From contig CAMJWS010000004.1 of assembly GCA_946409515.1 (NCBI GenBank), positions 36,013 through 100,012 on the forward strand: a DNA stretch of 64,000 nt. Direction: 5' to 3'. Below, in pieces: positions 1 through 64,000 of this stretch (within the stretch, counting starts at the first letter, position 1; every line of letters starts with the position of its first letter). The notes beneath the pieces are model-generated. The model was not told the DNA's origin. It did no database searches and worked only from the letters and a program-made list of their open reading frames with translations. Both the position numbers and the translations under genes were made by a program. The stretch is from an uncultured Bacillales bacterium (GTDB taxonomy: Bacteria > Bacillota_I > Bacilli_A > RFN20 > CAG-826).

Positions 1-1724
1 ATTTCGCATTCGGCATGTAAGACGTCTTTGTCTTTTTCATTAGCAAGGACAAAGCCTTCTGGTCTGATAGCAACAGAGACTTCTTGATCTTTAATGCCTT
101 TGGCTTCACCGACACAGTCTTCACCAACGTAAATCTTTCCGTCTTTAACGGCGCCTTTGAAGACATTGATTGGTGGGGTGCCTAAGAATTGGGCAACGAA
201 TAAGTTTGCAGGGCTGTTATAAACTTCTTGTGGTGCACCCATTTGTTGCATTTCACCAAGTTTCATAACAACAATTTTATCGGAAATGGACATTGCTTCT
301 TCTTGGTCGTGAGTAACGAACACGGAAGTAATACCTGTTTCTTGTTGAATTCTTCTAATTTCTTCACGGGTTTGTAATCTTAAACGAGCATCTAAGTTAG
401 ATAATGGTTCATCTAAGAGTAAGACACGTGGGTGTTTAACTAACGCTCTGGCGATAGCGACACGTTGTTGTTGACCACCGGATAATTGATTTGGTTTTCT
501 TTCCAAATATTCATCAACTTGAACGAGTTTAGCGGTATCGTAAACGATATCTCTTCTTTCTTCTTTTGTTAATTTACGGTGGGCAATGGCTTGCGCTGTA
601 TCTAAAGTGATATCACTGAGTTCTAATTGTTCCGCAAGTTCGTCCATGACTTGTTTAGCGGTTTCAGTGGATGTTCTATGTAATTTGAAATAAATCTTTG
701 TGTGTTCTTTATCGTAGTAAAGTTTCATGTCGGTGATCTTCAAATTGTGTTTCTTGAAGAAATCTCTAACAAACTTTTGATTTTCAACGTTCACAACATT
801 ACTAACGAAGTAACGAGCATCTTCCATAGGAACACTGTTGGAGATAGCTTCAAAGCATTCTTGTAAGCGGGAATGCAATAAGGATTTAACACGCGCCACT
901 AAATCGAAACCACGTTTACCACGGGAAATAACGATTTCGCCTGGATTACCGATTGGTTTAATAGCTTCTCTAATGGCTCTGATTGTGTCGTCCATTTTTG
1001 GTAAGTCAAAGTCTTTACCTAATCTTGATTTGAATGTTAAATCAATGGTCTCTTTTTCACCGATTTTATTAACGGTGGCTCTGACGGTTGAATCGAATAA
1101 AGCTTCAGATGTTTGGACCTCTTCAACGTTGGTTAATTTAGCATCGATGATTTTTGGGAAATTATCGACGAATAAATTCTTACTAGCAGGAGCAACGTTT
1201 TTAAGTAAAATAGTGAGCTTAAGATTTTCACCTTCTAAAGAAGAAGTGATTTGGAATTGCTTTTTGTTCAAGCCGACACGTTTGCAAAGAGAATCGACTG
1301 ATTTGAGAATACCATCAAGGACATCTCTCTTCTTCATTTGATACTCATAATTGAGGGTAAAATCAAAGAAGGTAACGAGAGGAATCTCAACTTGGAGATT
1401 TGTTAATGGGAATTCAATGTTCTTATAGATAGTCATATGAGGATAAAGAGCATAGTTTTGGAAGACTAAGCCAATACCTCTTTTTTCTGGAGATAAATTA
1501 GTGACTTCTTGATCACCGAACCAAACTTCACCAGAAGTTGGGGTTTGTAAACCTGAAATCATGTAAAGAGTTGTGGATTTACCACATCCTGAAGGTCCTA
1601 ATAAACCAACAAGAGTGCCATCATCAACGTTAAAGTTCAAATCTTTAACAGCGATTGTGTCACGAATATTCTTACGTGCGTCACCAGGGAAAATTTTAGT
1701 TAAATCTTTAATTCTAATTTCCAT
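1..1724 (-). CDS. ABC transporter ATP-binding protein, MalK/UgpC/MsmX-like (CUT1-type), 3' end runs off the window. About 250 aa are inserted between the Q-loop region and the signature motif.
   Basis: Reverse-strand translation from ATG at 1724 (RBS AAGGAG upstream) gives MEIRIKDLTKIFPG...LLGPSGCGKST (Walker A). Later come LSGGQQQRVAIARAL (signature), LLLDEPLSNLD (Walker B), VTHDQEEA (H-loop) and a C-terminal TOBE-like domain (...FLGTPPINVFKG...VAIRPEGF...). I checked every in-frame triplet from 1724 down to 3 and found no stop codon. A single ORF of at least 574 aa therefore leaves the window, which explains its absence from the ORF track. Confidence 0.8.
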   Translation of the reverse strand, partial: MEIRIKDLTKIFPGDARKNIRDTIAVKDLNFNVDDGTLVGLLGPSGCGKSTTLYMISGLQTPTSGEVWFGDQEVTNLSPEKRGIGLVFQNYALYPHMTIYKNIEFPLTNLQVEIPLVTFFDFTLNYEYQMKKRDVLDGILKSVDSLCKRVGLNKKQFQITSSLEGENLKLTILLKNVAPASKNLFVDNFPKIIDAKLTNVEEVQTSEALFDSTVRATVNKIGEKETIDLTFKSRLGKDFDLPKMDDTIRAIREAIKPIGNPGEIVISRGKRGFDLVARVKSLLHSRLQECFEAISNSVPMEDARYFVSNVVNVENQKFVRDFFKKHNLKITDMKLYYDKEHTKIYFKLHRTSTETAKQVMDELAEQLELSDITLDTAQAIAHRKLTKEERRDIVYDTAKLVQVDEYLERKPNQLSGGQQQRVAIARALVKHPRVLLLDEPLSNLDARLRLQTREEIRRIQQETGITSVFVTHDQEEAMSISDKIVVMKLGEMQQMGAPQEVYNSPANLFVAQFLGTPPINVFKGAVKDGKIYVGEDCVGEAKGIKDQEVSVAIRPEGFVLANEKDKDVLHAECE

Positions 1725-1735
1725 AATGTATCTCC

Positions 1736-3739
1736 TTAATTCGTTCCGTCGTCATCGACGTCTTCGTTTAATTTGAGTTTAATGATTCTTCTTCTTTCTT
1801 TATTGGTCTTAATGACACCGACCATGTATTTAATGAAGTAGCCAATGATAACAACCGACATTACTGAAAGAATGATAATGTAAGCATCGGCTGGGTTATA
1901 AACAACGATAGCGTTATTTAATGCACTCGCTCTTAAAATGATGAAGACGATATCGAATAACACCACTAAGCTACCAAATAAGAATAAAGCGGCTTTAGTG
2001 AAGTATGATTTGTTCTTCATTCTTCTGAATTCATCATTTTTATATTTATTCTTCAAATAGAAGTAGAGTCCGATTGTTGTACCAACAAAGACTGCGATAT
2101 AAGCGATTGCTAAGATGATTAAGAAAGCGTTTATATCAAATAGGTTAGCCTTTTCGGTATATGGCATGAGTGAATGATAACCAAATCTGGTAATGACATT
2201 ACTACGAGCGATTGGACCTTTTTGCGCTAATAAGTCTAATGTGACATATAAGCCAACAAATGAAACGGCTTTGATCTTATCAGCGGAGAAGTTAGGAGCG
2301 ATGTCACTATTCTTGAACAAGAATGAGACTCTATTACCTTTTTGTTTTTCTAATTTGAACTGTGCAACAGGAGTCACGATCTTAACGTCTTTTTGGACAT
2401 CTGCACCACCATCACGGTATGTAATTCTGAAACTACAAAGAGTTAAAGAAGTTAATCTATAACGGATTTTGAGTTTACCAGACTTAATATCGTTTAAGTG
2501 TGTATTGTAATAGTTAGATTTTAAGTGTTCGTAAATATTGGCTTCGCTAATATCAACATTTAAGTCGATCGCAGAGAAACCAGAGAAGGTTGATAAACCA
2601 GTGAATGAGCATTTGATGAAATCATTAATATCATAAGCTCTAGAGAAACCTTGGTTTGGTTGGATGCTATAAGCTTGGCTCAATTCTGGTTCAGTAATTG
2701 CAGTTTCACCAACTGTCTTAGCACGATAGATGTTGTGTAAGACTGTACTTGAGAAATCAATTTCTTCACCTTCTGCTAATGGGATATCGCAGTATAAGGA
2801 TTTTGTATAGTCATTGACTTGACGGCCAACACATTCGAATAATGAACTTGCAGATGTAGGAGCAAATTCAAAATAACGAGTTTCATTAGCGCCGTTAGCG
2901 TTAACTTTATATTCGAGAACGAGAGGTTTTTGTTCGCCACTCTTTGGATACCAGCCAATGATGAAGTTTTGTGTTTCATCACCGTATTTAGAAGCACCAG
3001 CTTTAGATAATGGTTCAGCTTTAGCGGCTGGGAAAGTAGCGCCATATTGAACTGTAGCACCATGATTCCAGTCAGCAGCCCAACCCTCTAAGTTAGCGGT
3101 TGGTTCAACCTTAAATACCATACCTTCTGGAATGTTTTGGAAGGACTCTGAATAGATTTCAGTAACTTCTTGAGGAATGGTAATAGAAGTAATATTTGTC
3201 CAATCTGGGACAACGTTAATGCCTAAACGAGTGACATCGAGATTGAAAATGTGGTTTCTTGTTAAAGAACGAGGAATAACGATGTCAGTAACACTTGATG
3301 TAGCGTTTAAGCTATAAACATAAGAATTGAAGTGAACAGGTTCGTATTCACCTTTTTCATAAGCTTCAGTAATTGCTTCTCTTTCTTCGGCGGTCTTGGT
3401 GTTGAAATCTTTAAGATATTCATCAAAACCGGCATCATCTGGCGCTAATAAGTAGGAAGAAGTTGCATCACACCAACCTTGACCACCAGTTGAGAACATA
3501 AAAGTAAAAGACTGCCCCATTGATGTCTTAGTGGATGAAGTCGCGGAAACCATGAGGTTACCATCTGGAATTTCAACTTCACCACTATAATCAGGAGCAG
3601 CGGCTTTTCTGTCTAAAAGACGTGGTTGGTTAAGAGATGCTGTTTTAGTATCATTCTTCGCTACGGGCGCGTTAAAAGATGACAACGAAAAAAGGCTTAT
3701 TAATCCTAGCAAACATGGAAGGACAAATTTTTTCACCAT
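1736..3739 (-). CDS. Secreted/surface protein (667 aa) with N-terminal signal peptide and a C-terminal three-helix membrane anchor; function unknown
   Basis: Start ATG at 3739 with GGAGG RBS; the upstream M codons of the 689-aa ORF lack an RBS. N-terminus MVKKFVLPCLLGLISLFSLSSF looks like a signal peptide. A large hydrophilic Thr/Ser/Asn-rich ecto-domain follows. The C-terminus has three hydrophobic helices (AFLIILAIAYIAVFVG..., KAALFLFGSLVVLF..., AYIIILSVMSVVIIGYFI...). Confidence 0.6.
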   Translation of the reverse strand: MVKKFVLPCLLGLISLFSLSSFNAPVAKNDTKTASLNQPRLLDRKAAAPDYSGEVEIPDGNLMVSATSSTKTSMGQSFTFMFSTGGQGWCDATSSYLLAPDDAGFDEYLKDFNTKTAEEREAITEAYEKGEYEPVHFNSYVYSLNATSSVTDIVIPRSLTRNHIFNLDVTRLGINVVPDWTNITSITIPQEVTEIYSESFQNIPEGMVFKVEPTANLEGWAADWNHGATVQYGATFPAAKAEPLSKAGASKYGDETQNFIIGWYPKSGEQKPLVLEYKVNANGANETRYFEFAPTSASSLFECVGRQVNDYTKSLYCDIPLAEGEEIDFSSTVLHNIYRAKTVGETAITEPELSQAYSIQPNQGFSRAYDINDFIKCSFTGLSTFSGFSAIDLNVDISEANIYEHLKSNYYNTHLNDIKSGKLKIRYRLTSLTLCSFRITYRDGGADVQKDVKIVTPVAQFKLEKQKGNRVSFLFKNSDIAPNFSADKIKAVSFVGLYVTLDLLAQKGPIARSNVITRFGYHSLMPYTEKANLFDINAFLIILAIAYIAVFVGTTIGLYFYLKNKYKNDEFRRMKNKSYFTKAALFLFGSLVVLFDIVFIILRASALNNAIVVYNPADAYIIILSVMSVVIIGYFIKYMVGVIKTNKERRRIIKLKLNEDVDDDGTN

Positions 3740-3814
3740 ATGAGTGGCCTCCAGCATTCCATTTTTATCATTTTTATTATACATACATATGCCTGCGCTA
3801 CGCAATATATTTTC

Positions 3815-4891
3815 TTAGTCGTAATTCCTGGTTTTAAAATCAACAGGTTTTTTATATGGCGTGGTCTTTTCGAGTTCAACTTCTTGAAAAGAAAAATAGA
3901 TTTTTGTTCTTTTCCCATCAACCTCGGTTAGACGTAACATATAGTCTTGGAAACCTTGTTTATTTTTAGAGAAAACCATAATTGAAAAAGAAATTATGAT
4001 TGGTAGTCCGAAAGTGAATAAAGATAGCACTAGAATTGCGAAGTAAAAGATCGCAAATCTTGCTAAGGTACGTGGTAAAGAAGGTGATAAGCAGTTAGAG
4101 TCTACTAAACCAATACCATATAAGGCTTTTCCAATAGTCATTCTACCACGTCTAAAGATGAATAATGGAACAAGATAAACGAGTAATCCTGTAAAGCAAT
4201 AAACGGCAAAGATATTAACCCAAAGCAACAAATTAGTTTGATAGTTAATAATATCCTTATAGTGAGGTACCACCACGACTAGATAAGCTTGTAAACGATT
4301 GTCAATATATGGTTGGTACGCTTTTTTATAATATTCGGTATAGATTTGGGAACTGACACTTTCCACTGATTCAAATAAGACTGGATTTTCCACTACTTCG
4401 TTAGATTCATTAACGATAAACATTGGAGTATTATTGTGGACCATAGTGTCTGCTAAACGATATTCGCGATAATCTTTAACTACTTCTTCATAGTTCTCAT
4501 TAGTGGCCACACTTTGAGCATAGCTCACAAATGTCTCAATTGCGTTTTTAGAACGCATCATTCTCGATTTAGCGGTTTGACCTTTATCGTAATTTAATAC
4601 AGAGATGATATCTCTTAAGACATTATCGTCATCATAAGCGTATAAGCCTGAATCTACTCTCATTTGGGTTAGTTCTTGTGATTTAGCTATATAGCCAGGC
4701 GTGTGTCTAATTATTTCACGTACACCTAAAAAGCACGCAACAAAGACGAAAATGAAAATCAAAATATCCACGAGATTAGCGAATATTCGATGAGTAAATT
4801 TAGGACGGTAATACAAAACATTAGTGTCTTGATTGCTGCCTGCTACTTCTGCATCAGAAACGACTTCATTAATATGGTCTTCCATGATCAA
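3815..4891 (-). CDS. RDD-family membrane protein with a ~170-aa extracytoplasmic insertion between TM1 and the C-terminal TMs
   Basis: RDD-like motifs: RIFANLVDILIFIF (R..A..D in TM1), RRGRMTIGKALYGIGLVD, and C-terminal GFQDYMLRLTEV. One N-terminal TM, a hydrophilic loop, then 2-3 C-terminal TMs. Overlaps the upstream gene by 4 nt. Confidence 0.6.
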   Translation of the reverse strand: MIMEDHINEVVSDAEVAGSNQDTNVLYYRPKFTHRIFANLVDILIFIFVFVACFLGVREIIRHTPGYIAKSQELTQMRVDSGLYAYDDDNVLRDIISVLNYDKGQTAKSRMMRSKNAIETFVSYAQSVATNENYEEVVKDYREYRLADTMVHNNTPMFIVNESNEVVENPVLFESVESVSSQIYTEYYKKAYQPYIDNRLQAYLVVVVPHYKDIINYQTNLLLWVNIFAVYCFTGLLVYLVPLFIFRRGRMTIGKALYGIGLVDSNCLSPSLPRTLARFAIFYFAILVLSLFTFGLPIIISFSIMVFSKNKQGFQDYMLRLTEVDGKRTKIYFSFQEVELEKTTPYKKPVDFKTRNYD

Positions 4892-6045
4892 ATCTTATAA
4901 CCTTTTGCACGATAAACATTATCCATCTCTTCGCTAGTTAGATATAGCGAGTTAGATAAGTAATCGGTAAGAGAACGATTATACTGGTTAAAAATTAAAA
5001 AGAAAAGACTAATTAATAATAAAATGCCTGAAAACACCGTTCCGTACAATAAATAATTCAATGTGAATAAAGTATTAAAAGGTACAAGCATTGATGGGAT
5101 AAGCATAATGCCTAATAAAGATGTGAATAAAGTATATAAAGCACTGGCCACTACCATTCTTCTTTTCGTATGATTCATAGAATAGAAATCCACTCTTTCG
5201 ATTTTCATAAAAAGCATCGCTAAAGTTTTTCTATTCTTATTTATTAAAGGAAAGATAAGGAATAATCCTGACCAAACAATAACGTGAGAAATATAAGCAC
5301 AAACAGTCATGAGGTTTCCATGATATGTCTCAAGCTCTTTAATACGGCTTTTGCATTCTAAGAAAGAACAAGTTTCGCCATCATAATGTAAGTCGTTCTT
5401 TTCAATGTCATTCATGACCTCTGCTAAAAGGGGATTAAAGAGACTATTAGATATATCCTTATAATACTTCTGACCGGTTTCACCCATATCATCTTTTGGA
5501 TCATAGTAAGCGTATAGTTCGTTTTTAACCTCTATTTTTAAATTATACTCTTTTGTGACATCATTATATTCAAAGTAATTATCCTTCTTGTTATAGTGGT
5601 CAAAACTATCGTAATAAGTTTGTTCTTTATTTCTAATATCGTGATAGAAATGATAGATAGTATCGTTTTCCTTTTTATGACCATATTGAGGTACTTTGCT
5701 ATCAATACTTTCTTCATTATCTAAAACGAAATAACTTAAGAAACAACGATATGTATAATCCACTCCTGCAGTCACATCTGTACGATCAAAACCACTATCA
5801 CGTAATAGCACTTTAGAATTGTAATAATGATCATACATATCGAGCGTGGTTAAAATATGTTCTTCATTTTTAGCGTTATAATTTGTCGCAGCTTTACCAA
5901 TTGGCGCAGCGGCAATATTAAAAATAAGGTAAGTTAAAATAAAGTGTATGAAGAAATCAGCGAGGAAAACTAAGATCCTTTTACCCTTTTTCAAAGGATG
6001 AATATCAATATAATCTTCTTGCTTTATTGTCTCTTCTTCAGTCAT
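4888..6045 (-). CDS. RDD-family membrane protein, paralog of the adjacent gene, with a ~190-aa Tyr/Asp/Lys-rich extracytoplasmic insertion
   Basis: KRILVFLADFFIHFILTYLIF (R..A.D), NKNRKTLAMLFMKIERVD, and C-terminal RSLTDYLSNSLYL. Same topology as the 3815..4891 product. Confidence 0.6.
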   Translation of the reverse strand: MTEEETIKQEDYIDIHPLKKGKRILVFLADFFIHFILTYLIFNIAAAPIGKAATNYNAKNEEHILTTLDMYDHYYNSKVLLRDSGFDRTDVTAGVDYTYRCFLSYFVLDNEESIDSKVPQYGHKKENDTIYHFYHDIRNKEQTYYDSFDHYNKKDNYFEYNDVTKEYNLKIEVKNELYAYYDPKDDMGETGQKYYKDISNSLFNPLLAEVMNDIEKNDLHYDGETCSFLECKSRIKELETYHGNLMTVCAYISHVIVWSGLFLIFPLINKNRKTLAMLFMKIERVDFYSMNHTKRRMVVASALYTLFTSLLGIMLIPSMLVPFNTLFTLNYLLYGTVFSGILLLISLFFLIFNQYNRSLTDYLSNSLYLTSEEMDNVYRAKGYKI

Positions 6046-6051
6046 AACCTA

Positions 6052-7173
6052 CTATAATTCTATTAATATATCCTTAATTGCGTCGAGTTTTTCACTTTCA
6101 ACACCGATCACTTCATTTAGATATTTATATGTCTTTTCTTGTAAGGTTTCGCCTTCATAAGCTTTAAGTGTCGCACCATATCGATCATCGATATCTTCAG
6201 TTTTACATATACCGCTTATTTTAGCGAAGTTGGAGAATAAATAATCACGATATAGATATTCTTCTTCCATTCCACATAAAGCTTCGATTAAATAGGCCAT
6301 ACAGCCTGTTCTATCCTTACCAATCGCGCAGTGGAAATCAATTGGATAATTGTTTTTATCACTAAGTAGTTCAAAGAACTCCTTAATACGCGCTGGATTA
6401 TCGTATAAGAAAGAATTACGTTCACCAACATAAGTGAGAACATTTTCACCACCATAATACATTGGTAAATGGTTATAGGAGACCGTTTCACCTAACGGTG
6501 AGGCTTTGATATTACCATTTTCTCCTGGTCTTCTTAAGTCGATTTCTGTTTTAATTTTTAAAGTGTTTAATAAAACATCTTTAGACTGTTCATCTAATAA
6601 AGAAATACCATCTGCATCTTCGTCTTCGTTGAAGCGTCCACTACGGTAGATTAAACCTTGTTTAATGCCATGCCCGCCTAAATCACGAATGTTCATGACA
6701 TTGTTGACGTATAAGTTACGTGGACCCTTTTTTGCGGTCTTAAAGAGGTGTCCATTGCCTTTAAACTGTACACTATCGCTATAATAAGCGGTTACATCAT
6801 AGGAATAAAACGTATCTAATTTTAAATTATACAGTTCAAATCCATCTGGATTAGTAATTCCACTTTTAGTGAACCAATGTTCGCCTTCTTCAAAGACATC
6901 AACGATATAGTACTTAGGCTTTTTATTGTTGTTTGCTTTAGAGCCTTTCCAATTAATAAAGTATGGTACGGGTTGTTCTTTTGATGAACTACCCGCTGCA
7001 ATACCGTTCGTGGTCATATAATCTTCCGCATTGATGTATTTATTTTGTAATTCTGTATGGAAGTCAAAAGTGAATTCCTGTTTTTCAAACTTGAAATCAA
7101 AAGATGTTGGTTGGCACGCAGTAAGGGCAGTAAGTAGGAACAATGATCCTGATAAAGAAATAGATTTTTTCAT
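6052..7173 (-). CDS. Lipoprotein with C-terminal cysteine-phosphatase domain (protein-tyrosine-phosphatase-like, Y_phosphatase3/PF13350-type)
   Basis: Signal peptide plus lipobox MKKSISLSGSLFLLTALTAC. N-terminal beta-rich domain ending in the conserved PRNLYV motif. Then NVMNIRDLGG and the catalytic P-loop FHCAIGKDRTG (HCX5R). Confidence 0.75.
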   Translation of the reverse strand: MKKSISLSGSLFLLTALTACQPTSFDFKFEKQEFTFDFHTELQNKYINAEDYMTTNGIAAGSSSKEQPVPYFINWKGSKANNNKKPKYYIVDVFEEGEHWFTKSGITNPDGFELYNLKLDTFYSYDVTAYYSDSVQFKGNGHLFKTAKKGPRNLYVNNVMNIRDLGGHGIKQGLIYRSGRFNEDEDADGISLLDEQSKDVLLNTLKIKTEIDLRRPGENGNIKASPLGETVSYNHLPMYYGGENVLTYVGERNSFLYDNPARIKEFFELLSDKNNYPIDFHCAIGKDRTGCMAYLIEALCGMEEEYLYRDYLFSNFAKISGICKTEDIDDRYGATLKAYEGETLQEKTYKYLNEVIGVESEKLDAIKDILIEL

Positions 7174-7193
7174 AGTTTTTTTCCTATTAGAGC

Positions 7194-7225
7194 ATTATAG
7201 CATTAAATAACTTTTGTATGCACAA
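7194..7225 (-). promoter_or_regulatory. Sigma-70-type promoter for the lipoprotein-phosphatase operon (TTGTGC, 17-nt spacer, TGcTATAAT)
   Basis: On the minus strand the extended -10 TGcTATAAT is the reverse complement of 7194-7202 and the -35 TTGTGC is the reverse complement of 7220-7225. It lies about 20 nt upstream of the ATG at 7173 and just downstream of the tuf terminator. Confidence 0.5.
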
Positions 7226-7254
7226 AAAAACTCACCTCTATTGAGATGAGTTTT
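7224..7254 (-). terminator. Intrinsic terminator downstream of tuf (stem-loop flanked by an A-tract and a T-tract; potentially bidirectional)
   Basis: Plus-strand aaaaaaaCTCACCTCtattGAGATGAGtttt. The minus-strand RNA forms an 8-bp stem with one mismatch, followed by U7. Confidence 0.6.
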
Positions 7255-7273
7255 AATGATTAGTTTTAAGAAA

Positions 7274-8458
7274 TTACTTGAGAATTTCAGCAACTGTACC
7301 AGCACCAACGGTTCTGCCACCTTCACGGATGGAGAATTTGGTACCTTTTTCCATGGCGATTGGGTGAATGAGTTCGACTGTTAATTCGACGTTATCACCA
7401 GGCATAACCATGTCGACACCAGCAGGAAGTGTGATAACACCTGTGACGTCGGTTGTACGGAAGTAGAATTGTGGACGGTAGTTGCTTAAGAAAGCTGTAT
7501 GACGGCCACCTTCTTCTTTTGTTAAGACGTAGACTTGACCTTTGAACTTGCTGTGTGGGGTAACTGTACCTGGTTTAGCAAGGACTTGACCACGTTCGAC
7601 TTGGTCACGGTTGATACCTCTTAATAAGACACCAACGTTGTCACCGGCTTCGGCGTAATCAAGAATCTTACGGAAGGATTCAAGACCTGTAATAACAGAG
7701 TTTTGTGTTGGTTTGATACCGACGATTTCGACGGCATCACCTAATTTAGCTTGGCCTCTTTCGACACGGCCTGTAACGACGGTACCACGACCGGAGATGG
7801 TCATGACGTCTTCGATAGCTAATAAGAATGGTTTGTCGTTTTCACGAGCTGGAGCTGGGATATAGGAATCGCAAGCTGCCATTAATTCGATGATAGCTTT
7901 TTCAGCTTCTGGGTCACCATCAAGAGCTTTTCTAGCGGAACCACGGATAACTGGAACTTCATCACCTGGGAAGCCGTAGGAATTTAATAATTCACGGACG
8001 TCCATTTCGACTAAGTCTAATAATTCTGGATCATCGACTAAGTCTGTTTTATTGATGAACACAACGATATATGGGACACCGACTTGGCGGGCTAATAAGA
8101 TGTGTTCACGAGTTTGTGGCATAACACCATCAGTACCTGCGACAACGAGGATAGCACCATCCATTTGAGCAGCACCAGTAATCATGTTCTTGACGTAGTC
8201 AGCGTGTCCTGGGCAGTCGACGTGGGCATAGTGTCTTGTCGCTGTTTGATATTCGATGTGAGCGGTGTTGATTGTAATACCACGAGCTTTTTCTTCAGGA
8301 GCGGAGTCGATTTGAGCATAGTCAGTTTTGACTGCGCCACCTTGTTTTGCTAAGACAGATGTAATAGCGGCTGTTAATGTTGTTTTGCCGTGGTCAACGT
8401 GACCGATGGTACCAATATTGACGTGTTGTTTACTTCTGTCAAAATGTTGTTTTGCCAT
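7274..8458 (-). CDS. tuf: Elongation factor Tu
   Basis: [33 protein letters not shown]..., 394 aa, canonical GTP-binding motifs. Confidence 0.97.
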
Positions 8459-8562
8459 AAAATTGAAATCTCCTTTCTTTCGTTAATAACAAGTTTGCAA
8501 CGAAATCATAATATAGCATTAATTTGTTTCGTGCAATATCAATTGATATTACACATTATTTT

Positions 8563-10641
8563 TTAGCGAGCGATATTTCCCGCTTTTTTCAAAATTTCAT
8601 CTTGAACGTATCTTGGTGTTTCACCGTAGTGATCAAATTGCATGACGTAGTTGCCTCTACCTTGAGTCATACTACGTAAGTCGGTGACGTAACCAAACAT
8701 TTCGCTCAATGGTACTTCCGCTTCGATAATCTTAGCGTTAGCTCTTTGAGATTCACCAGTCATTTGTCCTCTTCTACGAGAGATATCACCTAAGACATCA
8801 CCATAGTATTGTTCTGGGACAGTAACTTCAATCTTCATGATTGGTTCTAAGATAACTGGTTGACATTTTTTAGCAGCTTCTTTTAAGGCCATAGAAGCAG
8901 CAATTTTGTAAGCCGCTTCAGAGGAGTCGACATCGTGGTAACTACCATCATAGAGAGTAGCTTTGATATCGATGACTGGGAAGCCTGCAATCATACCTCT
9001 GTTGAGGGCATCTTTTAAGCCTTCTTCAGTTGGTTTGATGTATTCCTTTGGAACAGTGCCGCCAACGATGGCATCGACGAATTCAAAGCCTTTGCCTTCG
9101 TTTGGTTCGAAGCGGATCCAAACGTGACCGTATTGACCACGGCCACCACTTTGACGGACGTATTTACCTTCACATTCGCCCATAGCCTTAATTGTTTCAC
9201 GATATTCGACTTGAGGAGCACCAACGTTAACTTGAACGTTGAATTCTCTCTTCATTCTATCGACGATGATGTCTAAGTGTAATTCACCAACACCAGCGAT
9301 TAAGGTTTGGCCTGTTTCAGGATTTGTTCTCACACGGAAGGTTGGATCTTCTTCGGCGAGTTTTTGTAAGGCGGTGTTCATCTTTTCTTGGTCAGCCTTT
9401 GTTTTTGGTTCAACAGCTTCTTCAATAACTGGAGCTGGGAATTCCATCTTCTCTAAGACGATGGTATTGCCGACATCACAGAGGGTGTCACCAGTGATTG
9501 TGCTCTTTAAACCAACGACCGCACCGATGTCACCAGCGTGAAGTTCTGGAACTTCTTGACGGTGATTAGAGTGCATTAAGACGACACGGCCAATTCTTTC
9601 TTTCACACCTTTGGTGGAGTTATAGACATAGCTACCTGATTTTAATGTACCACTATAGACACGGACATAGGCTAAACGGCCAATGAATGGGTCAGTAGCA
9701 ATCTTGAAGGCTAAGCAAGCAAGAGGAGCGTTGTCATCTGGTTCGCATGTAACTTCATTGCCACGATCATCTGTACCTTTCGCATGAGCGATATCTAATG
9801 GGGATGGTAAGTAATCAATAACACCATCTAATAAAGGTTGAACGTTTTTATTCTTGTAGGCGGAACCACAGAAGACTGGGTGGAATTCACCAGTTAAAAC
9901 TGCTTTACGAATGACAGCTTTGGTTGTTTCTTCGTCTGGTTCTTGACCTTCTAAGACCATCATGAGGATGTCTTCATCGAAGTTAGATAAAGCTTCGAAT
10001 AATTTTTGTCTGAGTTCGAGGAGTTTTTCTTGATATTCTTCTGGAACTGGGACTTCATGTGGTTCTTCGTTCACATCAGAAGCATAAACATATGCTTTTT
10101 GTGTGATGACATCAATCCAACCCTTTAAGGAGGATTCAATGCCGATTGGGTATTGGACAGCTTCCGCATTAGCGCCTAAACGTTCTCTTAAGGAACGAAC
10201 AGACATTTCGTAGTCCGCACCGATAGCGTCGAGTTTGTTAACGAAGACGATACGTGGGACACCATATTTGGAACCTTGTCTCCAAACTGTTTCAGTTTGT
10301 GGTTCGACACCATTCTTACCGTCTAAGACAGTGATAGCACCATCTAAGACACGGAGAGATCTTTCAACTTCGACTGTGAAGTCGACGTGTCCAGGAGTGT
10401 CGATAATGTTGATACGATTACCTTTCCAAGTAGCTGTTGTAGCAGCAGATGTAATGGTAATACCTCTTTCTTGTTCTTGTTCCATCCAGTCCATTGTCGC
10501 GGAACCTTCGTGGGTTTCGCCAATTTTGTGGATTTTACCAGTGAAGTAGAGAATACGTTCGGTTGTTGTGGTTTTACCAGCATCGATGTGAGCCATGATA
10601 CCGATATTGCGTGTATGTGCTAGATCATATTCGCGTGCCAT
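8563..10641 (-). CDS. fusA: Elongation factor G
   Basis: [32 protein letters not shown]..., 692 aa. Confidence 0.97.
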
Positions 10642-10661
10642 ATTCTAATACTCCTAACTGA

Positions 10662-11129
10662 TTACCAACGATAATGTGAGTAAGCTTTATTAGCTTCTGC
10701 CATTTTGTGGGTGTCTTCTCTTTTCTTAACTGACGCACCTGTGCCGTTAGCGGCATCAATGATTTCGTTAGCTAAGCGGTCTTGCATGGTTTTTTCATTT
10801 CTTAAACGTGAATAGCTGACTAACCATCTTAAACCTAATGTAACTTTTCTTTCTGGGGAGACTTCGGTTGGAACTGGGAAGTTCGCACCACCGACTCTTC
10901 TCATCTTAAGTTCGACTTCTGGCATGATGTTGTTGATGGCTGTCGCGAAGACGTCCATTGCTGGTTTGCCAGTTTTTTCCTCGATTTTCTTAAAAGCACT
11001 GTAGAGAATGTTTTGAGCGGTGCCTTTCTTACCATCGAGCATAATTTTGTTGATTAAACGTGTGACTAACTTTGAGTTGTAAATTGGATCTGGTAAGACA
11101 TCACGTTTGGTTGGATTTCCTTTACGCAT
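10662..11129 (-). CDS. rpsG: 30S ribosomal protein S7
   Basis: 155 aa, S7 family sequence, located between rpsL and fusA (str operon order). Confidence 0.93.
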
Positions 11130-11145
11130 AACTGTTTCTTACCTC

Positions 11146-11565
11146 CTATTCTTCACCTTTTGGTTTCTTGGTACCGTATAAGCTACGACCTTGACGTCTG
11201 GCTTCGATACCCGCACAGTCTAATGTACCTCTAACGATGTGATAACGCACACCTGGGAGGTCTTTAACACGGCCGCCTCTAATGATGACGGTACTGTGTT
11301 CTTGTAAGTTATGACCTTCACCACCGATATAAGCAGTGACTTCGTAACCATTACTTAATCTAACACGAGCGTATTTTCTTAAAGCTGAGTTAGGTTTCTT
11401 TGGTGTCATTGTACCAACACGGGTGCAAACGCCACGTTTTTGCGCTGCAGGTTGTGCTGTTTCTTTTTTCTTCAAAGAATTCCATCTTTGACCAAGAGCA
11501 GGGGCTTTAGACTTGAATGTCTTATTTTGTCTGCCTTGACGCACTAATTGGTTAATTGTTGGCAT
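11146..11565 (-). CDS. rpsL: 30S ribosomal protein S12
   Basis: [15 protein letters not shown]...[28 protein letters not shown]... Start ATG at 11565 with AAGGAG RBS. The longer listed ORF (start 11679) is an unsupported 5' extension. Confidence 0.93.
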
Positions 11566-11765
11566 AATTGCTCCTTTCAATAACTGTTTCATAATGTGCG
11601 CACCACAGTACCTGGTGTATCGGTACTTTCCCATTAAAAACGACCGAAATTGGTCTGGGTGTGATTTGCACACGCTCATATATAATATATAAGGATTAAA
11701 ATACGCGCAATAAAAAATATAAAATACTACACACTAGTCCTGGTGTGTCATATGTTTAAAATGTA

Positions 11766-11795
11766 ATAAAAAGAGCTACATTAAGTAGCCCTATT
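11766..11795 (-). terminator. Intrinsic terminator downstream of acpP
   Basis: Minus-strand RNA ...GGGCUACuuaauGUAGCUCuuuuuauuac: a 7-bp stem with one mismatch followed by a U-tract. Confidence 0.45.
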
Positions 11796-11814
11796 TCTTA
11801 TTGTTTGTAGTTGA

Positions 11815-12039
11815 TTATTTCTTATTAGCCTCAAGGTAATCAACGACGTCTTTAACGGTCACAAAGTTCATTGGTTCATCAAATGTCACACCGTATTCAT
11901 CTTCGATGGCCATCGCAAACATCATAATACCTAAGGAGTCAAAATGGAGATCATCCACGAGTTTAGTATCTAAAGTAACGTTATCTAAATTAAGATCTGG
12001 ATCAACGTTTTTCATTAATTCTTTTAATTTTTCTAACAT
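11815..12039 (-). CDS. acpP: Acyl carrier protein
   Basis: 74 aa, DSL phosphopantetheine-attachment motif (LHFDSLGIM). Confidence 0.9.
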   Translation of the reverse strand: MLEKLKELMKNVDPDLNLDNVTLDTKLVDDLHFDSLGIMMFAMAIEDEYGVTFDEPMNFVTVKDVVDYLEANKK

Positions 12040-12086
12040 GATTATTTACCTCAACTTCAATAGTTTACCAAAATCGTAAACTTCTA

Positions 12087-13085
12087 TCAACGGAGAGCAT
12101 CGTTTCTTTGCTCTTGTGTTAAGACTGCTTCACCACTAGCGTGATTAAGCATCATTCTGGAAATATTGACGATTGCTCTTTCATCAGAATTACCACGCGC
12201 TTTAATAATAAGTTTGCGCGCGCCTAACACTAAACCACCACCTAAAGCGGAGATATCATAAGACTTCATTAAGTATTGAGCAACTTCCATGAATTCTGGT
12301 CTTTCTCTCTTTTTAGAGAGCTTAACGATATCGGTAATTAATTGTCTAGCGACACCTTCAACGTTCTTAAGAACTTGGTTACCCGCGAAGCCATCACAAA
12401 CGATGACATCAGCGTCACCAGTTAAAGTTTGGTTACCTTCAATATTGCCAATGAAGTTAATAGTTTCATCTTCTTTTAGAAGAGGATATGTTTCTTTCAC
12501 TAAGTGGTTACCTTTAGTGGCTTCTGCACCATTAGAGAGTAAAGCGACACGTGGAGATTCGATCTTATACATCTTTTTCATCAAATCAGAGCCTAAACGG
12601 GCGAATGAGTGCAATTGTCCAGCGGAGCAATCAATTGTGGCACCTGTGTCCACTACGCAGCTGTATGCGCCTTTTCCGTTAGGAAGAACAGCGGCCATAC
12701 ATGGTCTGGTTTTATTTTCGTCACTTAAGAATCTAAAACTACCCATGAGAATAGCCCCACTGTTACCAGCGGTAATCATACCAGCGTAGTTCTCTTCTTC
12801 TTTGCCCACTTCTTTCATCGCTTGGACTAAAGAAGCGTTTGGTTTATTCATAATTCCTGTATAAGGATTTTCATAATTAGTAATTGTTTCTTCCGCATTA
12901 ATAACTTTAATACGGCTCATGTCTAAGCCTAATTCATCCTTCTTTTCGTTAACGAGAGCCTTGGGACCGACAAGAGTGATAAATAAGTTAGGAAATTCTT
13001 TTAACGCTAAAGAGGCGCCTAAAAGGACTGTTTCTGGACCTTTATCGGAGCCTAATAAATCGATAACTATTTTATATTGTTCCAT
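12087..13085 (-). CDS. plsX: Phosphate acyltransferase PlsX
   Basis: MEQYKIVIDLLGSDKGPE... PlsX family. Start at 13085 with AAAGGAAG RBS. Confidence 0.9.
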   Translation of the reverse strand: MEQYKIVIDLLGSDKGPETVLLGASLALKEFPNLFITLVGPKALVNEKKDELGLDMSRIKVINAEETITNYENPYTGIMNKPNASLVQAMKEVGKEEENYAGMITAGNSGAILMGSFRFLSDENKTRPCMAAVLPNGKGAYSCVVDTGATIDCSAGQLHSFARLGSDLMKKMYKIESPRVALLSNGAEATKGNHLVKETYPLLKEDETINFIGNIEGNQTLTGDADVIVCDGFAGNQVLKNVEGVARQLITDIVKLSKKRERPEFMEVAQYLMKSYDISALGGGLVLGARKLIIKARGNSDERAIVNISRMMLNHASGEAVLTQEQRNDALR

Positions 13086-13153
13086 AATATACTTCCTTTT
13101 GCGGAAGTTATTATAGCACATCTAACGTTTAACTTGTTAAAAATGAAGGAATA

Positions 13154-14104
13154 TTAGCCGTTTACTTCGGTTAAAGTCTCAATATAAGTGCGAACATTGC
13201 TATATATATTTTCGCCGACATTGTAGACATTTTTATCATTGCCAGCAATTTGGATTCGCATATGTCCACTTCTATAAAGGATGATTTTCACACACTCAAT
13301 ATTAAATGTGTTTAATTTGAAAGGCATAGTAACAACACTTTCGCCTTGGCCTAGTGTATATGTTGTGACACTAGCGGAGCCAGTATCGGTAAATAAATAA
13401 GAATTAATAGTTGCGGTATCCGCACCTGTGTAATATTTGTTTTTTGGTTGATCATCAAATATCACAATCTTTTGATTTGCGATTGATGAATCACTCATAA
13501 ATGGAATCTTGTTTAAGAAATCATCAATTGTGGAGAATGTGATATCTTCATTAAAGCAAGCATAAATATGAGAATCATTAGAATATTTCGCGGCTATAAA
13601 TACTTCAGAAGAATAATTCTTAATCTCATAGATTGCGACACTTGTATTTTGATAAGTACTCTCAATAATTAAATTACCTAGGTTTTCTTCTTGGACAGTA
13701 GCGTACATGCTACTTGACTGCCCACTACCACTACCTTTACTGCCAGTTGCTATAAAGGCATAATCAACATCGTTAACACGGATGGATTGTTTGTTGGCAG
13801 GGGCTGTGCTTGATTCTTTTAGGCCCTTTTCAGCACTAGTATCTTGTCCTTGCTGAGTATGATTGGAAACATCATTGTTTTTGCCTGGTGATTGAGGGGC
13901 ACGACCACCCATACCAAAACCATTAATAAGGCCAACGAAAGCTACGACAGCGACTGCGGCCACTAAAGATGCAGGGACCATAATTTTGCCCCATAAAGGT
14001 ATTCTAGAGAAGAATGATGGTTTATTAACGTGATATGGATTATGCGCAAACTTATCAAGTTTTTGCATACCGCGTTTTCTCAGTTTCTTTTCAATATCGT
14101 TCAT
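13154..14104 (-). CDS. Putative membrane anti-sigma factor (cytoplasmic N-terminus, single TM, ~230-aa extracytoplasmic domain)
   Basis: ATG at 14104 lies 1 nt after the stop of the upstream sigma factor gene (TAA at 14108..14106), so the two are translationally coupled. MNDIEKKLRKRG...KIMVPASLVAAVAVVAFVGLING (TM) is followed by a Ser/Gly/Thr-rich ecto-domain. Confidence 0.5.
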   Translation of the reverse strand: MNDIEKKLRKRGMQKLDKFAHNPYHVNKPSFFSRIPLWGKIMVPASLVAAVAVVAFVGLINGFGMGGRAPQSPGKNNDVSNHTQQGQDTSAEKGLKESSTAPANKQSIRVNDVDYAFIATGSKGSGSGQSSSMYATVQEENLGNLIIESTYQNTSVAIYEIKNYSSEVFIAAKYSNDSHIYACFNEDITFSTIDDFLNKIPFMSDSSIANQKIVIFDDQPKNKYYTGADTATINSYLFTDTGSASVTTYTLGQGESVVTMPFKLNTFNIECVKIILYRSGHMRIQIAGNDKNVYNVGENIYSNVRTYIETLTEVNG

Positions 14105-14105
14105 C

Positions 14106-14603
14106 TTAACGTAGCTCCTTTCTGAGTTTCTCAAGTGCCTCAGCATATAGCTTTCTAGCGGTGCTTTCTTTAATACCTGTAAGTTCCACGATTTCTGGCC
14201 AGGTATATTGGAAAACAGCCTTGTAATAAGTGACAATAGTCTCCTTATTAGTGAGGAGAGGTTCTAACATATTGAGCATGACGTTATATTGGTCAGTTTC
14301 ACCATACATCTCATCAATGACTTCACTATTAGCGATTTCTCTTTTCTTTTTTAAGAAATCAAGGGCTTGGTTTCTTGCGATTGCGGTTAAGTATGTCTTT
14401 AAGTTACTAGGATCTTTAATGTTACTTCTAGAATTAATGGCCTTAATGAAGGACTCACTTAAAACATCTTCACAATCTTCTGGAAGAGAGATATAGGAGG
14501 CGATAACGAAGTACATCAGATTTTTGTATTCGTCATAAACCTCACCGATCGCTTCTTGATTACCTAGGATGAAGCCTTGGATGGTTTTTGATGAAATGCT
14601 CAT
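14106..14603 (-). CDS. ECF-type (group 4) RNA polymerase sigma factor
   Basis: 166 aa with sigma-70 region 2 (...YLTAIARNQALDFLKKK) and a region-4 HTH (TWPEIVELTGIKESTARKLYAEALEKL). ATG at 14603 with GAGAGG RBS. Confidence 0.75.
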   Translation of the reverse strand: MSISSKTIQGFILGNQEAIGEVYDEYKNLMYFVIASYISLPEDCEDVLSESFIKAINSRSNIKDPSNLKTYLTAIARNQALDFLKKKREIANSEVIDEMYGETDQYNVMLNMLEPLLTNKETIVTYYKAVFQYTWPEIVELTGIKESTARKLYAEALEKLRKELR

Positions 14604-14631
14604 TTGCACCTCTCACTTATTAAGACGAATT

Positions 14632-14661
14632 AGAATAGAAAAACTGTTATTTTTTATTCAA
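14632..14661 (-). promoter_or_regulatory. Candidate promoter for the sigma/anti-sigma pair (TTGAAT, 18-nt spacer, TATTCT)
   Basis: Minus-strand hexamers located by reverse complement, positioned about 25 nt upstream of the sigma factor start. Confidence 0.3.
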
Positions 14662-14743
14662 TTATTCATTATTGATTATCTAATTTATCGATAACCACTT
14701 GTTATTTTCTCAAATAGATTTTTTATTTTCAATAAGTATAGGC

Positions 14744-14776
14744 ACAAAAAAAGAGTCACCCATTTGGATGACTCTT
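14744..14776 (-). terminator. Intrinsic terminator downstream of rpoC
   Basis: Plus-strand aaaaaaaAGAGTCAcccatttggaTGACTCTt. The minus-strand RNA forms an 8-bp stem followed by U7. Confidence 0.7.
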
Positions 14777-14793
14777 ATTATTTAATAGTTCAA

Positions 14794-17700
14794 CTACTTC
14801 TTATCTTCGTCTAAGACACGAATCTTTTCGTTAATTTCTTTAACTTTTCTTTCGTGTTCTTCAACGTATCTATCACTGACTTCTCTCATAGTTTCTAAGA
14901 CATCGAAATTATTGGAGATTTCATCAGAAACAGAATCGTTCACTAAGCCACGACCCGCTGGGATAAGGTGACCTGTGATGACGTTTTCTTTTAAGCCGTG
15001 TAAGTAGTCAGTTTTGCCTTTAATAGCGGCATCTGTTAAGACACGGGTTGTTTCTTGGAAGGAAGCCGCGGAGAGGAATGATTCTGTTTCCAAAGCGGAC
15101 TTTGTAATACCAAGAATTAATGGTGAGAAGACGGCTGGGTGTTTGCCACTTAAGATGGCATCAGTGTTCTTCGCGGTGAAGGTGTTAACGTTCACACGTG
15201 TACCACTTAACATATCGGTATCACCAGCTTCAATGACTAAGACTTTTCTTAACATTTGTCTGACGATAACTTCGATGTGCTTATCGGAAATACCGATGGA
15301 TTGAGCACTATAAACCTTTTGGACTTCTTTTAAGATGTAGTTTTCCACCGCTGTCACATCAGCGACTTCGAGTAACTTCTTAGGTGAGATAGCGCCTTCA
15401 GTGATCTTGCCACCATTTTTGACAAAGTCACCTTTCTTGACTCTTAATCTCGCACCGAAGTTTGTGGTGTATTCTTTTTCATCAAGATCGTTCTTAACGG
15501 TCACTAAGTAGCAACCATTCTTTTCTTCAATCTTGGTGACTGTACCAGAGATTTCACTAATTAAAGCTTCGCCCTTTGGAGTACGAGCTTCGAATAATTC
15601 TTGAACACGAGGTAAACCTTGAGTAATATCGGAGCCCGCAACACCACCGGTGTGGAATGTTCTCATGGTTAATTGTGTACCTGGTTCACCAATTGATTGA
15701 GCAGCCATAATACCAACTGCTTCACCAACTTGAACTCTTCTACCTGTCGCTAAGTTACGACCATAGCAGTGTACGCAAACGCCATCTTTTGTTTCACAAC
15801 CGAATAAGTTACGAATGACAACGGATTTAATACCAGCGTTGACGATAGCTTTAGCTTCGTCTTCGTGAATCATGGTGTTGCCCTTAACGATGACTTCACC
15901 AGTTTGTGGATTAACGACATCATTGAGAGCGAAACGGCCAACTAAACGATCTTCGAGTTTGACGATGACGGCATCTCTAGCGGAGTCTCTGATTTCAAAG
16001 ACTTCGAAGCCGTGGTCAGTACCACAGTCTTCTTCTCTAACGATAACATCTTGAGAAACATCGACTAATCTTCTAGTTAAGTAACCAGAGTCAGCGGTCT
16101 TTAACGCGGTATCAGCACCACCCTTACGAGCACCGTGGGTGGCGATAAAGAATTCGGACACGTTCATACCTTCACGGAAACATGATTTAACTGGGAGTTC
16201 GATAGTAGAACCAGAGGTACTACCCATCAAGCCTCTCATACCGGCTAATTGGAGAATATTGGAGATATTACCACGAGCACCGGAATCAGACATCATGAAG
16301 ATTGGGTTACGTGTATCTTGTTTGAATTGAACTTCAAGTTTCTTTTGAACTTGGTCTTTTACGTTTTCCCAAACGCTGACGACTTGTTTATGTCTTTCTT
16401 CGTTGGTCAACATACCCATTTCATATAATTCTTTTAAGTTAGCGACTTTGTTATCACCATCTTTTAAGATTTCTTCTTTGCCTTTAACAGCGTGGATATC
16501 ACTTAAGGAGACGGTTAAGCCGGCGACTGTAGAATAATGGAAGCCTTGGTCTTTAATCTTATCCAACACAGCGGATGTCTTTGGATTACCTTGACGATCG
16601 TAACGTTGGAAGATTTCGTTAATGATAAGACCTAATTCTTTCTTCTTGAATGGTTTTAAGATTGGGCGAGAAGCAATGAATTCAGGAATATTTGTACCAC
16701 GTGGGGCGAAATATGTCTTGACCACTTCTTGGTCGCCTCTTAAGGAAGCACCACTTACTTCGTTTAAATATGGGAAGTCACTTGGGAAGATTAAGTTGAA
16801 GATTACTTTACCAACAGAAGTGATTAAGTAGCTCTTATTTTGTTCTTCTGTGAAATCCTTCTTCATCATCGCACTACCTAATAAGGCAATACGGTTATGT
16901 AAGTGAACTTGTTTTGTTTGATAAGCTCTAATGACATCATCGACGTCTTTGAAGACTTTACCTTCACTAGCAGCATAGAGTTCATATCTTTCGGCTTCTT
17001 CTTCATCTTTACGAGCATGTAACTCTTTAGCGATTCTTAAGAAGTCTTCTTTTGTGCTTTCAAGTGTTAAATAGTAGTTACCAATAACCATGTCTTGGGA
17101 TGGTGTAACGATTGGTTTACCATCTTTAGGACCAAGAATGTTATTAGAGGCTAACATTAAGTGTAAAGCTTCTTCTTGAGCGGCTTTAGATAATGGGACG
17201 TGAACGGCCATTTGGTCACCATCGAAGTCAGCGTTGAAACCGGTACAAACGAGTGGGTGTAAACGGATGGCACGACCATCAACTAAGATTGGTTGGAAGG
17301 CTTGGATACCAAGTCTATGTAATGTAGGAGCACGGTTTAATAAAACTGGGTGCTTAGAAATGATTTCTTCGACGATATCGAAGACGACATCATCGTATCT
17401 ATCAATGATCTTATCGGCTTGTTTATGCGCGTTAGCGACACCTCTCTTTAAGAGTTCACAAGCGATAAATGGTCTTAATAATTGAATGGCCATTTCTCTT
17501 GGTAAACCACATTGATACATCTTTAAGAATGGACCAACAGCGATAACGGAACGACCAGAGTAGTCGACACGTTTACCAAGTAAGTTTTGTCTGAAACGAC
17601 CTTGTTTACCTTTAAGTGCACTGCTTAAGGACTTAAGGGCACGACCACCAGGACCTTGGACTGGTTTATTTCTTCTGCCGTTATCAATTAAAGCGTCAAC

Positions 17701-18720
17701 AGCTTCTTGAAGCATACGTTTTTCGTTCATCAAGATAACTTGAGGAGAATTCATGTCAATTAACTTCTTTAAACGGTTATTACGGGAGATAACTCTACGA
17801 TATAAGTCGTTTAGGTCGGAGGTAGCAAATCTACCACCATCGAGTTGTAACATTGGTCTTAAATCTGGTGGAATGACTGGAATGACATCCAAGATCATCC
17901 ATTCAGGCCTATTGTCAGAGTTACGGAATGCTTCAATAACTTCTAATCTCTTAGTAAGTTTTTGACGAGATGTGGATTTTGTTTCCTTCATCTTCTTATT
18001 GATTTCCGCGGCTTCTTTATCTAAGTCGACTTCTTGTAAAAGTCTCTTAATCGCAGCGGCACCTTCAGAGAATTCCGCACCTGTATATTTGTTAATGAAT
18101 CTAGCGACGGTTTGGAAGTCGAAGACTTCACCATGGTTTTCCATTCTGGCGATTAATTCTTCACTTCTGGCCCAATCATCGCTGCCTTCTTGTAAACCCC
18201 ATTCCGCAGCGTTTTGTTGAATTTCTTTAACGACTGGGATAAAGACTTCACGACCGTTTCTTTCGTTGATGAATTCACGGTATGTGAGGACTGAGGATTT
18301 ACCTGGATTTAAACAGATATGAGCGGCGTAGTATGTGACTTCTTCTAAGTGTTTTGGAGAAACATCTAAGATTAAGCCAATACGGCTTGGGATACCTTTT
18401 AAATACCAAATGTGTGAACATGGGCTAGCAAGTTCAATGTGACCCATTCTTTCTCTTCTAACTTCTTTAGAAGTGACTTCAACGCCACACTTTTCACAAA
18501 CGACACCGGCAAATCTAATTTTCTTATATTTACCACAGTGACATTCATAGTCTTTGCTAGGTCCAAAGATCTTTTCGCAGTATAAACCTTGCATTTCTGG
18601 TTTTTGACTACGATAGTTGATGGTTTCTGGTTTTAATACTTCACCATGACTCCAGCTACGGATGGCTTCAGGGGAGGCTAAACCGACTTTAATCGCTGCT
18701 AATCTTTTAACATCAAACAT
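14794..18720 (-). CDS. rpoC: DNA-directed RNA polymerase subunit beta'
   Basis: 1308 aa; zinc-finger [13 protein letters not shown] and NADFDGD catalytic motif. Confidence 0.97.
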
Positions 18721-18734
18721 AATCTTTTATCCTC

Positions 18735-21700
18735 CTATTCTCCGAACACGTCATCCGCTGAGCGGCTTGACATACCAACGGCTTCTTCATCAACAACGGA
18801 ATCGCTACTACTACCATCACCGATAAGATTACGGATGTTAGAGTTGATTCTTCTTTCTTCCTTCTCGGCTTCTTTAGCAAGAGCGTCCATATCGATGGCG
18901 TTACCTTCTTGGTCAAGAAGAGTGACGTTCATGGATAAGGCTTGTAATTCTTTAACTAAAACCTTGAAGGCTTCTGGAATGCCTGGTTTTGGTAATGGTT
19001 GATCTTTAATGATCGCTTCGTAGGTCTTTCTTCTACCGACGCGGTCATCGGATTTAATGGTGATGATTTCTTGTAAGACGTGGGCGGCGCCATAGGCTTC
19101 AAGAGCCCAGACTTCCATTTCACCAAATCTTTGACCACCATTTTGTGCTTTACCACCGAGTGGTTGTTGTGTAACTAAGCTATATGGGCCAGTTGCACGA
19201 GCATGTAATTTATCATCGACCATGTGGACAAGTTTAATCATGTACATACAGCCAACGGTAATTCTTTCATCAAATCTTTCACCGGTTGTACCATCGTAAA
19301 GAATTGTTTTACCGGATGGATCCATTTTGGCTTTTTGCATCATATCCAAGATTTCTTCATTGGTAATACCATCGAAAACTGGAGTGGCAATCTTATAGCC
19401 TAATTGTTTTAAGGCATAGCCTAAATGGACTTCAAGAATTTGACCGATATTCATACGAGATGGAACGCCTAATGGGTTGAGCATGATGTCAACTGGTGTA
19501 CCATCTGGAAGGAATGGCATATCGCATTCTGGTAAGATACGGGAAATAACACCCTTGTTACCATGACGACCAGACATCTTATCACCTTCGGAGATTTTTC
19601 TCTTTTGGACGATATAGACACGGACGACTTCGTTGACACCTGGAGGTAATTCAACGTCTTTGGATTTGCCTTCACGTTTGAAAATCTTAACGTCAAGAAC
19701 GATACCAGCGCCACCGTGAGGAACACGTAAGGAAGCATCTTTACCTTCATTGGTCTTTTCACCAAAGATGGCCATTAATAATTTGCCTTCTGGAGTTGGT
19801 TCGCTTTGGCCACGAGGAGTGACTTTACCGACTAAGATGTCGCCTTCTTTCACTTCTGCGCCTGGAACGATAATACCACGTTCGTCTAAGTTAGCTTTAG
19901 CAGCTTCGCTGACGTTTGGAATATCGCGGGTGATTTCTTCATCACCTAATTTTGGAATGCTTCTGCATTCTAATTCATATTTTTCAATATGGATACTTGT
20001 ATAAACGTCATCTTTCACTAATCTTTCAGACATAATAACGGCGTCTTCATAGTTGTAACCGTTCCATGTCATGAAGGCGATTGTGACGTTTTGACCTAAG
20101 GCTAAGTCACCGTTTTGCATGGCAGGACCATCAGCGATGATTTGACCTTTCTTAACTTTTTGACCAACCTTGACAATGCTTGTTTGGTTAATGCATGTGC
20201 CTTGGTTACTTCTTTCGAATTTTTGAAGTTGGTAGATTCTTGGTTCATTGCTACCTTTTTCTGTCACTTCAATGGTGCGGGAATCGGTATAAGTGACGGT
20301 ACCATCTTCCATGGCGACCACTGCTAAGCCAGAGTCACGGGCAATTTGATGTTCAAGACCAGTACCAACGAATGGAGCGTGTGGTCTTAATAATGGTAAG
20401 GCTTGACGTTGCATGTTAGAACCCATAAGGGCACGCATTGTATCGTCGTTTTCGAGGAATGGGATACAACCCGCAGCGATGGAAACAATTTGTTTTGGGG
20501 AAACGTCGACATAGTCAACATCTTCTCTACTGGCCATAACGTTTTCACCTTTATAACGGGCGATAACTTGTTCATCGAGGATTGTGCCGTCCGCATCAAG
20601 ATTGATGTTAGCTTCAGCGATAACGTAGTCCCATTCTTCATCAGCGGATAAATAAACGGAATCTTCTGGTTCGCTTAAGACACGGCATGTAGCCTTATCC
20701 ACGCGTCTGTATGGAGTTTCAATAAATCCATATTTATTAATTTTCGCGTATGAGGCGAGGTTGTTAATTAAACCGATGTTTTGACCTTCAGGTGTTTCAA
20801 TTGGACAAATACGACCATAGTGAGAAACGTGAACGTCACGAACTTCAGTACTAGCTCTATCTCTAGTTAAACCACCAGGACCTAAAGCGGATAATCTTCT
20901 CTTATTGGTTAATTCAGCGAGAGGATTGGTTTGATCCATGAACTGTGATAATTGAGAGGATGCGAAGAATTCTCTAATACTCGCAGATAATGGACGTGGG
21001 TTGATTAAGGCTTTTGGTTTGACGTTGCCTAAATCAGAAATGGACATCTTTTGTTGGACGGTCTTAACCATTTTGGCTAAGCCTAAACGGAATTGATTTT
21101 GAATCAATTCGCCAACACAACGAATACGTCTATTACCTAAATGGTCGATATCATCGGTATCACCGAATCCATCCATGACATTTAAGAAATAGGAGAAACA
21201 GGCGATGATGTCACTGATTGTCACATAGGAAACTGTGCCATTCAAGTCTGTACCAACAATGTTACAAACTTTCTTTTCACGATCGTTATTGTAGACTTTG
21301 ACAATATTGACAATGCCGTGGTCATCAAGCTTATCGTTGACTTTGAGTTTCTTCATGTGGGCACCCTTTTCGAAGAATTCTTCATCTCTTAACGCGTCGA
21401 CGTCAGCGGCGGTTAAGGTGTAGCCTTTCTTGAAGCGGAGTTCACCGTCAGCGTCGACGAGGTTTTCCGCGAGGGTACGACCAGTTAATCTGTTATACAC
21501 GCCAAGTTTCTTAATGTATTTAAAGCGGCCTGCTCTACCTAAGTCATAGTGTTTGCCATCGAAGAATTTTTGTACTAAGAAATTGATAGTACCTTCTTCA
21601 GTGACTGGTTCACCTGGTTTCATCTTCTTGAAGATTTCCACTAAGGCAGCTTTAGCTGTTTTGATTTTTTGATCATCATCTTTAGCTAAAGTGACTTTGA

Positions 21701-22355
21701 GGGCTTCGGATTCGCCAAAGAGTTTTAAAATGTCATTGCTTTCTTCTAAGCCTAATGCTCTTAAGAATGTTGTGGCATTTAACTTTCTTTGTCTATCGAT
21801 ACGGACACTTAATAAATCTTTTGTGCCACTTTCGAATTGTAACCAAGTACCACGACCAGGAATGAGGTCTGCTTCGTAAGTAACTTTGCCTGTCTTTATA
21901 TCTTTTGTTAAAGACATGTATGCGCCTGGGGAACGAACTAATTGGGAAACAATAACACGTTCAGCACCATTGACGATGAATGTACCAGACTTAGTCATTA
22001 ATGGGAATTCACCCATATAAACTTCAGATTCTTGGATTTCACCTGTGTCATGGTGAGTTAAACGTAACATGACGTAAATAGGCGCACTATAGGTGAGGTC
22101 TTGAGCTTTACATTGTAAGAATGTATGCTTTGGCTCACCAAAACGGATGGAGACGTAGTCAATTGATAATGTATTTGTGTAGTTAACAATTGGGAAAGAT
22201 TCTCTGAAGACTTCGTCTAATCCTTTTTCCTTAAACTCTTCGTATGATTTAGTTTGGATTTCAACAAGATTTGGTAAAGGTAATTTGCCAGAGATCTTAC
22301 TGTAATCGTAACGATCATTGTTGAGTTTGTTTAAGTTCTCAATATTTCTAATCAT
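18735..22355 (-). CDS. rpoB: DNA-directed RNA polymerase subunit beta
   Basis: 1206 aa, conserved beta-subunit blocks; immediately upstream of rpoC. Confidence 0.97.
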
Positions 22356-22372
22356 ATAATGGCTCCTTTTGC

Positions 22373-22978
22373 TTACTGTTTGCTCTTAGTTGCACGGTAG
22401 ATGTAGTATCCCTTATCACGCTTCAAGAGAGTGATGTTGCCGAAGATAGTTTCGATATATCGACTAGCACTTTCTGCGCCTTGGGCTTTTCTAATCACGA
22501 TGTACAAAGAGCCGCCATCAATTAAATATTGCTTTGCCTCCTCATACATGCGGTAAGTAACCTTCTTACCCGCACGAATTGGTGGATTAACAACAATTGA
22601 ATCATATGGTCCTTCAATCTTTTCATAGATGTCACTTTGAAGGATAGTGACTCGTGGGCTTAAGTTTAGTAATCCGGCATTGCGTTCACATAGCGCAACT
22701 GCGCGCGGATTAACATCAGCAAGAGTTATTCTTGCTTCTTCATGGGCTTTGGCAAGAGTTAAGCCAATCGTGCCATAGCCACAACCTAAATCGAGAATGT
22801 GATTTCCTAAGTCGAGGGGTAGTAAGACCTTTAGAAAGGCGTAACTACCCTCATCGACATTATTCTTAGAAAATACACCATTATCAGTGAGTAATTTCAT
22901 AGTGATGCCATTAATTTCAAAGGTGATCTCTTTGATGTTAGAAACAAGATTAGGATCGTCTTGAAAATAGTGACTCAT
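22373..22978 (-). CDS. Class I SAM-dependent methyltransferase, RsmC/YbxB-like (small-domain rRNA methyltransferase)
   Basis: [11 protein letters not shown]-binding motif and NPPI motif. Conserved position between rplL and rpoB, as for B. subtilis ybxB. Confidence 0.75.
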
Positions 22979-23014
22979 TAGGCGAAACTACCCCCTAAAA
23001 ATGAAATTTGGAAC

Positions 23015-23392
23015 TTACTTAACTTCGACTTCTGCACCAGCGGCTTCGAGAGCTTTCTTGTGTTCTTCAGCTTCGACTGGGGAGATGTGTTCTTTGACTG
23101 GAGCTGGAGCAGCGTCAACTAACTTCTTAGCATCCATTAAGCCTAAGCCTGTGATAGCTTGGACAGCTTTGATGACTTGGACTTTGGAAGCACCAGCGGC
23201 CTTTAAGATTAAGGAAACTTCTGCTGGACCTTTGTTTTCTTCTTCTTCAGCTGGAGCGGCAGCTGCAACACCGACTGGGGCGGCTGCTGTGACGCCGAAT
23301 TCTGCTTCGACGGCTTTGACTAATTCATTTAATTCCACTACTGTCATTTCTTTTAATGCAGCAATGATTTCTTCATTTGTTAATTTTGCCAT
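23015..23392 (-). CDS. rplL: 50S ribosomal protein L7/L12
   Basis: [34 protein letters not shown]...; 125 aa. Confidence 0.95.
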
Positions 23393-23416
23393 AGTATTAA
23401 TCCTCCTAAATTGGCA

Positions 23417-23902
23417 TTATTTGTCCGCTACTGCCTTGACAGCGCAAGCGAAGGAGCGGATAGGTGCTTGTAAGCACGATAAGAACATGGAAATAAGACC
23501 TTCTTTGCCTGGAAGTTTTGCAACTTCGAGCATACCGGCTGCATCAACGAATTTACCTTCGACGACACCGCCTTTAACGATGAGAACGTCTTTGTGTCTT
23601 TTAGCATATTTGGCAATGACTTTTGCACCGCCGATAACATCTTTAGAGAAAACGATAGCGTTTGGACCTTTTAAGATGTCGTTCATTTCGTTGTAACCTA
23701 ATTCATCAACTGCACGTTCAACGAGAGAATTCTTGTAAACGTTCATTTCAGCGTTTTCTTTGTGAAGAGCACGTCTGACTTCTTGAATTTGGGCAACTGT
23801 TAAACCACGATATTCACAAACGATAATTGTTTGGCTCTCTTTAGCTTTTTCGGTGATAGTTTTCACTGTCTCTGTTTTAGCTGCTAAGACTGCTTGATTC
23901 AT
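23417..23902 (-). CDS. rplJ: 50S ribosomal protein L10
   Basis: 161 aa L10 family, upstream of rplL. Confidence 0.93.
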   Translation of the reverse strand: MNQAVLAAKTETVKTITEKAKESQTIIVCEYRGLTVAQIQEVRRALHKENAEMNVYKNSLVERAVDELGYNEMNDILKGPNAIVFSKDVIGGAKVIAKYAKRHKDVLIVKGGVVEGKFVDAAGMLEVAKLPGKEGLISMFLSCLQAPIRSFACAVKAVADK

Positions 23903-24033
23903 ATTCTTGACCTCCTTTTTCTAAAATTGTTTTGAAGGCTCCAATATACGGTGGGCTTTATGCATACGCCTCGGTAACATTATTAAGACTGCTTCGTCCG
24001 TTACTGTCTTTGGTATATTGTGCTTTGATTTGA
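23903..24033 (-). ncRNA. Candidate L10 (rplJ) ribosomal-protein leader, the autoregulatory 5' UTR
   Basis: 131-nt rplA-rplJ intergenic region, the typical size and position of Firmicutes L10 leaders. The minus-strand RNA has a long-range helix (AAUAUAC pairing with GUAUAUU) that encloses a ~75-nt domain. Confidence 0.4.
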
Positions 24034-24717
24034 TTAACGACCAGCAAATGTGAATTGAATGGCTGGACCCATGGTCGTATGGATGACAGCTTTTTTGAAG
24101 TAGACGCCTTTAACTGCGGCTGGTTGGGCCTTTTTAACTGCTTCAACTAAAGCGGTTAAGTTTTCAGCGATCTTGTTGGCATCGAATGACACTTTAGCAA
24201 TGCACACGTGCATATTAGCTTCCTTGTCAACACGATATTCAACTTTACCGGCTTTGATTTCTTTGATAGCTTTCGCGATATCTGGAGAAACTGTGCCAGT
24301 CTTTGGGTTTGGCATTAAGCCTTTAGGACCTAACACTCTACCTAATTTACCGATGTTACCCATCATGTTTGGTGTTGCAACGATAACGTCGAAGTCGAAC
24401 CAGTTTTCTTTTTGGATCTTATCTAACATTTCGTTACCACCAGCGAAATCGGCACCAGCGGCTAATGCATCATCAACTTTGTCGGTAATAGCTAAGACTT
24501 TTTTGGTTTTGCCGTTACCATGTGGAAGGATGAGAGTTCCTCTGACTTGTTGATCAGCTTGTTTTGGGTCGACATTGAGTTTGAAACTGACATCGATAGT
24601 AGCATCGAACTTAACAGTGGAAGTTTCCTTCACTAAAGCGGCTGCTTCTTCGATTGTATAGAGTTTGTTTGCGTCGATTTTTTCAGCGGCGGCTCTGTAG
24701 TTTTTGCTTCTAAACAT
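24034..24717 (-). CDS. rplA: 50S ribosomal protein L1
   Basis: 227 aa L1 family. Confidence 0.95.
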
Positions 24718-24728
24718 TTCCGTTCACC

Positions 24729-25142
24729 TTAGTCAACGACTTCAACACCCATATTGTTGGCGCTGCCTTCAACGATCTTCATGGCTGCCTCAATGTCTTC
24801 GCAGTTGAGATCTGGGAGCTTGTATTCAGCGATTTGTCTGAGTTGAGCTCTAGTGATTTTGCCTACTTTTGGACCTTTACGGCCTGTGGCAGAACCTTTT
24901 TGGATTCCAGCGGCTTTTAAGATTAAACCCGCTACTGGAGAGGTTTTGATGACGAAGTCGCAGGACTTGTCTTCATAAGCTGTGATGATAACAGGAACAA
25001 TTTCACCTTTTCTGTCGGCGGTCTTGGCGTTAAAGTCTGTACAGAATTTACCCATGTTGACACCAGCAGAAGCGAGTTTTGGACCTGGCTTAGCTTCGCC
25101 ACCAGGAAGTTCCATCTTCACGACTTTTGCGATTTTCTTCAC
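24729..25142 (-). CDS. rplK: 50S ribosomal protein L11
   Basis: The N-terminus MKKIAKVVKMELPGGEAKPGPK...AGVNMGKFCTDFNAKT aligns with L11. The start is GTG at 25142, preceded by GGAGG with an 8-nt spacer. The 5' part of the listed ORF (MKEYVPW...) is not L11. Confidence 0.85.
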   Translation of the reverse strand: MKKIAKVVKMELPGGEAKPGPKLASAGVNMGKFCTDFNAKTADRKGEIVPVIITAYEDKSCDFVIKTSPVAGLILKAAGIQKGSATGRKGPKVGKITRAQLRQIAEYKLPDLNCEDIEAAMKIVEGSANNMGVEVVD

Positions 25143-25262
25143 TTGACTTTCCTCCTTTTGTAGATTTGTCAGTGCCGTGGTAATTGAGTGATCGCCACTC
25201 TTCCACGGAACGTACTCTTTCACACGTGCGCTTGCGCTCTCTCATGGCGCAAGACAACATGC
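25143..25262 (-). ncRNA. GC-rich structured 5' leader of rplK-rplA (candidate L1-binding autoregulatory leader)
   Basis: The minus-strand RNA contains the hairpin CUUGCGCcaugagagaGCGCAAG (plus-strand 25231..25253). It also contains a compound hairpin CCGUGG-aa-GAGUG-gcgau-CACUC-aauua-CCACGG (25175..25208). The GGAGG RBS and the GTG start follow immediately. Local GC content is far above the genome background. Confidence 0.45.
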
Positions 25263-25268
25263 TCATAT

Positions 25269-25298
25269 ATACTATCAAAATACGTATGTACGTTGCAA
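25269..25298 (-). promoter_or_regulatory. Promoter for the rplK-rplA operon (TTGCAA, 18-nt spacer, TGaTAGTAT)
   Basis: Hexamers located on the minus strand by reverse complement, just upstream of the structured leader. Confidence 0.45.
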
Positions 25299-25369
25299 GG
25301 ATTTTTTTATATTTAGATTAAAAGTAAGAAGAATTATTCAATTTCAAATCACTTGTGATTTGCTAACAG

Positions 25370-25398
25370 TTGACTTTTATAAACACAAAGTGTATTAT
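25370..25398 (+). promoter_or_regulatory. Strong sigma-70-type promoter for ktrB-ktrA (TTGACT, 17-nt spacer, TATTAT with TG upstream)
   Basis: -35 TTGACT at 25370-25375 and -10 TATTAT at 25393-25398, about 25 nt upstream of the ktrB ATG. Confidence 0.6.
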
Positions 25399-25422
25399 AT
25401 CGGCATCTAGTGAGCAAATAGT

Positions 25423-26859
25423 ATGATCAAGAAAAACAAGTTATTGAACCCATATTTAATGCTTATCATCTCGTTTCTAGCAATTGTATTACTGGGCTCC
25501 TTTTTGCTTAGCATGCCTTTTGTATTTAGAGACAATCCGAACAACGAATGGTGTCATGTTGGCTCCTATATGGATGCCTTTTTCACTTCACTATCAGCGA
25601 TGAGTTTAACTGGTTTGACCACTTATCCAGAAGGCTTAGTTAATACCTTATCTGGCGCTGGTCAAATTATCGTTATGATTCTTGTACAAATCGGTGGTTT
25701 AGGTATCGTTACTATTTTAACCTTCTTATTCTCTATTTTTAGAAGAAAGCTACAGTTCAGAGATCGTTTAATGATTTCTCAAGCTATTGCCTTTAATAAC
25801 TTTGGTGAAATCGTACGTTTTGTCCGTCGTTTAATCATCATTACCGCGGTTTGTGAGTTAGTGGGATTCCTTATGGGATTACCTGTATTTATCTCACTTT
25901 TCCCTGGTGATACCGCTCATATCATTTCTTATTCTTTATTCTATTCAGTCTCATCATTTAATAATGCTGGCTTTGATTTATTTAATTCCACAAAGTCATT
26001 GATTGGTGGTTTATTCACAAATAATAACGGCGCGATTTTAACTAACAATTGGTTATACTACTATTTCACTATTTATAATGGTTTCTTATCACTTCTTGGT
26101 GGTATCTCATTCTTAGTCATAATTGATGCGGTTTTTGAGCATAGAAATCCAAGAAGATGGAACTCATTCACTAAGATGGTTTTAGCCGCTACTGGTAGTT
26201 TAATTGTGGTTATGTCTTTCATCCTCTTCCTGACAGATGGATTAAAGCCAGATAACCCAATGAACTTCTTCCAGGTTGTTATGACTATTATTAACTGTCG
26301 TACCGCTGGTTACAGTGTTTACCCAGTCAGTGATATCTCTCTTCCTGGCAAGATGGTTTGCTCTTTAATGATGTTTATTGGCGGTTCGCCTCTATCTACA
26401 GCGGGTGGTATTAAAGTCACCACTATTTTCATCATTATCATTTCCATTGTCTCTTATTTTAGAGGCAAGCGTTTACCAGCGTTTAAACGCAACTTCTCCG
26501 ACAATATCGTCGCCAAGAGTATGAGTTTAGTGTTTGTCGTTGCAACCATCGTTGTGGTTTCCTTTATTCTCGTTTCCTTATTCGGTGTTAGAGAGATTAA
26601 GGGCTACACCATGAATGAAGCCGCGAAAGAAGATTTATTAGGACTCTATTTATTCTCTTGTTTCTCATTCTTTGGTAACGTTGGTTTCTATACAGGTATT
26701 GAACCTTACCTATCGGTTGGTTCAAAAATTGTCTTATGTTTCTTGATGCTTTTAGGTCATCTTGGACCTATGACATTTTTCCAGTTATTCCAAAATCATT
26801 TAGACAAAAACTCTAATGTGCATTATAGTTTTGTTGAGGAAGATTTTTTAATCGGTTAA
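25423..26859 (+). CDS. ktrB: Ktr/Trk-family K+ uptake transporter membrane subunit (KtrB/TrkH)
   Basis: 478 aa, multi-TM with repeated pore-loop-like GG motifs (QIGGLGIV, IGGSPLSTAGGIKVTT); followed by ktrA. Confidence 0.8.
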   Translation: MIKKNKLLNPYLMLIISFLAIVLLGSFLLSMPFVFRDNPNNEWCHVGSYMDAFFTSLSAMSLTGLTTYPEGLVNTLSGAGQIIVMILVQIGGLGIVTILTFLFSIFRRKLQFRDRLMISQAIAFNNFGEIVRFVRRLIIITAVCELVGFLMGLPVFISLFPGDTAHIISYSLFYSVSSFNNAGFDLFNSTKSLIGGLFTNNNGAILTNNWLYYYFTIYNGFLSLLGGISFLVIIDAVFEHRNPRRWNSFTKMVLAATGSLIVVMSFILFLTDGLKPDNPMNFFQVVMTIINCRTAGYSVYPVSDISLPGKMVCSLMMFIGGSPLSTAGGIKVTTIFIIIISIVSYFRGKRLPAFKRNFSDNIVAKSMSLVFVVATIVVVSFILVSLFGVREIKGYTMNEAAKEDLLGLYLFSCFSFFGNVGFYTGIEPYLSVGSKIVLCFLMLLGHLGPMTFFQLFQNHLDKNSNVHYSFVEEDFLIG

Positions 26860-26874
26860 AGGAGGACACTCTAT

Positions 26875-27561
26875 ATGGCTAAAAAATCATTTGCAGTTAT
26901 CGGCTTAGGTCAATTTGGTATCTCTGTTGTTGAAGAACTCGTTGGTAACGGTATGGACGTTATCGCGATTGATACCGATGAAGAAGCCGTTAAAAAGATC
27001 AGTGCTTTACTTCCAACTGTCGCTGTTGCTAACGCGACTGACGAAGAAGCTTTAAAAGATTTAGGCATCAAAGATGTTGATGCTGCGATCGTTGCGTTCG
27101 GTTCTCATATCGAAGCTAGTATTTTGACTACAGTTATTCTTAAAGAATTAGGCGTTAAATCCATTATCGTCCGTGTTGATGATGCCTACTATTTACCAAT
27201 TATGAAAAAATTGGGCGCTACAGAAGTCATCATGCCACAAAAGGCGGCGGGTGTTGCTTTAGCAAATAGATTAGGTAATGAAGACTATAAAGACTTCTAT
27301 AAACTCGATGATAAGTATTCTGTCGTCTCTATTGTTGTCAATAGCGCTTATGTTCCAGAACAATTAAGGGATTTAGCGACCAAAGATAAATATGGCGTCA
27401 GCGTGGTTCTTATCATCCGTAACGGCCGTTCTTTCGTCCCTGGTGGTAATGACTCATTGCTTCCTGATGACACAATCTTCGTTGTTGGTAGCACAAAGGA
27501 AATCAGAAACTTCCGTGAAGCTATTAACGGTGTGAGAACTAGAAGAAAGAAAATTCAATAA
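26875..27561 (+). CDS. ktrA: Ktr/Trk K+ uptake regulatory subunit (RCK/TrkA-N plus TrkA-C)
   Basis: MAKKSFAVIGLGQFGISVVEEL... Rossmann GxGxxG motif. 228 aa, RBS AAAGGAGG. Confidence 0.85.
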   Translation: MAKKSFAVIGLGQFGISVVEELVGNGMDVIAIDTDEEAVKKISALLPTVAVANATDEEALKDLGIKDVDAAIVAFGSHIEASILTTVILKELGVKSIIVRVDDAYYLPIMKKLGATEVIMPQKAAGVALANRLGNEDYKDFYKLDDKYSVVSIVVNSAYVPEQLRDLATKDKYGVSVVLIIRNGRSFVPGGNDSLLPDDTIFVVGSTKEIRNFREAINGVRTRRKKIQ

Positions 27562-27578
27562 GAAAACACAAAAAATAA

Positions 27579-27606
27579 AACCAGCCGTGAAGCTGGTTTT
27601 TTGTTG
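27579..27606. terminator. Bidirectional intrinsic terminator between the convergent genes ktrA (+) and nusG (-)
   Basis: aaaaaauaaaaCCAGCcgugaaGCUGGuuuuuug: a 5-bp GC stem with an A-tract upstream and a T-tract downstream. Confidence 0.65.
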
Positions 27607-27621
27607 CTTGTTATTAACAAG

Positions 27622-28233
27622 TTAGATTTTATCAATTTCGGAGAAGTCGACTTCCACTTTTGTGGATCTACCAAAGAAGATGGTTTCGAGTTCAACAACT
27701 TTGGTATCTCTATTGATGGAGAGAATACGACCTTCGGTACCTTCTAATGGACCGTGGATAACCTTAACGTAGTCATCAACACTGTAACGGTCAAACATAT
27801 CGGCGTCAATTTCACCCATTCTCTTAAGAACTGGTTCAATTTGTTCGCGTGGAACTGGGAATGGTTTTGTACCTTTACCAGAAGAACCGACGAAGCCGGT
27901 GACACCTGGAGTGTTACGAACAACGTACCAAGCGTAGTCTGTCATAATCATTTCAACGAAGACATAACCTGGATAGAGGTTTTTCATTCTTGTTTTATCG
28001 GTTGGCATGCCATCTTTCATCACTGGGACTTCTTGTTCCGCGACAATAATACGGAAGATTAAATCTTGTAAGCCCATTGATTCAACACGACGTTTTAAGT
28101 TTTCTTTGACTTTATTTTCGTGTGTGGAATAGGTATTAACCACGTACCAAGCTTTTTCACCTAATGTAGCATTAGATGATTCGCCTTCACTTAAATCTGT
28201 TGTACTATCTGTAAATTTGATTTCATCTGCCAT
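27622..28233 (-). CDS. nusG: Transcription termination/antitermination factor NusG
   Basis: 203 aa with NGN and KOW domains (...YVVNTYSTHENKVKE...; ...VDDYVKVIHGPLEGTEGRI...). Confidence 0.9.
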   Translation of the reverse strand: MADEIKFTDSTTDLSEGESSNATLGEKAWYVVNTYSTHENKVKENLKRRVESMGLQDLIFRIIVAEQEVPVMKDGMPTDKTRMKNLYPGYVFVEMIMTDYAWYVVRNTPGVTGFVGSSGKGTKPFPVPREQIEPVLKRMGEIDADMFDRYSVDDYVKVIHGPLEGTEGRILSINRDTKVVELETIFFGRSTKVEVDFSEIDKI

Positions 28234-28244
28234 GATAATACCTC

Positions 28245-28436
28245 CTAGCTATTGAATGTCTTTTTAAGGACATCAATTAAACCTTTGCCTAGGGCATCTT
28301 CGCCCATTAAAATTAAGCCCACTAACGCGGCTATAACGACAACAACAATAAATGCTGGAACTAAGACATCTCTCTTAGGCCAACGAACACGCTTGCCTTC
28401 TTTGATAACTTCTGATGTGAATTTTTTAACACCCAT
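28245..28436 (-). CDS. secE: Preprotein translocase subunit SecE
   Basis: 63 aa, single TM, conserved position upstream of nusG. Confidence 0.8.
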   Translation of the reverse strand: MGVKKFTSEVIKEGKRVRWPKRDVLVPAFIVVVVIAALVGLILMGEDALGKGLIDVLKKTFNS

Positions 28437-28449
28437 GAGAAGGACCTCC

Positions 28450-28596
28450 TTATTTGCTAATCTTATGAAGCGTCATCTTATTGCAACGCTTGCAGAACTT
28501 TTTAATCTGAAGGTTTTTTGCACCTTCCTTTTTAATTGTGGTTGTGTAGTTTCTGGAGAGGCACTCTTCGCAAATCAAAAGAACTTTTTCTCTCAT
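28450..28596 (-). CDS. rpmG: 50S ribosomal protein L33
   Basis: Manual translation [48 protein letters not shown] (48 aa, Cys-x2-Cys zinc ribbon). Not in the ORF track because it is under 60 aa. Confidence 0.8.
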
Positions 28597-28672
28597 CTTT
28601 AACCCCCCTATCACAATTAACTTTTAATAACTTATCACTCCTACCAAATATTGTAAAGAAATATTTATGTCT

Positions 28673-28879
28673 TTACACCGCTGAACTTGAAATTGAGCTT
28701 TGAGCAGCAGGGGAATTTTCAGGACCTAAAACCATGACGACAATGAAGCAAGCGATGATGCATAACATCAACACTCCCATTACGATTGCAATAGCCCATG
28801 GAAAGCGAATTGTTTCTTTTTTAGAATCAACCGGTACTGCTTCAGTTTCCTCTAATTCTTCATTTTTTCTTTCTTCCAT
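28673..28879 (-). CDS. Small single-TM membrane protein (68 aa), function unknown, co-transcribed with the ECF S-component and folC
   Basis: ATG at 28879 with GAGGT RBS, 1 nt after the stop of the upstream gene. Acidic N-terminus, one TM helix, Ser-rich C-terminal tail. Confidence 0.45.
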   Translation of the reverse strand: MEERKNEELEETEAVPVDSKKETIRFPWAIAIVMGVLMLCIIACFIVVMVLGPENSPAAQSSISSSAV

Positions 28880-28880
28880 C

Positions 28881-29633
28881 TTATCTAACCTCAACAAAAT
28901 ATTTTTTTGTGAATCTTTGGAATGTTGAGATGAAGAATGTGTCTAAAACAACATTCACGAACATTACTAAAGCTTGGCATAAGAAGATAGTGATGAAGAT
29001 GTTGAAGCCAAAAGCCCAAGCTTTCATCAATGAGCCAAACCATAGTAAGAACAAGAAGTCACAAATAAATGACGCAAAACAAATATGTAACGGACTAATA
29101 AATGGGTTGTCTTCTTTTCCCTTAAAGAAAATGGAGAACAAAATTAATCCGATAAATAACAAACCAGAAGCAATTGGGACAATGATTTTAAAGACTAATT
29201 CGACTTTCGCGTTAGTAATTAAGAAGACAGTCGCTGCCGTCCAAATAGCAAGGAGTGTTCCTATTTCAATTCCAAGCATCAACTTTTTATTGGTAATGGA
29301 ACGAACAAAAGAAAAGACGAAATAAGAAGCAAAGCCTAAAACAGCATAGATTAAAGTGATTTGAATAAACATTGGATTTGTTCTTGGATCGAAAATTAAA
29401 TAGCCAAGTAAATCAGATGCCGCTCCTACAATCATGCCATAAAAAGGACCGAGAATAATTGACGCAAAAATAATTAAAGCAGGGCCACAAAATGAGACAC
29501 GAACAAAAGGCAATGCAGGGATGTAATTGACCGCCATAACTTTTTGACAAATAACAGCTAAAGCGATGAATAAACCCGTTAAGCAAATCTTTTGAATTGG
29601 AGAGATATTTGTCTTAATCCATTTGAATTTCAT
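28881..29633 (-). CDS. ECF-transporter substrate-specific (S) component, probably folate-family (FolT-like)
   Basis: 250 aa, about 6 TM, small hydrophobic ECF S-component-like protein immediately downstream of folC. Confidence 0.55.
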   Translation of the reverse strand: MKFKWIKTNISPIQKICLTGLFIALAVICQKVMAVNYIPALPFVRVSFCGPALIIFASIILGPFYGMIVGAASDLLGYLIFDPRTNPMFIQITLIYAVLGFASYFVFSFVRSITNKKLMLGIEIGTLLAIWTAATVFLITNAKVELVFKIIVPIASGLLFIGLILFSIFFKGKEDNPFISPLHICFASFICDFLFLLWFGSLMKAWAFGFNIFITIFLCQALVMFVNVVLDTFFISTFQRFTKKYFVEVR

Positions 29634-29640
29634 ATTAACC

Positions 29641-30861
29641 TCATTTCAAGTTTTGTTTGATGTAAGCTGCAAACGCTAATGAACCAGTAACTAGGATCGC
29701 ATCATCTGGATAATTTGTTAATAATTCATTAAGTGTTTCAAGAGCGTTTTCTTTGAATGAATAATCGTCCAAATAAAGGAAATAATCTTCTTCAGTTCTC
29801 GCTCTTTCATGAGGGAATGTAGTTAAGATAATGTCTTTACTGTATTCTCCTAAATAAGCAATCATTCTTTCAATATTCTTATCTCTGAAGCAGGCAAATA
29901 GAACGTGAATTGCGCGATTTCCAACCACGTTTTGCAGAGATTTTGTAAGATTTAACACGCCTTCAGGGTTATGAGAGCCATCGACCACAAGTAAAGGTGA
30001 GTCTTTGAGAATTTCCATTCTAACTGGCATATAGGTATTGGCTAAACCTGCTCTAATAGATTCTTCACTAACCGGGAAAGATTCGTTTAACTTATTGACC
30101 ACTTCTAAAGCAATACACGCATCTTTAAGAGAGTATGTTGCAGCGGAATTAATTCTTAGATTAAAAAGAGTGCCATAAGCAAAACTAAAGCCTTTGTTTT
30201 CATACACTACTTTTGCAGGTTCAACAGAGACTGATAATTGACATTCATTCTCTCTAGAAACTTCAACGATTGTGTTGATAGCTTCATCATCTAAGATACC
30301 TGTTATGACAGGAACTCCGTGCTTAATAATGCCTGCTTTTTGGTAAGCAATTTCACAAATTGAACGGCCTAAAAATGCAGTATGTTCAAGACTGATAGAA
30401 GTAATAACTGAGGCGATTGGAGTGAAGATATTTGTCGCATCAATTTCACCACCCATGCCACATTCAATAATCGCTAAATCACATTTGTTTCTAGCGAAAT
30501 ATGTAAAGGCAATAAATGTTTGAATTTCAAATGGTGATAAAGAGTATTTATCAATGGTTTTAGCGAATTCTTCTAAGATAGAAACCATCTCATTATCAGT
30601 GATGTTCTGGCCATTAATGTTAATCATTTCGTTAACAACTTCTAAATATGGAGATGTGAATAAACCGACTTTATAACCTTGAGCGCGATAAATATTAGCA
30701 AGATAATTAGCGGTACTACCTTTACCATTGCTACCTGCAATGTGAATAGAAGGAACGTTATAAGAAAAACCGACTTTCTTTAGAAATGAGTCGAAGTTTT
30801 CTCTTTGGTATTCACCATGACCAACGTTGTCAAAATATGTTTTTAAATCTATCTTGCTCAT
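29641..30861 (-). CDS. folC: Folylpolyglutamate synthase/dihydrofolate synthase (Mur ligase family)
   Basis: HIAGSNGKGST P-loop of Mur ligases. ATG at 30861 with GGAGAAG RBS, overlapping the smpB stop. The longer ORF start at 30918 would overlap smpB by 56 nt. Confidence 0.85.
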   Translation of the reverse strand: MSKIDLKTYFDNVGHGEYQRENFDSFLKKVGFSYNVPSIHIAGSNGKGSTANYLANIYRAQGYKVGLFTSPYLEVVNEMININGQNITDNEMVSILEEFAKTIDKYSLSPFEIQTFIAFTYFARNKCDLAIIECGMGGEIDATNIFTPIASVITSISLEHTAFLGRSICEIAYQKAGIIKHGVPVITGILDDEAINTIVEVSRENECQLSVSVEPAKVVYENKGFSFAYGTLFNLRINSAATYSLKDACIALEVVNKLNESFPVSEESIRAGLANTYMPVRMEILKDSPLLVVDGSHNPEGVLNLTKSLQNVVGNRAIHVLFACFRDKNIERMIAYLGEYSKDIILTTFPHERARTEEDYFLYLDDYSFKENALETLNELLTNYPDDAILVTGSLAFAAYIKQNLK

Positions 30862-30862
30862 A

Positions 30863-31321
30863 TTAATCTTCTCCGTTTTTAATGCTGCGTTTAATATCTC
30901 TTTGTTTAATGGTTTCACGCTTGTCGTAAAGCTTTTTACCTTTCGCTAATGCGATTTCCATTTTGGCTTTGCCTCTCTTCAAATACACGCGTGTAGGCAC
31001 GATTGTGAAGCCATCTCGTTTAGCTTTTTCTTCAAACCATTTAATTTCTTTTTTGTGAAGTAATAACTTGCGTGTTCTTAATGGATCGTGATTAAAGATA
31101 TTACCTTTATCATATGGATTGATGTGCATATTAAGAACTTCCATCTCACCACCTCTAATAACGATATAAGCGTCGTTAAGAGAGCAGCCATGTGTACGTA
31201 AAGATTTGATTTCAGTGCCTACTAAAACAAGACCACACTCTGTAAATTCACTTAAAAAGTAATTAAAGTGTGCCTTCTTATTACTAGTAATGATTTTAAT
31301 GCCAGTATCTGTCTTATTCAT
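30863..31321 (-). CDS. smpB: SsrA-binding protein SmpB
   Basis: ...AHFNYFLSEFTECGLVLVGTEIKSLR... SmpB family. ATG at 31321 with GAGGG RBS. Confidence 0.9.
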   Translation of the reverse strand: MNKTDTGIKIITSNKKAHFNYFLSEFTECGLVLVGTEIKSLRTHGCSLNDAYIVIRGGEMEVLNMHINPYDKGNIFNHDPLRTRKLLLHKKEIKWFEEKAKRDGFTIVPTRVYLKRGKAKMEIALAKGKKLYDKRETIKQRDIKRSIKNGED

Positions 31322-33176
31322 TTGAGCCCTCACGAGAAATGGTTTGTAGCACCTTTGTAAATCCTACATCAAAGAATGCATATAAATGGTTATTCTCTTT
31401 TTTATAAAAAATAGAGAATGCTATCATATAGAAGAATATAACGAAAATTGTAAATAATAAAATAGAGAATGTATCAAGCGTGAAATTAAGTTGAAGAGCT
31501 AAACTAACAAGGCTACCCACAACCACAGAAGAAGCAAACGGAATAATGAATTCTTTTCCTAAGAATAATAGTTTGCTATCACCACGTTTCTTGCTCATTA
31601 AAATGAGAGTAACAAAGGCACCAATTAGTGCAGCCGTTGCAACTGAAGCGACAATAATATAAATGACTAAGAGTGTTGGATGAGAATAGATTGGACGGAT
31701 TGAGAATGAAGTAGCAAAGGCCACAATCAAAGCTAATAAGAATGTGCCGACAAAATATAACACATCCCCTCTATGTGGTTTGACTAATGGAGCATTTTGC
31801 TCTTGTAAGTCTTTATTAAGCTCGACGAAATACTTTTCTTTACTAGCATTAACAACTGGTAAGAAGAAGATCATGGTTAAGTATGTACCTTCAATATTTG
31901 GCACAAAGAACATTGTGGATTCAGTGAAGCTATGAGCTAATGCACCAAGGAAGCAAATTCCGTAAATATAAGCGACACGGTACTTCTTATTCTTAATTAA
32001 ATGGACGATTCCAATGAAGAATGTGGATAGCAATGAAAGATAGAATAGCAAGCCAAATAAACCGTGTCTTAAAGTGATTTCAACAATGCCGTTATGAGCA
32101 CTTCTAGCTTCAAAACCACCATTCTGCAATGCATAGTATTTTGTGAAAATGGCGTTACCTGTCTTGTATCCTAAGCCGAATATCAAATCGACTGGTTTTT
32201 CACAAAGTAGATGGAAAACCGATGCCCATATGCCTGTTCTTGATGTTAATGTGCTGTAATCTTTTTTGAAGATATGAGTTTCCATGAATGACCATAAATT
32301 AACGAATAATGGTACATCAAGACTGATCATCATTGTGATGAATCCAAGCAAGGTCAATAGCACGCTGAAATAAATAAATAACAATCTAGCGGCATATCTT
32401 TTACGATCTTTAAACTTGGAAAGGATTTCATATAAGGTATAAGCAATAATTGCGATAGCACTAATAAACACTGATGTTGTGCATGATGAGAAGACAATCA
32501 TGATAAAGAAGTGAATCATTAACGAATAGTAGAAAGGATTGAACTTCCTGATGCTCAAAATAATGCAACTCAAGACAGCTACAAGGATGATATTTGCCCA
32601 AACATTGGAATTATAAATAACGAAAGCTAAACCACCACCGGTATATGTATTTGTGAAAATAGCGATAATGTCTTTGAATTCCATGACAATATCTGCAAGA
32701 GTACAAGTAAAAACCCCGATGACGTATGCAAACGTTAACCATTTTAACCATCTTCTAGATATTGAATAGCGATTAAAGACGAAGAGAATACCATATAAAA
32801 CAGCACACCAAGTGATAATCTGGAGCGTGAATGAAACCTTTTCTTGAACAGTAAATGAAACAAACACTACATCATTATCTAGTGTTAAGAAAGAACGGTC
32901 ACCTTGCCACCAAACAGTGGCAATAGAAACTAAACCGAATATAGTAATAATTGGAAGCAGAACTTTATCAATAGTAATCTTGTTTCTATTTCGCTCTCTA
33001 ACGTAGTAGACAATAAGTAAGAAAATCACGAACATTGAAAGCATAATTAAAGAATCGATACTCATGCCTCCCATGTGATCAGAGCTGAATAACGCAAAGT
33101 TTTCAGCTAGTAAGCAAGAGAACACGATGATAAACCAAAATAGTAAATATGTGAGAGTAAATCTTAATTTTCCCAT
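31314..33176 (-). CDS. Polytopic membrane protein with O-antigen ligase/polymerase (Wzy_C-like) domain
   Basis: 620 aa with more than 12 TM. Central loop ...FEARSAHNGIVEITLRHGLFGLLFYL... resembles the Wzy_C/WaaL family R...HN...E.G..G motif. Confidence 0.6.
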   Translation of the reverse strand: MGKLRFTLTYLLFWFIIVFSCLLAENFALFSSDHMGGMSIDSLIMLSMFVIFLLIVYYVRERNRNKITIDKVLLPIITIFGLVSIATVWWQGDRSFLTLDNDVVFVSFTVQEKVSFTLQIITWCAVLYGILFVFNRYSISRRWLKWLTFAYVIGVFTCTLADIVMEFKDIIAIFTNTYTGGGLAFVIYNSNVWANIILVAVLSCIILSIRKFNPFYYSLMIHFFIMIVFSSCTTSVFISAIAIIAYTLYEILSKFKDRKRYAARLLFIYFSVLLTLLGFITMMISLDVPLFVNLWSFMETHIFKKDYSTLTSRTGIWASVFHLLCEKPVDLIFGLGYKTGNAIFTKYYALQNGGFEARSAHNGIVEITLRHGLFGLLFYLSLLSTFFIGIVHLIKNKKYRVAYIYGICFLGALAHSFTESTMFFVPNIEGTYLTMIFFLPVVNASKEKYFVELNKDLQEQNAPLVKPHRGDVLYFVGTFLLALIVAFATSFSIRPIYSHPTLLVIYIIVASVATAALIGAFVTLILMSKKRGDSKLLFLGKEFIIPFASSVVVGSLVSLALQLNFTLDTFSILLFTIFVIFFYMIAFSIFYKKENNHLYAFFDVGFTKVLQTISREGSNE

Positions 33177-33208
33177 ATAGCTATTAAATAAGGCTCCTTC
33201 ACTGTCCC

Positions 33209-33225
33209 ACGTGTATTATACACGT
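33209..33225. promoter_or_regulatory. Perfect 7-3-7 inverted repeat ACGTGTA-tta-TACACGT in the divergent promoter region (candidate operator)
   Basis: Read directly at 33209..33225 between the divergent Wzy-like and Sir2 genes. A related half-site copy GTATACAC lies about 45 nt downstream. Confidence 0.4.
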
Positions 33226-33314
33226 TAGACAGAAAATTGAATATATTTCTTTTCGTATACACATAATTAACTATTCAAATACACAAATTAAATCAATCTT
33301 GCTATCATAAATAC

Positions 33315-34043
33315 ATGGAAAACAAATACGAAACATTACAAAAGATAATTAACGAAGCTCGTCAAATCGTTGTCTTCACCGGCGCTGGGATTTCTGTTCC
33401 TAGCGGTATTCCTGATTTCAGAAGCGCTAACGGCATATATAATCAAAAAACTAAATTCCAAGCTTCACCTGAAGAAATCATTTCTCACACATTCTTCCAA
33501 AACTATACTGAAGAATTCTATGAGTTCTATAAAGACAAAATGTGCTACCCAAAAGCACAACCAAATGCTGCTCATAAATACTTCGCAGATTTAGAAAAGA
33601 AGGGTAAAAACGTTATCGTTGTAACACAGAATATTGATGGCCTTCATCAAAAAGCTGGTTCAAAGATTGTTTATGAATTACATGGCACTATTCATCAAAA
33701 CTTCTGCACAAGATGTGGAAGATTATTTGGTCTTGATTATGTGATGAATTCTGAAGGTGTTCCTCACTGTGATAAATGCGGTGGCATCGTTAAACCTAAT
33801 GTCGTTTTATATGAAGAATCATTAGATGAAGATATTATCTCAAGATCTATCAATGCAATTATGACTTGTGACGTGATGATCGTTATTGGTACATCATTAA
33901 AAGTTTATCCAGCGGCGGGCTTTATTCGTTACTTCAAAGGCCGCTATTTAGTGGTCATTAATAAAGAATCCACATCATACGACAACATGTGTGATTTAGT
34001 CTTCAATGAAGACGTTATCAACGTTGTCAAAAACTTAAAATAA
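33315..34043 (+). CDS. NAD-dependent protein deacylase, Sir2 family (CobB-like)
   Basis: GAGISVPSGIPDFRS motif and Cys-x2-Cys...Cys-x2-Cys zinc motif (CTRCG...CDKCG). Confidence 0.88.
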   Translation: MENKYETLQKIINEARQIVVFTGAGISVPSGIPDFRSANGIYNQKTKFQASPEEIISHTFFQNYTEEFYEFYKDKMCYPKAQPNAAHKYFADLEKKGKNVIVVTQNIDGLHQKAGSKIVYELHGTIHQNFCTRCGRLFGLDYVMNSEGVPHCDKCGGIVKPNVVLYEESLDEDIISRSINAIMTCDVMIVIGTSLKVYPAAGFIRYFKGRYLVVINKESTSYDNMCDLVFNEDVINVVKNLK

Positions 34044-34699
34044 TGAAAACGCTTATTTTTGACTTAGATGGAACAATCCTAGACACACTCGTAGACTTGA
34101 AAAACGCTGTAAATCACGCGTTAAATTTTTATAATCTGCCTGAAAAGGACCTAGAATTCGTGAGAAAAGCCATCGGAAACGGCACTACTATTCTAATTAA
34201 AAGGTGTACCCCATCCGCCCTATCTGATGAGGAAAGAAATAGAGTATTCAATATCTTTAAATCATATTATTTAGAGCACTATGCGGATTACACCAAACCC
34301 TATGAAGGCATTAAAGAAATGCTTATTAATCTTAAAGGCAAAGTAACTCTTGCAGTGGTCTCTAACAAGGACAACGACTTAACTAACAAAATCATTAATA
34401 AAGAGTTCCCTGGCCTATTCGATATTATCCAAGGTTCATACCTAAATCATCCCAAGAAACCTGACCCATATCTTATTAATAAAATAATTAAGGAAAATAA
34501 TATAGATAGAGCTAACTGCCTCTATATTGGAGACACTAATGTAGATAAGGAAAGCGCCACTAATGTTGGCTTACCATATTTACTAGTTAACTATGGCTAT
34601 CGCACAAAAGAAGAACTAGAAAAAATGTGTCCTAACGACACAACTCTTTCTTCTATAAATGAATTATATAGCCAACTATTAAAGTGGGTTAACTTATAA
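34043..34699 (+). CDS. HAD-superfamily hydrolase (phosphatase, PGP/PpaX-like)
   Basis: MKTLIFDLDGTILDT (motif I DxDGT) and GDTNVD (motif IV). Its start overlaps the Sir2 stop. Confidence 0.8.
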   Translation: MKTLIFDLDGTILDTLVDLKNAVNHALNFYNLPEKDLEFVRKAIGNGTTILIKRCTPSALSDEERNRVFNIFKSYYLEHYADYTKPYEGIKEMLINLKGKVTLAVVSNKDNDLTNKIINKEFPGLFDIIQGSYLNHPKKPDPYLINKIIKENNIDRANCLYIGDTNVDKESATNVGLPYLLVNYGYRTKEELEKMCPNDTTLSSINELYSQLLKWVNL

Positions 34700-35194
34700 A
34701 GTGGTTATTCTTTCCTCAATATATTTCTCGACTGCTTCTCTAGGTTGCTTATATGAAATAGCTAATTCATCCAATAACATGTTTTTAGCGTAGTTAAGCA
34801 TATCTAAATCAACAGGACCTAATTTGATCTCATCATTATTCTCACCTAATTTGTTATAGAAGAATAATTGACGATATAAATAAGCGATATCTTTAACGTC
34901 ACCAGAAGATAATCTCTTTTTATAAGCATCTCTTCTTTGCTTTGTATTAGTATTGAAGTCTTTACCAATCTTTTTAACTAGTTTAAGAAGTTCATCGGCT
35001 TCTTTAGCGGTCATGATATGACGAATGATACTATCAGCGGAATCCACTGGAACATAGAAAGTTTCACCGCTTATACGATTTACTTGCACAAGAAAATACT
35101 CTTTGCCATTCATTTCCTTGCTCCCAATAATTGTTGAGAGACCTTCACGGCAATGGATAACTTCATTGTTCACATTAAAATCTGACATATACAT
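34694..35194 (-). CDS. CarD/CdnL-family RNA-polymerase-binding transcription factor (probable)
   Basis: The N-terminal segment FNVNNEVIHCREGLSTIIGSKEMNGKEYFLVQV resembles the CarD_CdnL_TRCF RNAP-interacting domain, followed by a helical C-terminal domain. Convergent with the HAD gene, with a 6-nt overlap. Confidence 0.5.
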   Translation of the reverse strand: MYMSDFNVNNEVIHCREGLSTIIGSKEMNGKEYFLVQVNRISGETFYVPVDSADSIIRHIMTAKEADELLKLVKKIGKDFNTNTKQRRDAYKKRLSSGDVKDIAYLYRQLFFYNKLGENNDEIKLGPVDLDMLNYAKNMLLDELAISYKQPREAVEKYIEERITTL

Positions 35195-35248
35195 AAATAT
35201 TATGTCATTTTTTTAAATTTTATGTAAGTTTTAGAGTAAAAAACCTTG

Positions 35249-36889
35249 TTAGAAAGAAGACTTTAATGGACAAGTCCTATTAAAAATTAAGTGTTCTTTT
35301 GTGGATAATTTATCTGTGCAATAATAACCAGTTCTAATGAATTGGAAATGATCTAAAGGTTGTGTGTCTTTTAAGGATGCTTCCACGAAACCTTCAAGTT
35401 TAATTAATGAATTTGGATTTAATCTTTCAATGAATGATTGACCTTTTGTTTCTTCGGTTTCATCGAACACTAATGGTTCATAAAGATTAAAGGTGGCTGG
35501 TAAGGCTGTTGTGGCTTCAACATAATGGATTGTACCATTTGGTTTACGGGCATCAAAACCACTACCAGATTTGGTTTCTGGGTCGTATGTGCAGTGGATT
35601 TCAACGATGTTGCCGTTTTCATCTTTAACTACACTATTGCATCTAATGAAATAAGCATGCATTAAACGGACTTCATCGCCAACAGATAATCTCTTCCATT
35701 TGCGGTTTGGTTTTTCTTCAATGAAGTCTTCTTTTTCAATATATAAATATTTACCAAAAGCAATCTGACGAGTTCCTAATTCTTCGTTTTCCATATTATT
35801 AGAAGCATCGCAATATTCGATTTGTCCTTCTGGATAGTTATCAATGACCACTTTTAATGGATTTAAGACCGCCATTGGACGAGTGGCTTTAAGTTTTAAT
35901 TCTTCTCTAAGGAAATTATCAAGAGTATCCGCATTTGTGGTGCTATTGATTCTTGATAAGCCAGTATAAAGAATGAAGTTTCTAATAGCAGCAGGTGTTA
36001 GACCTTTTCTTTTTAAACCGACTAATGTTGGCATACGTGGGTCATCATAGCCATCAACGTAACCACCATCGACTAATTGACGGAGATATCTTTTGGACAT
36101 CACTGTATTAGTAATATTTAATCTGCCCCATTCATATTGATGTGGGACATGTGGCATTTCACATTTTTCAACAAACCAGTCATATAAAGGACGATGGTTA
36201 TCGAATTCTAATGAACATAAGGAATGGGTGACGCCTTCAATTGCGTCTTGTAATGGGTGCGCAAAATCATACATTGGGTAGATACACCATTTATTACCTT
36301 GTCTATGATGTGGGACATGTAAAATACGATACATGACAGGGTCACGCATATTGATGTTAGGGGAAGCCATATCGATTTTCGCTCTTAAGGTCTTCTCACC
36401 ATTACCATATTTGCCATCTCTCATTTCTTGGAACAATTTTAAGTTTTCTTCGATGGATCTATTTCTACATGGGGAATCTTTACCAGGTTCAGTTAATGTA
36501 CCACGATAAGCAGTAATCTCATCAGCGTTAAGATCATCGACATACGCTAAGCCTTTTTTAATAAGAAGAATTGCTCTATTGTATGTTTCTTCAAAATAAT
36601 CACTACCAAAGAAAATGTTCTTAGGTTCATAGCCTAACCATTTAATATCATTAATAATAGCTTGGACATATTCAGCGCCCTCATTAACTGGGTTAGTATC
36701 ATCAAATCTTAAATTTGTGTAACCACCAAATGCTTTTGCAAGCTCAAAGTCATTGATAACCGCTCTAGCGTGACCAATGTGTAAATAGGCGTTTGGTTCA
36801 GGAGGGAAACGTGTGACGATTGTTTTAACACGTCCTTCTTCCAAGTCTTTTTCCATGATTGTTTTGATAAAGTTATTAATTTCTTCCAT
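35249..36889 (-). CDS. glnS: Glutaminyl-tRNA synthetase
   Basis: TRFPPEPNAYLHIGHARA (GlnRS-type HIGH region) and VMSKR (KMSKS), with an N-terminal HIGH region typical of GlnRS; 546 aa. Confidence 0.85.
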   Translation of the reverse strand: MEEINNFIKTIMEKDLEEGRVKTIVTRFPPEPNAYLHIGHARAVINDFELAKAFGGYTNLRFDDTNPVNEGAEYVQAIINDIKWLGYEPKNIFFGSDYFEETYNRAILLIKKGLAYVDDLNADEITAYRGTLTEPGKDSPCRNRSIEENLKLFQEMRDGKYGNGEKTLRAKIDMASPNINMRDPVMYRILHVPHHRQGNKWCIYPMYDFAHPLQDAIEGVTHSLCSLEFDNHRPLYDWFVEKCEMPHVPHQYEWGRLNITNTVMSKRYLRQLVDGGYVDGYDDPRMPTLVGLKRKGLTPAAIRNFILYTGLSRINSTTNADTLDNFLREELKLKATRPMAVLNPLKVVIDNYPEGQIEYCDASNNMENEELGTRQIAFGKYLYIEKEDFIEEKPNRKWKRLSVGDEVRLMHAYFIRCNSVVKDENGNIVEIHCTYDPETKSGSGFDARKPNGTIHYVEATTALPATFNLYEPLVFDETEETKGQSFIERLNPNSLIKLEGFVEASLKDTQPLDHFQFIRTGYYCTDKLSTKEHLIFNRTCPLKSSF

Positions 36890-36960
36890 AAAAAAGTCCT
36901 CGGAGATATTTTACGCTTGTATAACAACTATTCAAATACTTTTGAATTTAGTTGTTTTAA

Positions 36961-37818
36961 TTAGCCTTGTTTCTTTTTGTTGAAGACCGGCCAGAAAGCA
37001 TCTGCACCATAATCAATACGATTAAGTTTCATGAGTTCAATCATGTCTTCTTCACTAATTTCAAAATCTAGTTTCATATTATCTTCAATATGTTCTTTAC
37101 TAGATGCTTTTGGAATAGAGATTGTATCTAATTGTAAGGTGTATTTGATACATAGCTGAGGTACTGATACACCATACTTTTTCGCCATTGCTTGAATCTT
37201 CACGTCATCTAACGCTCTACCATGAGCGATTGGAGAATAAGCTTCCACAACGATATCGTTTTCTTGGCAGAATTTAATAACATCAACAGGGGTTTCACCG
37301 ATATGCAAAAGGATTTGATTAGCCATCGGTTTGATTTCACAATTATTGATGATGTTTTCAAGGTCATCCACTAAGAAATTCGATACACCTATCGCCTTAA
37401 GTTTACCTTCTTTATAGGCTTCTTCCATGGCTTTCCATACTTGAATATTCTGTTTGAAGTATCTAAATGGCCCTCTAAATAATGCCCAAGGTTGTGGGCA
37501 GTGAATAAGCATTAAATCAATATAATCAACACCTAATTTCTTTAACGATTCATCGATTGATGCTTTAGCTTTTGCATAAGACTTTAGTTCTGCTTTAACT
37601 TTGGAGGTAATAAAGACTTCTTCTCTTTTAAGACCAGACTCTCTAATACCTTGTCCAACGCCTTCTTCATTGCCGTATGCTTGTGCGGTATCGATGTGGC
37701 GATAACCAGCTTCTAAAGCCATCTTAACACAGTTAGCGGCATTCTCATTTTTAATTAGCCATGTCCCATACGCTAAAGCTGGTGCTTTAACACCATTGTG
37801 CAAAACAAATTCTTTCAT
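36961..37818 (-). CDS. Aldo/keto reductase family oxidoreductase
   Basis: ...AYGTWLIKNENAANCVKMALEAGYRHIDTAQAYGNEEGVG... AKR signatures. ATG at 37818 with AGAGGG RBS. Confidence 0.85.
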   Translation of the reverse strand: MKEFVLHNGVKAPALAYGTWLIKNENAANCVKMALEAGYRHIDTAQAYGNEEGVGQGIRESGLKREEVFITSKVKAELKSYAKAKASIDESLKKLGVDYIDLMLIHCPQPWALFRGPFRYFKQNIQVWKAMEEAYKEGKLKAIGVSNFLVDDLENIINNCEIKPMANQILLHIGETPVDVIKFCQENDIVVEAYSPIAHGRALDDVKIQAMAKKYGVSVPQLCIKYTLQLDTISIPKASSKEHIEDNMKLDFEISEEDMIELMKLNRIDYGADAFWPVFNKKKQG

Positions 37819-37891
37819 ATTTAAAAACCCTCTAAAGACATTTTGCCATAGAGGGTTTATTTTTAGCAAAGATTTTGCTTTTAAATGTTTT

Positions 37892-40276
37892 CTAGTAGAC
37901 CAATCTCACTTGTTCAGTGAACAACAAGCGATAATCAAAATTATTATGAACAAATTCGATTTCTAAGTTAGTATCGTTAGCAATGTTATAACCAACAATA
38001 TCAAAGTACTGACCTGTTGTTGTTAAACCTAATTGTCCATATGTCTGACCGTTTGTAAGAAGAATGCTTTGGGTAGCGCCATTAATCTTTACTTCATATT
38101 TGCTACTATCGAACGTTTGAGAAGAATGTGTGCTGTAAGACATCTTTATATTGAATTGAAGTTTAACTTCACCTGCCTTTGCAGGAATATCCCATTTGAA
38201 TGTGGTTTTGACCTTGTTATTGCCAGAGCCGCCGATTTTACCATCGCTGTCAATTGAACCATCTATGGATGTGTAGTCAGTAAACTTAATAGCAATATAC
38301 TTTTTACCACAGTCGCATAAATAAGTAGTGACTTGTTTGCCAGCTTTATTTGTGATTGGAGTTTGTGCGACATAGTTATGGGTTGTATGTTCGCCACCTA
38401 CACCACCACCTTGAGAGCCACCACCTTGAGCAGTAGCGGCATCAAAGATATAAATACCGCCAATGTTCATCGAATTTGAGGTGCCTGTGACCTTAATTGT
38501 GTGGCTACCCTCTGAAATATCAACTTCGCCTAGAATAACCGGGTAATAGTTATATCTTGAGCCACACTTGCCCATTCTTGCATCTGAATATGTTTGATCT
38601 TTCATGCTGATGGAAGTGTTGTCTAATGAGCAACCGACTGCATCCGCTATTTTTTTAGAAGAAGATGAATCACCATTTCCTAAATAGGCAACAACTTGAC
38701 CCTTATATGCTTTAGAGGCATTAAAAGTATAGCTAACTGATTGAGAAGAACTATTTAAGGTGTAATAGTTATCTGGATTATTTCTATCAGAGGCATCAGT
38801 TTTAAGGCTTGTTCCTGAAGCAGTTAATGTGTTAGCGGGCGCAATTACTTGACCTGCGTCATTGTCTTTTGCTACTTGTCCTTCTGTCAAATTAGCGATG
38901 ACGGTATCTAATGTAGTCTTAGAAACGCCAATTGAAAGTAGCATGTTGTAAACTTTATTTTTGAATGTTTTGCCTGACATGTTTTGGATGTCATTAATAT
39001 AGTTTTGAATATTATCTTTACCAGCTTTTGGGCCAATATATCTCTTTTCTTGGATCTTACCAAAGTTAGAGAATAAGTAGTCTTGATATATTTCATTTAG
39101 GGAAACACCAAGTAAACCAGATAATAAGATTGCACATAAGCCAGTTCTATCTGTGCCAATACGGCAATGAAAGAAAACAGGATAGTTATTTGAATCGCCT
39201 AATAAGTTAAAAAAGTTTTTAACAGATTCGGTATTTCTAGAGAAGTGATGAGAACCACCGTCATAATCCATTAAGAAGTCTTTTACAGTTGTACCGCTTA
39301 ACTTAAGGTTATATTTAGTGCCATCAGCTACATTTACTTCGGTCTTCACTTTTAAGTGTTGAAGCATTTCTTTTTTGCCATCTTCTGTAATCACAGTGCT
39401 ATAGTCATACTGGTACCCACTTGTTCTATAGACAAGGCCTTGCTTCATTTTGCCACCATCTTCAAGAACTCTTCCACCCATATCGCGGCAGTTAGTCATG
39501 CCACCGATGGTGAGATTTCTTGGATAAGTTGTATCTACATCAAAGAATCTAATTTCAGTCGATTCTTTTTGTCCATCAGAGAAGTTAGCCACTAATTTAT
39601 AGTAGTTTCTACCTAAATATGGATTGTAATAGGCTACTGACTTAGTTGATGTCTTGATTTCATAACCATCGCTTAAGTCTTCTTTTTGACCGCTTATGAA
39701 GCTGTAGTTAGAAACTGTTTTACCACTAGGAGCGGTGTAGTTCCACGAAAGATTGACTGGTAACGAATCTGAAAGGTGTTGCGTGCCATCTGGATATTGA
39801 TTCTCAGGCATTTGATCATAATTACCAGAATAAGATAAATAAGCCTTCTGATCGGCAGTATGAATCTCTACTGGAGCGTTAAACTCTGTGATGTTAGAAA
39901 AGTTACCTTCGCCAACGGGAGGCTGGCTAGTAGATGAACTGCTAGAAGAGCTCGATGAAGAAGAACTACTAGAGCCGCTGCTTGATGATGGCTTGCTACT
40001 AGAACTACTACTAGAAGAAGATTTGCTACTGCTCGAACTAGAACCGCTACTCTTGCTAGAGCTAGAAGAACTGCTCTTGTTTGAATTTGAACTAGATTTG
40101 TTTGAACTACTAGATGCAGACTCGCTAGACTCAGAATCACTTGAAGATATTGAACCGCTTTCTATAACACTAGAAGGTTCTTTGCTTTCCTGACTGCTAT
40201 TAGCCACTACAGTACATGAAGAAATAATTAGCGTTGATAAAAAAGCTAAACTTAGAAACATTTTTCTTTTTTTCAT
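37892..40276 (-). CDS. Large surface lipoprotein (794 aa): ~85-aa Ser-rich linker, PRNL beta-domain, cysteine-phosphatase domain (PF13350-like) and two C-terminal beta-rich, possibly carbohydrate-binding, domains
   Basis: Lipobox LIISSC. Ser-rich tract SSSNKSSSNSNKSSSSSSSK.... The motifs TYPRNLTIGGMTNCRDMGG and FFHCRIGTDRTG (HCX5R) follow, and then a long Gly/Thr/Asn-rich C-terminal region. Confidence 0.75.
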   Translation of the reverse strand: MKKRKMFLSLAFLSTLIISSCTVVANSSQESKEPSSVIESGSISSSDSESSESASSSSNKSSSNSNKSSSSSSSKSSGSSSSSSKSSSSSSSSSKPSSSSGSSSSSSSSSSSSSSTSQPPVGEGNFSNITEFNAPVEIHTADQKAYLSYSGNYDQMPENQYPDGTQHLSDSLPVNLSWNYTAPSGKTVSNYSFISGQKEDLSDGYEIKTSTKSVAYYNPYLGRNYYKLVANFSDGQKESTEIRFFDVDTTYPRNLTIGGMTNCRDMGGRVLEDGGKMKQGLVYRTSGYQYDYSTVITEDGKKEMLQHLKVKTEVNVADGTKYNLKLSGTTVKDFLMDYDGGSHHFSRNTESVKNFFNLLGDSNNYPVFFHCRIGTDRTGLCAILLSGLLGVSLNEIYQDYLFSNFGKIQEKRYIGPKAGKDNIQNYINDIQNMSGKTFKNKVYNMLLSIGVSKTTLDTVIANLTEGQVAKDNDAGQVIAPANTLTASGTSLKTDASDRNNPDNYYTLNSSSQSVSYTFNASKAYKGQVVAYLGNGDSSSSKKIADAVGCSLDNTSISMKDQTYSDARMGKCGSRYNYYPVILGEVDISEGSHTIKVTGTSNSMNIGGIYIFDAATAQGGGSQGGGVGGEHTTHNYVAQTPITNKAGKQVTTYLCDCGKKYIAIKFTDYTSIDGSIDSDGKIGGSGNNKVKTTFKWDIPAKAGEVKLQFNIKMSYSTHSSQTFDSSKYEVKINGATQSILLTNGQTYGQLGLTTTGQYFDIVGYNIANDTNLEIEFVHNNFDYRLLFTEQVRLVY
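39930..40190 (-). repeat. Low-complexity Ser-codon tandem repeat (AGC/AGT/TCT/TCG-rich) encoding the poly-Ser linker
   Basis: Visible as gctagaagaact/gctactagaa-type reiterations. The +strand ORF 39888..40193 and the small -strand ORF 39868..40140 are alternative-frame artefacts of this tract. Confidence 0.7.
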
Positions 40277-40335
40277 AGATGTAACTCCCTTGGATATTTA
40301 TATTTTCATATATGAAAAATTAATAATCAACAAAT

Positions 40336-40368
40336 AAAATAAAAGGCTCTCTTAAGAGAACCTTTTTT
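40336..40368 (-). terminator. Intrinsic terminator downstream of the 546-aa lipoprotein gene
   Basis: aaaauaaaaGGCUCUCuuaaGAGAACCuuuuuug: a hairpin flanked by A-rich and T-rich tracts. Confidence 0.55.
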
Positions 40369-40383
40369 GATTAGTTTTTGCAA

Positions 40384-42024
40384 TTAGGCAGCGTGATCAG
40401 CGATGGTAATAGAGCCAACGTTGAATGTGCCATTCTTAGAGCTGATTTCCACTGTATGTTCACCAGCAGTTAATTCATAATTGCCTAAGATGTTGAACAT
40501 ATAGCCGTATCTATCTTTGCTTCTTGTTTGTCCGAAGCCAGCGGTCCATAAGTTCTTTGTGTTAGAAATGGTTTGTTCGACACCATCAATCTTTAATGTG
40601 ATGGAAGCTGATAATTTTGTGGATGTGTTTTGGTCAACAGAACCTGTGTAACCCATATAGACAATAACATCTTTTTTACCAGCAGTTGTTGTTGCTTTGA
40701 AGCTAGCTTTTTTGCCACTAGCTAAAGCGTAGTAGGTAGCTGGGGCTTTATAATCTGAGCTTGTTGACTTTGTGCCATCAGAAGTTAAGCCATCACCTTC
40801 ACCAACTTTAAATGTTTCTGGGATTTGAGCTTTTTCACCGATTGTCATGAAATCGATAATCTTGTCTAACTTTTCAGCAGAAACACCGATCATACGGAGA
40901 GCAAGGTAGACTTGTTCTTGGAATGTTTCACCTGGTAAGGCTAAGATTTCATCGATATATTTTCTAATATCATCACCATTGGTATCTGGGGTTTTGCCAG
41001 GATATCTTTGGTTATCGATTGGAGCAAAATTTGAGAAACCATAGTCTTGAAGTGCTTCATTAAATGGAACACCAAGTAAACCATTAATCATGATACCTGT
41101 GATACCTGTTCTATCTGTACCGATACGGCAGTGATAGAAGAGTGGGTAGTTATTTTCATCGGCTAAAACATCCATAACTTGTCTAATTTTCACAGAGTTT
41201 CTAGCTAAGTTAGAATATGGAACTGCGCCATAATCCATATAGCAGTTTTTAAGATTTACACCAGATAAGTTAACATTATTGTCATCTTTATCTGCAACGT
41301 TGATTTCTGTCTTAATGCCAAATTGTTCGGTTAAGATTCTTTTTGCTTCATCATTAGATGGAGTACCATTGTCAAATTTGCTACCGCTACCACGATAGAT
41401 TAAGCCTTGTTTGATTTTGCCACCGGCATAGGTTGTTCTACCACCCATATCACGGAAGTTTGGCATATTGCCAACATATAAGTTTCTTGGAGCTTGTTCT
41501 GTCACTTTGAAGGTTTTAACTTCACTTGATTGTTTTTGACCTGTTGTGAAGTTAGCAACGATTTTGAAATAGTTTGTGCCCAAGAAAGAATTGTAGAAAC
41601 TAATTGTAGTTTCTTTTGTACCTTGGACAACGTATGGATCGCTTAAATCCTCGTATTGACTAAAGACTAATGAGTAGTTCTTTAATTCATAACCATCTGG
41701 AGCTTCATATTCCCAGTTAAGTGTTGTTTTTTCAGGAGTGGAAACGTTTTTGTTACCGTAAGCATCACAAGAATCTAAGTCACTCTTTGTAATTTGGTAG
41801 TATTGTTTGGAAAGATTTAAATACTTTAATTGATTGGCGGTGTGAATTTCTTGAACTGTTTCGAGTTCATCATCATCAAAATTATAAGTACCACCAGTTA
41901 TTTCATCTGGATCTTGACTGCTAGGTTGGGCGCTACTACTCTTACCACCGGCTGGTTGATTGTCACAGCCAACCACGGATAAAGCAAGGATAAGAAGCGA
42001 ACCTAAAACGAATTTTTTGTTCAT
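40384..42024 (-). CDS. Surface lipoprotein (546 aa) with PRNL beta-domain, cysteine-phosphatase domain (PF13350-like) and a C-terminal beta-rich domain
   Basis: Lipobox LSVVGC. Motifs APRNLYVGNMPNFRDMGG and LFYHCRIGTDRTG. The C-terminal GEHTVEISSKNGTFNVGSITI is homologous to the C-terminus of the 794-aa paralog. Confidence 0.75.
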   Translation of the reverse strand: MNKKFVLGSLLILALSVVGCDNQPAGGKSSSAQPSSQDPDEITGGTYNFDDDELETVQEIHTANQLKYLNLSKQYYQITKSDLDSCDAYGNKNVSTPEKTTLNWEYEAPDGYELKNYSLVFSQYEDLSDPYVVQGTKETTISFYNSFLGTNYFKIVANFTTGQKQSSEVKTFKVTEQAPRNLYVGNMPNFRDMGGRTTYAGGKIKQGLIYRGSGSKFDNGTPSNDEAKRILTEQFGIKTEINVADKDDNNVNLSGVNLKNCYMDYGAVPYSNLARNSVKIRQVMDVLADENNYPLFYHCRIGTDRTGITGIMINGLLGVPFNEALQDYGFSNFAPIDNQRYPGKTPDTNGDDIRKYIDEILALPGETFQEQVYLALRMIGVSAEKLDKIIDFMTIGEKAQIPETFKVGEGDGLTSDGTKSTSSDYKAPATYYALASGKKASFKATTTAGKKDVIVYMGYTGSVDQNTSTKLSASITLKIDGVEQTISNTKNLWTAGFGQTRSKDRYGYMFNILGNYELTAGEHTVEISSKNGTFNVGSITIADHAA

Positions 42025-42136
42025 AATATCTAATACCTCTGTGGAACATTCTATTACTTTTTTATGACTAATAAAAGTGACTATTATCTTATAGTTATTA
42101 TGACTTTTGGGTTAGTTTATAGTTTGTTTAAGTTTC

Positions 42137-42172
42137 AAAAGAAAAGGGAACCAAGACCGGTTCCCTATTTTG
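42137..42172 (-). terminator. Intrinsic terminator downstream of the 282-aa lipoprotein gene
   Basis: aaaagaaaaGGGAACCaagaccGGUUCCCuauuuuguauug: a perfect 7-bp stem with flanking A-rich and T-rich tracts. Confidence 0.65.
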
Positions 42173-42191
42173 TATTGTATTAATCTTTAAA

Positions 42192-43040
42192 TTATGCGGC
42201 TGGTGTAGCAGGAGCAGCAAAGACAATAACGAAATCGTGAACAGCTAAGTTGAAACTATCAACTCTGGTGTATTTGATTGTATTTAAACCAGCAGCTAAA
42301 GAAACAGCGCCGATTTCACAATCGCCTAATGGAGACCACTTATGATCACCAAAATCCATACCGCCTTCTTCTGGAATAACATCACCAAATTTGAATGATG
42401 TCTTATCAGCGATACTAACTTCAGTCATTGCGCCTTCTAAACCAATTTCAACTTTGAAGTTACCAATGCCATTTGCAGCATCAGTATGGTCGTTATTTTC
42501 ATCATAGTAACCTTTGTTTTGATTGTTGTTTGAATCTTCGTACCAATAGTCCATACGGCCACGTTGATAGAGAACACCAGTCACAGCTTCTGCTAAGTTG
42601 AACTTAACTTCAAAGGTATCGCCATCTTTACCTAATTTAATGCAACCTTCTGGAGCACTCTTAGGAGTTCCGGTGTGTGTGTTTTCAGCGGTAGAAATCA
42701 TAATACCTTTAGAATTACAAACTGAACATTTGACTTTCTTGTAAGCGACTCCACCATTGCTTGCTTCAACATCGCCATCATCAGCCCATGTGTGTTGTTT
42801 GAGTTTTGCAATTGGTCTTGTTTCCGTATTACCGGCATCACTTTCGCGTTTTTCTTGACCTTCAGCACCACATGTGGCTGGAGTAACTACTGTCCATTCG
42901 CCCCATTTTTCTTTAGAAGTTGAAGGTTTTTGAGATGATGGTTGTTTGGAATTTGACTTGTCTGCATTATTTCCACCATTACAAGCGGCTAAAGATAATG
43001 CAGCAAAAACGGTCATTAAAGCGACTAATCTTTTTTTCAT
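42192..43040 (-). CDS. Lipoprotein (282 aa), function unknown, with Cys-containing N-terminal region
   Basis: Lipobox LSLAAC. Lys/Ser-rich linker and several Cys pairs (CGAEGQ, CSVCNSKG, CIKLG, CEIG). The terminator before it and the one after it suggest a monocistronic unit. Confidence 0.6.
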   Translation of the reverse strand: MKKRLVALMTVFAALSLAACNGGNNADKSNSKQPSSQKPSTSKEKWGEWTVVTPATCGAEGQEKRESDAGNTETRPIAKLKQHTWADDGDVEASNGGVAYKKVKCSVCNSKGIMISTAENTHTGTPKSAPEGCIKLGKDGDTFEVKFNLAEAVTGVLYQRGRMDYWYEDSNNNQNKGYYDENNDHTDAANGIGNFKVEIGLEGAMTEVSIADKTSFKFGDVIPEEGGMDFGDHKWSPLGDCEIGAVSLAAGLNTIKYTRVDSFNLAVHDFVIVFAAPATPAA

Positions 43041-43109
43041 TAAAAAATTTCCTCCGAAAAAATATTATGTTTTATCTAACACTATTCGTGTTTAGTAAAT
43101 CTTAAATAT

Positions 43110-43118
43110 ATTATAGCA
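43110..43118 (-). promoter_or_regulatory. Extended -10 element (TGcTATAAT) upstream of the 282-aa lipoprotein gene
   Basis: Reverse complement of 43110-43118 gives TGcTATAAT. No good -35 hexamer is present, and the element overlaps the stop codon of the upstream gene. Confidence 0.35.
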
Positions 43119-43896
43119 AGAAATTTTCAATTCTATTACAAATTAAATAACCTTCACGATTATGCACATCTGTACGGTTGTACATCATGCGCTGTTTATT
43201 AGGGGTTAAAAATACACCACCAGCTTGTTCAACGATGACTTGGCTAGCGGCGGTATCCCACTCCTTAGTGCCATCACTTAGGCGATATGTAAGCTCGCCC
43301 AAGCCTTGTGCGATCCTGCATGCCTTTAAGGCAGAACCCCACTTTTCAATTTTGGTAATTTTATTTGGATATTTTGCGATTACAGCATCTTCTTCTGGCT
43401 TGGAATGGAAGACACTCTTATAAACGGTCAAATTATCAATTTTATCGTTGACGTGTATGCGTTTTGTGAGTCCGTCTTTACGATAGAAGGCTCCTAAACC
43501 TTTAGCGGCGAAATAAATTTCACCAGTTAATGGAACAACTACGACACCGACCACTGCTTCGTGTTTATAAGCAAGCGCAATGTTTGTGGTGAAGCCACCA
43601 TCTTTGGCCACGAAATCTTTTGTGCCATCGACTGGATCAACAATCCAAACGAAATCGTTATCTAATCTAGATATATCGTCAGTACTTTCTTCAGTTAAGA
43701 AAGCGTATGTTGGAAATTTTTTGTGAAGATACTCTCTAATTACTTTATCGGCGTTTTTATCAGCGAGAGTAACTGGAGAATTATCATCTTTGATTTCCAC
43801 AGAAAAGTCAGTGTTGTATATTTCTAATATACCTTTGATTGCTTTAACACCCGCTTCAATCGCGGCTTCGAGTTGTTCTTCCCACATTCTATTCAT
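43111..43896 (-). CDS. Inositol-monophosphatase-family phosphatase (CysQ/SuhB-like; probable 3'-phosphoadenosine 5'-phosphate or inositol-phosphate phosphatase)
   Basis: WIVDPVDGT metal-binding motif and EESTDD upstream motif; 261 aa. Overlaps nrnA by 8 nt. Confidence 0.75.
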   Translation of the reverse strand: MNRMWEEQLEAAIEAGVKAIKGILEIYNTDFSVEIKDDNSPVTLADKNADKVIREYLHKKFPTYAFLTEESTDDISRLDNDFVWIVDPVDGTKDFVAKDGGFTTNIALAYKHEAVVGVVVVPLTGEIYFAAKGLGAFYRKDGLTKRIHVNDKIDNLTVYKSVFHSKPEEDAVIAKYPNKITKIEKWGSALKACRIAQGLGELTYRLSDGTKEWDTAASQVIVEQAGGVFLTPNKQRMMYNRTDVHNREGYLICNRIENFLL

Positions 43897-44839
43897 TTCC
43901 TTTCTTCACCACTCCGGCAAGTAAGTCTAAAAGCTCATTAATAACTTCTGGACCAAACTTCTTGTAAGTAAAGCCTGCGGCGAATGTATGACCACCACCA
44001 CCAAAGTGAGTGGCTATTTTTTGAATGTCAAAGGTGCTACTACGCAATTCTACTTGCATACCACCATTATCGGTTTCAGAAGCAACAAACCAAACCGGGA
44101 AACCTGTGACATAACTTAATAATGAAGTATTACCACAGATTTGAGCGGAGGTAACTCCGAGTTGTTCTCTTTCTTTCTTAGTGGCGACAGTGTAGATGAT
44201 ACCACGTTCATCTTTTTTAACGTGGCTATAAATAAATGATTTAATTGTTATTGATATTTCAGGAACTAAATTGTTTGTCTTATTCAATAAGATTGGATCA
44301 ACACCGAGATCACATAAATCACGGGCGATTTCAAACATCCTGACAAAGTTGTTAGCGAATTGGAATCTCGCGGTATCAGTCATCATACCAAGGTATAGAG
44401 CACTACCAGCGATTAAATCGATTTCTAAATTGTTTTCTTTAGCGAAACGATAAATCAATTCACAAGTTGATGTGGCATTATCGTCAATGACCTCTGGACC
44501 TTCATGGAAAGTATGAGTGTCAATGTGATGATCAATTTTGGCAAAATCACGTGCTTTCCACGCTCTTTGATCTTCCAAACGATTGATGTCATTGCTATCA
44601 AGAACTATAGCTAAAGATTGGGCAATTATTTCATCAGAAACAACATCCATTTTGCCGAGAATACCAAAAAACTTTTTTAACCCACTACCTACACAGTAGA
44701 TTTGTTTTTCTGGATATCTCGTTTTGAGAATGTTTCTTAGAGCAATTTGGCTTCCATAACAATCACCATCTGGATTAAGATGACCGAAAATTACTGTCGA
44801 ATCATATTGCTCAATCTTGGAGATGATCGCCTCAAACAT
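43889..44839 (-). CDS. nrnA: Bifunctional oligoribonuclease/pAp phosphatase NrnA (DHH-DHHA1)
   Basis: Motifs FGHLNPDGDCYGS, DHHIDTH and GGGHTFAAG; 316 aa. Confidence 0.85.
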   Translation of the reverse strand: MFEAIISKIEQYDSTVIFGHLNPDGDCYGSQIALRNILKTRYPEKQIYCVGSGLKKFFGILGKMDVVSDEIIAQSLAIVLDSNDINRLEDQRAWKARDFAKIDHHIDTHTFHEGPEVIDDNATSTCELIYRFAKENNLEIDLIAGSALYLGMMTDTARFQFANNFVRMFEIARDLCDLGVDPILLNKTNNLVPEISITIKSFIYSHVKKDERGIIYTVATKKEREQLGVTSAQICGNTSLLSYVTGFPVWFVASETDNGGMQVELRSSTFDIQKIATHFGGGGHTFAAGFTYKKFGPEVINELLDLLAGVVKKGNE

Positions 44840-45249
44840 TAAAATTCGTTATCCTCTTTTTCTTCTTCGGATTCTTCTTGTTCTTCGTCAGAATTGAAGT
44901 CCTCTTCTTTTTGTTCTTCTTCGTCTTCGAAGGCCTTGTTGTATTCGGCTTCTTCCTCTTCTTCTTCGCTGTCATCATAGGAAGTTTCAACATCGCTATA
45001 AACTTCACTCATATCGATGTGAACCTTTTCGAATTTGTGACGAATTCTGAGGTCCCATTCATTTTCGCCTAAGGTGACGAAACGGCCATCAAGCATTAAG
45101 TTGGTGTAGAAGCGAGAGACTTTCGCTGCTGCTTCTTCTTCACTTAAGCCAGCTTCTTTCACACAGTAAGCCCAAATATCTTGGAACTTGCTTTGTTGGC
45201 TTTGGGCGCTTACGTAATCGTAAGCATAGTCTAATAATGATTTTGACAT
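44839..45249 (-). CDS. rpoE: DNA-directed RNA polymerase delta subunit
   Basis: HARE-HTH-like N-terminal domain (MSKSLLDYAYDYVSAQ...) plus a ~45-aa poly-Asp/Glu C-terminal tail. ATG at 45249 with GGGAGG RBS. Confidence 0.75.
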   Translation of the reverse strand: MSKSLLDYAYDYVSAQSQQSKFQDIWAYCVKEAGLSEEEAAAKVSRFYTNLMLDGRFVTLGENEWDLRIRHKFEKVHIDMSEVYSDVETSYDDSEEEEEEAEYNKAFEDEEEQKEEDFNSDEEQEESEEEKEDNEF

Positions 45250-45262
45250 ATCAATGTCCTCC

Positions 45263-46882
45263 CTACATATGTATTGGAGCGCTGACACCAATAAGGGCTA
45301 GCGCATTCTTTAACACTATTTTACTTGCTTTGACTAAAGCAAGACGTGAACCACTGAGTTCTAAATTGTTTTGATCGATAACACGGCATTCGTTATAGAA
45401 AGCGTGAACGAGTTCCGCAAGGGTATGAATGTAATTTGTGACTTTGTATGGTGCTTTATCTTTAGCAGCATCATTCACTAAATTAGCAAAGTCAGCAAGG
45501 TGCTTTAACAAAGCCATTTCAGAAGGTTGGCTTAATAACTTAGCACTATTATCAATAGCGATATCTTTGCCTTGTTCTAAAATAGAACAGAGTCTAGCGT
45601 GAGCATATTGAGCATAATAGACTGGGTTATTAGAACTTTGTTCTTTTGCTAAGTCCATGTCAAAGTCTAAGTGAGATGAAGGAGCACGCATTGCAAAGAA
45701 ATAACGCATTGCATCAACGCCAACTTCTTCACAGACATCTCTTAAAGTGATGGCATCTCCTCTTCTCTTGCTAGCTTTATATTCTTGTCCGTCTTTAAGG
45801 AATCTCACCATTTGAATTAATTCAACATGGAGAATATCTTGTGGATGACCATGCATCATTAAAGCGGATTTCATTCTATTAATGTAGCCATGATGATCTG
45901 CGCCTAAGACGTCGATAAGAGCATCAAACCCACGTGATAATTTATTAACGTGGTAGCAAATATCAGGTAAGAAGTAGGTGTAATCACCATTACTCTTTTG
46001 AATAACACGGTCTTTATCATCGATAAAGTCAGATGTCTTTAAATATAAGGCATCGTCTTGTCTATATGTATATTTGCTTAAGAAGTCTAATTCTTTTTCG
46101 ATAGCGTTGTCCGCTCTAATGGCTTTCTCTGAAGAGAAGACATCGTGCTTAACTCTGAATAATTCTAAGTCTTTAACAATTCTATCGAGTTCGATTTTGA
46201 CACCTTTTTCTTTGAAATATGGAATTGGGTCAGCCATCTTAAGTGCTTCATCGCCAATTTCGTTTTTAATTGTTTCAGCAATTTCAACGATGTCATGACC
46301 AGCATAACCATCTTCAGGAATCTCGGCTTGAATGCCGAATAATTCTTTATATCTAGCTTGGATTGATAAGGCTAAATTTGTTATTTGGCTACCAGCATCA
46401 TTGATGTAATATTCTTTAGTCACATCATAGCCAGCGAAATCTAAAATACGGGAGATGCTGTCACCAATTGCCGCACCTCTAGCGGTACCAACATGAAGAA
46501 TGCCTGTTGGGTTAGCAGAAACAAATTCCACATTAACTTTGAAATTCTTTCTTGGTGAACGACCATAGTTTTCATCTTCGGTGATAATCTTGTTTACGAA
46601 TGCTTGAAGTGAATCATGCTTCATAAAGAAGTTAATGAAACCAGGGCCAGCAATTTCGATTTTATCAATACCGTTTCTATTAATTTTCTCAATTAGCATG
46701 CTGGCAACATCACGTGGCGCTTTAGCAAATAATCTAGAAAATTTCATCGCAACATTAGTGGCATAGTCACCATGTGCTTCATCTTTGCTCTTTTCAATAA
46801 CGATATCATTAAGAGCGACTTCTTGACCTAGATCTAAAAGAGCTTTTTGGATTTTGAGTTTAATGTTTTCAATAATGTCCAT
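45263..46882 (-). CDS. argS: Arginyl-tRNA synthetase
   Basis: 539 aa, class I ArgRS architecture ending ...GVSAPIHM. ATG at 46882 with AAAGGAG RBS. Confidence 0.9.
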   Translation of the reverse strand: MDIIENIKLKIQKALLDLGQEVALNDIVIEKSKDEAHGDYATNVAMKFSRLFAKAPRDVASMLIEKINRNGIDKIEIAGPGFINFFMKHDSLQAFVNKIITEDENYGRSPRKNFKVNVEFVSANPTGILHVGTARGAAIGDSISRILDFAGYDVTKEYYINDAGSQITNLALSIQARYKELFGIQAEIPEDGYAGHDIVEIAETIKNEIGDEALKMADPIPYFKEKGVKIELDRIVKDLELFRVKHDVFSSEKAIRADNAIEKELDFLSKYTYRQDDALYLKTSDFIDDKDRVIQKSNGDYTYFLPDICYHVNKLSRGFDALIDVLGADHHGYINRMKSALMMHGHPQDILHVELIQMVRFLKDGQEYKASKRRGDAITLRDVCEEVGVDAMRYFFAMRAPSSHLDFDMDLAKEQSSNNPVYYAQYAHARLCSILEQGKDIAIDNSAKLLSQPSEMALLKHLADFANLVNDAAKDKAPYKVTNYIHTLAELVHAFYNECRVIDQNNLELSGSRLALVKASKIVLKNALALIGVSAPIHM

Positions 46883-46883
46883 C

Positions 46884-47360
46884 TTATTCTCCTTTCTTTC
46901 TAAGCATGACAATGGCGTCCGCTTTAACAGCTAAGCCTTTTCCGATATCATCGATACCCTCATTAGTTCCTGCTTTAACAGAAACATTCTCTAAGGAAGT
47001 ATTTAATAATAACGCTAAGTTATTTCGCATTTCCATAATAAATGGTGCAAGTTTTGGTTTTTCTAATGTAATTGAGACATCAACATTGTTGATTTCATAG
47101 CCCTTTTCGTCCATCATAGCCACTACTCTTTTAACGATAATTGATGAATCAATATCCTTAAATTCAGGTGTACCTGGGAAATGTTTTCCTAAATCACCAA
47201 GAGCAAGAGCGCCTAGGATAGCTTCGCTAACAGCATGATAAACAACATCTCCATCACTGTGTGCTTGTTCGCCCATGGGGCTAGGAACACATACGCCAGA
47301 GAGCATTAGCTTACGACCTTCAACAAGCCTATGGATATCAGTAGCAAATCCAATTCTCAT
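46884..47360 (-). CDS. ispF: 2-C-methyl-D-erythritol 2,4-cyclodiphosphate synthase
   Basis: Motifs HSDGDV and GDLGKHFP; 158 aa. Confidence 0.9.
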   Translation of the reverse strand: MRIGFATDIHRLVEGRKLMLSGVCVPSPMGEQAHSDGDVVYHAVSEAILGALALGDLGKHFPGTPEFKDIDSSIIVKRVVAMMDEKGYEINNVDVSITLEKPKLAPFIMEMRNNLALLLNTSLENVSVKAGTNEGIDDIGKGLAVKADAIVMLRKKGE

Positions 47361-47361
47361 A

Positions 47362-48474
47362 TTACTTTTTCACATTAAAACGGAAGAACATAATGTCACC
47401 ATCTTTTGGATAGTAGCCTTTACCTTCGGTTCTAATCTTTCCCGCTTCTTTAACAGCGTGTTCGCTTCCAAGTTCATGAATGGCTTCGTATGGATAGACT
47501 TCCGCACAAATGAAACCTTTTTGGAAATCGGTATGGATAACGCCAGCACATTCAGGAGCTGACATATTGTTTTTAAATGTCCAGGCACGGCATTCATCCG
47601 CACCAACAGTGAAGAATGTAGATAAATTTAACAATTTATATGTGGCTTTAATAACTTTTTCTAAGCCAGATTCTTTAACGTTAAGTTCCGCTAAATATTC
47701 TTTTCTTTCTTCTTCGCTTAATTCAGATAAATCGCTTTCAATTTGAGCGGAAACTGGAATGACTTGACTATTTTCTTTAGAAGCATACGCCAAAACATCT
47801 TGATAGTATTTGCAGTTATCTAAGTCCATCAAATCACTTTCGCCCACATTGGCGACATAAATAATTGGTTTATCTGTTAATAGGTGATAGTTAACTTTGC
47901 AATATGCAATTTGATCTTCAGTAAGTTTAGCTTTTCTAGCAGGTAAGCCTTGTTCAAGAACTTCTTTTAATGGTTTGAGAAGATTCATTTCATAGATAGC
48001 TTCTTTATCTTTAGCAATTCTTGCTTTAGCTTCGCTCTTTTCAATACGCTTATCGACAGTATCTAAATCCGCCATAATGAGTTCGAGATTAATAATCTCA
48101 ATATCTCTAATTGGATCAACGGATTCTTCAACATGAACAATATCAGCGTTATCAAAACAGCGAACCACTTCCACAATAGCGTCGCATTCACGAATATTGG
48201 CCAAGAACTTATTGCCTAAGCCTTCGCCGTTAGAAGCACCTTTGACTAATCCAGCAATATCAGTGAATTCCACAGTCGCTGGAATCTTTCTTTCAGGTTT
48301 AAAAATATTTGTTAAAAAATCTAATCTTTCGTCAGGAACGTTAACAACACCTGTATTTGGATTGATCGTTGCAAACGGATAGTTCGCTGCTTCAACGTGT
48401 GAATTGGTAATCGCGTTAAATAGCGTCGACTTTCCAACATTTGGTAATCCAACAATGCCTGCTTTTAATCCCAT
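47362..48474 (-). CDS. ychF: Ribosome-binding ATPase YchF (Obg-family GTPase)
   Basis: [23 protein letters not shown]... ATG at 48474 with AAGAGGAAA RBS. The listed N-terminal 20 aa lack support. Confidence 0.9.
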
Positions 48475-48505
48475 AATAGTGTTTTCCTCTTTTAGTGCGC
48501 TACCT

Positions 48506-48534
48506 ATTATAAGGGATAAATACAAAATTAACAA
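48506..48534 (-). promoter_or_regulatory. Promoter for the ychF-ispF-argS-rpoE-nrnA gene string (TTGTTA, 17-nt spacer, TATAAT)
   Basis: Hexamers located on the minus strand by reverse complement, about 25 nt upstream of the ychF start. Confidence 0.45.
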
Positions 48535-48552
48535 AACAAAATAAAATTTGTT

Positions 48553-51360
48553 TTATTGTTTAAGGGCTTCAATCGGATTAATTTTATTAATTCTCCTACT
48601 CATAAAGAAACTGGAAATAATAGCAATTGAGAACGCTAGGGCAAACATTGGAAGGAAAGCCACTGGGTTAAAAGAAAAGCGAGAACTTGTCGACAAAGCA
48701 TTACCTATTTCCATGTTGGCTAGAAACGAAAACATAAAGAGTTCAACACTAGCGACCGCGAATGAAATAAAGCATTGGGTTAAGGAATGATAATAAAGGA
48801 ACTTTCGACTCTCCTTTTTATTAACGCCGATGCATCTAGCAAGAGCAATGTCTTTCCTTCCTTCCAAGATATAGAGGTAATTACAAATTGTGAGCAACAG
48901 AATTGAAATCAATGTCGCGACAGTAGAGAAAATAATGAGCACAATCGTGATATAAAAACACACTGTATCCACACTATTATTAACATCACAAAGAGGGTTA
49001 ATAGCGTTATAGTCAGGAAAGCCCTTTTTGAATAAGTTTAAACTCTCATCAATCTTCTTAGGATCTTTTAATGAAAACGAGATTGAACTAGTTTGTAATT
49101 CGTAAGCACTAATGCCAATTTTGCATTGATAAAAAAGCGAAGTCCAGTTCTTCTCGTGATATATACAATTCTTATTTGAATCTATAAGACCAGTGACTAT
49201 GAGCGGCACAACTACATAGTCACTGATTACCCCTCCATTGTTTGTTAAAGCTTCCCTTCTAGCGGTCGTCACATAGATAGTTTCATTGATACCTTCTATA
49301 TGACACTCCTTAGCGAAAGCTTTTGAGATAGCAATCTCGTTTAAGTACTCTGGTTTAACGCCTTTTTGCAGAGTTTTTTCTTCAATTACTTCAAATCTAA
49401 CCCCGTTTTGCAGACTTTTTGCATAATTTCCACTTAAAACGCCTTCCGGGAGATCTTCTTCGAAAAAGCCATCTTTATTCTTGGATGTGAACTTGTCAAC
49501 AATCGCGGTTATTTGCTCTTCATTTTTTGAGAAATACATCGTTTTAGAAAAGCCAATCATCAGTGTCTCTGGATAGATAAGAAATCCGGAATTATTTCCG
49601 TATATTGGCGAAGTGAGATTACTATCATTATCCATAAAGTAATCAACATGCCAATTAGGAATATGAACCACTGTATTTGTAAAGACATGCATGCGATTAC
49701 GCTCTTCTATTTTCCTATCATAATAAAGCCATGGATAAAACATCTCATCCGCAATTTCGAAAATATATTTGTCCATTTCTTTATTATCTAGAAATAGGTT
49801 AAGTAGTTTGTCTCTATTTTCTTTTGCTTTTAGATAGTATATTTTCTTCATAACCCACGGCTCATTATCTTTAAGCGAAAAAACATCATTAGTAGGAAAT
49901 CTCATCATTTCTTCAAACATATGTTCGTTCCATAAGTGATTACTGTGATAGATTTTCAGGCTATTTTCTAAAGTAAATCCTTTAACTGTTAGTAGTTGTT
50001 CATCGGTGTAATCCCAGTTATGATTTGCTAAATCAAAATAGACATCTAAAGTATTACTCAATAGATAGTTACTTAACGAATTAATATTCCTATCGATTTG
50101 TAATTCAAAACATAAATCTCTAAGTGTGACATAATCTATAGACAAAATGATTTCATCATCTTTTAATGTTTGTATATCCTTTGGATATATTTTTGTATCA
50201 ATATCCTCTAACCATTCGAATTCATTTATATGACGCGCACTGAAGCCTGGTATAACACTTCTACGATAACCTTTGATGAATGCTAGTTCGTTTCTATCTT
50301 CAAAGAACTTTTCAAAGTTGCAGTAATAGGTAGCGCCTATATCGCTGATATATTCTGGATATGTTTCTTTTATATCATTAACTTCATAATAATTCGCAGC
50401 ATATTGCCCTTGAATAGAACTGTTTTTATCTTTAAGAGTGACCACTATTGAGTTTTCATCCACTATTTCACGATATGCTTGCTTAATGTTATCTGCGATT
50501 GTGGAAGATAAGGCAAAGGCTAAGCCCACGCCAATTAGTCCCAAGGAAGTCATCGTATAGCAAAGCCCTGTTCTTAGTTTCTTTTGCTTCATCGTATGGA
50601 ATGTATGCCTAATAAGAAAGGCATCGCTTATTTTTGTCTTATCATTACTAGCGCCGTTATATAAAACAGGTAGATGTGATTCAGAATCGGCTTCTTTTCT
50701 CTGCTGAATAATGTTCGCTATAGAGCCATTATCCATTTCTATAATTACATCAGCATATTGCTTTGTAAGGTTTTGGTCGTGGGAAACCATAATTACAATG
50801 GAACGTTTAGAAATCTTCTTGAGGATATTCATGATTTCTATTCCGGTATTCTCATCTAACGCTCCGGTTGGTTCATCACATAAAAGGACAGTTGGATCGT
50901 TAATTAAAGAACGAGCGATTGCCACTCTTTGTTTTTCACCACCACTCAATCTATTAACAATTTGTTTTTCTTTATCAGGAAGGCCAACAAGGGCAAGTAG
51001 ATCACGGCATTTTCTTATCTTTTGTGACTTCGACATTGAATACAACGTATCAAGCGGAAATAACAAATTAGCCAATACGGTCTCTGTTTCGAACAGTTTA
51101 AAGTCCTGAAAAACAAAGCCATAAGTCGTTAAGCGTAAGCGACTTAAGTCATCATCATTAAGCACTTCAATGTTTTGATTATTAACTTGTATAGAACCTG
51201 AGAATTCTGTTAATCCAGCGATGCAGTTCAACAAGGTAGTTTTGCCAGAACCAGATGGTCCATATATCACGTAGATACCCTTTTCTTTAAAATCAAAAGA
51301 GATATTTGATAATACCTTTCTAGACCCATAGCTTTTTAATAGATTATTAATCTTAATCAT
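48553..51360 (-). CDS. MacB-type fused ABC transporter (ATPase plus FtsX-like permease) with a ~560-aa extracytoplasmic domain
   Basis: N-terminus has YGPSGSGKTTLLN (Walker A), LSGGEKQRVAIARSL and LLCDEPTGALD. TM1 follows, then a long hydrophilic domain, then three C-terminal TM helices (FtsX fold). Overlaps the upstream paralog by 8 nt. Confidence 0.8.
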   Translation of the reverse strand: MIKINNLLKSYGSRKVLSNISFDFKEKGIYVIYGPSGSGKTTLLNCIAGLTEFSGSIQVNNQNIEVLNDDDLSRLRLTTYGFVFQDFKLFETETVLANLLFPLDTLYSMSKSQKIRKCRDLLALVGLPDKEKQIVNRLSGGEKQRVAIARSLINDPTVLLCDEPTGALDENTGIEIMNILKKISKRSIVIMVSHDQNLTKQYADVIIEMDNGSIANIIQQRKEADSESHLPVLYNGASNDKTKISDAFLIRHTFHTMKQKKLRTGLCYTMTSLGLIGVGLAFALSSTIADNIKQAYREIVDENSIVVTLKDKNSSIQGQYAANYYEVNDIKETYPEYISDIGATYYCNFEKFFEDRNELAFIKGYRRSVIPGFSARHINEFEWLEDIDTKIYPKDIQTLKDDEIILSIDYVTLRDLCFELQIDRNINSLSNYLLSNTLDVYFDLANHNWDYTDEQLLTVKGFTLENSLKIYHSNHLWNEHMFEEMMRFPTNDVFSLKDNEPWVMKKIYYLKAKENRDKLLNLFLDNKEMDKYIFEIADEMFYPWLYYDRKIEERNRMHVFTNTVVHIPNWHVDYFMDNDSNLTSPIYGNNSGFLIYPETLMIGFSKTMYFSKNEEQITAIVDKFTSKNKDGFFEEDLPEGVLSGNYAKSLQNGVRFEVIEEKTLQKGVKPEYLNEIAISKAFAKECHIEGINETIYVTTARREALTNNGGVISDYVVVPLIVTGLIDSNKNCIYHEKNWTSLFYQCKIGISAYELQTSSISFSLKDPKKIDESLNLFKKGFPDYNAINPLCDVNNSVDTVCFYITIVLIIFSTVATLISILLLTICNYLYILEGRKDIALARCIGVNKKESRKFLYYHSLTQCFISFAVASVELFMFSFLANMEIGNALSTSSRFSFNPVAFLPMFALAFSIAIISSFFMSRRINKINPIEALKQ

Positions 51361-53461
51361 TAGCGTTTAATTCCTCCTTTAAAGAGATTCTCTTTGAAAA
51401 AGAAATAGGAAGATAGGTTGCTAGGATGCAAACCAATAAAGCGGACATTACAATCAAAAGAGGAAACAAAAGAGTTCTTCCATGAAATGAAACAAATGGA
51501 ATATCGATGATATTAATTAACGAAGTGAATCTTTCTATGAGATGATTAAGTGGGTTTTGGCTTAATAATGCGATTATGAAAGATGACACTAGCCCAATAA
51601 GACCTATTAAGCAGTTTTCAAAAACATATAACGAAGAGATATCTTCTCTTTTAGCACCGATACAAAGTAATATCGCAGAATCTTTAATATCTTCAGCGTA
51701 AGAAGCGAAGGAAACAATACCAATAATCATTGCTGTGCCCACTAGCGCAATCGCCAAGAATATCTCCATGCCTACACTCGCAGCATCCACTAATGAGAAT
51801 AATGTTTCTTCAACAGTTAATGCATTACTATTAAGACTGTACCCTTCTTTTAGGTGTTTCTTCATTTCTTTTAATTGGAACACATCCCCACTATTTTTAA
51901 GGAAGATGCGATGCGAATAATTGGAGATATATTCATTATTAGAAGCAAGCATTATGCGGTCTTTCCAGCTAGTCTCACCTTGATATTCAGAAAGATTATT
52001 CAATAATGTTTCATCCATATATTTATCTAAAGCTTTATATGAGTAATAAATCTTAGGAGTGTTTAAGAATGATAATTCTTTAACAACACCAACGATTTCC
52101 ACTAAGCGGTCATAGACAAAGTAGTCTGTGATATACGGTTTTTCTATATCATTAGTGTAATAAGTGAATGTACCACCATCTTTTAAACGGATATAAGTAT
52201 TGAGAGGATCACTTTTAGTTTCCTTTTTTAAATAGTCATAAGCGGTTTGATTAATAACCACCATGTTTAAAGTATCTATCATCGGTAACTTACCTTTAGT
52301 TAATAAGCTTTTATCTATCGACGAATCGCAAAAAGAGTAGACAGGTGTATATGTTAAGTTATTTATTTCCTTTTCATTTATATATGTATCTAAGGCTGGG
52401 GTTACTAAGGAATCATATGAATAACAATAATGTAAGAAATCATATTCATTGCTTAGTTCATCTATTTCTTCTTCACTAGCGCGAAGTGTTTGTATAAGCG
52501 TAATTGGTGATTCATCACTGGTGATTTTATTCTCTTTACTAATAGAAGCCACTCCATAATCAAATTGGCGTTCCGCTGAGTTCATAATCGAATCATGAGC
52601 GCCGTTGCTGAAACCAAATATCAACATGCTCGCAGTAGCGCCAATTGTGACTGCTAGTATTGAGAAGATATTTCTTTTAAATCTTTTAGTGAAGTTTCTA
52701 GCGATAATCTTAGAGTACCAATTAGGATTACTTTTTCTTTCTATTTCTATTTGATGGTGTTTACCATTTATGAGTTTAATCTTTTCATCTTGAATAACCC
52801 TTCCATCTTTCATATGAATGATACGGTCACTATATCTTTTAGCTAGTTCTTCATTATGAGTAACCATAATTACTAAAGAAGTTTTACTAGCCTCTTTTAA
52901 CGATTCCATTACTAATAAGGCATTGTCTTTGTCCAAGGCGCCTGTCGGCTCATCTGCTAAGATGACATTAGTTTTACTAATGAAGGAACGCATAATCGCG
53001 ATTCTTTCTTTTTCTCCACCAGATAGCTTAGAGCATTTCTTATCTAATAGTTCTTCTTTGATAGAAAACTTATTTATTAAAGATAAAACTTTCTCTTTAG
53101 CGGTCTTAAAGCTATCCCCATTTAAAAGGCAAGGAAGCATGATGTTATATAAAGCAGTTTGATTTTCTAATAAATGATAATGTTGGAAGATATAACTGAC
53201 TTCACTTTTTCTAAAAGCTACTTGCTGCTTACTCTTATATTTAGCGATGTTGTCACCCCTAAAATAAACCGTTCCTTCGCTCGCTTTATCTAATCCACCG
53301 ATAAGATTAAGCAAAGTCGATTTTCCGCACCCAGACCTGCCCAAAATGCTAATTAAACCGGTTTCAGGGAACGATAAAGTGATGTCCTTCAAGACATATT
53401 TTTTCTCTTCTTTATTAATAAGATAGGCTTTAGATACTTTACATAGCTCAATTAGCGGCAT
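51353..53461 (-). CDS. MacB-type fused ABC transporter (ATPase plus FtsX-like permease), partner/paralog of the downstream gene
   Basis: N-terminus has LGRSGCGKSTLLN, LSGGEKERIAIMRSF and ILADEPTGALD. TM1, a ~250-aa extracytoplasmic domain and C-terminal FtsX-like TMs follow. RBS AGAGGGA. Confidence 0.8.
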   Translation of the reverse strand: MPLIELCKVSKAYLINKEEKKYVLKDITLSFPETGLISILGRSGCGKSTLLNLIGGLDKASEGTVYFRGDNIAKYKSKQQVAFRKSEVSYIFQHYHLLENQTALYNIMLPCLLNGDSFKTAKEKVLSLINKFSIKEELLDKKCSKLSGGEKERIAIMRSFISKTNVILADEPTGALDKDNALLVMESLKEASKTSLVIMVTHNEELAKRYSDRIIHMKDGRVIQDEKIKLINGKHHQIEIERKSNPNWYSKIIARNFTKRFKRNIFSILAVTIGATASMLIFGFSNGAHDSIMNSAERQFDYGVASISKENKITSDESPITLIQTLRASEEEIDELSNEYDFLHYCYSYDSLVTPALDTYINEKEINNLTYTPVYSFCDSSIDKSLLTKGKLPMIDTLNMVVINQTAYDYLKKETKSDPLNTYIRLKDGGTFTYYTNDIEKPYITDYFVYDRLVEIVGVVKELSFLNTPKIYYSYKALDKYMDETLLNNLSEYQGETSWKDRIMLASNNEYISNYSHRIFLKNSGDVFQLKEMKKHLKEGYSLNSNALTVEETLFSLVDAASVGMEIFLAIALVGTAMIIGIVSFASYAEDIKDSAILLCIGAKREDISSLYVFENCLIGLIGLVSSFIIALLSQNPLNHLIERFTSLINIIDIPFVSFHGRTLLFPLLIVMSALLVCILATYLPISFSKRISLKEELNAND

Positions 53462-53522
53462 AAAAAATCCCTCTATTAATTAAATAGGGGGAAATTTTCA
53501 TTTTTGTCCGAAAAATCTTTAA

Positions 53523-55151
53523 TTAATGGTCAAGTTTTTGATCGTATGGAACATCTTCCATCTTCACAGCGGCTGGAACCTTTGGTAAGCCAGGCATTGT
53601 CATGATAGCGCCTGTTAATGGAACGATGAAGTTCGCTCCAGCGGATAATCTCACTTCACGGATAGTGACTGTGAAACCTCTTGGAGCGCCTAAGACTTTT
53701 GGATCATCAGTTAAGGATTGTGGAGTCTTGGCGATACAGATTGGAGTTTTATCAAATCCTAATTTAGTAAAGTCTTCGATTTGTTTATTTGCTTCATCGG
53801 TATAAACGACATTGCCCGCGCCATAGATTTCTTTACAAATAGTTTCAATCTTTTCTTTGATTGGAAGATTGACATCATATAAAGGATGGTAATGAGATTC
53901 TTTAGTATTAAGGATATTCATAACCGCTTTAGCGAGTTCCGCACCACCTTTACCACCATCAGCGAAGGCTGAGCAGTAAGCGTGGTCATAACCATTTTCT
54001 TCACACCACTTACTTAAGAAAGCAGTTTCTGCTTCAGTATCACTAGCGAAGTGGTTAATACAAACAACTGCTGGAACACCATATTTTTCAACGTTTTCAA
54101 TATGTTTCTTTAAGTTACAAACACCATTTTTAAGAGCTTCAACGTTTTCATTTGCGAGTTCTTCAAATGGTTGGCCACCATGCATCTTAAGAGCGCGGAT
54201 TGTAGCCACAACCACGACCGCATCTGGCTTTAATCCCGCAACACGACATTTAATATCTAAGAATTTTTCAGCACCAAGGTCAGCGCCGAAGCCGGCCTCT
54301 GTAACCACAACTGGGGCTAACTTAAGAGCCATCTTTGTGGCGATGATTGAGTTGCAACCATGAGCGATATTAGCAAATGGTCCACCATGGATAATTGCAG
54401 GATTACCTTCTAATGTTTGAACAAGGTTTGGATTTAACGCTGTGATCATGAGTTTCATGATGGCGTGGCTAATTCTTAATTGTCTTAAGAAGACTGGTTT
54501 TTCATCATAGCTATAAGCAACGATGATATTGTTGATTCTATTCATGAAGTCATCAACATCTTTAGATAAGCAGAGAATGGCCATTAATTCACTGGCGACT
54601 GTAATGACGAATTCTTCTTGTCTTGGAGCGACTTTAGTTTCGCCTTCAGAAACAGTTACCTTTCTTAAGGCTCTGTCGTTCATATCAAGGGCTCTTTTCC
54701 AAAGAACTCTTTCAGGATTGATATTTAATTCATTGCCTTGCCAAATTGAGTTATCAATACAAGCGGCGATTAAGTTAATAGAACTTGTTAAGGCGTGCAT
54801 GTCACCTGTAAAGTGTAAGTTGATATCTTCACTTGGAACAACAAGAGCTTTACCACCACCAGTAGCGCCACCTTTAATACCAAAGACTGGGCCAAGGGAT
54901 GGTTCTCTTAAGCACACTAATGAAGGAACACCGATATAGCGTAAGCCATCATGTAAACCAATAGAGGTAGTTGTTTTACCTTCACCTGCTTTAGTTGGAG
55001 TAATCGCTGTTACTAATACTAGTTTGCCATTCGGACGATCTTTTAATTCGTCCATAATTTTTAATGAGATTTTAGCCTTATCATATCCAAAAGGAATAAG
55101 GTACTTCTCATCAACATTAATCATTTTTGCTACATCGAAAATGTTTCCCAT
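53523..55151 (-). CDS. fhs: Formate--tetrahydrofolate ligase
   Basis: PTKAGEGKTTTSIGL nucleotide-binding motif; 542 aa. Confidence 0.92.
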   Translation of the reverse strand: MGNIFDVAKMINVDEKYLIPFGYDKAKISLKIMDELKDRPNGKLVLVTAITPTKAGEGKTTTSIGLHDGLRYIGVPSLVCLREPSLGPVFGIKGGATGGGKALVVPSEDINLHFTGDMHALTSSINLIAACIDNSIWQGNELNINPERVLWKRALDMNDRALRKVTVSEGETKVAPRQEEFVITVASELMAILCLSKDVDDFMNRINNIIVAYSYDEKPVFLRQLRISHAIMKLMITALNPNLVQTLEGNPAIIHGGPFANIAHGCNSIIATKMALKLAPVVVTEAGFGADLGAEKFLDIKCRVAGLKPDAVVVVATIRALKMHGGQPFEELANENVEALKNGVCNLKKHIENVEKYGVPAVVCINHFASDTEAETAFLSKWCEENGYDHAYCSAFADGGKGGAELAKAVMNILNTKESHYHPLYDVNLPIKEKIETICKEIYGAGNVVYTDEANKQIEDFTKLGFDKTPICIAKTPQSLTDDPKVLGAPRGFTVTIREVRLSAGANFIVPLTGAIMTMPGLPKVPAAVKMEDVPYDQKLDH

Positions 55152-55172
55152 AAATAGAACCTCTCTTTAATT

Positions 55173-55853
55173 TCATTTGTTATCTATTATGCTATTCAAA
55201 ATAAATTTTGCAATAGTTAATCCTGCGGCGGAAGGCACCATCATTGTAGAATATAGTTTTTCCGCGTTCTTTTGTGGTATTTCTTCTGAGATAACTACGT
55301 TAATCTTACTTAAATCTAATTCTGCTTTTTTAGCTTCATATCTAATTTTCTTGGCTAACGGATCATTGCGAGTTTGATTTAATTTGCTAACTCTAACTTG
55401 TTCTGGATTAAAACGATTAGCCATACCTAAAGACATGATTGATGGAGTGTTATATTCTTGGGCTTTTTTAGCAAGGAATAATTTGCCTTCCACATCATCA
55501 ATCGCATCAACGATATAATCTATCTTTTGATTGAAATCAAATTCTTGGGCCTTACCTTTGAATGCTTTGATATCCAAATCAGGATTAATCATTAATAATC
55601 TTTCTTTAGCGGCATCAACTTTATCCTTTGCGATATCTTTACTGGTATATAGAATTTGACGATTTAAATTACTTGGATCAACTTTATCAAAGTCCACGAT
55701 AATAAAATGGGCTACACCAGTTCTCGCTAAAGCTTCAAGAGCGGTACCACCCACTCCACCTAAGCCAAAAACAGCAATAACTTTATCTTGAAGTTTATTA
55801 AAGTTGTCTTCTCCGAGCAATCCAATTGAACGAGCGAATATATCTTTATTCAT
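55173..55853 (-). CDS. tcdA: tRNA threonylcarbamoyladenosine dehydratase (ThiF/MoeB-family E1-like)
   Basis: VFGLGGVGGTALEALARTGV Rossmann motif; 226 aa. Confidence 0.75.
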   Translation of the reverse strand: MNKDIFARSIGLLGEDNFNKLQDKVIAVFGLGGVGGTALEALARTGVAHFIIVDFDKVDPSNLNRQILYTSKDIAKDKVDAAKERLLMINPDLDIKAFKGKAQEFDFNQKIDYIVDAIDDVEGKLFLAKKAQEYNTPSIMSLGMANRFNPEQVRVSKLNQTRNDPLAKKIRYEAKKAELDLSKINVVISEEIPQKNAEKLYSTMMVPSAAGLTIAKFILNSIIDNK

Positions 55854-56727
55854 TTGTAGCCTCTTTTAAGAGTTCTTCTCTTGTGGCAAATTCTTTGCAA
55901 GGTAATTGATGCTTAAAGAATGTAACCTGCCTTTTAGCGTAGTTTCTTGTTCTCTTTTTGATGAGTTCTTTGCATTCTTCTAAGGTACATTTACCTTCTA
56001 AATGATCAATTACTTCTTTATATCCAATTGCCGCTTTTGCGGTTAATGATAAGTCGTATTTATTTAGTAATCCTTTAACTTCATCTACTAAGCCATTTTC
56101 AAACATTTGGTCGACACGGTCATTAATATTCTCATATAATTGTTCCCTATTTGGGTTGATGAAATAGAATCTCACATCCTCTTTTTTAAAGAACAACGCG
56201 TGTTCTTGTTTATCAATGCTTTCAGACTTATTAGACTCATGAGTCCTAGCGATTTGAAGCGCTCTAATGACTCTTTTACGATTATTCATATGAATAGTTT
56301 CTGTGGCTTTCATATCAACTTGTTTAAGCATCTCATAGAGTTCTTCGTTAGATAACTCTTCTAAGTCAGAAACATCCGTTTCTTCTTCATCTTCAAAGAC
56401 GTAATCATAAAGCGCGGCTCTAATATATAAGCCAGTACCACCACAGACGATGATAGTTGGATATTTCTTTTTAAGTTCTAAATAGGTCTTTCTAAAGTCT
56501 TCTTGATATTCCTTAACAGAATAAGATTGATTTGGTTTAACAATATCCAAAAGATAATGCTTCTTATAATCTTCACTATCTTTTTCCACTTTAGCGGTAC
56601 CAATATCCATTTCTTGATAGATTTGAAAAGCATCTCCATTAATGATTGGAGCGGAATATTTCTTTGATAATGTTAAAGCTAAGGATGTTTTTCCTGATCC
56701 TGTAGGACCGACAATGACTATAAGCAT
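55846..56727 (-). CDS. miaA: tRNA dimethylallyltransferase
   Basis: MLIVIVGPTGSGKTSLAL... P-loop; 293 aa. Confidence 0.9.
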   Translation of the reverse strand: MLIVIVGPTGSGKTSLALTLSKKYSAPIINGDAFQIYQEMDIGTAKVEKDSEDYKKHYLLDIVKPNQSYSVKEYQEDFRKTYLELKKKYPTIIVCGGTGLYIRAALYDYVFEDEEETDVSDLEELSNEELYEMLKQVDMKATETIHMNNRKRVIRALQIARTHESNKSESIDKQEHALFFKKEDVRFYFINPNREQLYENINDRVDQMFENGLVDEVKGLLNKYDLSLTAKAAIGYKEVIDHLEGKCTLEECKELIKKRTRNYAKRQVTFFKHQLPCKEFATREELLKEATNE

Positions 56728-56768
56728 GGTCTTATTATAACAAAAAAATGCGATTTTATTCGCATTTA

Positions 56769-57218
56769 TTATTCAGAATAGAATTCTTTAATCTTTTCCC
56801 AATCACGGGCTTCTTTTAAAATCTCTTGAATGGTCATACCGTTTTTTGCGGTTCTATTTGTACCCCACTTTAATTTGAAGATTTTAAATAGTAATTCTTT
56901 TGATTTCTTTGATGGAGACTGATTCATTAACTCAAGGAGGAAATCTTTTAACTCATCATTATATCTATTCATGATAATAGCGGCCGCTCCAAAGGAATCT
57001 TCCTTTTCACCAGTTAAGACAATATTAATCAATTCGTAAAAGTCACCAAGAGGTAATTTGTAAAAGCCATTCTCATCGCCCCAGCCATAGTCATAAAGTT
57101 GGCATTTGACCCATTCCGAGTTATCTGATTCACGGAAGAATCTACCATCTTTTTCAACTAAGCCAAAATCAGCGGCGGTTTCCTTATTAAAAAGGGTACT
57201 CATTAAAAAGTATTTCAT
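56769..57218 (-). CDS. Hypothetical cytoplasmic protein (149 aa)
   Basis: ORF with a plausible start and coding-like codon composition; no motif I recognise. Confidence 0.4.
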   Translation of the reverse strand: MKYFLMSTLFNKETAADFGLVEKDGRFFRESDNSEWVKCQLYDYGWGDENGFYKLPLGDFYELINIVLTGEKEDSFGAAAIIMNRYNDELKDFLLELMNQSPSKKSKELLFKIFKLKWGTNRTAKNGMTIQEILKEARDWEKIKEFYSE

Positions 57219-57220
57219 AG

Positions 57221-57502
57221 TTATTTAATTAACGATTGAACAGTTTTAAGTAATTCCATCAATGCTTCTTTGCTAGCTTGATAGTTAGCAACGATTGGAT
57301 GGTTATCATAAAGGGCTTGTAAGTTATTGGCCTCGTTTAATTTTCCCTTAGCTCTTAAGTTAGCGATATTGTGCTTTAATTCAATCACATCTTCGTTATT
57401 TTCGTATAAGTCTTTATATTTGAGATACTCCTTCATCTCAGGAGTTTCATCAAGCGCAGCCTTTAATTCTTTCGCCTTTTCAATGATTTTATCCATTAAC
57501 AA
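57221..57502 (-). CDS. YmcA/RicA-like (UPF0342) regulatory protein
   Basis: 93-aa helical protein immediately downstream of miaB, the ymcB-ymcA arrangement of B. subtilis. Confidence 0.5.
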   Translation of the reverse strand: MLMDKIIEKAKELKAALDETPEMKEYLKYKDLYENNEDVIELKHNIANLRAKGKLNEANNLQALYDNHPIVANYQASKEALMELLKTVQSLIK

Positions 57503-58928
57503 CTTCTCCCATCATGGAATAGGTATGAGATTCATTGATTTTCACTTTAACGATTTTACCAATCATGGATTCATTGCCTTTAAAGTGGACGAGTTTATTT
57601 TCTTCTGTATAACCAGAATACATATCTTTATCAGTCTTGCTCACACCATCGACGAGAACATCATATGTTTTGCCCACCATTGTTTTACTATGGGCTTCAA
57701 TGTGTTTCTCTAAATGTTTGACTAATTCCATGAATCTTTTGGATTTTGTTTCATAAGAAACATTGTCAGCGATCTTTGCCGCTGGTGTACCTTTTCTTGG
57801 AGAATAGATAAAGGTAAACGCGGCTTCATATTTGATTTCATCAACAATAGTTAATGTATCATTGAATTCTTCATCTGTTTCATTTGGGAAGCCCACAATA
57901 ATATCAGTGGATAAGGCCAAGCCTGGAATCTTTTCTCTCATTTCTTTAACTAATGCAAGATAGGATTCTCTTGTATATCTTCTACCCATAGCCTTTAAAA
58001 CACGGTCATTACCAGATTGAACAGGAAGATGGATAAACTTCATAATATTTGGGTATTTTGCGATCACATCTATCATCTTTGAGGAGAAATCCCATGGGTG
58101 AGAGGTGGTAAATCTAAGTCTAGGAATACCTAATTTAGCGACCGCTTCCATTAAGTCAGCGAAGTCTTTTCCTTCATCTAAATCTTTGCCGTATGCATTA
58201 ACATTTTGACCTAAAAGAGTAATTTCTTGATAGCCATTATCGATTAATTCTTGGCATTCTCTTAAGACATCTTCAAAGTGTCTACTTCTTTCTTTGCCTC
58301 TGGTATATGGAACAATGCAATACGTGCAAAATTTATCACAGCCATACATGACGTTAACATAGGCTTTGTAGGTATTGTTTCTACAAGCAGGTGTAATTTC
58401 AATAACTTCACCTGGTTTGCTTTCAATAGCCACTACTCTTTCCTTAGTGGTTCTTACATCATAAACAAGAGAATATAATTGAGCGATTTCATGGGTACCG
58501 AAATAAAGATTTACTTCAGTAAATGTTTCCATGAGTTTCTTTAATATTTCTGGTTGTTCCACCATACAGCCACAGATAGCTAAGACTAAATCTTTATTTT
58601 TCTTTCTTAAGTGTTTAAGGTTACCAATTTCACCATACACTTTATCTTCAGCGTTTTCTCTTACCGCGCATGTATTAATAATGATTAAAGAAGCTTCTTC
58701 TGGTTTATCAGTTTGCTTATAGCCAACATCCTCTAATAAGCCGCGCATTGTTTCTTCATCTCTCACATTAGCTTGGCAGCCATAGGTATGAATGTAATAT
58801 TTCTCACCTTTGACTAAGGTTTCTAATTGATCTTTTTTATCAAAAGTAGCGGGCATGAAAACAGTCGCGCTCTTTTTACGAGAGGCGGCTTTAAGCATAT
58901 CCGGAGTGTTAATAATTTTTGTTTTCAT
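57489..58928 (-). CDS. miaB: tRNA-2-methylthio-N6-dimethylallyladenosine synthase (radical-SAM methylthiotransferase)
   Basis: N-terminal MTTase Cys motif (YIHTYGCQANVRD), radical-SAM CxxxCxxC (CDKFCTYC), C-terminal TRAM domain; 479 aa. Confidence 0.88.
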   Translation of the reverse strand: MKTKIINTPDMLKAASRKKSATVFMPATFDKKDQLETLVKGEKYYIHTYGCQANVRDEETMRGLLEDVGYKQTDKPEEASLIIINTCAVRENAEDKVYGEIGNLKHLRKKNKDLVLAICGCMVEQPEILKKLMETFTEVNLYFGTHEIAQLYSLVYDVRTTKERVVAIESKPGEVIEITPACRNNTYKAYVNVMYGCDKFCTYCIVPYTRGKERSRHFEDVLRECQELIDNGYQEITLLGQNVNAYGKDLDEGKDFADLMEAVAKLGIPRLRFTTSHPWDFSSKMIDVIAKYPNIMKFIHLPVQSGNDRVLKAMGRRYTRESYLALVKEMREKIPGLALSTDIIVGFPNETDEEFNDTLTIVDEIKYEAAFTFIYSPRKGTPAAKIADNVSYETKSKRFMELVKHLEKHIEAHSKTMVGKTYDVLVDGVSKTDKDMYSGYTEENKLVHFKGNESMIGKIVKVKINESHTYSMMGEVVNG

Positions 58929-58929
58929 A

Positions 58930-59712
58930 TTACTTTTCTAAATAATAAATTGGAAAGATTTGATTCGCAAGTCCAGTGATATCATCGATATCAATAACGA
59001 CCGCGGAGAAGACTCCCCTACCTTCATCTGGAGTTTGGAATTTGCTTTGTTTGCCATAGATAATCTTTTCTACAACAGTTTCTTTAGTGCAACCTAAGAC
59101 ACCATCCGCAAAGCCAGTCATACCGACATCACTAATGAAGGCAGTACCATTTGGTAAAACATGGGCGTCATTAGTCTGAACGTGGGTATGTGTTCCTAAA
59201 ACAGCAGATACTTTGCCGTCCAAGGCGAACGCTAAAGACTGCTTTTCTCCTGTTGCTTCAGCGTGGAAATCGATGATGTGGATGGTTGCTGGTTCCTCCT
59301 CTGCTAATAAGTTAAGGATGGAATAATAAGGAGCGTTAACTTCTTCGTTCATAAAGGCGCTTCCTAAGATATTAGTAACTCTTACTGAAACGTCATTTAC
59401 TTCAAAGACCACACTACCTTCACCAGGGAACTCTTTTAATAAGTTATATGGCCTAACTAAACGATCGACTTGATTGATATAACGGAGGATATCGCTCTTA
59501 GACATATAGTGATTGCCTAAAGTCACAGCGTCCACGCCTGCATCAACAAGTTCAAAGTATTGATTTCTTGTTAAGCCTTTACCATGCGAAGCATTCTCGC
59601 CATTAGCAATAACAAAATCAATATCGTATTTTTCTACGTAGTAAGGAACTCTTTCCTTAAGCATGCGTCGACCAACACGACCGACCACATCTCCGATAAA
59701 TAATATTTTCAA
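58930..59712 (-). CDS. ymdB: YmdB-family metallophosphoesterase (2',3'-cyclic-nucleotide phosphodiesterase)
   Basis: MKILFIGDVVGRVGR...GNHY motifs; downstream of rny as in Bacillus. Confidence 0.85.
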   Translation of the reverse strand: MKILFIGDVVGRVGRRMLKERVPYYVEKYDIDFVIANGENASHGKGLTRNQYFELVDAGVDAVTLGNHYMSKSDILRYINQVDRLVRPYNLLKEFPGEGSVVFEVNDVSVRVTNILGSAFMNEEVNAPYYSILNLLAEEEPATIHIIDFHAEATGEKQSLAFALDGKVSAVLGTHTHVQTNDAHVLPNGTAFISDVGMTGFADGVLGCTKETVVEKIIYGKQSKFQTPDEGRGVFSAVVIDIDDITGLANQIFPIYYLEK

Positions 59713-59740
59713 ACTTCAATCTTTCTATGAAATAGGGCTA

Positions 59741-61300
59741 CTATTTCGCGGTTTCTATCGCACGATATTCACGAATGACAGAAACTTTAATTTGACCTGG
59801 ATAGGTCATTTCATTTTCGATACGTTCTTTGATGTCTCTAGCTAATTTGAAGGCACCAATGTCGTCGATCTTTTCTGGAATAACCATGACACGTAATTCA
59901 CGGCCAGATTGCATCGCGTATGATTGATAAACACCATCGTATGACTTGCAGATTTCTTCAAGTTGTTCGATACGTTTGATGTAGTTTTCTAAGATTTCAC
60001 TTCTAGCACCTGGTCTAGCAGCACTTAATGTATCAGCGGCTTGGACTAAGTTAGCAATGATGTATTTAGCAGGAACATCACCGTGGTGAGATTCGATGGA
60101 GTTGATAACAACATCACCTTCACCATACTTCTTAGCAAGTCTAGCACCGATTTCAACGTGGCTACCTTCCATTTCAAAGTCAGCGGCTTTACCAACATCG
60201 TGTAATAAGCCAGCGCGTTTAGCTAAGTTTTGATCTAAGCCAAGTTCAGCGGCCATGATACCACATAAGTAAGCGACTTCGACAGAATGGTCTAAAGCGT
60301 TTTGACCATAAGAGGTACGGTATTTTAAACGACCGACATAGTCGAGTAATTCCTTATTGATTCTTGGTAAACCAAGTTTGAAGGCGACTTCTTGACCCGC
60401 TTTATGGATGCTTTCATCGACTTCTTTCTTTGTCTTTTCAACGATTTCTTCAATTCTACCTGGTTGAATACGACCATCTTTAATTAAGGCTTCAAGAGAT
60501 AATCTAGCGATTTCTCTTCTAATAGGATTGAAGCAGCTAACGGTAATAACTTCTGGAGTATCATCAATGATTAAATCAACACCAAGGAGTTGTTCTAAGG
60601 AACGGATGTTACGACCTTCACGACCAATGATGCGGCCTTTCATTTCATCACTTGGTAAAGCAACAACTGACACTGTTCTTTCGTTGGTGACATCTTGAGC
60701 GTATCTTGTGAGGGCTAAGCCTAATAATTCTTTAGCCTTTTCATCGCATTCTTCTTTAGCTTCTTCTTCTTTTTGTTTTACAAAGGCAGCAATTTCTTTA
60801 CTGACTTTACTTTCGACACGATTGAATAATTCATCACGCGCTTCTTGTGTAGACATTTGCGCAACCTTTTCAAGTTCGACGATAATGCTATCAATCTTTT
60901 CTTGAAGAGCGGCATCTTTCTTGTCTAATTCTTTTAAGCGTCTGTTTAATGTTTCGTTCTTTTCGTCTAAAGCATTTTCTTTAGAAAGAAGAGCGGCATC
61001 ACGACGATCAATGTTTTGTTCTCTTTGATTAAGAGATCTTTCTTGGTTTTGTAATTCTTGTTTTCTTTCGTGGATTTCTTTGTTTGCTTCTTGTTTCATT
61101 TCATTGACAGCTTGTTTACCGTCAATTTGAGCATTCTTGGTAATGTGTTCCGCTTTGATTTCAGCGTCACGGATAATTTTCTTTGCGTTGTTCTTAACAA
61201 TATTGTTTCTAACAAATGGGATTAAGAAAGCAACCGCTGCACCAGCGATAAGGCAAAGAACACCGATTAGAATGCCCACCCAAATTGGCATTTCTGGCAT
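59741..61300 (-). CDS. rny: Ribonuclease Y
   Basis: N-terminal TM, coiled-coil region, KH domain ([13 protein letters not shown]), HD domain (...LLHDVGK...); 519 aa. Confidence 0.93.
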
Positions 61301-61632
61301 AATAATTTTCCCTTTCTATAAATGTAAAATAGTTAGTCTATAAATAGACTTTACCTAAAATGTTTCCCCATTATAAGGATAGGAATAAGCATTTTTTATA
61401 ATCAACAGGTAAAACCTGATAACAAAGTTCTCGAATGAGAATATATAGGTAAGTATCTTTCGAGGATACAAAATAATTATAATCTCGCAAATAAATAATG
61501 TCATTATTTTTTGTGTTAGGAATGTCAAAGCGCACGGTATAATAAAACACAAGAACAAATCCTCTGAAACACTTTACGGGTTAAGTTTTATAGGGATTGC
61601 TTAATCAGTAGGCACAAAAAGAGGCAAATCAC

Positions 61633-61666
61633 AAAAAAGGAACCGAATTACTCGATTCCTTTTTTA
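61633..61666 (-). terminator. Intrinsic terminator downstream of recA (potentially bidirectional)
   Basis: aaaaaAGGAACCGAauuacUCGAUUCCUuuuuua: an 8-9-bp stem with one mismatch, flanked by A-rich and T-rich tracts. Confidence 0.6.
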
Positions 61667-61680
61667 TAATTGATTTCCAA

Positions 61681-62682
61681 TTATTCTGTGACAACGCCGG
61701 TCTTGATCTTTTCTAAAAGTTCATTTGCGACGTCTTCATTTTCTTTTAAGTAAGCTTTCGCGGCATCGCGGCCTTGGGCAATCTTGCTGCCATTGTATTC
61801 AAACCATGAGCCAGCTTTCTTAATGAGACCTAATTCGACTGAACGGTCGAGAATTTCGCCTTCTTTAGAAATGCCTTGACCATAAATGATATCAATTTCA
61901 CATTGTTTAAATGGTGGGGACACTTTGTTCTTAACAATTTTCACACGGCATGTATTACCGATGATGTCTGAACCTTGTTTAATTGCTTCTGTACGACGAA
62001 TGTCGATACGGACGGAAGCATAGAATTTTAGTGCACGACCACCTGATGTTGTTTCAGGATTACCATACATTACACCAACTTTTTCACGTAATTGGTTAAT
62101 GAAGATAACTGCACATTCTTTCTTGTTGAGAATACCCGCGATTTTACGCATAGCCTTGCTCATTAAACGCGCTTGTAAACCAACTGAACTATCACCCATT
62201 TCCCCGTCTAATTCTGCTTGTGGGACTAAAGCCGCGACACTATCAACAACGATTAAGTTGATGCTGCCAGAATCAGCAAGCATTTCGACGATTTCAAGTG
62301 CTTGTTCACCATTGTCTGGTTGGGAAAGAATTAATTCGTTAATATCAACACCCAAATTTTTCGCATAGAGTGGATCGATAGCGTGTTCAGCATCGATAAA
62401 TGCTGCACGGCCACCATTCTTTTGGCATTCCGCAATTGCGTGTAATGCTAATGTGGTCTTACCACTGCTTTCTGGTCCAAAGATTTCGATGATTCTACCC
62501 TTTGGATAACCGCCAACACCAATTGCTTCATCAATTAATAATGAACCGGATGGGATTGCGTCGACATCGACTGTTTCTCTATCGCCTAAACGCATGACAG
62601 CGCCCTTGCCATAGAGCTTTTCAATTTGCTTCAACGTTTCGTCTAACGCATCGCCTCTTAAATTTTCTTTTTCTTTTGCCAT
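61681..62682 (-). CDS. recA: Recombinase RecA
   Basis: ...[13 protein letters not shown]... Walker A; 333 aa. Confidence 0.97.
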
Positions 62683-62743
62683 ATAAGGAACTCCTTCTAT
62701 TAATTAAATAGGTGTGATTTTTCGTTTTTGTCCAAATTTTTGA

Positions 62744-63211
62744 TTATTTTTTTATATTTTTTTCTAGTAGCGCTAGCGCTAAAGAAATTGCATCTTCTTG
62801 AATTTTATTTCTATTTCCCTCTAATTGGTAGTGATATGCTTCAACTTTTTCTTTGGTGGCTAAACCAATATAGATTTCACCAACTGGTTTACCTTCCATT
62901 GCCTCTGGTCCAGCATTGCCAGTAAAGGAAACACAAACATCAACATTAAGTTTATCTCTACCGAATTTTGCCATTTGATAGGCGATTTCATTAGAGACTA
63001 CACCATACTTATCAACGTCCGCTTGAGAGATGTCAAGTAAACGTACTTTTTCTTCAGTAGCGTATGTTACAAGTGCGCCTTTATAAAATTTTGAAGCACC
63101 TGGAACTGCGGTTATTTCTCTAGCGAATAAGCCGCCTGTAAAAGATTCAACAGAACCTAATGTAAGTCCTTTTTCACGGAATAGGGAGTTGATATCTTGT
63201 ACTGTCGCCAT
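62744..63211 (-). CDS. cinA: CinA C-terminal-domain protein (competence/damage-inducible; NMN deamidase PncC-like)
   Basis: ...LTLGSVESFTGGLFA...VSFTGNAGP... CinA_C motifs. ATG at 63211 with AAGGAAG RBS; adjacent to recA. Confidence 0.8.
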   Translation of the reverse strand: MATVQDINSLFREKGLTLGSVESFTGGLFAREITAVPGASKFYKGALVTYATEEKVRLLDISQADVDKYGVVSNEIAYQMAKFGRDKLNVDVCVSFTGNAGPEAMEGKPVGEIYIGLATKEKVEAYHYQLEGNRNKIQEDAISLALALLEKNIKK

Positions 63212-63212
63212 C

Positions 63213-63857
63213 TTACTTTTCTTCCTTGAAGACGTGCTTATTTTGTACGACGTAGATGACACCAGAAATCACTGACGCTAAAGTGGCTAAATACACGATA
63301 AAGTCAACGATATGCAAGCCTTGTGGCCAACTGGCATCAAAATATCTAAATGGGAAACCATTGAGTAAGACTGCACCAATGGCAACCATTTCCAAAACTG
63401 TTTTAAGTTTACCGAAGATATTAGCGGCAATAACTTTGCCCCTACTTGCGGCAATAAATCTAAGAGCATCAACGACAATGTCGCGTGCTACTAATAGCAT
63501 TGCGCACCACATATTGAAGCCAACTTGATTAAGACTTCCTGGAATATATGGAGCGAAAATTGATGGAGCGATTAAGAAAATAACTAATGAATTGATAAGA
63601 AGTTTATCGGCTACTGGATCAAGGAATTTACCTAAGTCAGTAACTTGATTATTCTTCCTTGCTAGGTAGCCATCTAAGTGGTCTGTATAGCAAGCTAGGA
63701 CAAAGAAAGCAAAGATAATTAAGTACACTAAATTGATACCCGTGTTGCCTAATTCGATGGTTTGCCATCCTGGGATAACGCTTAAAACAAAAAGCGTAAT
63801 AATCATTAATGCTATTGCAACGATTCTAGCGAATGTGATCTTTGTTGGTAAATTCAT
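63213..63857 (-). CDS. pgsA: CDP-diacylglycerol--glycerol-3-phosphate 3-phosphatidyltransferase
   Basis: CDP-alcohol phosphatidyltransferase motif DHLDGYLARKNNQVTDLGKFLDPVADKLL. pgsA-cinA-recA synteny as in Bacillus. Confidence 0.88.
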   Translation of the reverse strand: MNLPTKITFARIVAIALMIITLFVLSVIPGWQTIELGNTGINLVYLIIFAFFVLACYTDHLDGYLARKNNQVTDLGKFLDPVADKLLINSLVIFLIAPSIFAPYIPGSLNQVGFNMWCAMLLVARDIVVDALRFIAASRGKVIAANIFGKLKTVLEMVAIGAVLLNGFPFRYFDASWPQGLHIVDFIVYLATLASVISGVIYVVQNKHVFKEEK

Positions 63858-63867
63858 TGTTTCTCCT

Positions 63868-64000
63868 TAGTGAGTGTCCGGTCCTATAAGCCATGTTCTG
63901 TTTTGACAATCATTTATCTAGGCATTTGCCTACAAGGTTTAATTCGGTTCTCTCTCCTTGTCTCCCCTACCAAATTTGGGTTTCTCGCTTGTGGGGTTTA
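63868..64000 (-). ncRNA. rnpB: RNase P RNA, 3' portion (gene continues beyond the window end)
   Basis: Minus-strand RNA ...GCCUAGAUAAAUGAUUGUCAAAACAGAACAUGGCUUAUAGGACCGGACA closely parallels the conserved 3' region of bacterial RNase P RNA (E. coli M1: GGCCUAGAUGAAUGACUGUCCACGACAGAACCCGGCUUAUCGGUCAG). Confidence 0.75.

Follow-up and report, generated by a model that had tools for sequence, protein, structure and literature searches.

A conserved ABC transporter gene cluster with a nuclease lipoprotein in gut and rumen Bacilli, possibly serving nucleic acid scavenging

This study examined five minus-strand genes lying downstream of tuf in the window, a 64,000 nt stretch of DNA from an uncultured Bacillales bacterium. 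They are the front (5') half of a conserved cluster of 10-11 genes and about 14.5 kb, not a complete five-gene unit, and the hosts of this cluster are uncultured, low-GC Bacilli of the gut and rumen. The full order is variable exported enzyme, RDD1, RDD2, surface protein, ATPase, permease, permease, substrate-binding protein (SBP), SBP, SNase lipoprotein and zinc-ribbon membrane protein. Its gene content, the maintained order, the intact catalytic motifs and the presence of its enzymes as exported proteins or lipoproteins are direct observations. Chances are slightly better than even that the cluster specifies a nucleic-acid scavenging importer, the substrate of which we infer, and that it is related to, but more elaborate than, the mycoplasma loci in which an SNase is linked to an ABC transporter.

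All five open reading frames were recovered where an earlier, sequence-only reading had placed them, and the family assignments of that reading held in Pfam searches: PF13350 for the phosphatase, PF06271 for both RDD proteins and ABC_tran for the ATPase. The features of the region are as follows.

7224..7250, minus strand: tuf terminator, hairpin CTCATCTC-AATA-GAGGTGAG, then T7
7194..7202, minus strand: candidate promoter P1, extended -10 TGcTATAAT, 20 nt upstream of the phosphatase ATG
6052..7173, minus strand: Cys-phosphatase lipoprotein (Y_phosphatase3), 373 aa, PF13350, HCX5R
4888..6045, minus strand: RDD1, 385 aa, PF06271 at 29.6 bits
3815..4885 (to 4891 with the TTG start), minus strand: RDD2, 356 aa from ATG, PF06271 at 44 bits
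3776..3805, minus strand: P2, internal promoter-like TTGCGT-18-TATAAT, within the gap between RDD2 and the surface-protein gene
1736..3739, minus strand: anchored surface protein, 667 aa, GGAGG 8 nt before ATG
1..1724, minus strand: MalK/UgpC-type ABC ATPase, 574 of 635 codons seen, cut by the window start
579..1397, minus strand: 273-aa insertion in the ATPase helical subdomain, residues 110-382 by alignment to 2yyz

The genes are packed as tightly as had been claimed, with 6 nt between phosphatase and RDD1, 75 nt between RDD2 and the surface-protein gene (earlier given as 9 plus 66), and 11 nt between the latter and the ATPase gene. RDD1 and RDD2 overlap by TTGA if RDD2 begins at TTG, or are separated by 2 nt if it begins at ATG, the start used by gene callers. 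The host uses the standard genetic code, and the stop codon of RDD1 is TGA.

A near-identical contig, L001, covers the rest of the cluster beyond window position 1, and its 682-aa gene call contains the 667-aa surface protein of the window at ~99.7% identity. On L001 the surface protein is followed by a 635-aa ATPase, two BPD_transp_1 permeases and two SBP_bac_8 lipoproteins, and the cluster ends with an SNase lipoprotein and a 157-aa zinc-ribbon membrane protein, with gaps of 11-49 nt. The partner permeases and binding proteins expected past the window start are therefore present, and two permeases with a cognate SBP in one unit, as in a type I importer, lie outside the window. The genes act as one conserved unit, as the proposed operon implied, but one of 10-11 genes rather than five.

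Conservation of the neighbourhood was assessed in Bacilli MAGs of rumen and gut origin. Of the 29 loci with enough flanking sequence, 25 carried all 10 core genes in order, and the order held at surface-protein and RDD identities as low as 25-30%. The two permeases and the SBPs were found wherever a locus extended far enough. Loci reached independently, two via RDD2 (L046, L047) and one via the ATPase insertion (L048), each proved to contain the cluster; that of L046 is not beside tuf, so that at least one locus is away from this gene. Because of this synteny across loci, the linkage of the genes is far beyond chance.

The head position is variable. In the window it encodes a protein that scores 93.5 bits against PF13350 (cutoff 22.2) and carries HCAIGKDRT and an LTAC lipobox; HC[AS]IGKDRT was present in 12/12 complete homologues and a lipobox in 12/13. 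The Pfam score and the catalytic HCX5R motif place it, as far as sequence can, in Y_phosphatase3. It had been taken for an integral part of the system, a view that did not survive comparison: the gene is confined to L001-L016 and L048, and is found downstream of SNase in L040, and in relatives the head slot is occupied by different lipoproteins. These are Metallophos/5'-nucleotidase-like in L018 and L032 (with 5_nucleotid_C scores under the Pfam cutoff) and endonuclease I lipoproteins in L019 and L035. The phosphatase is a clade-specific, exchangeable accessory and not part of the cluster core.

The most informative member of the cluster is the SNase lipoprotein, which lies outside the window. 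It matches PF00565 (E 1.4e-9) and has a lipobox and catalytic motifs, DGDT and R..DTPE being present in 32/33 homologues. The combination of genes had been described as unlike a textbook transporter operon, and this description stands. It does have a precedent in mycoplasmas, where ABC operons of the sugar type are linked to SNase (PMC3585158). There, the SNase gene is part of a polycistronic unit that also encodes the transporter and an SBP-like lipoprotein, and import of nucleotide precursors has been proposed for such units, as a hypothesis only (PMC3585158, PMC9740415, PMC12115388). The same content, an SNase lipoprotein with a sugar-type ABC transporter and SBP lipoprotein, occurs here in conserved order. 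Both SBPs have as their best NCBIfam match NF045826, 'P68 family surface lipoprotein' (~54 and 52 bits, below the cutoff of 200), P68 being a surface protein of Mycoplasma hyopneumoniae (PMC7733983).

A module for surface processing and uptake, as first suggested, remains the best reading. The SNase lipoprotein would act at the cell surface, cutting DNA or RNA from outside the cell, and the variable head enzyme, a phosphatase here and a 5'-nucleotidase-like protein or endonuclease I elsewhere, would trim the products. SNase-type cleavage leaves 3'-phosphates, so that removal of 3'-phosphates by the phosphatase, its putative role, would fit. The two SBPs would then hand nucleosides, nucleotides or short oligonucleotides to the type I ABC importer. 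More speculatively, the RDD pair and the surface protein may be accessory membrane subunits, and the surface protein might dock on the ATPase insertion by way of its invariant cytoplasmic loop and tail, a step that is purely conjectural.

In an alternative reading the cluster imports glycerophosphodiesters, sn-glycerol-3-phosphate or oligosaccharides as a Ugp-like or sugar (CUT1) system; the phosphatase would then act on phosphoesters, and the nuclease would be a co-located enzyme with no functional link to the transporter. The nearest named families of the ATPase, permeases and SBPs are Ugp and sugar systems, the best NCBIfam matches of the transporter parts are UgpC, UgpA and UgpE, SBP1 weakly matches the structures of UgpB and UspB, and relatives bear the JGI name 'multiple sugar transport system ATP-binding protein'. 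We nevertheless regard it as unlikely. The equivalog cutoffs were all missed widely, for UgpC (327.7 against 432), UgpA (70.9 against 335), UgpE (92.3 against 297) and UgpB (26.8 against 411). A nucleic-acid derived substrate is more likely than the glycerophosphodiester or sugar suggested by the sequence-only reading. The SNase, moreover, is kept in order at every locus long enough to show it, and the proteins recruited to the variable slot are nucleases or 5'-nucleotidase-like, with no glycosidase or glycerophosphodiesterase among them.

Both RDD proteins passed the PF06271 cutoff of 24.1 over their C-terminal TM region, as did 32/32 aligned RDD2 homologues. Hydropathy indicated for RDD1 a TM1, an extracytoplasmic domain of ~205 aa and C-terminal TM helices, and in RDD2 TM1 (34-52) is followed by a helical extracytoplasmic domain (53-224) and then by TM2 and TM3 (AF2 model, mean pLDDT 84.9). 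There were 143 RDD2 homologues, and those with names were all labelled Bacilli or Erysipelotrichaceae. The predicted fold of RDD1/RDD2 could be likened to the pore-forming TM domains of Pex2/10/12 (Foldseek match to Pex10, E 0.35). The surface protein has a signal peptide, a beta-rich ectodomain (~47-535) that includes a short BspA-type LRR-like stretch, although under the Pfam threshold for PF13306 (LRR_5), and three C-terminal TM helices.

These three proteins could form a separate system that shares the transcription unit, such as ion or small-molecule transport together with an adhesin or receptor. Just one RDD protein has been characterised, the Na+(Li+,K+)/H+ antiporter of Halobacillus andaensis (PMC5996927). 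The RDD pair is missing upstream in 3 of the 29 loci (L023, L028 and L030) and RDD1 is displaced to after the last cluster gene in L026, so the pair may not be an obligatory subunit; in addition, there is a promoter-like motif between the RDD genes and the surface-protein gene, the allele of which has been swapped independently of its neighbours in L017. On the other side, the surface protein is encoded ahead of the ATPase in each of the 48 loci where it occurs, its cytoplasmic loop and tail are its best conserved segments, and this RDD subfamily was found solely beside the transporter cluster. A separate system is improbable.

The ATPase match to ABC_tran was split in two pieces. In the alignment to 2yyz, a MalK-like chain of 359 aa, residues 22-109 correspond to 15-102 and residues 383-632 to 103-358; a clean insertion of 273 aa lies between the two segments, and the description of the protein as an insertion-bearing MalK-like ATPase was well founded. 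GPSGCGKST, LSGGQQQR, LLLDEP and VTHD are present in the window protein, the Walker A, signature, Walker B and H-loop motifs were intact in 41/41 homologues, and Walker A, Q-loop, LSGGQ, Walker B and H-loop are all intact as in type I importer ATPases. The TOBE domain attributed to it was not matched in Pfam at E<=0.01, but residues 383-632, a candidate C-terminal MalK-type domain, still align to the ends of 2yyz and 6yir. The insertion had no Pfam match, was present without gaps and at constant length in 39/39 aligned ATPases, and matched only 12 representative clusters among 1.84 billion proteins, with no relatives found there outside this clade. In MalFGK2 the helical subdomain adjoins the permease coupling groove, and the alignment to 2yyz, combined with this geometry, positions the insertion next to that membrane-facing groove.

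An undescribed multi-subunit surface machine, in which the insertion couples ATP hydrolysis through the loop and tail of the surface protein to extracellular capture, with an RDD1/RDD2 heteromer joining, seems decidedly unlikely. If true, polymeric nucleic acid would be held, cut, and fed to the importer or threaded through the membrane, and this would be the first role in a transport complex for the RDD family. A mechanotransmission or polymer-translocation machine in place of a simple importer, with the ATPase insertion powering the capture or threading of nucleic acid by the surface protein and an RDD1/RDD2 pore, is very improbable: it draws on the location of the insertion beside the coupling groove, but the Foldseek match to Pex10 has an E of only 0.35 with no signal for a Pex-type relationship at the sequence level, and two canonical SBPs with type I permeases suffice for import of small solutes.

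A hairpin and T-run 3' of tuf were present in every relative, with a different stem sequence in each. In L001, L013, L014, L016, L025, L007-9, L012 and L004 the element TGnTATAAT precedes the first cluster gene, and it is kept even with ~830 nt inserted after tuf; alone it is not above chance within the window (4 seen, 4.5 expected). The proposed -35, TTGTGC, is not conserved among relatives, and its reported spacing of 17 was wrong: from TTGTGC (7225-7220) to TATAAT (7199-7194) is 20 nt, and 17 reaches only the TG. The presumed 66-nt untranslated leader is right in length but contains the motif TTGCGT-18-TATAAT, seen once in the window against 0.02 expected. As TTGnnn-17/18-TAnAAT, with variable spacer sequence, this motif is kept in 8/10 relatives examined and, as a second conserved promoter-like element before the surface-protein gene, makes a single-promoter operon too simple. 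A terminator scan gave no convincing internal terminator (7 weak matches, 4.6 +/- 2.4 expected), those on the coding strand of the cluster being all intragenic, in agreement with the earlier claim; on L001, a terminator-like hairpin with a T-rich tail overlaps the stop codon of the last gene. Transcription probably has two starting points, the extended -10 promoter that follows the tuf terminator and the internal promoter. That the five genes are chance neighbours, separately transcribed, could appeal to promoter-like motifs at two places but is barely credible and effectively refuted by synteny, given gaps of 2-11 nt except one of 75 nt, the scan result, and an order that persists across loci to 25% identity and recurs elsewhere in the genome.

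The cluster may bear on the supply of nucleotide precursors in mollicute-like, reduced-genome Bacilli of animal guts. Its conserved order and exchangeable nuclease, nucleotidase-like and phosphatase modules provide defined biochemical targets, specifically two SBPs, one phosphatase and one nuclease. Several orphan parts are now tied to one transporter, namely the two RDD proteins and their large extracytoplasmic domains, the conserved anchored surface protein and the unique ATPase insertion; this makes their function experimentally approachable.

The relationship of the cluster to known systems differs from part to part. The phosphatase shares the HCX5R(S/T) P-loop, and a score above the Pfam threshold, with atypical Cys phosphatases of Y_phosphatase3 such as PtpB of M. 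tuberculosis, but it is an exported lipoprotein with ~150 additional residues forming an N-terminal domain, and occupies a position elsewhere taken by nucleases or nucleotidase-like proteins. Against the nucleic-acid reading, Y_phosphatase3 enzymes are not known nucleotidases, and their nearest solved relatives act on proteins, phosphoinositides or inositol pyrophosphates. The RDD proteins resemble their family, including the H. andaensis antiporter, in the C-terminal TM region, but hold a domain of 170-205 aa between TM1 and TM2 and always form a tandem paralogous pair beside this transporter only. From BspA-type LRR_5 gut surface proteins, the surface protein differs in the rest of its ectodomain and in a three-TM anchor with conserved cytoplasmic motifs. 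Ugp (UgpBAEC)/CUT1 importers share the type I architecture and UgpA/UgpE-like permeases with the cluster, and the C-terminal part of its ATPase, a putative regulatory domain, can be aligned end to end with 2yyz and MsmX. The cluster is set apart from them by the equivalog scores, the helical-subdomain insertion in an ATPase without Pfam TOBE, and SBPs that are ~480 aa long and only marginally UgpB-like.

A close parallel is with mycoplasmas, for which the loci compared were M. agalactiae MAG_5030-5070, M. hyopneumoniae mhp379, M. pneumoniae Mpn133 with the adjacent ABC operon, and M. hominis MHO_0730. An SNase surface lipoprotein, MalK/Ugp-type ATPase, two permeases and an SBP-like lipoprotein are joined in one unit in both, a likeness of gene content in which the sole sequence link is the sub-cutoff SBP match to NF045826. 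The present cluster differs in having its SNase at the 3' end and not upstream, two SBPs, a variable head enzyme and four extra conserved genes (the RDD pair, surface protein and zinc-ribbon membrane protein), and its hosts, unlike mycoplasmas, are gut commensal Bacilli with the standard genetic code. The M. agalactiae ATPase has been described as having 'two ATP-binding domains' (PMC3585158, PMC9740415), which would fit a split NBD like that of the cluster ATPase.

The five minus-strand genes at positions 1-7225 of the window, directly behind tuf (7274-8458), proved to be the first part of a conserved unit of about 14.5 kb, a cluster whose existence and composition are near certain. By open reading frame analysis they were:

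6052-7173, minus strand: phosphatase lipoprotein, 373 aa
4888-6045, minus strand: RDD1, first RDD-family membrane protein, 385 aa
3815-4885 or 3815-4891, minus strand: RDD2, second RDD-family membrane protein, 356 or 358 aa by the start codon chosen
1736-3739, minus strand: anchored surface protein, 667 aa, with GGAGG 8 nt before its ATG
start at 1724, continuing past the window edge, minus strand: ABC ATPase

The tight packing and the family assignments of the sequence-only reading were borne out by the reading frames, junctions and Pfam domains. The phosphatase and RDD1 genes are joined by TAG, 6 nt and ATG; the ATT-TGA end of RDD1 overlaps a TTG start of RDD2, or leaves a 2-nt gap with the ATG preferred by gene callers; 75 nt separate RDD2 from the surface-protein gene, and 11 nt, with AAGGAG inside, separate the latter from the ATPase gene. 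The 373-aa protein scored 93.5 bits against Y_phosphatase3 and has the motif HCAIGKDRT and an LTAC lipobox, the RDD domain was found at 29.6 and 44 bits (cutoff 24.1), and the ABC_tran match to the ATPase was split in two pieces. A TOBE domain had also been assigned to the ATPase; the Pfam TOBE models gave no match, although a C-terminal domain of MalK type is present. The protein falls below the equivalog cutoffs for Ugp, MalK and PotA. RDD1 stops at a TGA codon (4888-4890) and translation table 11 leaves every gene intact, so the organism uses the standard code, unlike Mycoplasma/Spiroplasma. No exact matches to three of the window proteins are on record, probably because gene callers chose other start codons or because the strains differ.

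Partner permeases, if any, had been expected beyond the window start, and two were found there, together with two solute-binding proteins, on a near-identical 19.2 kb contig (L001). This was reached via homologue P0001, a 682-aa gene call enclosing the 667-aa protein of the window at about 99.7% identity, with two substitutions seen. From the ATPase onward, the genes on this contig are, in order:

ATPase, full-length, 635 aa
permease pair, 366 and 328 aa, BPD_transp_1, UgpA/UgpE-like
solute-binding lipoproteins SBP1 and SBP2, 488 and 479 aa, SBP_bac_8
lipoprotein with a staphylococcal-nuclease (SNase) domain, 486 aa
zinc-ribbon protein with two TM helices (ZnTM), 157 aa, last gene

Gaps between the L001 genes are 11-49 nt, and the stop codon of the last gene overlaps a hairpin that carries a T-rich tail. 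The SNase lipoprotein had no match among PDB sequences at E<=0.01. SBP2 weakly matched Thermus chains 7c0f and relatives, which may be what Chandravanshi et al. 2021 describe as a 'dinucleotide-binding protein', and no weight was given to this.

Alignment of the surface-protein family led to 39 genome loci, almost all of them labelled as uncultured 'Bacilli', 'Bacillales', 'Erysipelotrichaceae', 'Coprobacillus', 'Faecalibacillus' or 'Ca. Scatoplasma', and many from ruminant forestomach samples; two contigs were binned as Roseburia hominis and Bacteroides uniformis. When searched by tblastn with the L001 proteins, 25 of the 29 loci with enough flanking sequence had the order RDD1-RDD2-surface protein-ATPase-permease-permease-SBP-SBP-SNase-ZnTM, which was retained even at 25-30% identity of the surface protein and RDDs (identity was 55-70% for the ATPase and 60-80% for the permeases). 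Three of the four exceptions had no RDD pair upstream, and in the fourth (L042) the genes are more widely spaced, because of which the stored stretch stops short of the last one. At a shorter locus (L026), RDD1 begins about 860 nt past the last gene. The same cluster was present at three loci found by other routes, L046 and L047 via RDD2 and L048 via the segment inserted in the ATPase; at L046 it adjoins prs and queuosine genes, not tuf, and therefore the cluster moves as a unit. The ATPase of L048 (6046-7959) is split into ORFs of 414 and 159 aa, and neither the phosphatase nor RDD2 is intact in L002 (4250-7626); these breaks are frameshifts, pseudogenes or assembly errors.

Sequence signals make it likely that the cluster is transcribed as a single long unit and has a further promoter inside it. 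A hairpin and T-run follow tuf in all relatives, with a stem sequence that differs in each, and in ten loci an extended -10 element, TGnTATAAT, lies just 5' of the gene that opens the cluster, being retained even with about 830 nt inserted behind tuf. The proposed -35 element, TTGTGC, is not conserved among relatives and stands 20 nt from TATAAT, not 17 as had been claimed. TGnTATAAT occurs four times in the window (7194, 13110, 43110 and 56734, all on the minus, main coding strand) against 4.5 expected, which is not above chance, and the match after tuf carries weight because of its position and conservation. By ORF coordinates, three of the four matches immediately precede gene starts. Between RDD2 and the surface-protein gene lies TTGCGT-18-TATAAT (3805-3776, minus strand; one match against 0.02 expected), and TTGnnn-17/18-TAnAAT with variable spacer is found there in 8/10 relatives examined, so that the 66-nt stretch described earlier as an untranslated leader has a promoter-like motif inside it. 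A terminator scan returned seven weak matches where 4.6 +/- 2.4 were expected, i.e., chance level, those on the coding strand in the cluster being intragenic. At L047 (8733-8790) the RDD1 ATG directly abuts the tuf terminator, whose T-run shares its last T with the ATG; this leaves no room for a promoter and implies read-through from tuf at that locus.

Rfam found no family at gathering score over the 64-kb window, although it includes nusG-rplK-rplA, rpoB-rpoC and rpsL-rpsG-fusA-tuf, and ribosomal-protein leader RNAs are common at such loci. Other genes in the window were:

12087-13121 and 13154-14236, between rpoC and rpsL: PlsX-like gene and 360-aa ORF without a Pfam match
25423-27561, plus strand, beside rplK: TrkH/TrkA pair

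The ATPase is distinguished by an insertion of 273 aa (aa 110-382, window 579-1397). Its residues 22-109 correspond to 15-102 of 2yyz, a 359-aa MalK-like chain, and 383-632 to 103-358, placing a clean insertion in the helical subdomain just past the Q-loop region; in MalFGK2 the matching region borders the groove receiving the permease coupling helix. Catalytic motifs were all intact in 41/41 homologues, and the insertion was gap-free in all 39 ATPases aligned, with a conservation of 42-71% against 85-98% for the ATPase core. It had no Pfam match and no significant internal repeats by hhalign (best probability 13.5%). Among 1.84 billion proteins it matched no more than 12 representative clusters, and as a query it returned only fragments or clade members.

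In the surface protein, modelled by AF2 at a mean pLDDT of 80, a signal peptide and a beta-rich ectodomain are followed by three long helices at the C-terminal end. Conservation is 72% for its cytoplasmic loop YLKNKYKNDEFRRMK and 64% for its cytoplasmic tail KERRRIIKLKLNEDVxDDGTN (segment KERRRIIKLKLNEDV), against 38-44% for the ectodomain, which points to a conserved cytoplasmic partner, for which the ATPase insertion would be the obvious candidate. In one rumen strain (L017, 1-3500, compared with L001 8600-12100), the surface-protein gene shows about 65% DNA identity and the ATPase and downstream genes 93-98%, with a sharp breakpoint at the gene junction, and the same MAG bin also contains an ordinary surface-protein allele (L009); the pattern suggests that the allele was replaced or that the surface protein is under diversifying selection. 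Kinship between the surface protein and RDD2 was rejected, the two being unrelated in comparison with RDD2 profiles. RDD1 matched the RDD2 profile weakly and C-terminally only. In the RDD2 model (mean pLDDT 85), TM1 and TM2 are separated by a helical domain; Foldseek ranks Pex10 first, yet at E 0.35, and Pfam gave no Pex signal in the RDD proteins, so the resemblance of the model to Pex10 is taken as a lead only. Only one RDD protein has been characterised, a cation/proton antiporter (PMC5996927).

The phosphatase gene is accessory: L048 and the loci of the close clade (L001-L016) carry it, and in L040 it lies downstream of SNase. Other relatives carry different genes at or near the head of the cluster:

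L018, tuf-RDD1 slot: 611-aa Metallophos/5'-nucleotidase-like lipoprotein, 5_nucleotid_C below Pfam cutoff
L032, between RDD2 and the surface-protein gene: similar Metallophos/5'-nucleotidase-like lipoprotein, 5_nucleotid_C below Pfam cutoff
L019 and L035, tuf-RDD1 slot: endonuclease I lipoproteins
L021, tuf-RDD1 slot: third RDD paralogue

The region after tuf is also a hot spot for unrelated insertions (L004-L006, L007-L009, L012, L027, L033, L037, L038, L042, L044, L045), occupied by a PIN/PhD toxin-antitoxin pair, a Fic protein, a GGDEF-EAL protein, a SIR2_2-domain protein of 434 aa that is conserved and possibly a defence gene, or some 830 nt of other sequence.

Of 33 SNase homologues, 32 have the catalytic motifs DGDT and R..DTPE. 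Because exported nucleic-acid or nucleotide enzymes recur in the head slot and SNase is invariant, the best-supported reading, which we consider somewhat probable, is that of a nucleic-acid scavenging system. On the same grounds the Cys-phosphatase would act on nuclease products, not on proteins; for the solved relatives of its family the substrates are proteins, phosphoinositides or inositol pyrophosphates. The original interpretation of an uncharacterised surface module, coupling for example dephosphorylation or phosphodiester processing to import, is thus partly supported and can be sharpened.

The closest parallels are in mycoplasmas, where genes for SNase-family surface nucleases (such as MAG_5040, Mhp379, Mpn133 and MHO_0730) accompany those for a sugar-type ABC transporter, the SBP-like lipoprotein P80 of M. 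agalactiae belongs to the same polycistronic unit as SNase and transporter, and import of nucleotide precursors by such loci has been proposed (PMC3585158, PMC9740415, PMC12115388). The best NCBIfam match of both SBPs was 'P68 family surface lipoprotein', at about 54 and 52 bits, far under the 200-bit cutoff; P68 is a surface protein of Mycoplasma hyopneumoniae (PMC7733983). The present cluster shares with the mycoplasma loci the core of SNase with a sugar-type ABC transporter, but differs in having two SBPs, the RDD pair, the anchored surface protein, the zinc-ribbon protein and an exchangeable head enzyme, and in its hosts, which are gut Bacilli that read TGA as stop.

Follow-up and report, generated by a model that had tools for sequence, protein, structure and literature searches.

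A predicted ferredoxin-like module inserted in the motor domain of a sugar-type ABC importer ATPase from a rumen Bacilli lineage

The gene at the left edge of the window (the whole stretch of 64,000 nucleotides analysed in this study) encodes, as judged from its motifs and alignments, an ABC importer ATPase of type I (CUT1/sugar-type) with a canonical motor domain. Between the Q-loop helix and the signature motif, this domain carries an insert of 274 aa, for which structure prediction gives a fold with good confidence and which is not a stretch of low complexity. The best explanation overall, which we favour tentatively, is that the protein is a type I importer ATPase in which the folded inserted module would serve as a built-in regulatory accessory domain.

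The gene lies at positions 1..1724 on the minus strand, as do all features described below. Minus-strand translation of this stretch gave 574 codons with zero stops, and the ORF leaves the window at its left edge with the C-terminal ca. 61 aa missing. It is thus a partial CDS for an ABC importer ATPase of the MalK/UgpC/MsmX type, giving the first 574 of its ca. 635 residues; full-length homologues have 635-637 aa. A Shine-Dalgarno sequence, AAGGAG (1732..1737), is located 7 nt 5' of the ATG at 1724-1722. In phmmer searches of PDB sequences, MalK-type chains matched the ATPase at E-values of 1e-64 to 1e-80. The N-terminal part of the nucleotide-binding domain (NBD; residues 1-108; 1401..1724), whose final helix ends in FPLT, contains Walker A GPSGCGKST (residues 43-51; 1572-1598) and the Q-loop Q89 (1458-1460). 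The C-terminal part (residues 383-520; 165..578), which includes the rest of the helical subdomain, contains the LSGGQ signature (residues 414-418; 471-485), Walker B LLLDE (residues 435-439; 408-422), the D-loop S442, and the H-loop H472 (309-311); these catalytic motifs are in canonical order. The start of a MalK-type C-terminal regulatory (TOBE/OB-like) domain follows (residues 521-574; 3..164) and is cut by the window edge. Its residues 521-564 aligned with the Thermotoga sugar ATPase 2yyz up to residue 291, and the domain is complete in the 635-aa homologues. The preliminary description of this DNA, made from the sequence without database searches, was therefore right in recognising a MalK/UgpC-like ABC ATPase encoded as one polypeptide, with Walker A at residues ca. 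40-50 and Walker B, the H-loop, and a C-terminal TOBE regulatory domain downstream of the insertion, but it had put the signature too early, near residue 390.

In the Pfam search, ABC_tran was split into two stretches with no family between them, and weak AAA_21 matches to the ATPase were also obtained. No curated NCBIfam cut-off was reached, the best match being the UgpC subfamily (327.7 bits versus 432), because the family match is split by the insert. A Foldseek match with the full-length model was limited to ca. 180 residues, comprising the C-terminal NBD part and the regulatory domain, and the structural-alignment identity between the window ATPase and the MalK/UgpC/MsmX/SugC type was 43-56% in the C-terminal NBD half. 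The window ATPase shares with this type all the catalytic motifs, the MalK-type regulatory domain, and the association with two permeases and binding proteins, and differs from it by the module. The host belongs to a rumen Bacilli/Erysipelotrichaceae-like lineage known from metagenome-assembled genomes (MAGs). Its long genes are open under the standard code, and it is not a classical Mycoplasma that reads TGA as Trp.

The limits of the insert, N109-H382 (579..1400), were set by alignment. In the phmmer alignment with 2yyz, residues 15-101 of the latter pair with residues 22-108 of the query, and residues 103-291 pair with query residues 383-564; all other MalK-type PDB chains break at the same 108/383 point, and the flanks align seamlessly on either side. 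The insert takes the place of one loop residue in the helical subdomain, at the equivalent of residues 101-103 of E. coli MalK. These alignments confirmed the large insertion between the Q-loop and the signature that had been noticed earlier, while correcting its size, which had been put at ca. 250 aa, and showing that the ENQKFV stretch, thought to precede the insertion, sits inside it. The insert contains 41 K+R and 40 D+E. It had been called a hydrophilic segment with no obvious motif; this view has to be given up in light of the models described below and of the motifs. The insert starts with an entry segment, NLxVExPLxxF (residues 109-119; 1371..1400), in which L110, V112, E113, L116, and F119 do not vary from one insert class to another. 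A second motif in the middle, S-x-A-L-F/Y-D (SxALFD; residues 206-211; 1092..1109), is also conserved across classes. Invariant or near-invariant residues are concentrated in the entry segment, in SxALFD, and in one further loop described below. Large inserts between Walker A/Q-loop and the signature are known as the coiled coils of SMC/Rad50, the insertion domains of UvrA, and the arm of ABC-F. The window ATPase shares with these proteins the tolerance of this ABC-fold region to insertions, which the weak AAA_21 matches reflect; however, they are non-transporters and carry coiled coils, zinc modules, or helical hairpins as inserts.

The insert is not an artefact. Homologues were collected from MAGs by a single-sequence genome scan, and an uninterrupted ORF of 635-637 aa was present in ten independently assembled MAGs, with insert identities of 50-98%. 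The dN/dS values were similar for the insert (0.05-0.14) and the regulatory domain (0.04-0.17), and the insert changes faster than the NBD core. Two grounds on which the preliminary description might have failed, a sequencing error affecting a stop codon and an insert that is a separate gene in homologues, both fell away, as the same intact ORF recurs in the ten MAGs and the insert was not a standalone gene in any homologous locus examined. Frameshifted or truncated metagenome fragments of the ATPase gene do exist (P0001, P0004, and P0007), as do two short database proteins that seem to lack the insert (P0031 and P0099). The latter two showed 82% (P0031) and 73% (P0099) overall identity to the insert-deleted query and were identical to it from the Walker B/D-loop region onward. 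Their N-terminal halves come from another ATPase and their C-terminal halves are near-identical to the lineage of the window gene; judging from these sequences, they look like chimeric assemblies. An intein was also considered and rejected, since the insert has Asn-Leu-Gln at its start and Ala-His at its end, with Arg as the next residue, in place of the Cys/Ser and His-Asn plus Cys/Ser/Thr junctions, gives no match to a Hint domain, and has a predicted alpha/beta fold.

Structure prediction, which had been suggested earlier as a check on whether the insert forms an independent domain, supported this idea. AlphaFold modelled the insert alone with a pLDDT of 87.9 as three ferredoxin-like beta-alpha-beta-beta-alpha-beta units, and in the full-length model the insert scored 83-92 with the same order of secondary-structure elements. 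The full-length model (pTM 0.56; shallow alignment) has a pLDDT of 39-56 in the N-terminal NBD part and leaves the placement of the insert relative to the NBD unfixed. Unit 1 (residues 119-206; 1107..1370) is found in all classes except the 488-aa class, and its beta1-alpha1 loop contains D134, conserved at 90% or more, and the invariant G138. Unit 2 (residues 226-311; 792..1049) is a complete beta-alpha-beta-beta-alpha-beta unit present in the 631-638-aa class only. Of unit 3, beta1 (residues 210-218; 1071..1097) was assigned by element order and the rest, alpha-beta-beta-alpha-beta (residues 313-378; 591..788), retains D.K.Y...FFK.KK across classes. SxALFD is situated between units 1 and 3. 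From the order of the elements in the models, unit 2 appears to interrupt unit 3 as a domain nested in its beta1-alpha1 loop; the stretch missing in the 541-553-aa classes is this one whole unit. An hhalign comparison among the three modules gave only an overlap artefact and no trace of recent internal duplication.

When the insert was searched against the sequence profiles of Pfam, NCBIfam, and the PDB, no match reached significance; the top one, to the Noc protein (E=0.009), was judged to be spurious. In the phmmer and Foldseek comparisons with the PDB, none of the solved ABC ATPases could be aligned across the insert, and tblastn of the insert against plasmids gave no match. The best Foldseek matches were the tandem ferredoxin-fold designs 4hhu and 4ney together with tandem-ACT proteins (the GcvR-like 1u8s, SerB2, the small subunit of AHAS, and regulatory domains of aspartokinase, including the beta type), all with a probability of ~1.0; the TM-scores were 0.2-0.4, which are low because the match is multi-domain. 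The tandem-ACT proteins and the insert have in common repeated beta-alpha-beta-beta-alpha-beta units, an element order that recurs in both models and is that of the ACT superfamily fold, and the Asp...Gly of unit 1 is in the beta1-alpha1 loop, the usual ACT ligand loop. However, when 21 diverse inserts were compared with Pfam, none matched any model; no ACT family was reached at E<=0.1, and a single TH_ACT match (E=0.12) was obtained for one member. Since there is no sequence-profile match, the resemblance to ACT is at the level of a very common fold; besides, the window module is placed inside the NBD and not appended. The C2 domain of MetN is likewise ferredoxin-like and comparable to the units of the insert.

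The insert is shared by a large clade. The word-indexed search with the insert alone retrieved 15 fragments, and this index missed even the sequences that built profile A4. The insert profile gave 15 matches among 1.84 billion 50%-identity representatives, a set that under-counts inserts because NBD halves that are more than 50% identical merge the classes into few clusters. Extreme rarity of the insert was therefore rejected once an insert-deleted query revealed closest relatives that were almost all long (541-638 aa) and carried inserts at the identical site. Clustered at 90% identity, the clade forms about a hundred clusters or more, which come from gut and rumen Bacilli with contigs of ca. 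0.9-1.0 Mb. Its inserts range from 127 to 274 aa: P0065 has a mostly helical insert of 127 aa, the others are of 180-274 aa and alpha/beta, the short forms contain two ferredoxin-like units, and the 606/614-aa classes have a helical stretch within the insert. On the basis of the models, two tandem ferredoxin-like units appear to be the core common to most of the clade.

The ATPase Shine-Dalgarno sequence shares nucleotides with the TAA stop codon of the gene upstream, an arrangement indicative of an operon. The product of this upstream gene (1736..3805) has 689 aa, starting with a signal/TM segment, continuing with an external region of ca. 500 aa, and ending in three TM helices; it matched no Pfam family, and synteny places it in the same conserved cluster. 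Further upstream are two genes for RDD-family membrane proteins (3815-4891 and 4888-6045), a pair that precedes the ATPase gene in each insert class examined. The genes beyond window position 1 were read from a 97%-identical locus (L005) and relatives, and two BPD_transp_1 permeases, SBP_bac_1/8 binding proteins, and an SNase homologue downstream of the ATPase are co-encoded in five loci (L001, L005, L012, L014, and L015). The order of the conserved cluster is RDD membrane proteins, large surface protein, ATPase (a single gene), two permeases, two binding proteins, and SNase nuclease, and it is kept across the insert classes examined.

The clade probably extends to Mycoplasma, whose UgpC-type ATPases MG187 and MPN134 are ca. 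585 aa long. The earlier remark that inserted NBDs of this sort characterise some Mollicute transporters gained indirect support from two sides, the Mpn134 protein and a nuclease-linked operon. Ser392 of M. pneumoniae Mpn134 was placed at the MalK homodimer interface (PMC3293634), and this position implies ca. 220-230 extra residues upstream of the D-loop. No paper that discusses a Mollicute NBD insert was found in the literature. In M. agalactiae, the SNase-linked ABC operon MAG_5030-5070 has been proposed to import nucleic-acid precursors (PMC3585158). Like the operon of the window lineage, it combines a lipoprotein/binding protein and an SNase nuclease with one ATPase and two permeases. The gene order differs, as the window lineage has the ATPase first, the nuclease last, and RDD genes in front, and the organism of the window reads its long genes with the standard code. 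With its two permeases and two binding proteins next to an SNase nuclease, the operon of the window lineage may serve to scavenge sugars or what the nuclease releases, a role like that suggested for its Mycoplasma counterpart.

Residues 99-112 of MalK are external and flexible and contact the coupling helices (PMC3150292), and the host loop of the insert falls within the equivalent segment. The most likely role of the insert is probably that of a regulatory or docking module on the mobile part of the motor that contacts the coupling helices. As an accessory module, it would tune ATP hydrolysis and the coupling between the NBD and the transmembrane domains (TMD). Since there is a single ATPase gene, two modules would be present per transporter, one at each outer flank of the NBD dimer, a position relative to the membrane subunits that we infer. 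A precedent is MlaB, a small alpha/beta accessory domain that sits on MlaF at its helical subdomain, distant from the ATP site, and is a proposed regulator of the ATPase and its stability (PMC7367683); MlaB is, however, a STAS-fold protein encoded separately and part of a lipid transporter, whereas the window module is covalently inserted and ferredoxin-like. Against a regulatory role, the C-terminal MalK-type regulatory domain is already present, and a second regulatory module is not obviously needed. The wide variation in length and content among close relatives would suit a scaffold or spacer no less than a specific sensor.

A purely structural or docking role without ligand sensing is possible, although somewhat unlikely. 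The module would then act as a scaffold, giving stability to the assembly with the permeases, or as a tether for the cytoplasmic parts of the RDD proteins or the 524-717-aa surface protein, or for cytoplasmic enzymes. The insertion loop adjoins the NBD-TMD interface, the ATPase is translationally coupled with its upstream gene in the window, and the RDD and large membrane protein genes are directly upstream of the ATPase in the insert-bearing loci of every class examined. A variable length combined with a conserved entry segment and SxALFD would fit an anchoring surface with a variable body. On the other hand, the upstream proteins are mostly extracellular or membrane-embedded and have very short cytoplasmic tails.

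A more specific reading, which we regard as unlikely, is that the insert represents a new class of cytoplasmic sensor in the NBD-TMD interface, shared with Mycoplasma MG187/MPN134. A tandem or nested ACT-like array would bind the imported product, e.g., nucleosides or nucleotides freed by the surface nuclease of the operon, or else a metabolic signal, and would lock the helical subdomain against rotating, resulting in trans-inhibition.

RRM and EF-G domains share the ferredoxin-like fold, and it is conceivable, if improbable, that the insert is a nucleotide- or nucleic-acid-binding module that senses or handles the imported products of the co-encoded SNase nuclease. An SNase homologue is present in the operon of all classes, RRM and EF-G/LepA domains were among the Foldseek matches of the insert, and import of nucleic-acid precursors has been proposed in the Mycoplasma literature (PMC3585158). 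However, the insert carries almost no net charge, and relatives vary in pI from 4.7 to 9.5 and in net charge from -11 to +11, an inconsistency that disfavours a conserved polyanion-binding surface, and no RNA- or DNA-binding family was matched by the 21 diverse inserts. Nucleic-acid binding by the insert thus appears unlikely from its sequences. We also find it hard to credit that the insert is a lineage-specific expansion without specific function, largely neutral and tolerated by a surface loop that is permissive, even though the same site takes inserts as different as the helical one of P0065 and the alpha/beta ones, and the insert evolves more quickly than the NBD core. This explanation is weakened by the selection data, namely the low dN/dS over 274 codons and the retention of an intact insert in all ten MAGs down to 50% identity with motifs invariant across classes; the fold is confidently predicted, and a neutral insertion of ca. 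0.8 kb would be unexpected in lineages with chromosome-scale contigs of only ca. 0.9-1.0 Mb. Finally, an artefact or mobile insertion, i.e., a frameshift, two-gene fusion, assembly chimera, or intein, is scarcely credible and is refuted for practical purposes by the one open frame in the window and in ten MAG assemblies.

Regulation of ABC importers is known to proceed via C-terminal domains (MalK, MetN, ModC, and OpuA) or separate proteins (EIIAGlc, MlaB, and PII). The absence of the insert from Pfam and NCBIfam leaves these proteins below curated cut-offs and annotated only generically, and the orthologous Mycoplasma transporter has been modelled with the extra residues ignored. The series of two-unit, three-unit, and helix-bearing inserts offers a clean natural case of domain-in-domain-in-domain evolution. 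If the insert were a sensor, it would provide a route of trans-inhibition distinct from the known C-terminal regulatory domains, and the same device would occur in the MG187/MPN134 transporters of near-minimal Mycoplasma genomes. A folded multi-domain module in the loop that reports the nucleotide state to the coupling helices could constitute a different means of controlling or exploiting the power stroke.

The minus-strand translation of window nucleotides 1-1724 gave 574 codons without a stop, and since the frame continues past the left window end, where it is open, the ATPase protein is incomplete. AAGGAG at 1732-1737 (-) lies 7 nt before the ATG (1724-1722) and shares bases with the TAA of the upstream gene. 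On this strand, Walker A (GPSGCGKST, residues 43-51), the Q-loop Gln (residue 89), the LSGGQ signature (residues 414-418), Walker B (LLLDE, residues 435-439) and the H-loop His (residue 472) were located. A phmmer search of all PDB sequences matched MalK-type ATPases (2yyz, 2it1, SugC, T. litoralis MalK, E. coli MalK, MsmX and PotA) with E-values of 1e-64 to 1e-80, and every match was split into two stretches: residues 22-108 aligned with 15-101 of 2yyz, a Thermotoga sugar ATPase structure, and residues 383-564 with 103-291. Therefore, the insert was delimited as N109-H382 (274 aa, 579-1400 (-)), in place of one loop residue. The numbering offset to E. coli MalK after the insert is +280 in the phmmer alignment; with the offset before it, which we take to be +7 from the Walker A numbering of MalK, the insert sits between MalK residues 101 and 103. 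ABC_tran was likewise found as two stretches in Pfam, with no Pfam family between them. The large insertion within a MalK-type nucleotide-binding domain (NBD) claimed in the preliminary description was thus borne out, its size (~250 aa) and the signature position (~390) having been slightly off.

The insert sequence was scanned against one genome per GTDB species. Ten loci carried it, with 50-98% identity in the insert, and all came from MAGs of the rumen or gut that bear the label uncultured Bacillales, Erysipelotrichaceae or Bacilli. The ATPase was encoded by one uninterrupted frame of 635-637 aa in 10/10 loci, in agreement with the earlier statement that it is one polypeptide, and these loci supplied the ~61 C-terminal residues absent from the window. 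The dN/dS values (Nei-Gojobori) between the window gene and five of the ten loci were 0.05-0.14 for the insert, 0-0.09 for the NBD halves and 0.04-0.17 for the regulatory domain. In the close pairs of window 1-1724 with the homologous loci L003 and L007, dS in the NBD-coding parts (0.06-0.18) was 2-4 times below that in the insert-coding part (0.24-0.62), possibly owing to stronger codon constraint or to gene conversion or recombination with paralogous ATPase genes. The GC content of the insert was unremarkable. A 167-aa ORF at 838-1341 (+) runs antisense entirely within the insert-coding region; it is most likely a chance ORF because strong purifying selection acts on the minus-strand frame.

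AlphaFold2 (13 sequences) predicted the isolated insert with a mean pLDDT of 87.9; within the full-length model the pLDDT was 83-92 and the order of elements was unchanged. Unit 1 (β 119-129, α 136-150, β 157-164, β 167-177, α 179-191 and β 196-206) and unit 2 (β 226-236, α 241-255, β 260-269, β 272-283, α 284-297 and β 302-311) were each a full β-α-β-β-α-β in the predicted structure. A lone strand (β 210-218) and residues 313-378 (α 313-325, β 329-338, β 341-351, α 353-367 and β 369-378) are predicted to make a third such unit. Foldseek matched the insert in the PDB with tandem ferredoxin-fold designs (4hhu and 4ney) and with tandem-ACT regulators, namely 1u8s, SerB2, the AHAS small subunit and aspartokinase regulatory domains. 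The probability was ~1.0 with low TM-scores (0.2-0.4), as expected since the query is multi-domain and inter-domain angles differ. No internal repeat was found in the insert at the sequence level, and it had no match among Pfam, NCBIfam and PDB profiles; therefore, its ACT resemblance is at the fold level only.

When a query with the insert deleted (residues 1-108 and 383-574 plus the C-terminus of a homologue) was used, the best 120 matches were nearly all long, in classes of 541-553, 606, 613-615 and 631-638 aa, plus one of 488 aa. Alignment of the classes placed every insert at one junction, between FPLT and (Y/H)RKL. All classes but the 488-aa protein had in common the entry segment NLxVExPLxxF, unit 1 with the conserved D134...G138-I, the motif SxALFD followed by a strand, and the C-terminal α-β-β-α-β (D.K.Y...FFK.KK), and L110, V112, E113, L116, F119, G138, L146, L209 and D211 did not vary among 21 diverse inserts. 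The 541-553-aa classes are without window-protein residues ~226-321, i.e. unit 2, and the 606/614-aa classes have an additional helical, coiled-coil-like stretch within unit 1. Judged by the succession of elements and by the alignment, the inserts are most simply read as a core of two units, with the third unit nested, in the window lineage, in the β1-α1 loop of the second, which would be a domain within a domain within the NBD. The 488-aa protein (P0065, a close relative, on a 58-kb contig) carries an unrelated, mostly helical-looking 127-aa insert at the exact FPLT/RKL junction, suggesting that this loop is prone to independent insertions. Two database proteins without the insert, P0031 (365 aa) and P0099 (377 aa), were 82% and 73% identical overall to the query lacking the insert; their N-terminal half was from another ATPase, and they were nearly identical to the window gene's lineage from Walker B/D-loop on. 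These composite sequences probably arose as chimeras during metagenome assembly, at the conserved LLLDEPLSNLDA region, but could be true recombinants. Rarity of the insert, as read from low counts of insert-only matches, was rejected because limits of clustering and indexing account for these counts.

The window is a stretch of ordinary chromosome, with rpoB/rpoC-sized ORFs, L11, L1, NusG, an S12-S7-EF-G-EF-Tu operon, tRNA synthetases, RecA and RNase Y. Under table 11 no stop interrupts its long genes, and TGA is therefore no common sense codon. Four same-strand genes lie directly upstream of the ATPase, encoding a lipoprotein-like Y_phosphatase3 protein, two RDD-family membrane proteins and a protein of 689 aa whose signal/TM segment is followed by a ~500-aa external region and, at the C-terminus, three TM helices. 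Beyond the window, the downstream genes were read from locus L005, which is 97% identical; they encode a pair of BPD_transp_1 permeases, two SBP_bac_1/8 binding proteins, an SNase homologue and also a protein of 157 aa. The cluster of two to four RDD genes, large membrane protein, ATPase, two permeases, two binding proteins and SNase was also found in the 553-, 606- and 614-aa classes, two of these loci being on contigs of 0.88-1.03 Mb and one belonging to Candidatus Alectryobacillus merdavium. The insert-bearing ATPase was always preceded by 2-4 RDD-family proteins and a 524-717-aa signal-anchored surface protein (window 1736-6045 (-); loci L001, L012, L014 and L015). The surface protein, with its three C-terminal TM helices, had no family match; its TM region weakly matched the Mycoplasma F1-like-ATPase-associated membrane protein MSC_0624 (E=0.004, below the cut-off). 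The Y_phosphatase3 (tyrosine-phosphatase-like) gene heading the cluster (6052-7173 (-), 373 aa, lipoprotein-like N-terminus) has paralogues at 37892-40276 (-) and 40384-42024 (-) (794 and 546 aa). Two adjacent MacB-like ABC_tran-FtsX fusions (48553-53461 (-), 935 and 702 aa) have uninterrupted NBDs, and the insertion is therefore specific to the MalK-type transporter. At 29641-33176 (-), a Mur-ligase-like protein of 425 aa is encoded close to a Wzy_C/O-antigen-ligase-like membrane protein of 620 aa, which may bear on whether parts of envelope synthesis are retained in this small-genome lineage.

The genes for one ATPase and two permeases share a transcript with those for an SNase lipoprotein and a sugar-type binding lipoprotein in M. 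agalactiae and in most mycoplasmas of the hominis group, and these lipoproteins were proposed to supply the transporter with nucleic-acid precursors (PMC3585158). The homologous MPN134-136 system of M. pneumoniae was drawn as a glycerol-3-phosphate importer (PMC3178575). In a phosphoproteome study, Mpn134 was modelled on E. coli MalK, and Ser392 came to lie at the homodimer interface, opposite the Ser392 of the other subunit (PMC3293634). The self-facing serine of the window protein is D-loop S442, equivalent to MalK S162; a Ser392 at an S162-like site implies ~220-230 extra residues upstream of the Mpn134 D-loop, which would back only indirectly the long Mollicute homologues invoked in the preliminary description.

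The MalK "HD region (residues 99-112)" is external, flexible and among the most mobile parts through the ATP cycle, and directly contacts the coupling helices of MalF and MalG (PMC3150292). The host loop of the insert falls within this region. On ATP binding, the helical subdomain rotates against the RecA-like core, and a rigid module of ~30 kDa, tethered to the HD loop by two neighbouring strands, would be placed to influence this rotation and the coupling-helix cleft; alternatively, it could signal the rotation to another component. Ferredoxin-like or ACT domains are effector-binding regulators in many enzymes, and the methionine importer ATPase MetN has such a regulator in its C2 domain. 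A precedent for an α/β accessory module at an ABC helical subdomain is MlaB, a small STAS protein on MlaF, distant from the ATP site and required for MlaF ATPase stability and activity (PMC7367683). We tentatively favour a built-in regulatory or effector-sensing module, a grading that takes in the anatomical claims, themselves much firmer. A pure scaffold or docking module comes second and is rather doubtful; the full-length AlphaFold model (pTM 0.56, with a poor N-terminal NBD from a shallow, low-diversity alignment) does not discriminate these functional readings. Binding of nucleotides or nucleic acids by the insert is improbable, as its charge is inconsistent across relatives (pI 4.7-9.5). 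Neutral expansion is equally hard to credit, given the low dN/dS of the insert and the invariant motifs across inserts. An artefact or an intein is scarcely conceivable. Some metagenome copies are fragmentary or frameshifted. An intein was ruled out by the junction residues, the lack of a Hint match and the α/β fold.

The folded module of several ferredoxin-like units that this MalK-type ATPase carries at the loop of transmission between the NBD and the membrane subunits is genuine, cleanly delimited and under selection. The inserted domain is missing from curated libraries, and a literature search for a Mollicute-type NBD insertion found no paper discussing it. The insert-bearing ATPases are a sizeable, uncharacterised clade linked to a scavenging operon that includes a nuclease gene, and if the module were a ligand sensor at the coupling interface, shared with Mycoplasma, its importance would rise substantially.

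Follow-up and report, generated by a model that had tools for sequence, protein, structure and literature searches.

In an uncultured rumen bacterium of a Bacilli lineage, a sigma factor gene and a gene for a membrane protein lie between rpoBC and plsX, which raised the question of whether the two form a signalling pair and, if so, of which kind. We analyzed the whole stretch of 64 kb that contains them, hereafter the window. The locus lies entirely on the minus strand, to which the coordinates below refer. Reading it in this direction gave the order rpoB, rpoC, terminator, sigma gene, membrane-protein gene, plsX, acpP, rpsL, rpsG, and fusA, in agreement with the original prediction that the pair is wedged between rpoBC and plsX. 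The first gene in the local order, rpoB (22355-18735), is followed by rpoC (18720-14794) and then by an intrinsic terminator, an 11-pair stem and a T-run 3' of rpoC (14776-14751). This terminator indicated that the sigma operon is set apart from rpoBC. On the other side, plsX begins at ATG 13085 and is preceded by a promoter with an extended -10 element, TGCTATAAT (13118-13110), present in all orthologous loci, and by a 5'-UTR hairpin over its ribosome-binding site (13108-13091), likewise kept in all of them. Together, plsX promoter and hairpin (13118-13091) mark the downstream edge of the unit formed by the sigma gene and its partner. No terminator was found in a scan from the stop codon of the partner to plsX, so transcription may read on into plsX-acpP. 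An Rfam search of positions 11000-15500 yielded no meaningful match.

The program that listed open reading frames had started the sigma gene at GTG 14609, which corresponds to 167 aa. However, orthologues all begin with MSIS, and a ribosome-binding site, GAGAGGTG, was read at 14614-14607 and is kept in all loci, which makes ATG 14603 the likely start. The sigma ORF expected from the original prediction is thus there (14603-14106), with a length of 165 aa instead of 166. Several approaches, namely Pfam, NCBIfam, PDB sequence searches, and AF2 modelling combined with Foldseek, pointed to an ECF-type sigma factor. Indeed, TIGR02937 matched with 68 bits (cutoff 42.9), spanning residues 19-166 of the 167-aa ORF starting at GTG. 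Pfam matched Sigma70_r2 with an E of 6e-12 and, weakly, Sigma70_r4_2 (18.9 bits against a 25.7 cutoff), a region that lies inside the TIGR02937 match and is also covered by the Foldseek alignments to full-length ECF sigma factors. The AF2 model (mean pLDDT 79.7) showed two helical domains, sigma2 at residues ~16-91 and sigma4 at ~108-164, separated by a low-confidence linker at 91-107. With the near-full-length TIGR02937 match, this model fits a protein that keeps only regions 2 and 4, as had been proposed, that is, the ECF architecture of sigma2 plus sigma4 without region 1.1 or region 3. In the PDB, sequence matches were BldN (6dxo, E 3.9e-7) and SigW, and the top 11 Foldseek matches, with ~160 columns aligned, were all ECF sigma factors. 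The top entries included SigW/RsiW, sigmaE/RseA, AlgU/MucA, and CnrH/CnrY, and BldN/RsbN ranked 15. Placement in a named subfamily gave a different outcome: among the NCBIfam equivalogs of Firmicutes ECF subfamilies (SigV, SigW, SigX, SigY, SigM, SigZ), no score reached the cutoff, the best being SigY with 52 bits (cutoff 194) and SigV with 47.8 bits (cutoff 190). PHROGs and PADLOC searches returned generic sigma matches only. Judged by its sequence and predicted fold, the protein is an ECF (group 4) sigma factor that belongs to the family as a whole and falls outside every curated named subfamily.

The sigma stop codon TAA (14108-14106) is followed by a single G (14105) and by the ATG of the partner (14104), whose ribosome-binding site, AAGGAG (14120-14115), lies within the 3' end of the sigma gene. 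The partner ORF (14104-13154) encodes a protein of 316 aa with one membrane helix, and a Kyte-Doolittle scan returned a single hydrophobic segment, residues 35-67. Reading the junction and the hydropathy profile therefore bore out the anticipated spacing of 1 nt and the single-pass topology.

A partner ORF was present beside the sigma stop codon in 59/59 related loci with downstream DNA, 13 from genomes or assemblies and 46 from metagenomes. As the pairing recurs in every related locus examined, it does not reflect chance. The original prediction had relied on a conserved downstream membrane partner, and none of the 59 loci had an orthologous sigma gene without one; linkage to a candidate cognate regulator, by which ECF genes are recognized, was thus found throughout. 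Almost all junctions were either a 1-nt gap or a 4-nt overlap, most relatives having a 4-nt ATGA overlap instead of the gap; four overlapped by 10 nt, and in one the partner began 14 nt later. Pairs of the same family were also found at other genomic positions on other contigs, which have a GC content of 33-53%, and more distant pairs do not share the position next to rpoC. Short partners (~200 aa) had been considered as same-genome paralogues, an option that we rejected: they retain the context rpoC-sigma-partner-plsX, which identifies them as orthologues from another clade. Two loci, L001 and L007, both came from one MAG, which indicates a mixed bin.

We then asked what the sigma gene might be transcribed from. 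A candidate ECF-type promoter lies at 14649-14619, with a -35-like TAACAG (14649-14644), a 16-nt spacer, and a -10-like CGTCTTAAT (14627-14619). The pattern TA[AG]C[AG]G-N16-CGTCTTA had exactly one match in 13/14 loci, always upstream of the sigma gene, and the sequence of the remaining locus, L007, starts inside that gene. The motif was kept although the surrounding upstream sequence was otherwise unrelated, and a related motif, TGA[AG]C[AG]GTTTT...[CT]GTCTTA, preceded the more distant pairs. Thus, the putative autoregulatory promoter motif that was sought upstream of the sigma gene was present and conserved across relatives. Its predicted -35 (AAC-type) and -10 (CGT-type) elements are of the kind by which ECF genes are identified. 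Its geometry differs somewhat from the usual one: the gap from the AAC-like -35 element to CGTC is 18 nt, the spacing of textbook ECF promoters being ~2 nt shorter, and the -35 element in orthologues is TAAC or TAGC, not GAAC. A PWM scan of the window gave the operon promoter a score of 40.4 and the next best site -2.8. Neither pattern nor PWM scans of the 64 kb found a second copy, not even in front of the four lipoprotein genes of the window. Because the promoter of the operon was the sole copy there, the idea that the sigma factor controls the nearby surface lipoproteins was left without support. Likewise, no regulon member was found in ~330 kb of related loci, with one exception, a look-alike site in L036 (840-868).

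The part of the partner that could contact the sigma factor is small. Its cytoplasmic N-module, residues 1-40 (MNDIEKKLRKRGMQKLDKFAHNPYHVNKPSFFSRIPLWGK; 14104-13985), is the candidate anti-sigma module. It contains 10 K+R and 3 D+E, a basic excess that fits an N-terminus inside the cell. The transmembrane helix that follows (residues ~41-63; 13984-13916) begins with the invariant P44, and no signal-peptidase or lipobox site was found after it. Across relatives the N-module reads EKKxxKR...L[DN]....NPY...PxWxK, with invariant residues that include E5, K6, K10, R11, K15, A20, N22, P23, Y24, P36, W38, and K40, and AF2 predicted a helix at residues 3-20 with low confidence (pLDDT 54-64). There is no cysteine in residues 1-40, hence no HxxxCxxC motif; the absence of this zinc motif had been noted in the original prediction, and we add that no known anti-sigma domain was matched either. 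Indeed, searches of Pfam (E up to 1), NCBIfam, and the PDB with the partner gave no match, nor did a comparison of the N-module profile with the PDB; PHROGs and PADLOC searches with the partner returned nothing, and a protein search with the N-module alignment recovered only five short fragments. The ~40-residue module is, on these sequence comparisons, a new family. Its motif was retained in ~50 distinct sigma/partner pairs, with sigma identity down to ~55%, and was shared by at least three unrelated ectodomain types. In genomes, 9/9 confirmed motif matches adjoined a sigma gene. Pairwise identities of sigma factor and N-module were correlated over the ~50 pairs (r = 0.81), a value confounded by shared ancestry.

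On the extracellular side, the partner consists of two parts. Residues 64-104 (13915-13793) form a low-complexity, hypervariable stalk (pLDDT <50) whose dN against close relatives is 0.5-1.5. The folded ectodomain, residues 105-316 with the stop codon (13792-13154), is a candidate sensor and an allelic cassette, modelled as two tandem beta-sheet-plus-helix subdomains with a pLDDT of ~90. A Ser/Gly/Thr-rich external domain had been anticipated. This description holds for residues 64-135, of which 35% are S, G, or T and which are predicted to be disordered up to ~104, but not for residues 105-316, with their confidently predicted fold. Comparison of the ectodomain with solved structures gave no significant match, the best being NisI (E 0.047). 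Its relatives comprise 459 representatives, many of them in ECF-linked proteins. Homologues carrying a different cytoplasmic module were directly 3' of ECF sigma genes in 6/6 Firmicutes look-ups, while an ectodomain homologue without a cytoplasmic module was not beside a sigma gene. One relative, P0358/P0382/P0383, is even a single ORF in which a sigma factor is joined through a linker and a membrane helix to the ectodomain.

The outer domain is hypervariable and sharply delimited, a cassette exchanged among close relatives. DNA identity to L004 and L005 was 31-66% between ~13920 and 13140 and 85-100% in the flanks, and at synonymous sites the ectodomain has diverged three to ten times as much as the genes on either side. 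Among close relatives, recombination swapped stalk and ectodomain and never split the sigma gene from N-module and membrane helix. Such divergence is the mark of diversifying or balancing selection on a surface element. In some relatives the ectodomain is a serpin: that of L032 scored 37 bits on Pfam Serpin (cutoff 27), and the profile of the serpin-type relatives (A5) matched 34 PDB serpin sequences, with a best E of 8.8e-9. The ectodomain of the window had no serpin match in Pfam, PDB profile, or structure searches, and a profile of the third ectodomain type had no match among solved structures. Among the papers searched, none had a serpin-bearing sigma partner protein as a subject of its title or abstract.

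How does the pair compare with known systems? With SigW-RsiW of B. subtilis and sigmaE-RseA of E. coli it has in common a two-domain ECF sigma factor followed by a single-pass protein whose N-terminus lies inside the cell, and an ECF-type promoter upstream of the operon; in the PDB, SigW resembles the sigma factor most closely in structure and is also one of its sequence matches. RsiW and RseA are single-pass class I anti-sigma factors whose sigma factors are freed through regulated intramembrane proteolysis. The class I domain is a cytoplasmic three-helix bundle plus a fourth helix, ~80-90 residues in all, class II (CnrY, NepR) is a small two-helix clamp, and RsbN, of class III, requires residues 1-91, which form three helices (PMC6101532). 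In contrast to the class I proteins RsiW, RseA, ChrR, and RskA, the window partner offers ~40 residues and one predicted helix, and unlike zinc-binding members it has no HxxxCxxC motif and no zf-HC2 or RseA match in Pfam. Its length fits class II, whose clamp embraces sigma2 and sigma4, and a very short candidate module is shared with CnrH-CnrY and NepR; CnrY is also single-pass, and the structural neighbours of the sigma factor include CnrH. Yet a single helix is predicted, with low confidence, and sequence similarity to class II is absent; the ectodomain is large and folded, and the host is a rumen Bacilli, not a proteobacterium. In sequence, the sigma factor is closest to BldN among PDB entries, and RsbN, too, is unlike the earlier anti-sigma classes, but the ~40 cytoplasmic residues of the window partner are too few for class III.

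Two further systems show parallels in design. In SigI-RsgI of C. thermocellum, a conserved short cytoplasmic module and one membrane helix are joined to interchangeable extracellular sensors. Similarly, the window family joins a short module and helix to swappable ectodomains, with its own promoter variant for each pair. The sigma factor, however, is ECF-type with 165 aa, not of the ~250-aa SigI type; RsgI_N (PF12791) was not matched in the partner, and the sensors are not carbohydrate-binding modules. SigV-RsiV of B. subtilis pairs an ECF sigma factor with a single-pass anti-sigma factor whose cytoplasmic region is short and whose folded ectodomain binds a ligand. The SigV score of the window sigma factor is among its better NCBIfam matches and far under the cutoff, and in contrast to RsiV the partner had neither DUF4179 nor DUF3298 in Pfam (E up to 1).

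The reading that we favour, and that we hold to be probably correct, is that the two genes, an operon under a promoter of their own, encode an ECF sigma factor together with the single-pass membrane anti-sigma factor cognate to it. It draws directly on the pairing and coupling, the ECF identity, the topology of the partner, the promoter motif, and the linkage of the ectodomain to ECF genes; from these we infer binding and inhibition of the sigma factor, its proteolytic release, a signal, and a regulon. At rest, the basic N-module, with its amphipathic helix 3-20, NPY turn, and PxWxK juxtamembrane motif, would keep the sigma factor at the membrane. A signal would arrive at the two-subdomain ectodomain by ligand binding or proteolysis, probably through the disordered stalk, and the partner would be inactivated, most likely by regulated proteolysis, so that the sigma factor is freed. 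It would then transcribe from TAACAG-N16-CGTCTTA at its own gene, creating a positive feedback, and other parts of the genome may hold further targets.

The same pairing, coupling, and co-divergence would also fit a partner that acts as a positive regulator or tether, its N-module activating or stabilizing the sigma factor, or keeping it at the membrane for signalling on the spot; without the partner, the system would then fall silent. FecR-type regulators, for instance, are required for the activity of their sigma factors, and the natural fusion of sigma factor, helix, and ectodomain shows that a permanently membrane-tethered sigma factor exists in the wider ectodomain family. We regard this as unlikely because most single-pass proteins co-transcribed with ECF sigma factors inhibit them, a single membrane helix being more frequent than any other arrangement and occurring in 82 ECF groups (PMC7826278), and because Pfam and NCBIfam revealed no FecR or other activator domain. 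It is about equally improbable that the partner is a co-transcribed surface protein and target of the sigma factor, with an N-terminus that is merely an extended signal for export or anchoring, of an unusual kind. The ectodomain is hypervariable, as in surface antigens or phage receptors, and a basic N-terminus with a hydrophobic helix resembles long Gram-positive signal peptides. Nevertheless, every confirmed genome match to the N-module motif adjoins a sigma gene, the motif is kept across unrelated ectodomains that each have their own sigma gene, the helix is followed by no processing site of either type sought, and ectodomain homologues with another N-module were sigma-linked when the one lacking a cytoplasmic module was not. 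Finally, a developmental or competence sigma factor of the SigH/ComX kind in place of a stress-type ECF, as suggested by the position beside rpoBC (in Bacillus, sigH lies near the ribosomal-protein/rpoBC cluster), by sigma identities unusually high for an ECF (97-100% where PlsX has 94-97%), and by the weak Pfam region 4, is very improbable and was rejected on family and fold matches, since the best NCBIfam matches are all ECF with no SigH model among the top 25, nearly all of the best structural neighbours are ECF sigma factors, the promoter motif has an ECF-like CGTC -10 element, and distant pairs are not adjacent to rpoC.

Within the favoured reading of a sigma/anti-sigma operon, we tentatively entertain a bolder view, which is possible though doubtful: the N-module may be a minimal anti-sigma domain of a new structural class, serving rumen Bacilli as a portable adaptor for interchangeable extracellular cassettes. 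If so, the two-subdomain cassette of the window would be kept as anciently diverged alleles within otherwise near-identical genomes, which would suggest that it senses variable partners, for example phages, bacteriocins, or host molecules, or is exploited by them, and the serpin cassette would make a protease-triggered anti-sigma factor.

As a signalling pair, that of the window is of an ordinary kind, although its 40-residue inner module is a new family and its outer domain is exchanged like a cassette. It adds an uncharacterized family of ECF sigma factors and candidate anti-sigma factors from a rumen lineage of uncultured Bacilli; its promoter motif is a concrete tool with which complete genomes can be searched for the regulon. 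With its unusually small size and sharp limits, the candidate sigma-binding module is an easy target for structural and synthetic-biology work on orthogonal sigma/anti-sigma switches. The serpin domains carried on the same adaptor in relatives suggest that protease activity outside the cell could be relayed directly to transcription.

All relevant genes of the locus lie on the minus strand. After rpoB (22355-18735) and rpoC (18720-14794) comes an intrinsic terminator (14776-14751), and then a 498-nt ORF, a 951-nt ORF, plsX, acpP, rpsL, rpsG, and fusA. The ORF lister started the 498-nt ORF, the sigma gene, at GTG 14609. The sigma factor is, however, most likely 165 aa long and initiated at ATG 14603, since a ribosome-binding site, GAGAGGTG, sits 3 nt upstream of this ATG and every sigma orthologue begins with MSIS. 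The coordinates and description in the original prediction held, and only its length of 166 aa was off by one. The sigma stop codon (14108-14106) is followed one base later by the ATG of the partner gene (14104), which encodes 316 aa and whose AAGGAG ribosome-binding site lies within the 3' end of the sigma gene.

In the sigma factor, Pfam recognized region 2 (E 6e-12) and, weakly, region 4, and the NCBIfam ECF superfamily model TIGR02937 matched nearly the full length with 68 bits (cutoff 42.9). The named NCBIfam equivalogs (SigY, SigV, SigW, SigX, SigM, SigZ, and others) all scored it far under their cutoffs; the nearest solved sequences were BldN and SigW. An AlphaFold2 model based on 50 homologues (mean pLDDT 79.7) contained two helical domains separated by a poorly predicted linker. 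Foldseek searches of the PDB with this model returned ECF sigma factors at ranks 1-11, with SigW, sigmaE, Mycobacterium SigL and SigH, AlgU, and CnrH among the top matches and BldN and SigK lower. The protein is an ECF-type sigma factor, as had been proposed, and falls outside every curated named subfamily.

The partner family comprised 112 near relatives, all from rumen metagenome-assembled genomes labeled 'Bacilli bacterium' or 'Erysipelotrichaceae'. The order sigma-partner-plsX was found in 9/9 genome loci and in five of five further contigs, with rpoC upstream wherever the contig extended far enough. In three of these 14 loci, a toxin-antitoxin pair (RelB-PIN or RelB-YafQ/ParE) was inserted between rpoC and the sigma gene (L010:3212-3894, L011:191-873, and L012:1457-2004). 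A metagenome scan with the sigma alignment added 49 loci. Of these, 46 included DNA beyond the sigma gene, and all 46 contained a partner ORF, in most cases with a 4-nt overlap (ATGA) at the sigma stop codon. The case that the original prediction had named as refuting, sigma orthologues with no membrane partner after them, was looked for among the related loci and none was found. The rpoC/plsX context was kept at sigma identities of about 68% or more. At 50-62%, the pairs lay elsewhere in the genome, on contigs with a GC content of 33-53%; they may be paralogues or may belong to other organisms. Incidentally, the partner ORF of one locus (L018:683-931) ended after 82 aa, just beyond the membrane helix and ~800 nt before plsX, through either truncation of the anti-sigma gene or a frameshift introduced by sequencing. 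Also, two different versions of the sigma-partner-plsX locus, L001 and L007, were assigned to the same MAG (RGIG8901), which suggests a mixed bin rather than paralogues.

A promoter candidate, TAACAGTTTTTCTATTCTAATTCGTCTTAAT (14649-14619, minus strand), lies upstream of the sigma gene and is followed by the gene's ribosome-binding site. In 13/14 loci, TA[AG]C[AG]G-N16-CGTCTTA had exactly one match, always at the same position and even amid unrelated intergenic sequence; the fourteenth locus, L007, begins within the sigma gene. Distant pairs carried TGA[AG]C[AG]GTTTT...[CT]GTCTTA in the same place. In its AAC / CGT layout, the motif is similar to ECF promoters, with a spacing ~2 nt longer than in textbook examples, and it is consistent with autoregulation. 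The original prediction had suggested seeking a promoter motif of this kind. Within the 64-kb window, the pattern occurred exactly once; five one-mismatch matches, all elsewhere, were at chance level (5.9 matches expected in total). With a position weight matrix, the site of the operon itself scored 40.4, the runner-up in the window -2.8, and shuffled sequence up to 10.4. The window also encodes four ORFs with lipoprotein signal peptides (lipobox at residues 16-17; 6052-7173, 37892-40276, 40384-42024, and 42192-43040, all minus strand). Neither the pattern nor the matrix found a site upstream of any of these four genes, so the window gives no support to the suggestion that the sigma factor controls neighboring lipoproteins. 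The related loci (~330 kb) contained just one convincing extra site, L036:840-868, in a different organism. It reads TAGCGGTTTT...CGTCTTG, closely like the orthologue-type promoter, and immediately precedes a lipoprotein gene with its ribosome-binding site and ATG. This gene is the only candidate regulon member seen, a lead and not evidence.

The partner matched no family in Pfam or NCBIfam, and no solved relative was found by sequence. A hydrophobicity scan gave a single membrane segment, whose core spans about residues 41-63. Residues 1-40, hereafter the N-module, hold ten K/R vs three D/E, which fits an N-terminus inside the cell, and they have no cysteine, confirming that the zinc motif is missing. 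The AlphaFold2 model, based on 51 homologues, placed a helix over residues 3-20 at modest confidence, gave residues 21-104, the S/G/T-rich stalk included, no confident structure, and contained a well-predicted ectodomain (residues 105-316, pLDDT ~90) made of two tandem beta-sheet-plus-helix subdomains. Foldseek found nothing significant for the ectodomain in the PDB, the top match being the nisin immunity protein NisI (E 0.047).

Across ~50 distinct sigma/partner pairs, the N-module kept the pattern M-x-[FIL]-[ED]-[KR]-x-[ML]-[KR]-K-[RH]-...-L-[DN]-x4-N-P-Y-(6 to 16 residues)-P-x-W-x-K, then the membrane helix. Everything past the helix varied: the ectodomains, 200-580 residues long, fell into three or more unrelated types. 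Among close relatives, identity to the window was 99% for RpoC, 94-97% for PlsX, 97-100% for the sigma factor, and 89-98% for the N-module, vs 31-79% for the ectodomain, so the N-module, unlike the ectodomain, tracks the sigma factor. Pairwise sigma and N-module identities correlated at r = 0.81, a value to which shared ancestry contributes. The N-module had no match in the PDB. Known anti-sigma domains are a three-helix bundle plus a fourth helix in class I, about 91 residues in class III, and a two-helix clamp in class II, as in CnrY and NepR (PMC6101532). Classes I and III are impossible because the partner has only ~40 cytoplasmic residues; in size, the N-module fits class II and no other.

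DNA identity with L004 and L005, close relatives of the window organism, was 85-100% over rpoC, the sigma gene, the N-module, and the membrane helix, dipping to 70-78% in the rpoC-sigma spacer and in one bin within the sigma gene. It fell to 31-66% over a sharply bounded hypervariable cassette (window ~13920-13140, minus strand; partner residues ~62-316) and returned to 90-100% at the plsX promoter. The dS values were 0.13-0.19 for rpoC, 0.32-0.42 for the sigma gene, and 0.32-0.54 for plsX, vs 1.4-1.65 for the ectodomain (dN about 0.7), so the ectodomain alleles are much older than the genomic background. Their age indicates that alleles were replaced by recombination, rather than that constraint was merely relaxed. 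Mosaic proteins such as P0091 combined the N-terminus and stalk of one allele with the ectodomain of another.

On the plsX side, the conserved extended -10 promoter, TGCTATAAT, starts 35 nt after the partner stop codon, and a 5'-UTR hairpin covers the ribosome-binding site (both within 13091-13118, minus strand). The hairpin stem varied by locus, ACTTCC/GGAAGT in the window and ACTAT/ATAGT elsewhere, with pairing kept. As no terminator was found between the partner gene and plsX, transcription may read through into plsX-acpP. Further downstream, relatives have a lipoprotein gene between acpP and rpsL (L001:7483-8367, L002:7430-8338, L005:7525-8406, and L010:7073-8077), with Big_2 domains in the L001 protein; in the window, a short intergenic gap (11680-11814) is all that separates acpP from rpsL.

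In pairs at 55-62% sigma identity, the same N-module and membrane helix precede a serpin ectodomain (L032:758-2107, L033:1443-2885, L034:3495-5048, L036:3495-5147, L039:1962-3467, L056:1497-2972, and similar loci). The L032 partner scored 37 bits with Pfam Serpin (cutoff 27), and a profile of ten serpin-type partners matched 34 PDB serpin sequences (best Serpin-ZX, E 8.8e-9), with the counterpart of the reactive-centre loop and the C-terminal signature both inside the aligned part. In a full-text search, no paper turned up whose title or abstract deals with an anti-sigma factor containing a serpin. The third ectodomain type, ~565 aa and also behind this N-module (L042:1376-3058, L046:3495-5192, L048:1498-3216, L050:3495-5225, and L052:3495-5192), was highly conserved within its own group and had no similarity in Pfam or PDB.

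An exhaustive profile search with the window ectodomain retrieved 459 representative proteins at E up to 0.001, many matching over the ectodomain only and having other N-termini. The commonest alternative had the acidic motif L..LG.IDD.FIEEA ahead of a membrane helix, a cytoplasmic module absent from Pfam. In 6/6 look-ups, such proteins were encoded immediately downstream of an ECF sigma gene (L064:3001-4095, L065:2501-3532, L066:2501-3538, L068:464-2920, L069:2001-3122, and L070:732-2099), five overlapping it by 4 nt and one after a 23-nt gap. In three assemblies, a single ORF (P0358, P0382, and P0383) joined an ECF sigma factor, a linker, a membrane helix, and the ectodomain and encodes a naturally membrane-tethered sigma; the 486-aa P0383 (L071:2001-3461) comprises sigma regions 2 and 4, ~47 linker residues, a single membrane helix, and a homologue of the window ectodomain. 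One ectodomain homologue without a cytoplasmic module was not sigma-linked. The linkage, the fusions, and this unlinked homologue offer independent evidence that the ectodomain serves ECF-linked membrane regulators of Firmicutes as a sensor module.

Collectively, the observed pair is real, and context lends good support to its central interpretation as an ECF sigma factor and a cognate single-pass regulator. The partner is very probably an anti-sigma factor, whose binding, inhibition, signal, and regulon we infer. Because many ECF groups have putative anti-sigma factors that cross the membrane once and lack known domains (PMC7826278), the pair belongs to an already known kind. Its interest lies in how minimal the N-module is, in the ectodomain cassette that recombines, and in the relatives with serpins.

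Follow-up and report, generated by a model that had tools for sequence, protein, structure and literature searches.

The window, i.e., the whole stretch of 64,000 nucleotides analyzed here, comes from an uncultured rumen bacterium of the Bacilli and carries a block of three lipoprotein genes, P794, P546 and L282. The block lies within a variable lipoprotein island that, in the genomes of rumen Bacilli, has conserved housekeeping genes on either side. What is described below on gene structure, on the identity and folds of the domains, on conservation and on length variation is established. We propose, with confidence that is about evenly balanced, that these are three independently terminated surface-lipoprotein genes in a fast-evolving island, whose enzymes would be tethered to the cell, docked on glycans and release phosphate.

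A block of three lipoprotein genes

The initial annotation had described three minus-strand lipoprotein genes encoding proteins of 794, 546 and 282 residues, and open reading frames of these sizes were found where it had placed them (Table 1). At the N terminus of all three products (MKKRKMFLSLAFLSTLIISSC, MNKKFVLGSLLILALSVVGC and MKKRLVALMTVFAALSLAAC), a basic n-region and a hydrophobic stretch precede a lipobox, ISSC21 in P794, VVGC20 in P546 and LAAC20 in L282, in agreement with the lipoprotein pattern that we applied (basic n-region, hydrophobic h-region and lipobox [LVI][ASTVI][GAS]C within ~35 residues). The lipobox Cys never varies in the alignment of the L282 family, and its conservation reaches at least 90% in a mixed alignment of the relatives of P794 and P546. 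Read from the lipobox, P794 and P546 would carry an N-acyl-diacylglyceryl-Cys anchor.

Table 1. Features of the lipoprotein genes and their surroundings, with positions in the window.
Feature	Residues	Coordinates	Strand	Basis or remark
L282, 282-aa lipoprotein gene		42192..43040	(-)	ORF
Intrinsic-terminator-like hairpin and T-run after L282		42145..42166	(-)	-14.7 kcal/mol, z -2.9
P546, 546-aa lipoprotein gene		40384..42024	(-)	ORF
P546 P-loop HCRIGTDRTG		41104..41133	(-)	Sequence
Intrinsic-terminator-like hairpin and T-run after P546		40341..40366	(-)	-14.0 kcal/mol, z -4.95
P794, 794-aa lipoprotein gene		37892..40276	(-)	ORF
P794 lipoprotein signal peptide, lipobox I-S-S-C21	1-21	40214..40276	(-)	Sequence
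P794 Ser-rich low-complexity linker	22-125	39902..40213	(-)	Composition, codon mix, length polymorphism of relatives
P794 N-domain	126-250	39527..39901	(-)	Aligned in P546 and P373
P794 Cys-based phosphatase domain (PF13350 Y_phosphatase3)	251-470	38867..39526	(-)	Pfam, profile matches
P794 P-loop HCRIGTDRTG	370-379	39140..39169	(-)	Sequence
P794 CBM6/35-like beta-sandwich a	471-617	38426..38866	(-)	AF2, Foldseek, BLASTP
P794 Gly-rich interdomain linker	618-630	38387..38425	(-)	Modeled as disordered, pLDDT <50 (model residues 148-160)
P794 extra C-terminal module, His/Cys knuckle and second beta-sandwich	631-794	37895..38386	(-)	Model
Terminator-like hairpin after P794		37825..37858	(-)	-16.5 kcal/mol, z -5.4
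P373, third paralogue, 373-aa lipoprotein (N-domain and PF13350 phosphatase, no CBM)		6052..7173	(-)	Outside the three-gene block
P373 P-loop HCAIGKDRTG, canonical ALP		6304..6333	(-)	Sequence

P794 and P546 had been taken for related modular proteins, which is borne out by 38% identity over 524 aa (BLASTP, E 2e-110) in an alignment that takes in the stretch quoted for this purpose (GSHTIKVTGTSNSMNIGGIYIF versus GEHTVEISSKNGTFNVGSITI). They are old tandem paralogues. P794 is composed of a signal peptide, the Ser-rich linker, the N-domain, the PF13350 phosphatase, CBM-like module a, the Gly linker, and a Cys-knuckle with CBM-like module b; in P546, the signal peptide is followed by a short linker, the N-domain, the PF13350 phosphatase and CBM-like module a.

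Hairpins with T-runs were found after P546 and L282, as initially annotated, and a third hairpin, after P794, comes in addition to these. The latter was skipped by the terminator scan because of its long loop, and its 3′ arm includes GAGGG, an SD-like sequence belonging to the aldo-keto reductase gene located downstream (ATG at 37818). From these hairpins, the three genes look individually terminated.

The surface genes of the island diverge much faster than its flanks. Every close relative originates from a genome assembled from rumen metagenomes, and the relatives of P794 and P546 number roughly 1,000, including full-length homologues in anaerobic gut fungi. In the Orpinomyces homologue, the catalytic and CBM body is complete, and a signal peptide and three chitin-binding repeats replace the lipobox and linker; this N-terminal swap would be an alternative means of cell-surface retention. 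Neither a phosphate transporter nor a Pho-type regulatory site was found near the cluster. A neighboring gene of the inositol-monophosphatase family represents conserved housekeeping context, not pathway evidence.

The Ser-rich linker of P794

The initial annotation had drawn a Ser-rich linker of ~85 residues at 39930..40190. The linker is real, but our own boundaries, within which that interval falls, extend it to 104 residues, composed of 65 Ser (62%), 6 Lys, 6 Glu, 5 Asn and 5 Gly among others. Its coding sequence had also been regarded as a reiterated, slippage-prone Ser-codon tract, which does not hold: five Ser codons are interleaved with runs of a single codon no longer than 3, the longest exact repeat of 11 nt does not exceed that of synonymous shuffles (12.8 ± 2.1), and TRF detected no tandem repeat in the tract (region 37000..44000 scanned, with a single unrelated 19-nt hit).

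The length variation between strains that had been predicted was nevertheless observed. Linkers of 45 to 144 residues occur among the relatives. Of the pairs whose folded parts share 99% identity or more, 13% have linkers of unequal length, with differences of up to 12 aa, and at 95-97% identity the proportion is 84%, in a comparison of metagenome assemblies whose errors may explain some of the differences. The closest locus (L010) has a linker of 111 residues, and the linker indels relative to the nearest loci are of 33 and 39 nt, in frame. As every observed indel is a multiple of 3, the linker drifts in length rather than switching the gene on and off. In one relative, L007, the Ser tract is encoded by a true 9-nt tandem repeat (TTCTAGCAG, 9.4 copies), and S/T/P/Q-rich linkers are found on other lipoproteins of the relatives' islands as well.

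The linker probably represents a disordered tether, a flexible spacer that would keep the enzyme off the membrane. We propose that in-frame indels are tolerated because the linker is unstructured, so that its length drifts between strains. The linkers of Escherichia coli outer-membrane lipoproteins are likewise low-complexity, disordered segments of variable length located right after the lipidated Cys (bioRxiv 10.1101/2021.01.05.425367), but that of P794 is much longer and dominated by Ser, and Lol-type sorting is inapplicable in the Bacilli lineage. We also considered the serine-rich repeat glycoproteins (SRRPs) of Gram-positive bacteria, which are recognized by dipeptide-type Ser repeats of great length, an LPXTG anchor at the C terminus, and accessory Sec and glycosyltransferase genes next to the SRRP gene. 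P794 does not belong to them, as it has an N-terminal lipobox, ends in ...EQVRLVY without LPXTG, and is surrounded by housekeeping genes.

Phosphatase and CBM-like modules

The N-domain, of ~125 residues, is common to the three phosphatase paralogues P794, P546 and P373. Its second half in P794 (residues 172-250) matches the FN3 domain of EphA2 (E 9e-4, profile against PDB) and is tentatively considered FN3-like. This is the true N-terminal module, separate from the "PRNL domain" proposed before; PRNL corresponds to the first residues of the phosphatase domain, which in P794 opens with a YPRNL..NCRDMGGR motif. The phosphatase assignment itself was confirmed, with PF13350 scores of 78.4 bits for P794 and 70.5 for P546, far over the gathering threshold of 22.2; P373 scores 93.5. 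Profile searches with the P794 domain matched 8dhi (E 2.2e-20), the nearest solved structure by sequence to the P794 and P546 phosphatases, and MptpB (1ywf, E 0.017).

Both proteins possess the HCX5R(S/T) P-loop of the PTP superfamily, with nucleophile Cys371, Arg372 at position 2, Thr375, in-loop Asp376 and Arg377 in P794; the catalytic Asp at position 6 is Asp304 in P546. HCRIGTDRTG is found in 235 of the 241 relatives showing a P-loop motif, and no residue of it falls below 90% conservation in the alignment of P794 and P546 relatives. The retention of this loop suggests an active enzyme under selection.

PF13350 is the MptpB-like group of atypical lipid phosphatases (ALPs), exported proteins that include Mycobacterium tuberculosis MptpB, Listeria Lmo1800/LipA and Pho16B from a soil metagenome, which share with P794 and P546 the CX5R P-loop, the general-acid Asp within it, [TA]G after the Arg, and N-x-RD-x-GG at the N terminus. 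In contrast to the ALP signature HCXXGKDR[TA]G, whose Lys at position 5 is strictly conserved (Beresford et al. 2010; PMC3091653), P794, P546 and essentially their whole subfamily have Thr at this position, and the two proteins have a basic residue at position 2; P373 has the Lys. As this substrate-binding Lys is missing, the activities of MptpB, LipA and Pho16B are not simply transferable. Furthermore, ALPs are secreted whereas P794 and P546 are lipid-anchored, to judge by their lipoboxes, and P794 and P546 are distinguished from MptpB, Lmo1800 and Pho16B, as reported, by their FN3-like N-domain and by the one or two CBM6/35-like domains.

The C-terminal domains of P794 and P546 had been suspected to be homologous and possibly CBM-like. 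BLASTP aligns them, and the P794 copy (AF2 pLDDT 90.7) was modeled as a beta-sandwich matched by Foldseek, with a probability of 1.00, to CBM35 2w1w (TM 0.73) and CBM6 2cdp (TM 0.74), on which it superimposes with a target TM of ~0.7. The high-confidence modeled folds resemble CBM35, CBM6 and malectin-like domains at 10-18% identity, a similarity that is not proof of sugar binding, and no Pfam CBM family matched P794, P546 or L282 at E <= 0.1. The sandwich is joined to a phosphatase here, and to a glycoside hydrolase in CBM6 and CBM35 proteins. The extra module of P794, starting with a knuckle (H..H..C654-x-C656) followed by a beta-sandwich, has no counterpart in P546; the C terminus of P794 is longer by ~180 residues.

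L282 is a non-catalytic lipoprotein with a His/Cys hairpin module and a sandwich of the P794/P546 kind. After a disordered linker of ~25 residues come one or more degenerate His/Cys hairpin modules, in which C57, H83, W85, C105, C108 and C133 are invariant, and then a CBM6/35-like sandwich with weaker Foldseek matches than that of P794 (E 1e-4 to 1e-2, TM ~0.55-0.6). The description of L282 as Cys-rich was overstated, as it contains 6 Cys in 282 residues, lipobox Cys included. P373, the second CBM-like module, the CBM-like fold of L282, the variant P-loop, the variable island and the fungal homologues were all absent from the initial annotation.

Proposed function and alternatives

P794 and P546 are uncharacterised phosphatases with CBM-like modules. 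The system is of a known kind, and its likely function is cell-surface, glycan-targeted release of phosphate. The CBM-like modules would dock the enzyme on polysaccharide or feed particles, Cys371 would serve as the nucleophile and Asp376 as the general acid, and hydrolysis of phosphomonoesters of the sugar or inositol type (phytate, lower inositol phosphates, or phosphorylated glycans) would free phosphate at the cell surface. Pho16B, a secreted soil enzyme of PF13350, hydrolyzes phytate and many phosphoesters (PMC6409689). The PTP-like phytases of rumen bacteria, such as Selenomonas ruminantium PhyA (PF14566), also live in this habitat, are Cys-based, and release phosphate from inositol phosphates outside the cytoplasm, but they have neither a lipobox nor a CBM architecture and their P-loop is different. 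That of PhyA reads HCEAGVGRT, and PF14566 did not match P794, P546 or L282 at E <= 0.1.

The closest functional analogy is with the glucan phosphatases, plant SEX4/LSF2 and animal laforin, which combine a Cys-based PTP-superfamily phosphatase with a CBM. Those enzymes are intracellular and eukaryotic, with CBM20/48 and the DSP P-loop signature C-z-A-G-psi-G-R, and are related to P794 and P546 in sequence by the superfamily only. With a C-R-I-G-T-D-R loop and fold matches to CBM6/35 or malectin-like domains, P794 and P546 are not members of this group.

They might nonetheless be bacterial extracellular glycan (glucan) phosphatases that strip phosphate esters from starch or other phosphorylated polysaccharides for glycosidases, with phosphate as a by-product. 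The phosphatase and CBM-like architecture is kept across bacteria and anaerobic fungi, both of which degrade plant polymers, and the same island encodes several non-catalytic CBM-like lipoproteins; however, the P-loop departs from the signature above, the folds are not those of starch-binding CBM20/48, and no glycoside hydrolase genes adjoin the cluster, which makes this reading unlikely. We give still less credence to the possibility that they act as effector-type phosphoinositide or protein-tyrosine phosphatases like MptpB and LipA, aimed at rumen protozoa, fungi or host epithelium. Membership in PF13350 and the in-loop catalytic Asp are in common, and Arg at position 2 recalls enzymes for poly-phosphorylated inositol lipids. 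Against this, the proteins appear from their lipoboxes to be anchored rather than released, phosphoinositide binding by MptpB, Lmo1800 and LM1 needs the Lys that Thr replaces in 235 of 241 relatives, the host organisms are free-living commensals of the rumen, and anaerobic fungi also carry the gene.

Length differences among nearly identical proteins, the tandem repeat of L007 and the rapid divergence of the surface genes could also point to a contingency or antigenic-variation locus, in which the Ser tract would act as a hypermutable simple repeat, changing often within a population so as to vary or switch a surface protein. Such loci share with P794 the length polymorphism between close strains, but the near-perfect tandem repeat is absent from the window, the indels allow no on/off switching, linker length is identical in many near-identical relatives, and assembly errors may underlie some of the differences. 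In addition, truncated database entries of 639-641 aa proved, in the two checked, to be gene-calling artefacts rather than frameshifts. We regard this explanation as very improbable. The poorest candidate is that the proteins are mainly adhesins, attached to feed particles by their CBM-like and FN3-like modules and carrying a vestigial phosphatase. There are several binding-type modules per protein, and L282 and other lipoproteins of the island have no catalytic domain, but the full catalytic motif, like many other positions of the phosphatase domain, hardly varies across the family, fungal copies included, and little credit is left for this idea.

Beyond the proposed surface release of phosphate, a bolder and unlikely reading is that the P794/P546 class represents unrecognised extracellular, cell-surface glycan phosphatases, in which CBM6/35-like modules direct a re-tooled MptpB-type site, HC[RK]IGTDR, to phosphorylated polysaccharides of plants or microbes. 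If so, the class would be the counterpart, in microbes and outside the cell, of SEX4 and laforin; it would aid the degradation of fiber or starch in the rumen, and its fungal copies would have been transferred to anaerobic gut fungi.

Gene organization and domain architecture

The three consecutive minus-strand genes described in the initial annotation were all found. They encode proteins of 794, 546 and 282 aa (P794, P546 and L282), each beginning with a lipoprotein-type signal peptide that ends in a lipobox (ISSC21, VVGC20 and LAAC20, respectively), whose Cys shows little or no variation in family alignments. The terminators proposed after the 546-aa and 282-aa genes are also present, with a hairpin and a T-run behind each. 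Another terminator-like hairpin lies between the P794 gene and the aldo-keto reductase gene; the terminator scan passed over it because its loop is long. The Shine-Dalgarno-like GAGGG of the aldo-keto reductase gene downstream falls within the 3′ arm of this hairpin, 8 nt ahead of the likely true start, the ATG at 37818; the TTG at 37869, listed as the start, is probably incorrect. No Pho-box-like repeats were found upstream of the four lipoprotein genes, and the promoter scan scored no better than shuffles; nothing was noted but TGCTATAAT extended -10 matches upstream of L282 and of P373, the third phosphatase paralogue.

Features of the lipoprotein cluster and of related loci (window coordinates unless a locus is named)
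Feature	Coordinates	Strand	Remark
P794 ORF, 794 aa	37892..40276	-	ORF call
P546 ORF, 546 aa	40384..42024	-	ORF call
L282 ORF, 282 aa	42192..43040	-	ORF call
P373 phosphatase lipoprotein, 373 aa	6052..7173	-	N-domain + PF13350 2.6e-26
Terminator-like hairpin + T-run, 3′ of P794	37825..37858	-	-16.5 kcal/mol, z -5.4
P794 linker, residues 22-125	39902..40213		104 residues, 65 Ser
Spurious Leu-rich ORFs over the Ser tract	39868..40193	both	other frames and antisense
Wzy_C membrane protein, 620 aa	31314..33176	-	
Poly-Ser tandem repeat, relative of P794 gene	L007 5883..5970		TTCTAGCAG x9.4, 87% matches
Spurious antisense ORF across the Ser tract	L011 1821..2219		
Island extra genes in relatives	L005 975..3777		
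Island extra genes in relatives	L005 8207..9817		
Island extra genes in relatives	L002 1671..3782		

P794 and P546 are PF13350 (Y_phosphatase3) proteins, scoring 78.4 and 70.5 bits in Pfam, where the cut-off is 22.2 bits. They are 38% identical over 524 residues (E 2e-110), and the C-terminal stretch previously quoted as homologous falls inside this alignment, in agreement with a shared C-terminal domain. The "PRNL domain" does not stand as a domain of its own: the N-terminal motif YPRNL..NCRDMGGR is only the start of the phosphatase domain and aligns with the start of a solved homologue, 8dhi (a literature search on PDB code 8DHI returned no paper). Upstream of the phosphatase domain is a distinct region of ~125 residues, the N-domain. 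Compared as a profile, it resembles the second of the EphA2 FN3 domains (E 9e-4), the positions typical of FN3 being in place, and we tentatively consider it FN3-like.

Structure prediction gave the C-terminal region of P794 a CBM-like fold. The AlphaFold2 model of P794 residues 471-794 (pLDDT 90.7) comprises two beta-sandwiches with a disordered Gly-rich linker between them, and Foldseek searches of the PDB matched it to CBM35 (2w1w, TM 0.73) and CBM6 (2cdp, TM 0.74). As a pair, the sandwiches retrieved tandem malectin-like ectodomains and Cry-protoxin domains. The first sandwich (CBM-like a) is the one common to P794 and P546, and the second (CBM-like b) is an extra module, residues 631-794, preceded by a His/Cys knuckle, which the initial annotation had overlooked.

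Using window positions 37895..39919, we found full-length homologues with 56% identity in the anaerobic gut fungi Orpinomyces sp. (P0221) and Anaeromyces robustus (P0222). They retain both sandwiches, the N-domain and the phosphatase, whose P-loop reads HCRIGTDR[TS]G, and in the Orpinomyces protein the lipobox and linker give way to a eukaryotic signal peptide followed in the list of its modules by three chitin-binding repeats of the hevein type. This points to a putative inter-kingdom gene transfer within the rumen, in which surface location would have been kept through another anchor. The main text of a published survey of horizontal gene transfer in anaerobic fungi does not mention the phosphatase.

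Length drift in the Ser-rich linker

The reiterated-Ser linker attributed to P794 is indeed there, and 65 of its 104 residues are Ser. It had been ascribed to a slippage-prone, reiterated Ser-codon tract, which does not hold for the window: TRF detected no DNA tandem repeat in the tract, and the codons are mixed. Five kinds of Ser codons are interleaved (TCT 21, AGT 17, AGC 16, TCA 9 and TCG 2), at most three identical codons occur in succession, and the longest exact repeat, 11 nt, is not longer than those of synonymous-codon shuffles (12.8 +/- 2.1).

The predicted strain-to-strain variation in length was observed. Counted between the lipobox Cys and the conserved motif F-x-N-I-T-E-F, the linker has 104 residues in the window. 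It has 111 in L010, the closest of the loci retrieved, and 82-93 in relatives ~89% identical, and the range is 45-144 among relatives of comparable size. Lengths were unequal, by up to 12 residues, in 13% of the pairs whose folded parts are at least 99% identical, and this proportion was 40% at 97-99% identity and 84% at 95-97%. Relative to loci L001 and L002, the linker differs by in-frame indels of 33 and 39 nt within the Ser run. In one relative of the P794 gene (L007), a genuine 9-nt tandem repeat encodes a long pure poly-Ser run. Misassembly of low-complexity sequence could account for some of the length differences. The pattern is that of a linker which has repeatedly grown and shrunk in frame, its codons diverging afterwards. 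It is evolutionary length drift of an unconstrained spacer rather than a phase-variable switch. Apart from the candidate function of its phosphatases, the cluster is an ordinary case of fast-evolving surface lipoproteins with low-complexity tethers.

The tract also disturbs gene calling. Database entries of 639-641 aa, P0121, P0144, P0158, P0159 and P0179 among them, start at Met156, including P0121, which is 100% identical. Frameshift or phase variation was rejected as the cause because the ORFs of L010 and L011 are intact and in frame; the short calls are thus gene-caller artefacts, as checked in these two loci, and they conceal the lipoprotein anchor and the linker. Exact-sequence searches with the 794- and 546-aa products of the window and with P0121 turned up no record. 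Spurious ORFs arise across the tract in L011 and in the window.

Some 5 kb away, a gene that is conserved in L001 codes for a membrane protein whose Wzy_C domain is O-antigen ligase-like. Since some Wzy_C-family proteins are O-oligosaccharyltransferases that glycosylate Ser-rich segments, this gene is a lead for putative glycosylation of the linker. In a sub-branch of the 794-aa family (P0195-P0236, 1066-1181 aa), the Ser linker is replaced by an extra folded N-terminal region of ~300-400 residues after the lipobox.

The variable island and the 282-aa lipoprotein

The closest genomes were assembled from rumen metagenomes and are labelled either Bacilli bacterium or uncultured Erysipelotrichaceae. 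Gene order is conserved, with an inositol-monophosphatase-family gene, the lipoprotein genes, the aldo-keto reductase gene and the gene for GlnRS. Identity is 88-98% for the flanking genes, 75-85% for P794, 65-81% for P546 and 44-57% for L282 where the latter is not absent altogether. The interval from the inositol-monophosphatase-family gene to the aldo-keto reductase gene is a variable lipoprotein island. Relatives harbor extra genes in it that are absent from the window, coding for lipoproteins of 270, 360-371 and 536 aa, all with S/T/P/Q-rich linkers, and for a 205-aa membrane protein. The 536-aa lipoprotein has two copies of CBM-like a (E 5.8e-9) and Big_2 domains. The tandem duplication that gave P794 and P546 appears to be old; an adjacent pair is also found in a genome ~49% identical (L008), although both copies there are closer to P794 than to P546.

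L282 had been called Cys-rich, an overstatement for 6 Cys in 282 residues. Its model (pLDDT 86.9) begins with a disordered linker that, counting the signal peptide, extends to about residue 38, and continues with beta-hairpins and a sandwich that again matches CBM35/CBM6 in Foldseek, more weakly (E 1e-4 to 1e-2). A common origin with the P794 modules was not supported: phmmer and hhalign gave no significant relation to CBM-like a or to the C-terminal extension, the best score, over 18 columns, being E 0.0085. What joins them is no more than the fold class and a layout of His/Cys hairpin then sandwich. On reading of its sequence, the database protein P0341 appears to combine both module types.

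The L282-family profile matched 30,390 representatives of 50%-identity clusters at E <= 1e-3, the best-listed matches mostly in its N-terminal part. Matching proteins (P0331-P0472) include giants as long as 7,583 aa, in which as many as 44 stretches match. The repeat unit, of ~39 residues, reads H-x-[WYF]...[AP]-T-C...G...C-x-x-C, and residues ~45-135 of L282, the N-terminal hairpin region, are a degenerate copy of it. No family covering the repeat was found in the seven matches scanned with Pfam or the four scanned with NCBIfam. Its one-His/three-Cys pattern suggests that it may be a small metal-binding module.

Catalytic loop and candidate function

The P-loop HCRIGTDRTG is present in P794, in P546 and in 235 of the 241 collected relatives in which a P-loop motif shows; the other six have conservative variants, e.g., HCKIGTDRTG. 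PF13350 includes MptpB-type "atypical lipid phosphatases" (ALPs) with the signature HCXXGKDR[TA]G, which has a substrate-binding Lys at position 5 and the catalytic Asp at position 6; additional basic residues at position 2 go along with activity toward poly-phosphorylated inositides (PMC3091653). P794 and P546 retain the Asp, Arg and TG of this signature but have Thr instead of Lys, and Arg at position 2. They thus belong to the Pfam family yet lack one defining feature of the ALP signature. This difference argues against transferring to them the substrate assignments of MptpB, LipA or Pho16B, the last of which is a secreted member of PF13350 that acts as a phytase and on a broad range of phosphoesters (PMC6409689). 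The P373 P-loop is of the canonical ALP type, HCAIGKDRTG; this protein has no CBM-like domain and is 30% identical to P546. Its gene lies directly downstream of tuf.

In our preferred reading, P794, P546 and L282 would be lipid-anchored on the outside of the membrane, with the Ser-rich segment acting as a flexible spacer and the CBM6/35-like modules keeping the enzyme bound to feed particles or polysaccharide. The Cys371/Asp376/Arg377 site would cleave phosphomonoesters on candidate substrates of sugar or inositol type, so that phosphate would be set free at the cell surface. By analogy with SEX4 or laforin, a true glycan phosphatase is a rival reading. An effector of the MptpB kind, directed at lipids or proteins of eukaryotes, is disfavoured, as the proteins are predicted to be lipid-anchored and have lost the P-loop Lys, and the near-invariance of the catalytic motif similarly speaks against an adhesin with a vestigial enzyme. 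A contingency locus is disfavoured as well, given that the tract in the window contains no DNA repeat and changes only in frame.

The PF13350/ALP family, lipoprotein tethers and CBM6/35 folds are already known, and NCBI already names relatives "tyrosine-protein phosphatase". In the literature searched, the subfamily-wide P-loop change, the combination of a PF13350-type phosphatase with CBM-like modules on a lipoprotein scaffold and the occurrence of such a phosphatase in anaerobic fungi appear undescribed. The rumen Cys-phosphatase phytases known so far belong to a family other than that of the PF13350 enzymes described here. If the function is confirmed, phosphate release and the removal of phosphate esters from feed polymers would matter for ruminant nutrition. 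Should these abundant surface enzymes be active, they would represent an MptpB-like subfamily whose substrate-binding loop is altered and which brings its own targeting modules, common to bacteria and anaerobic fungi of one habitat.
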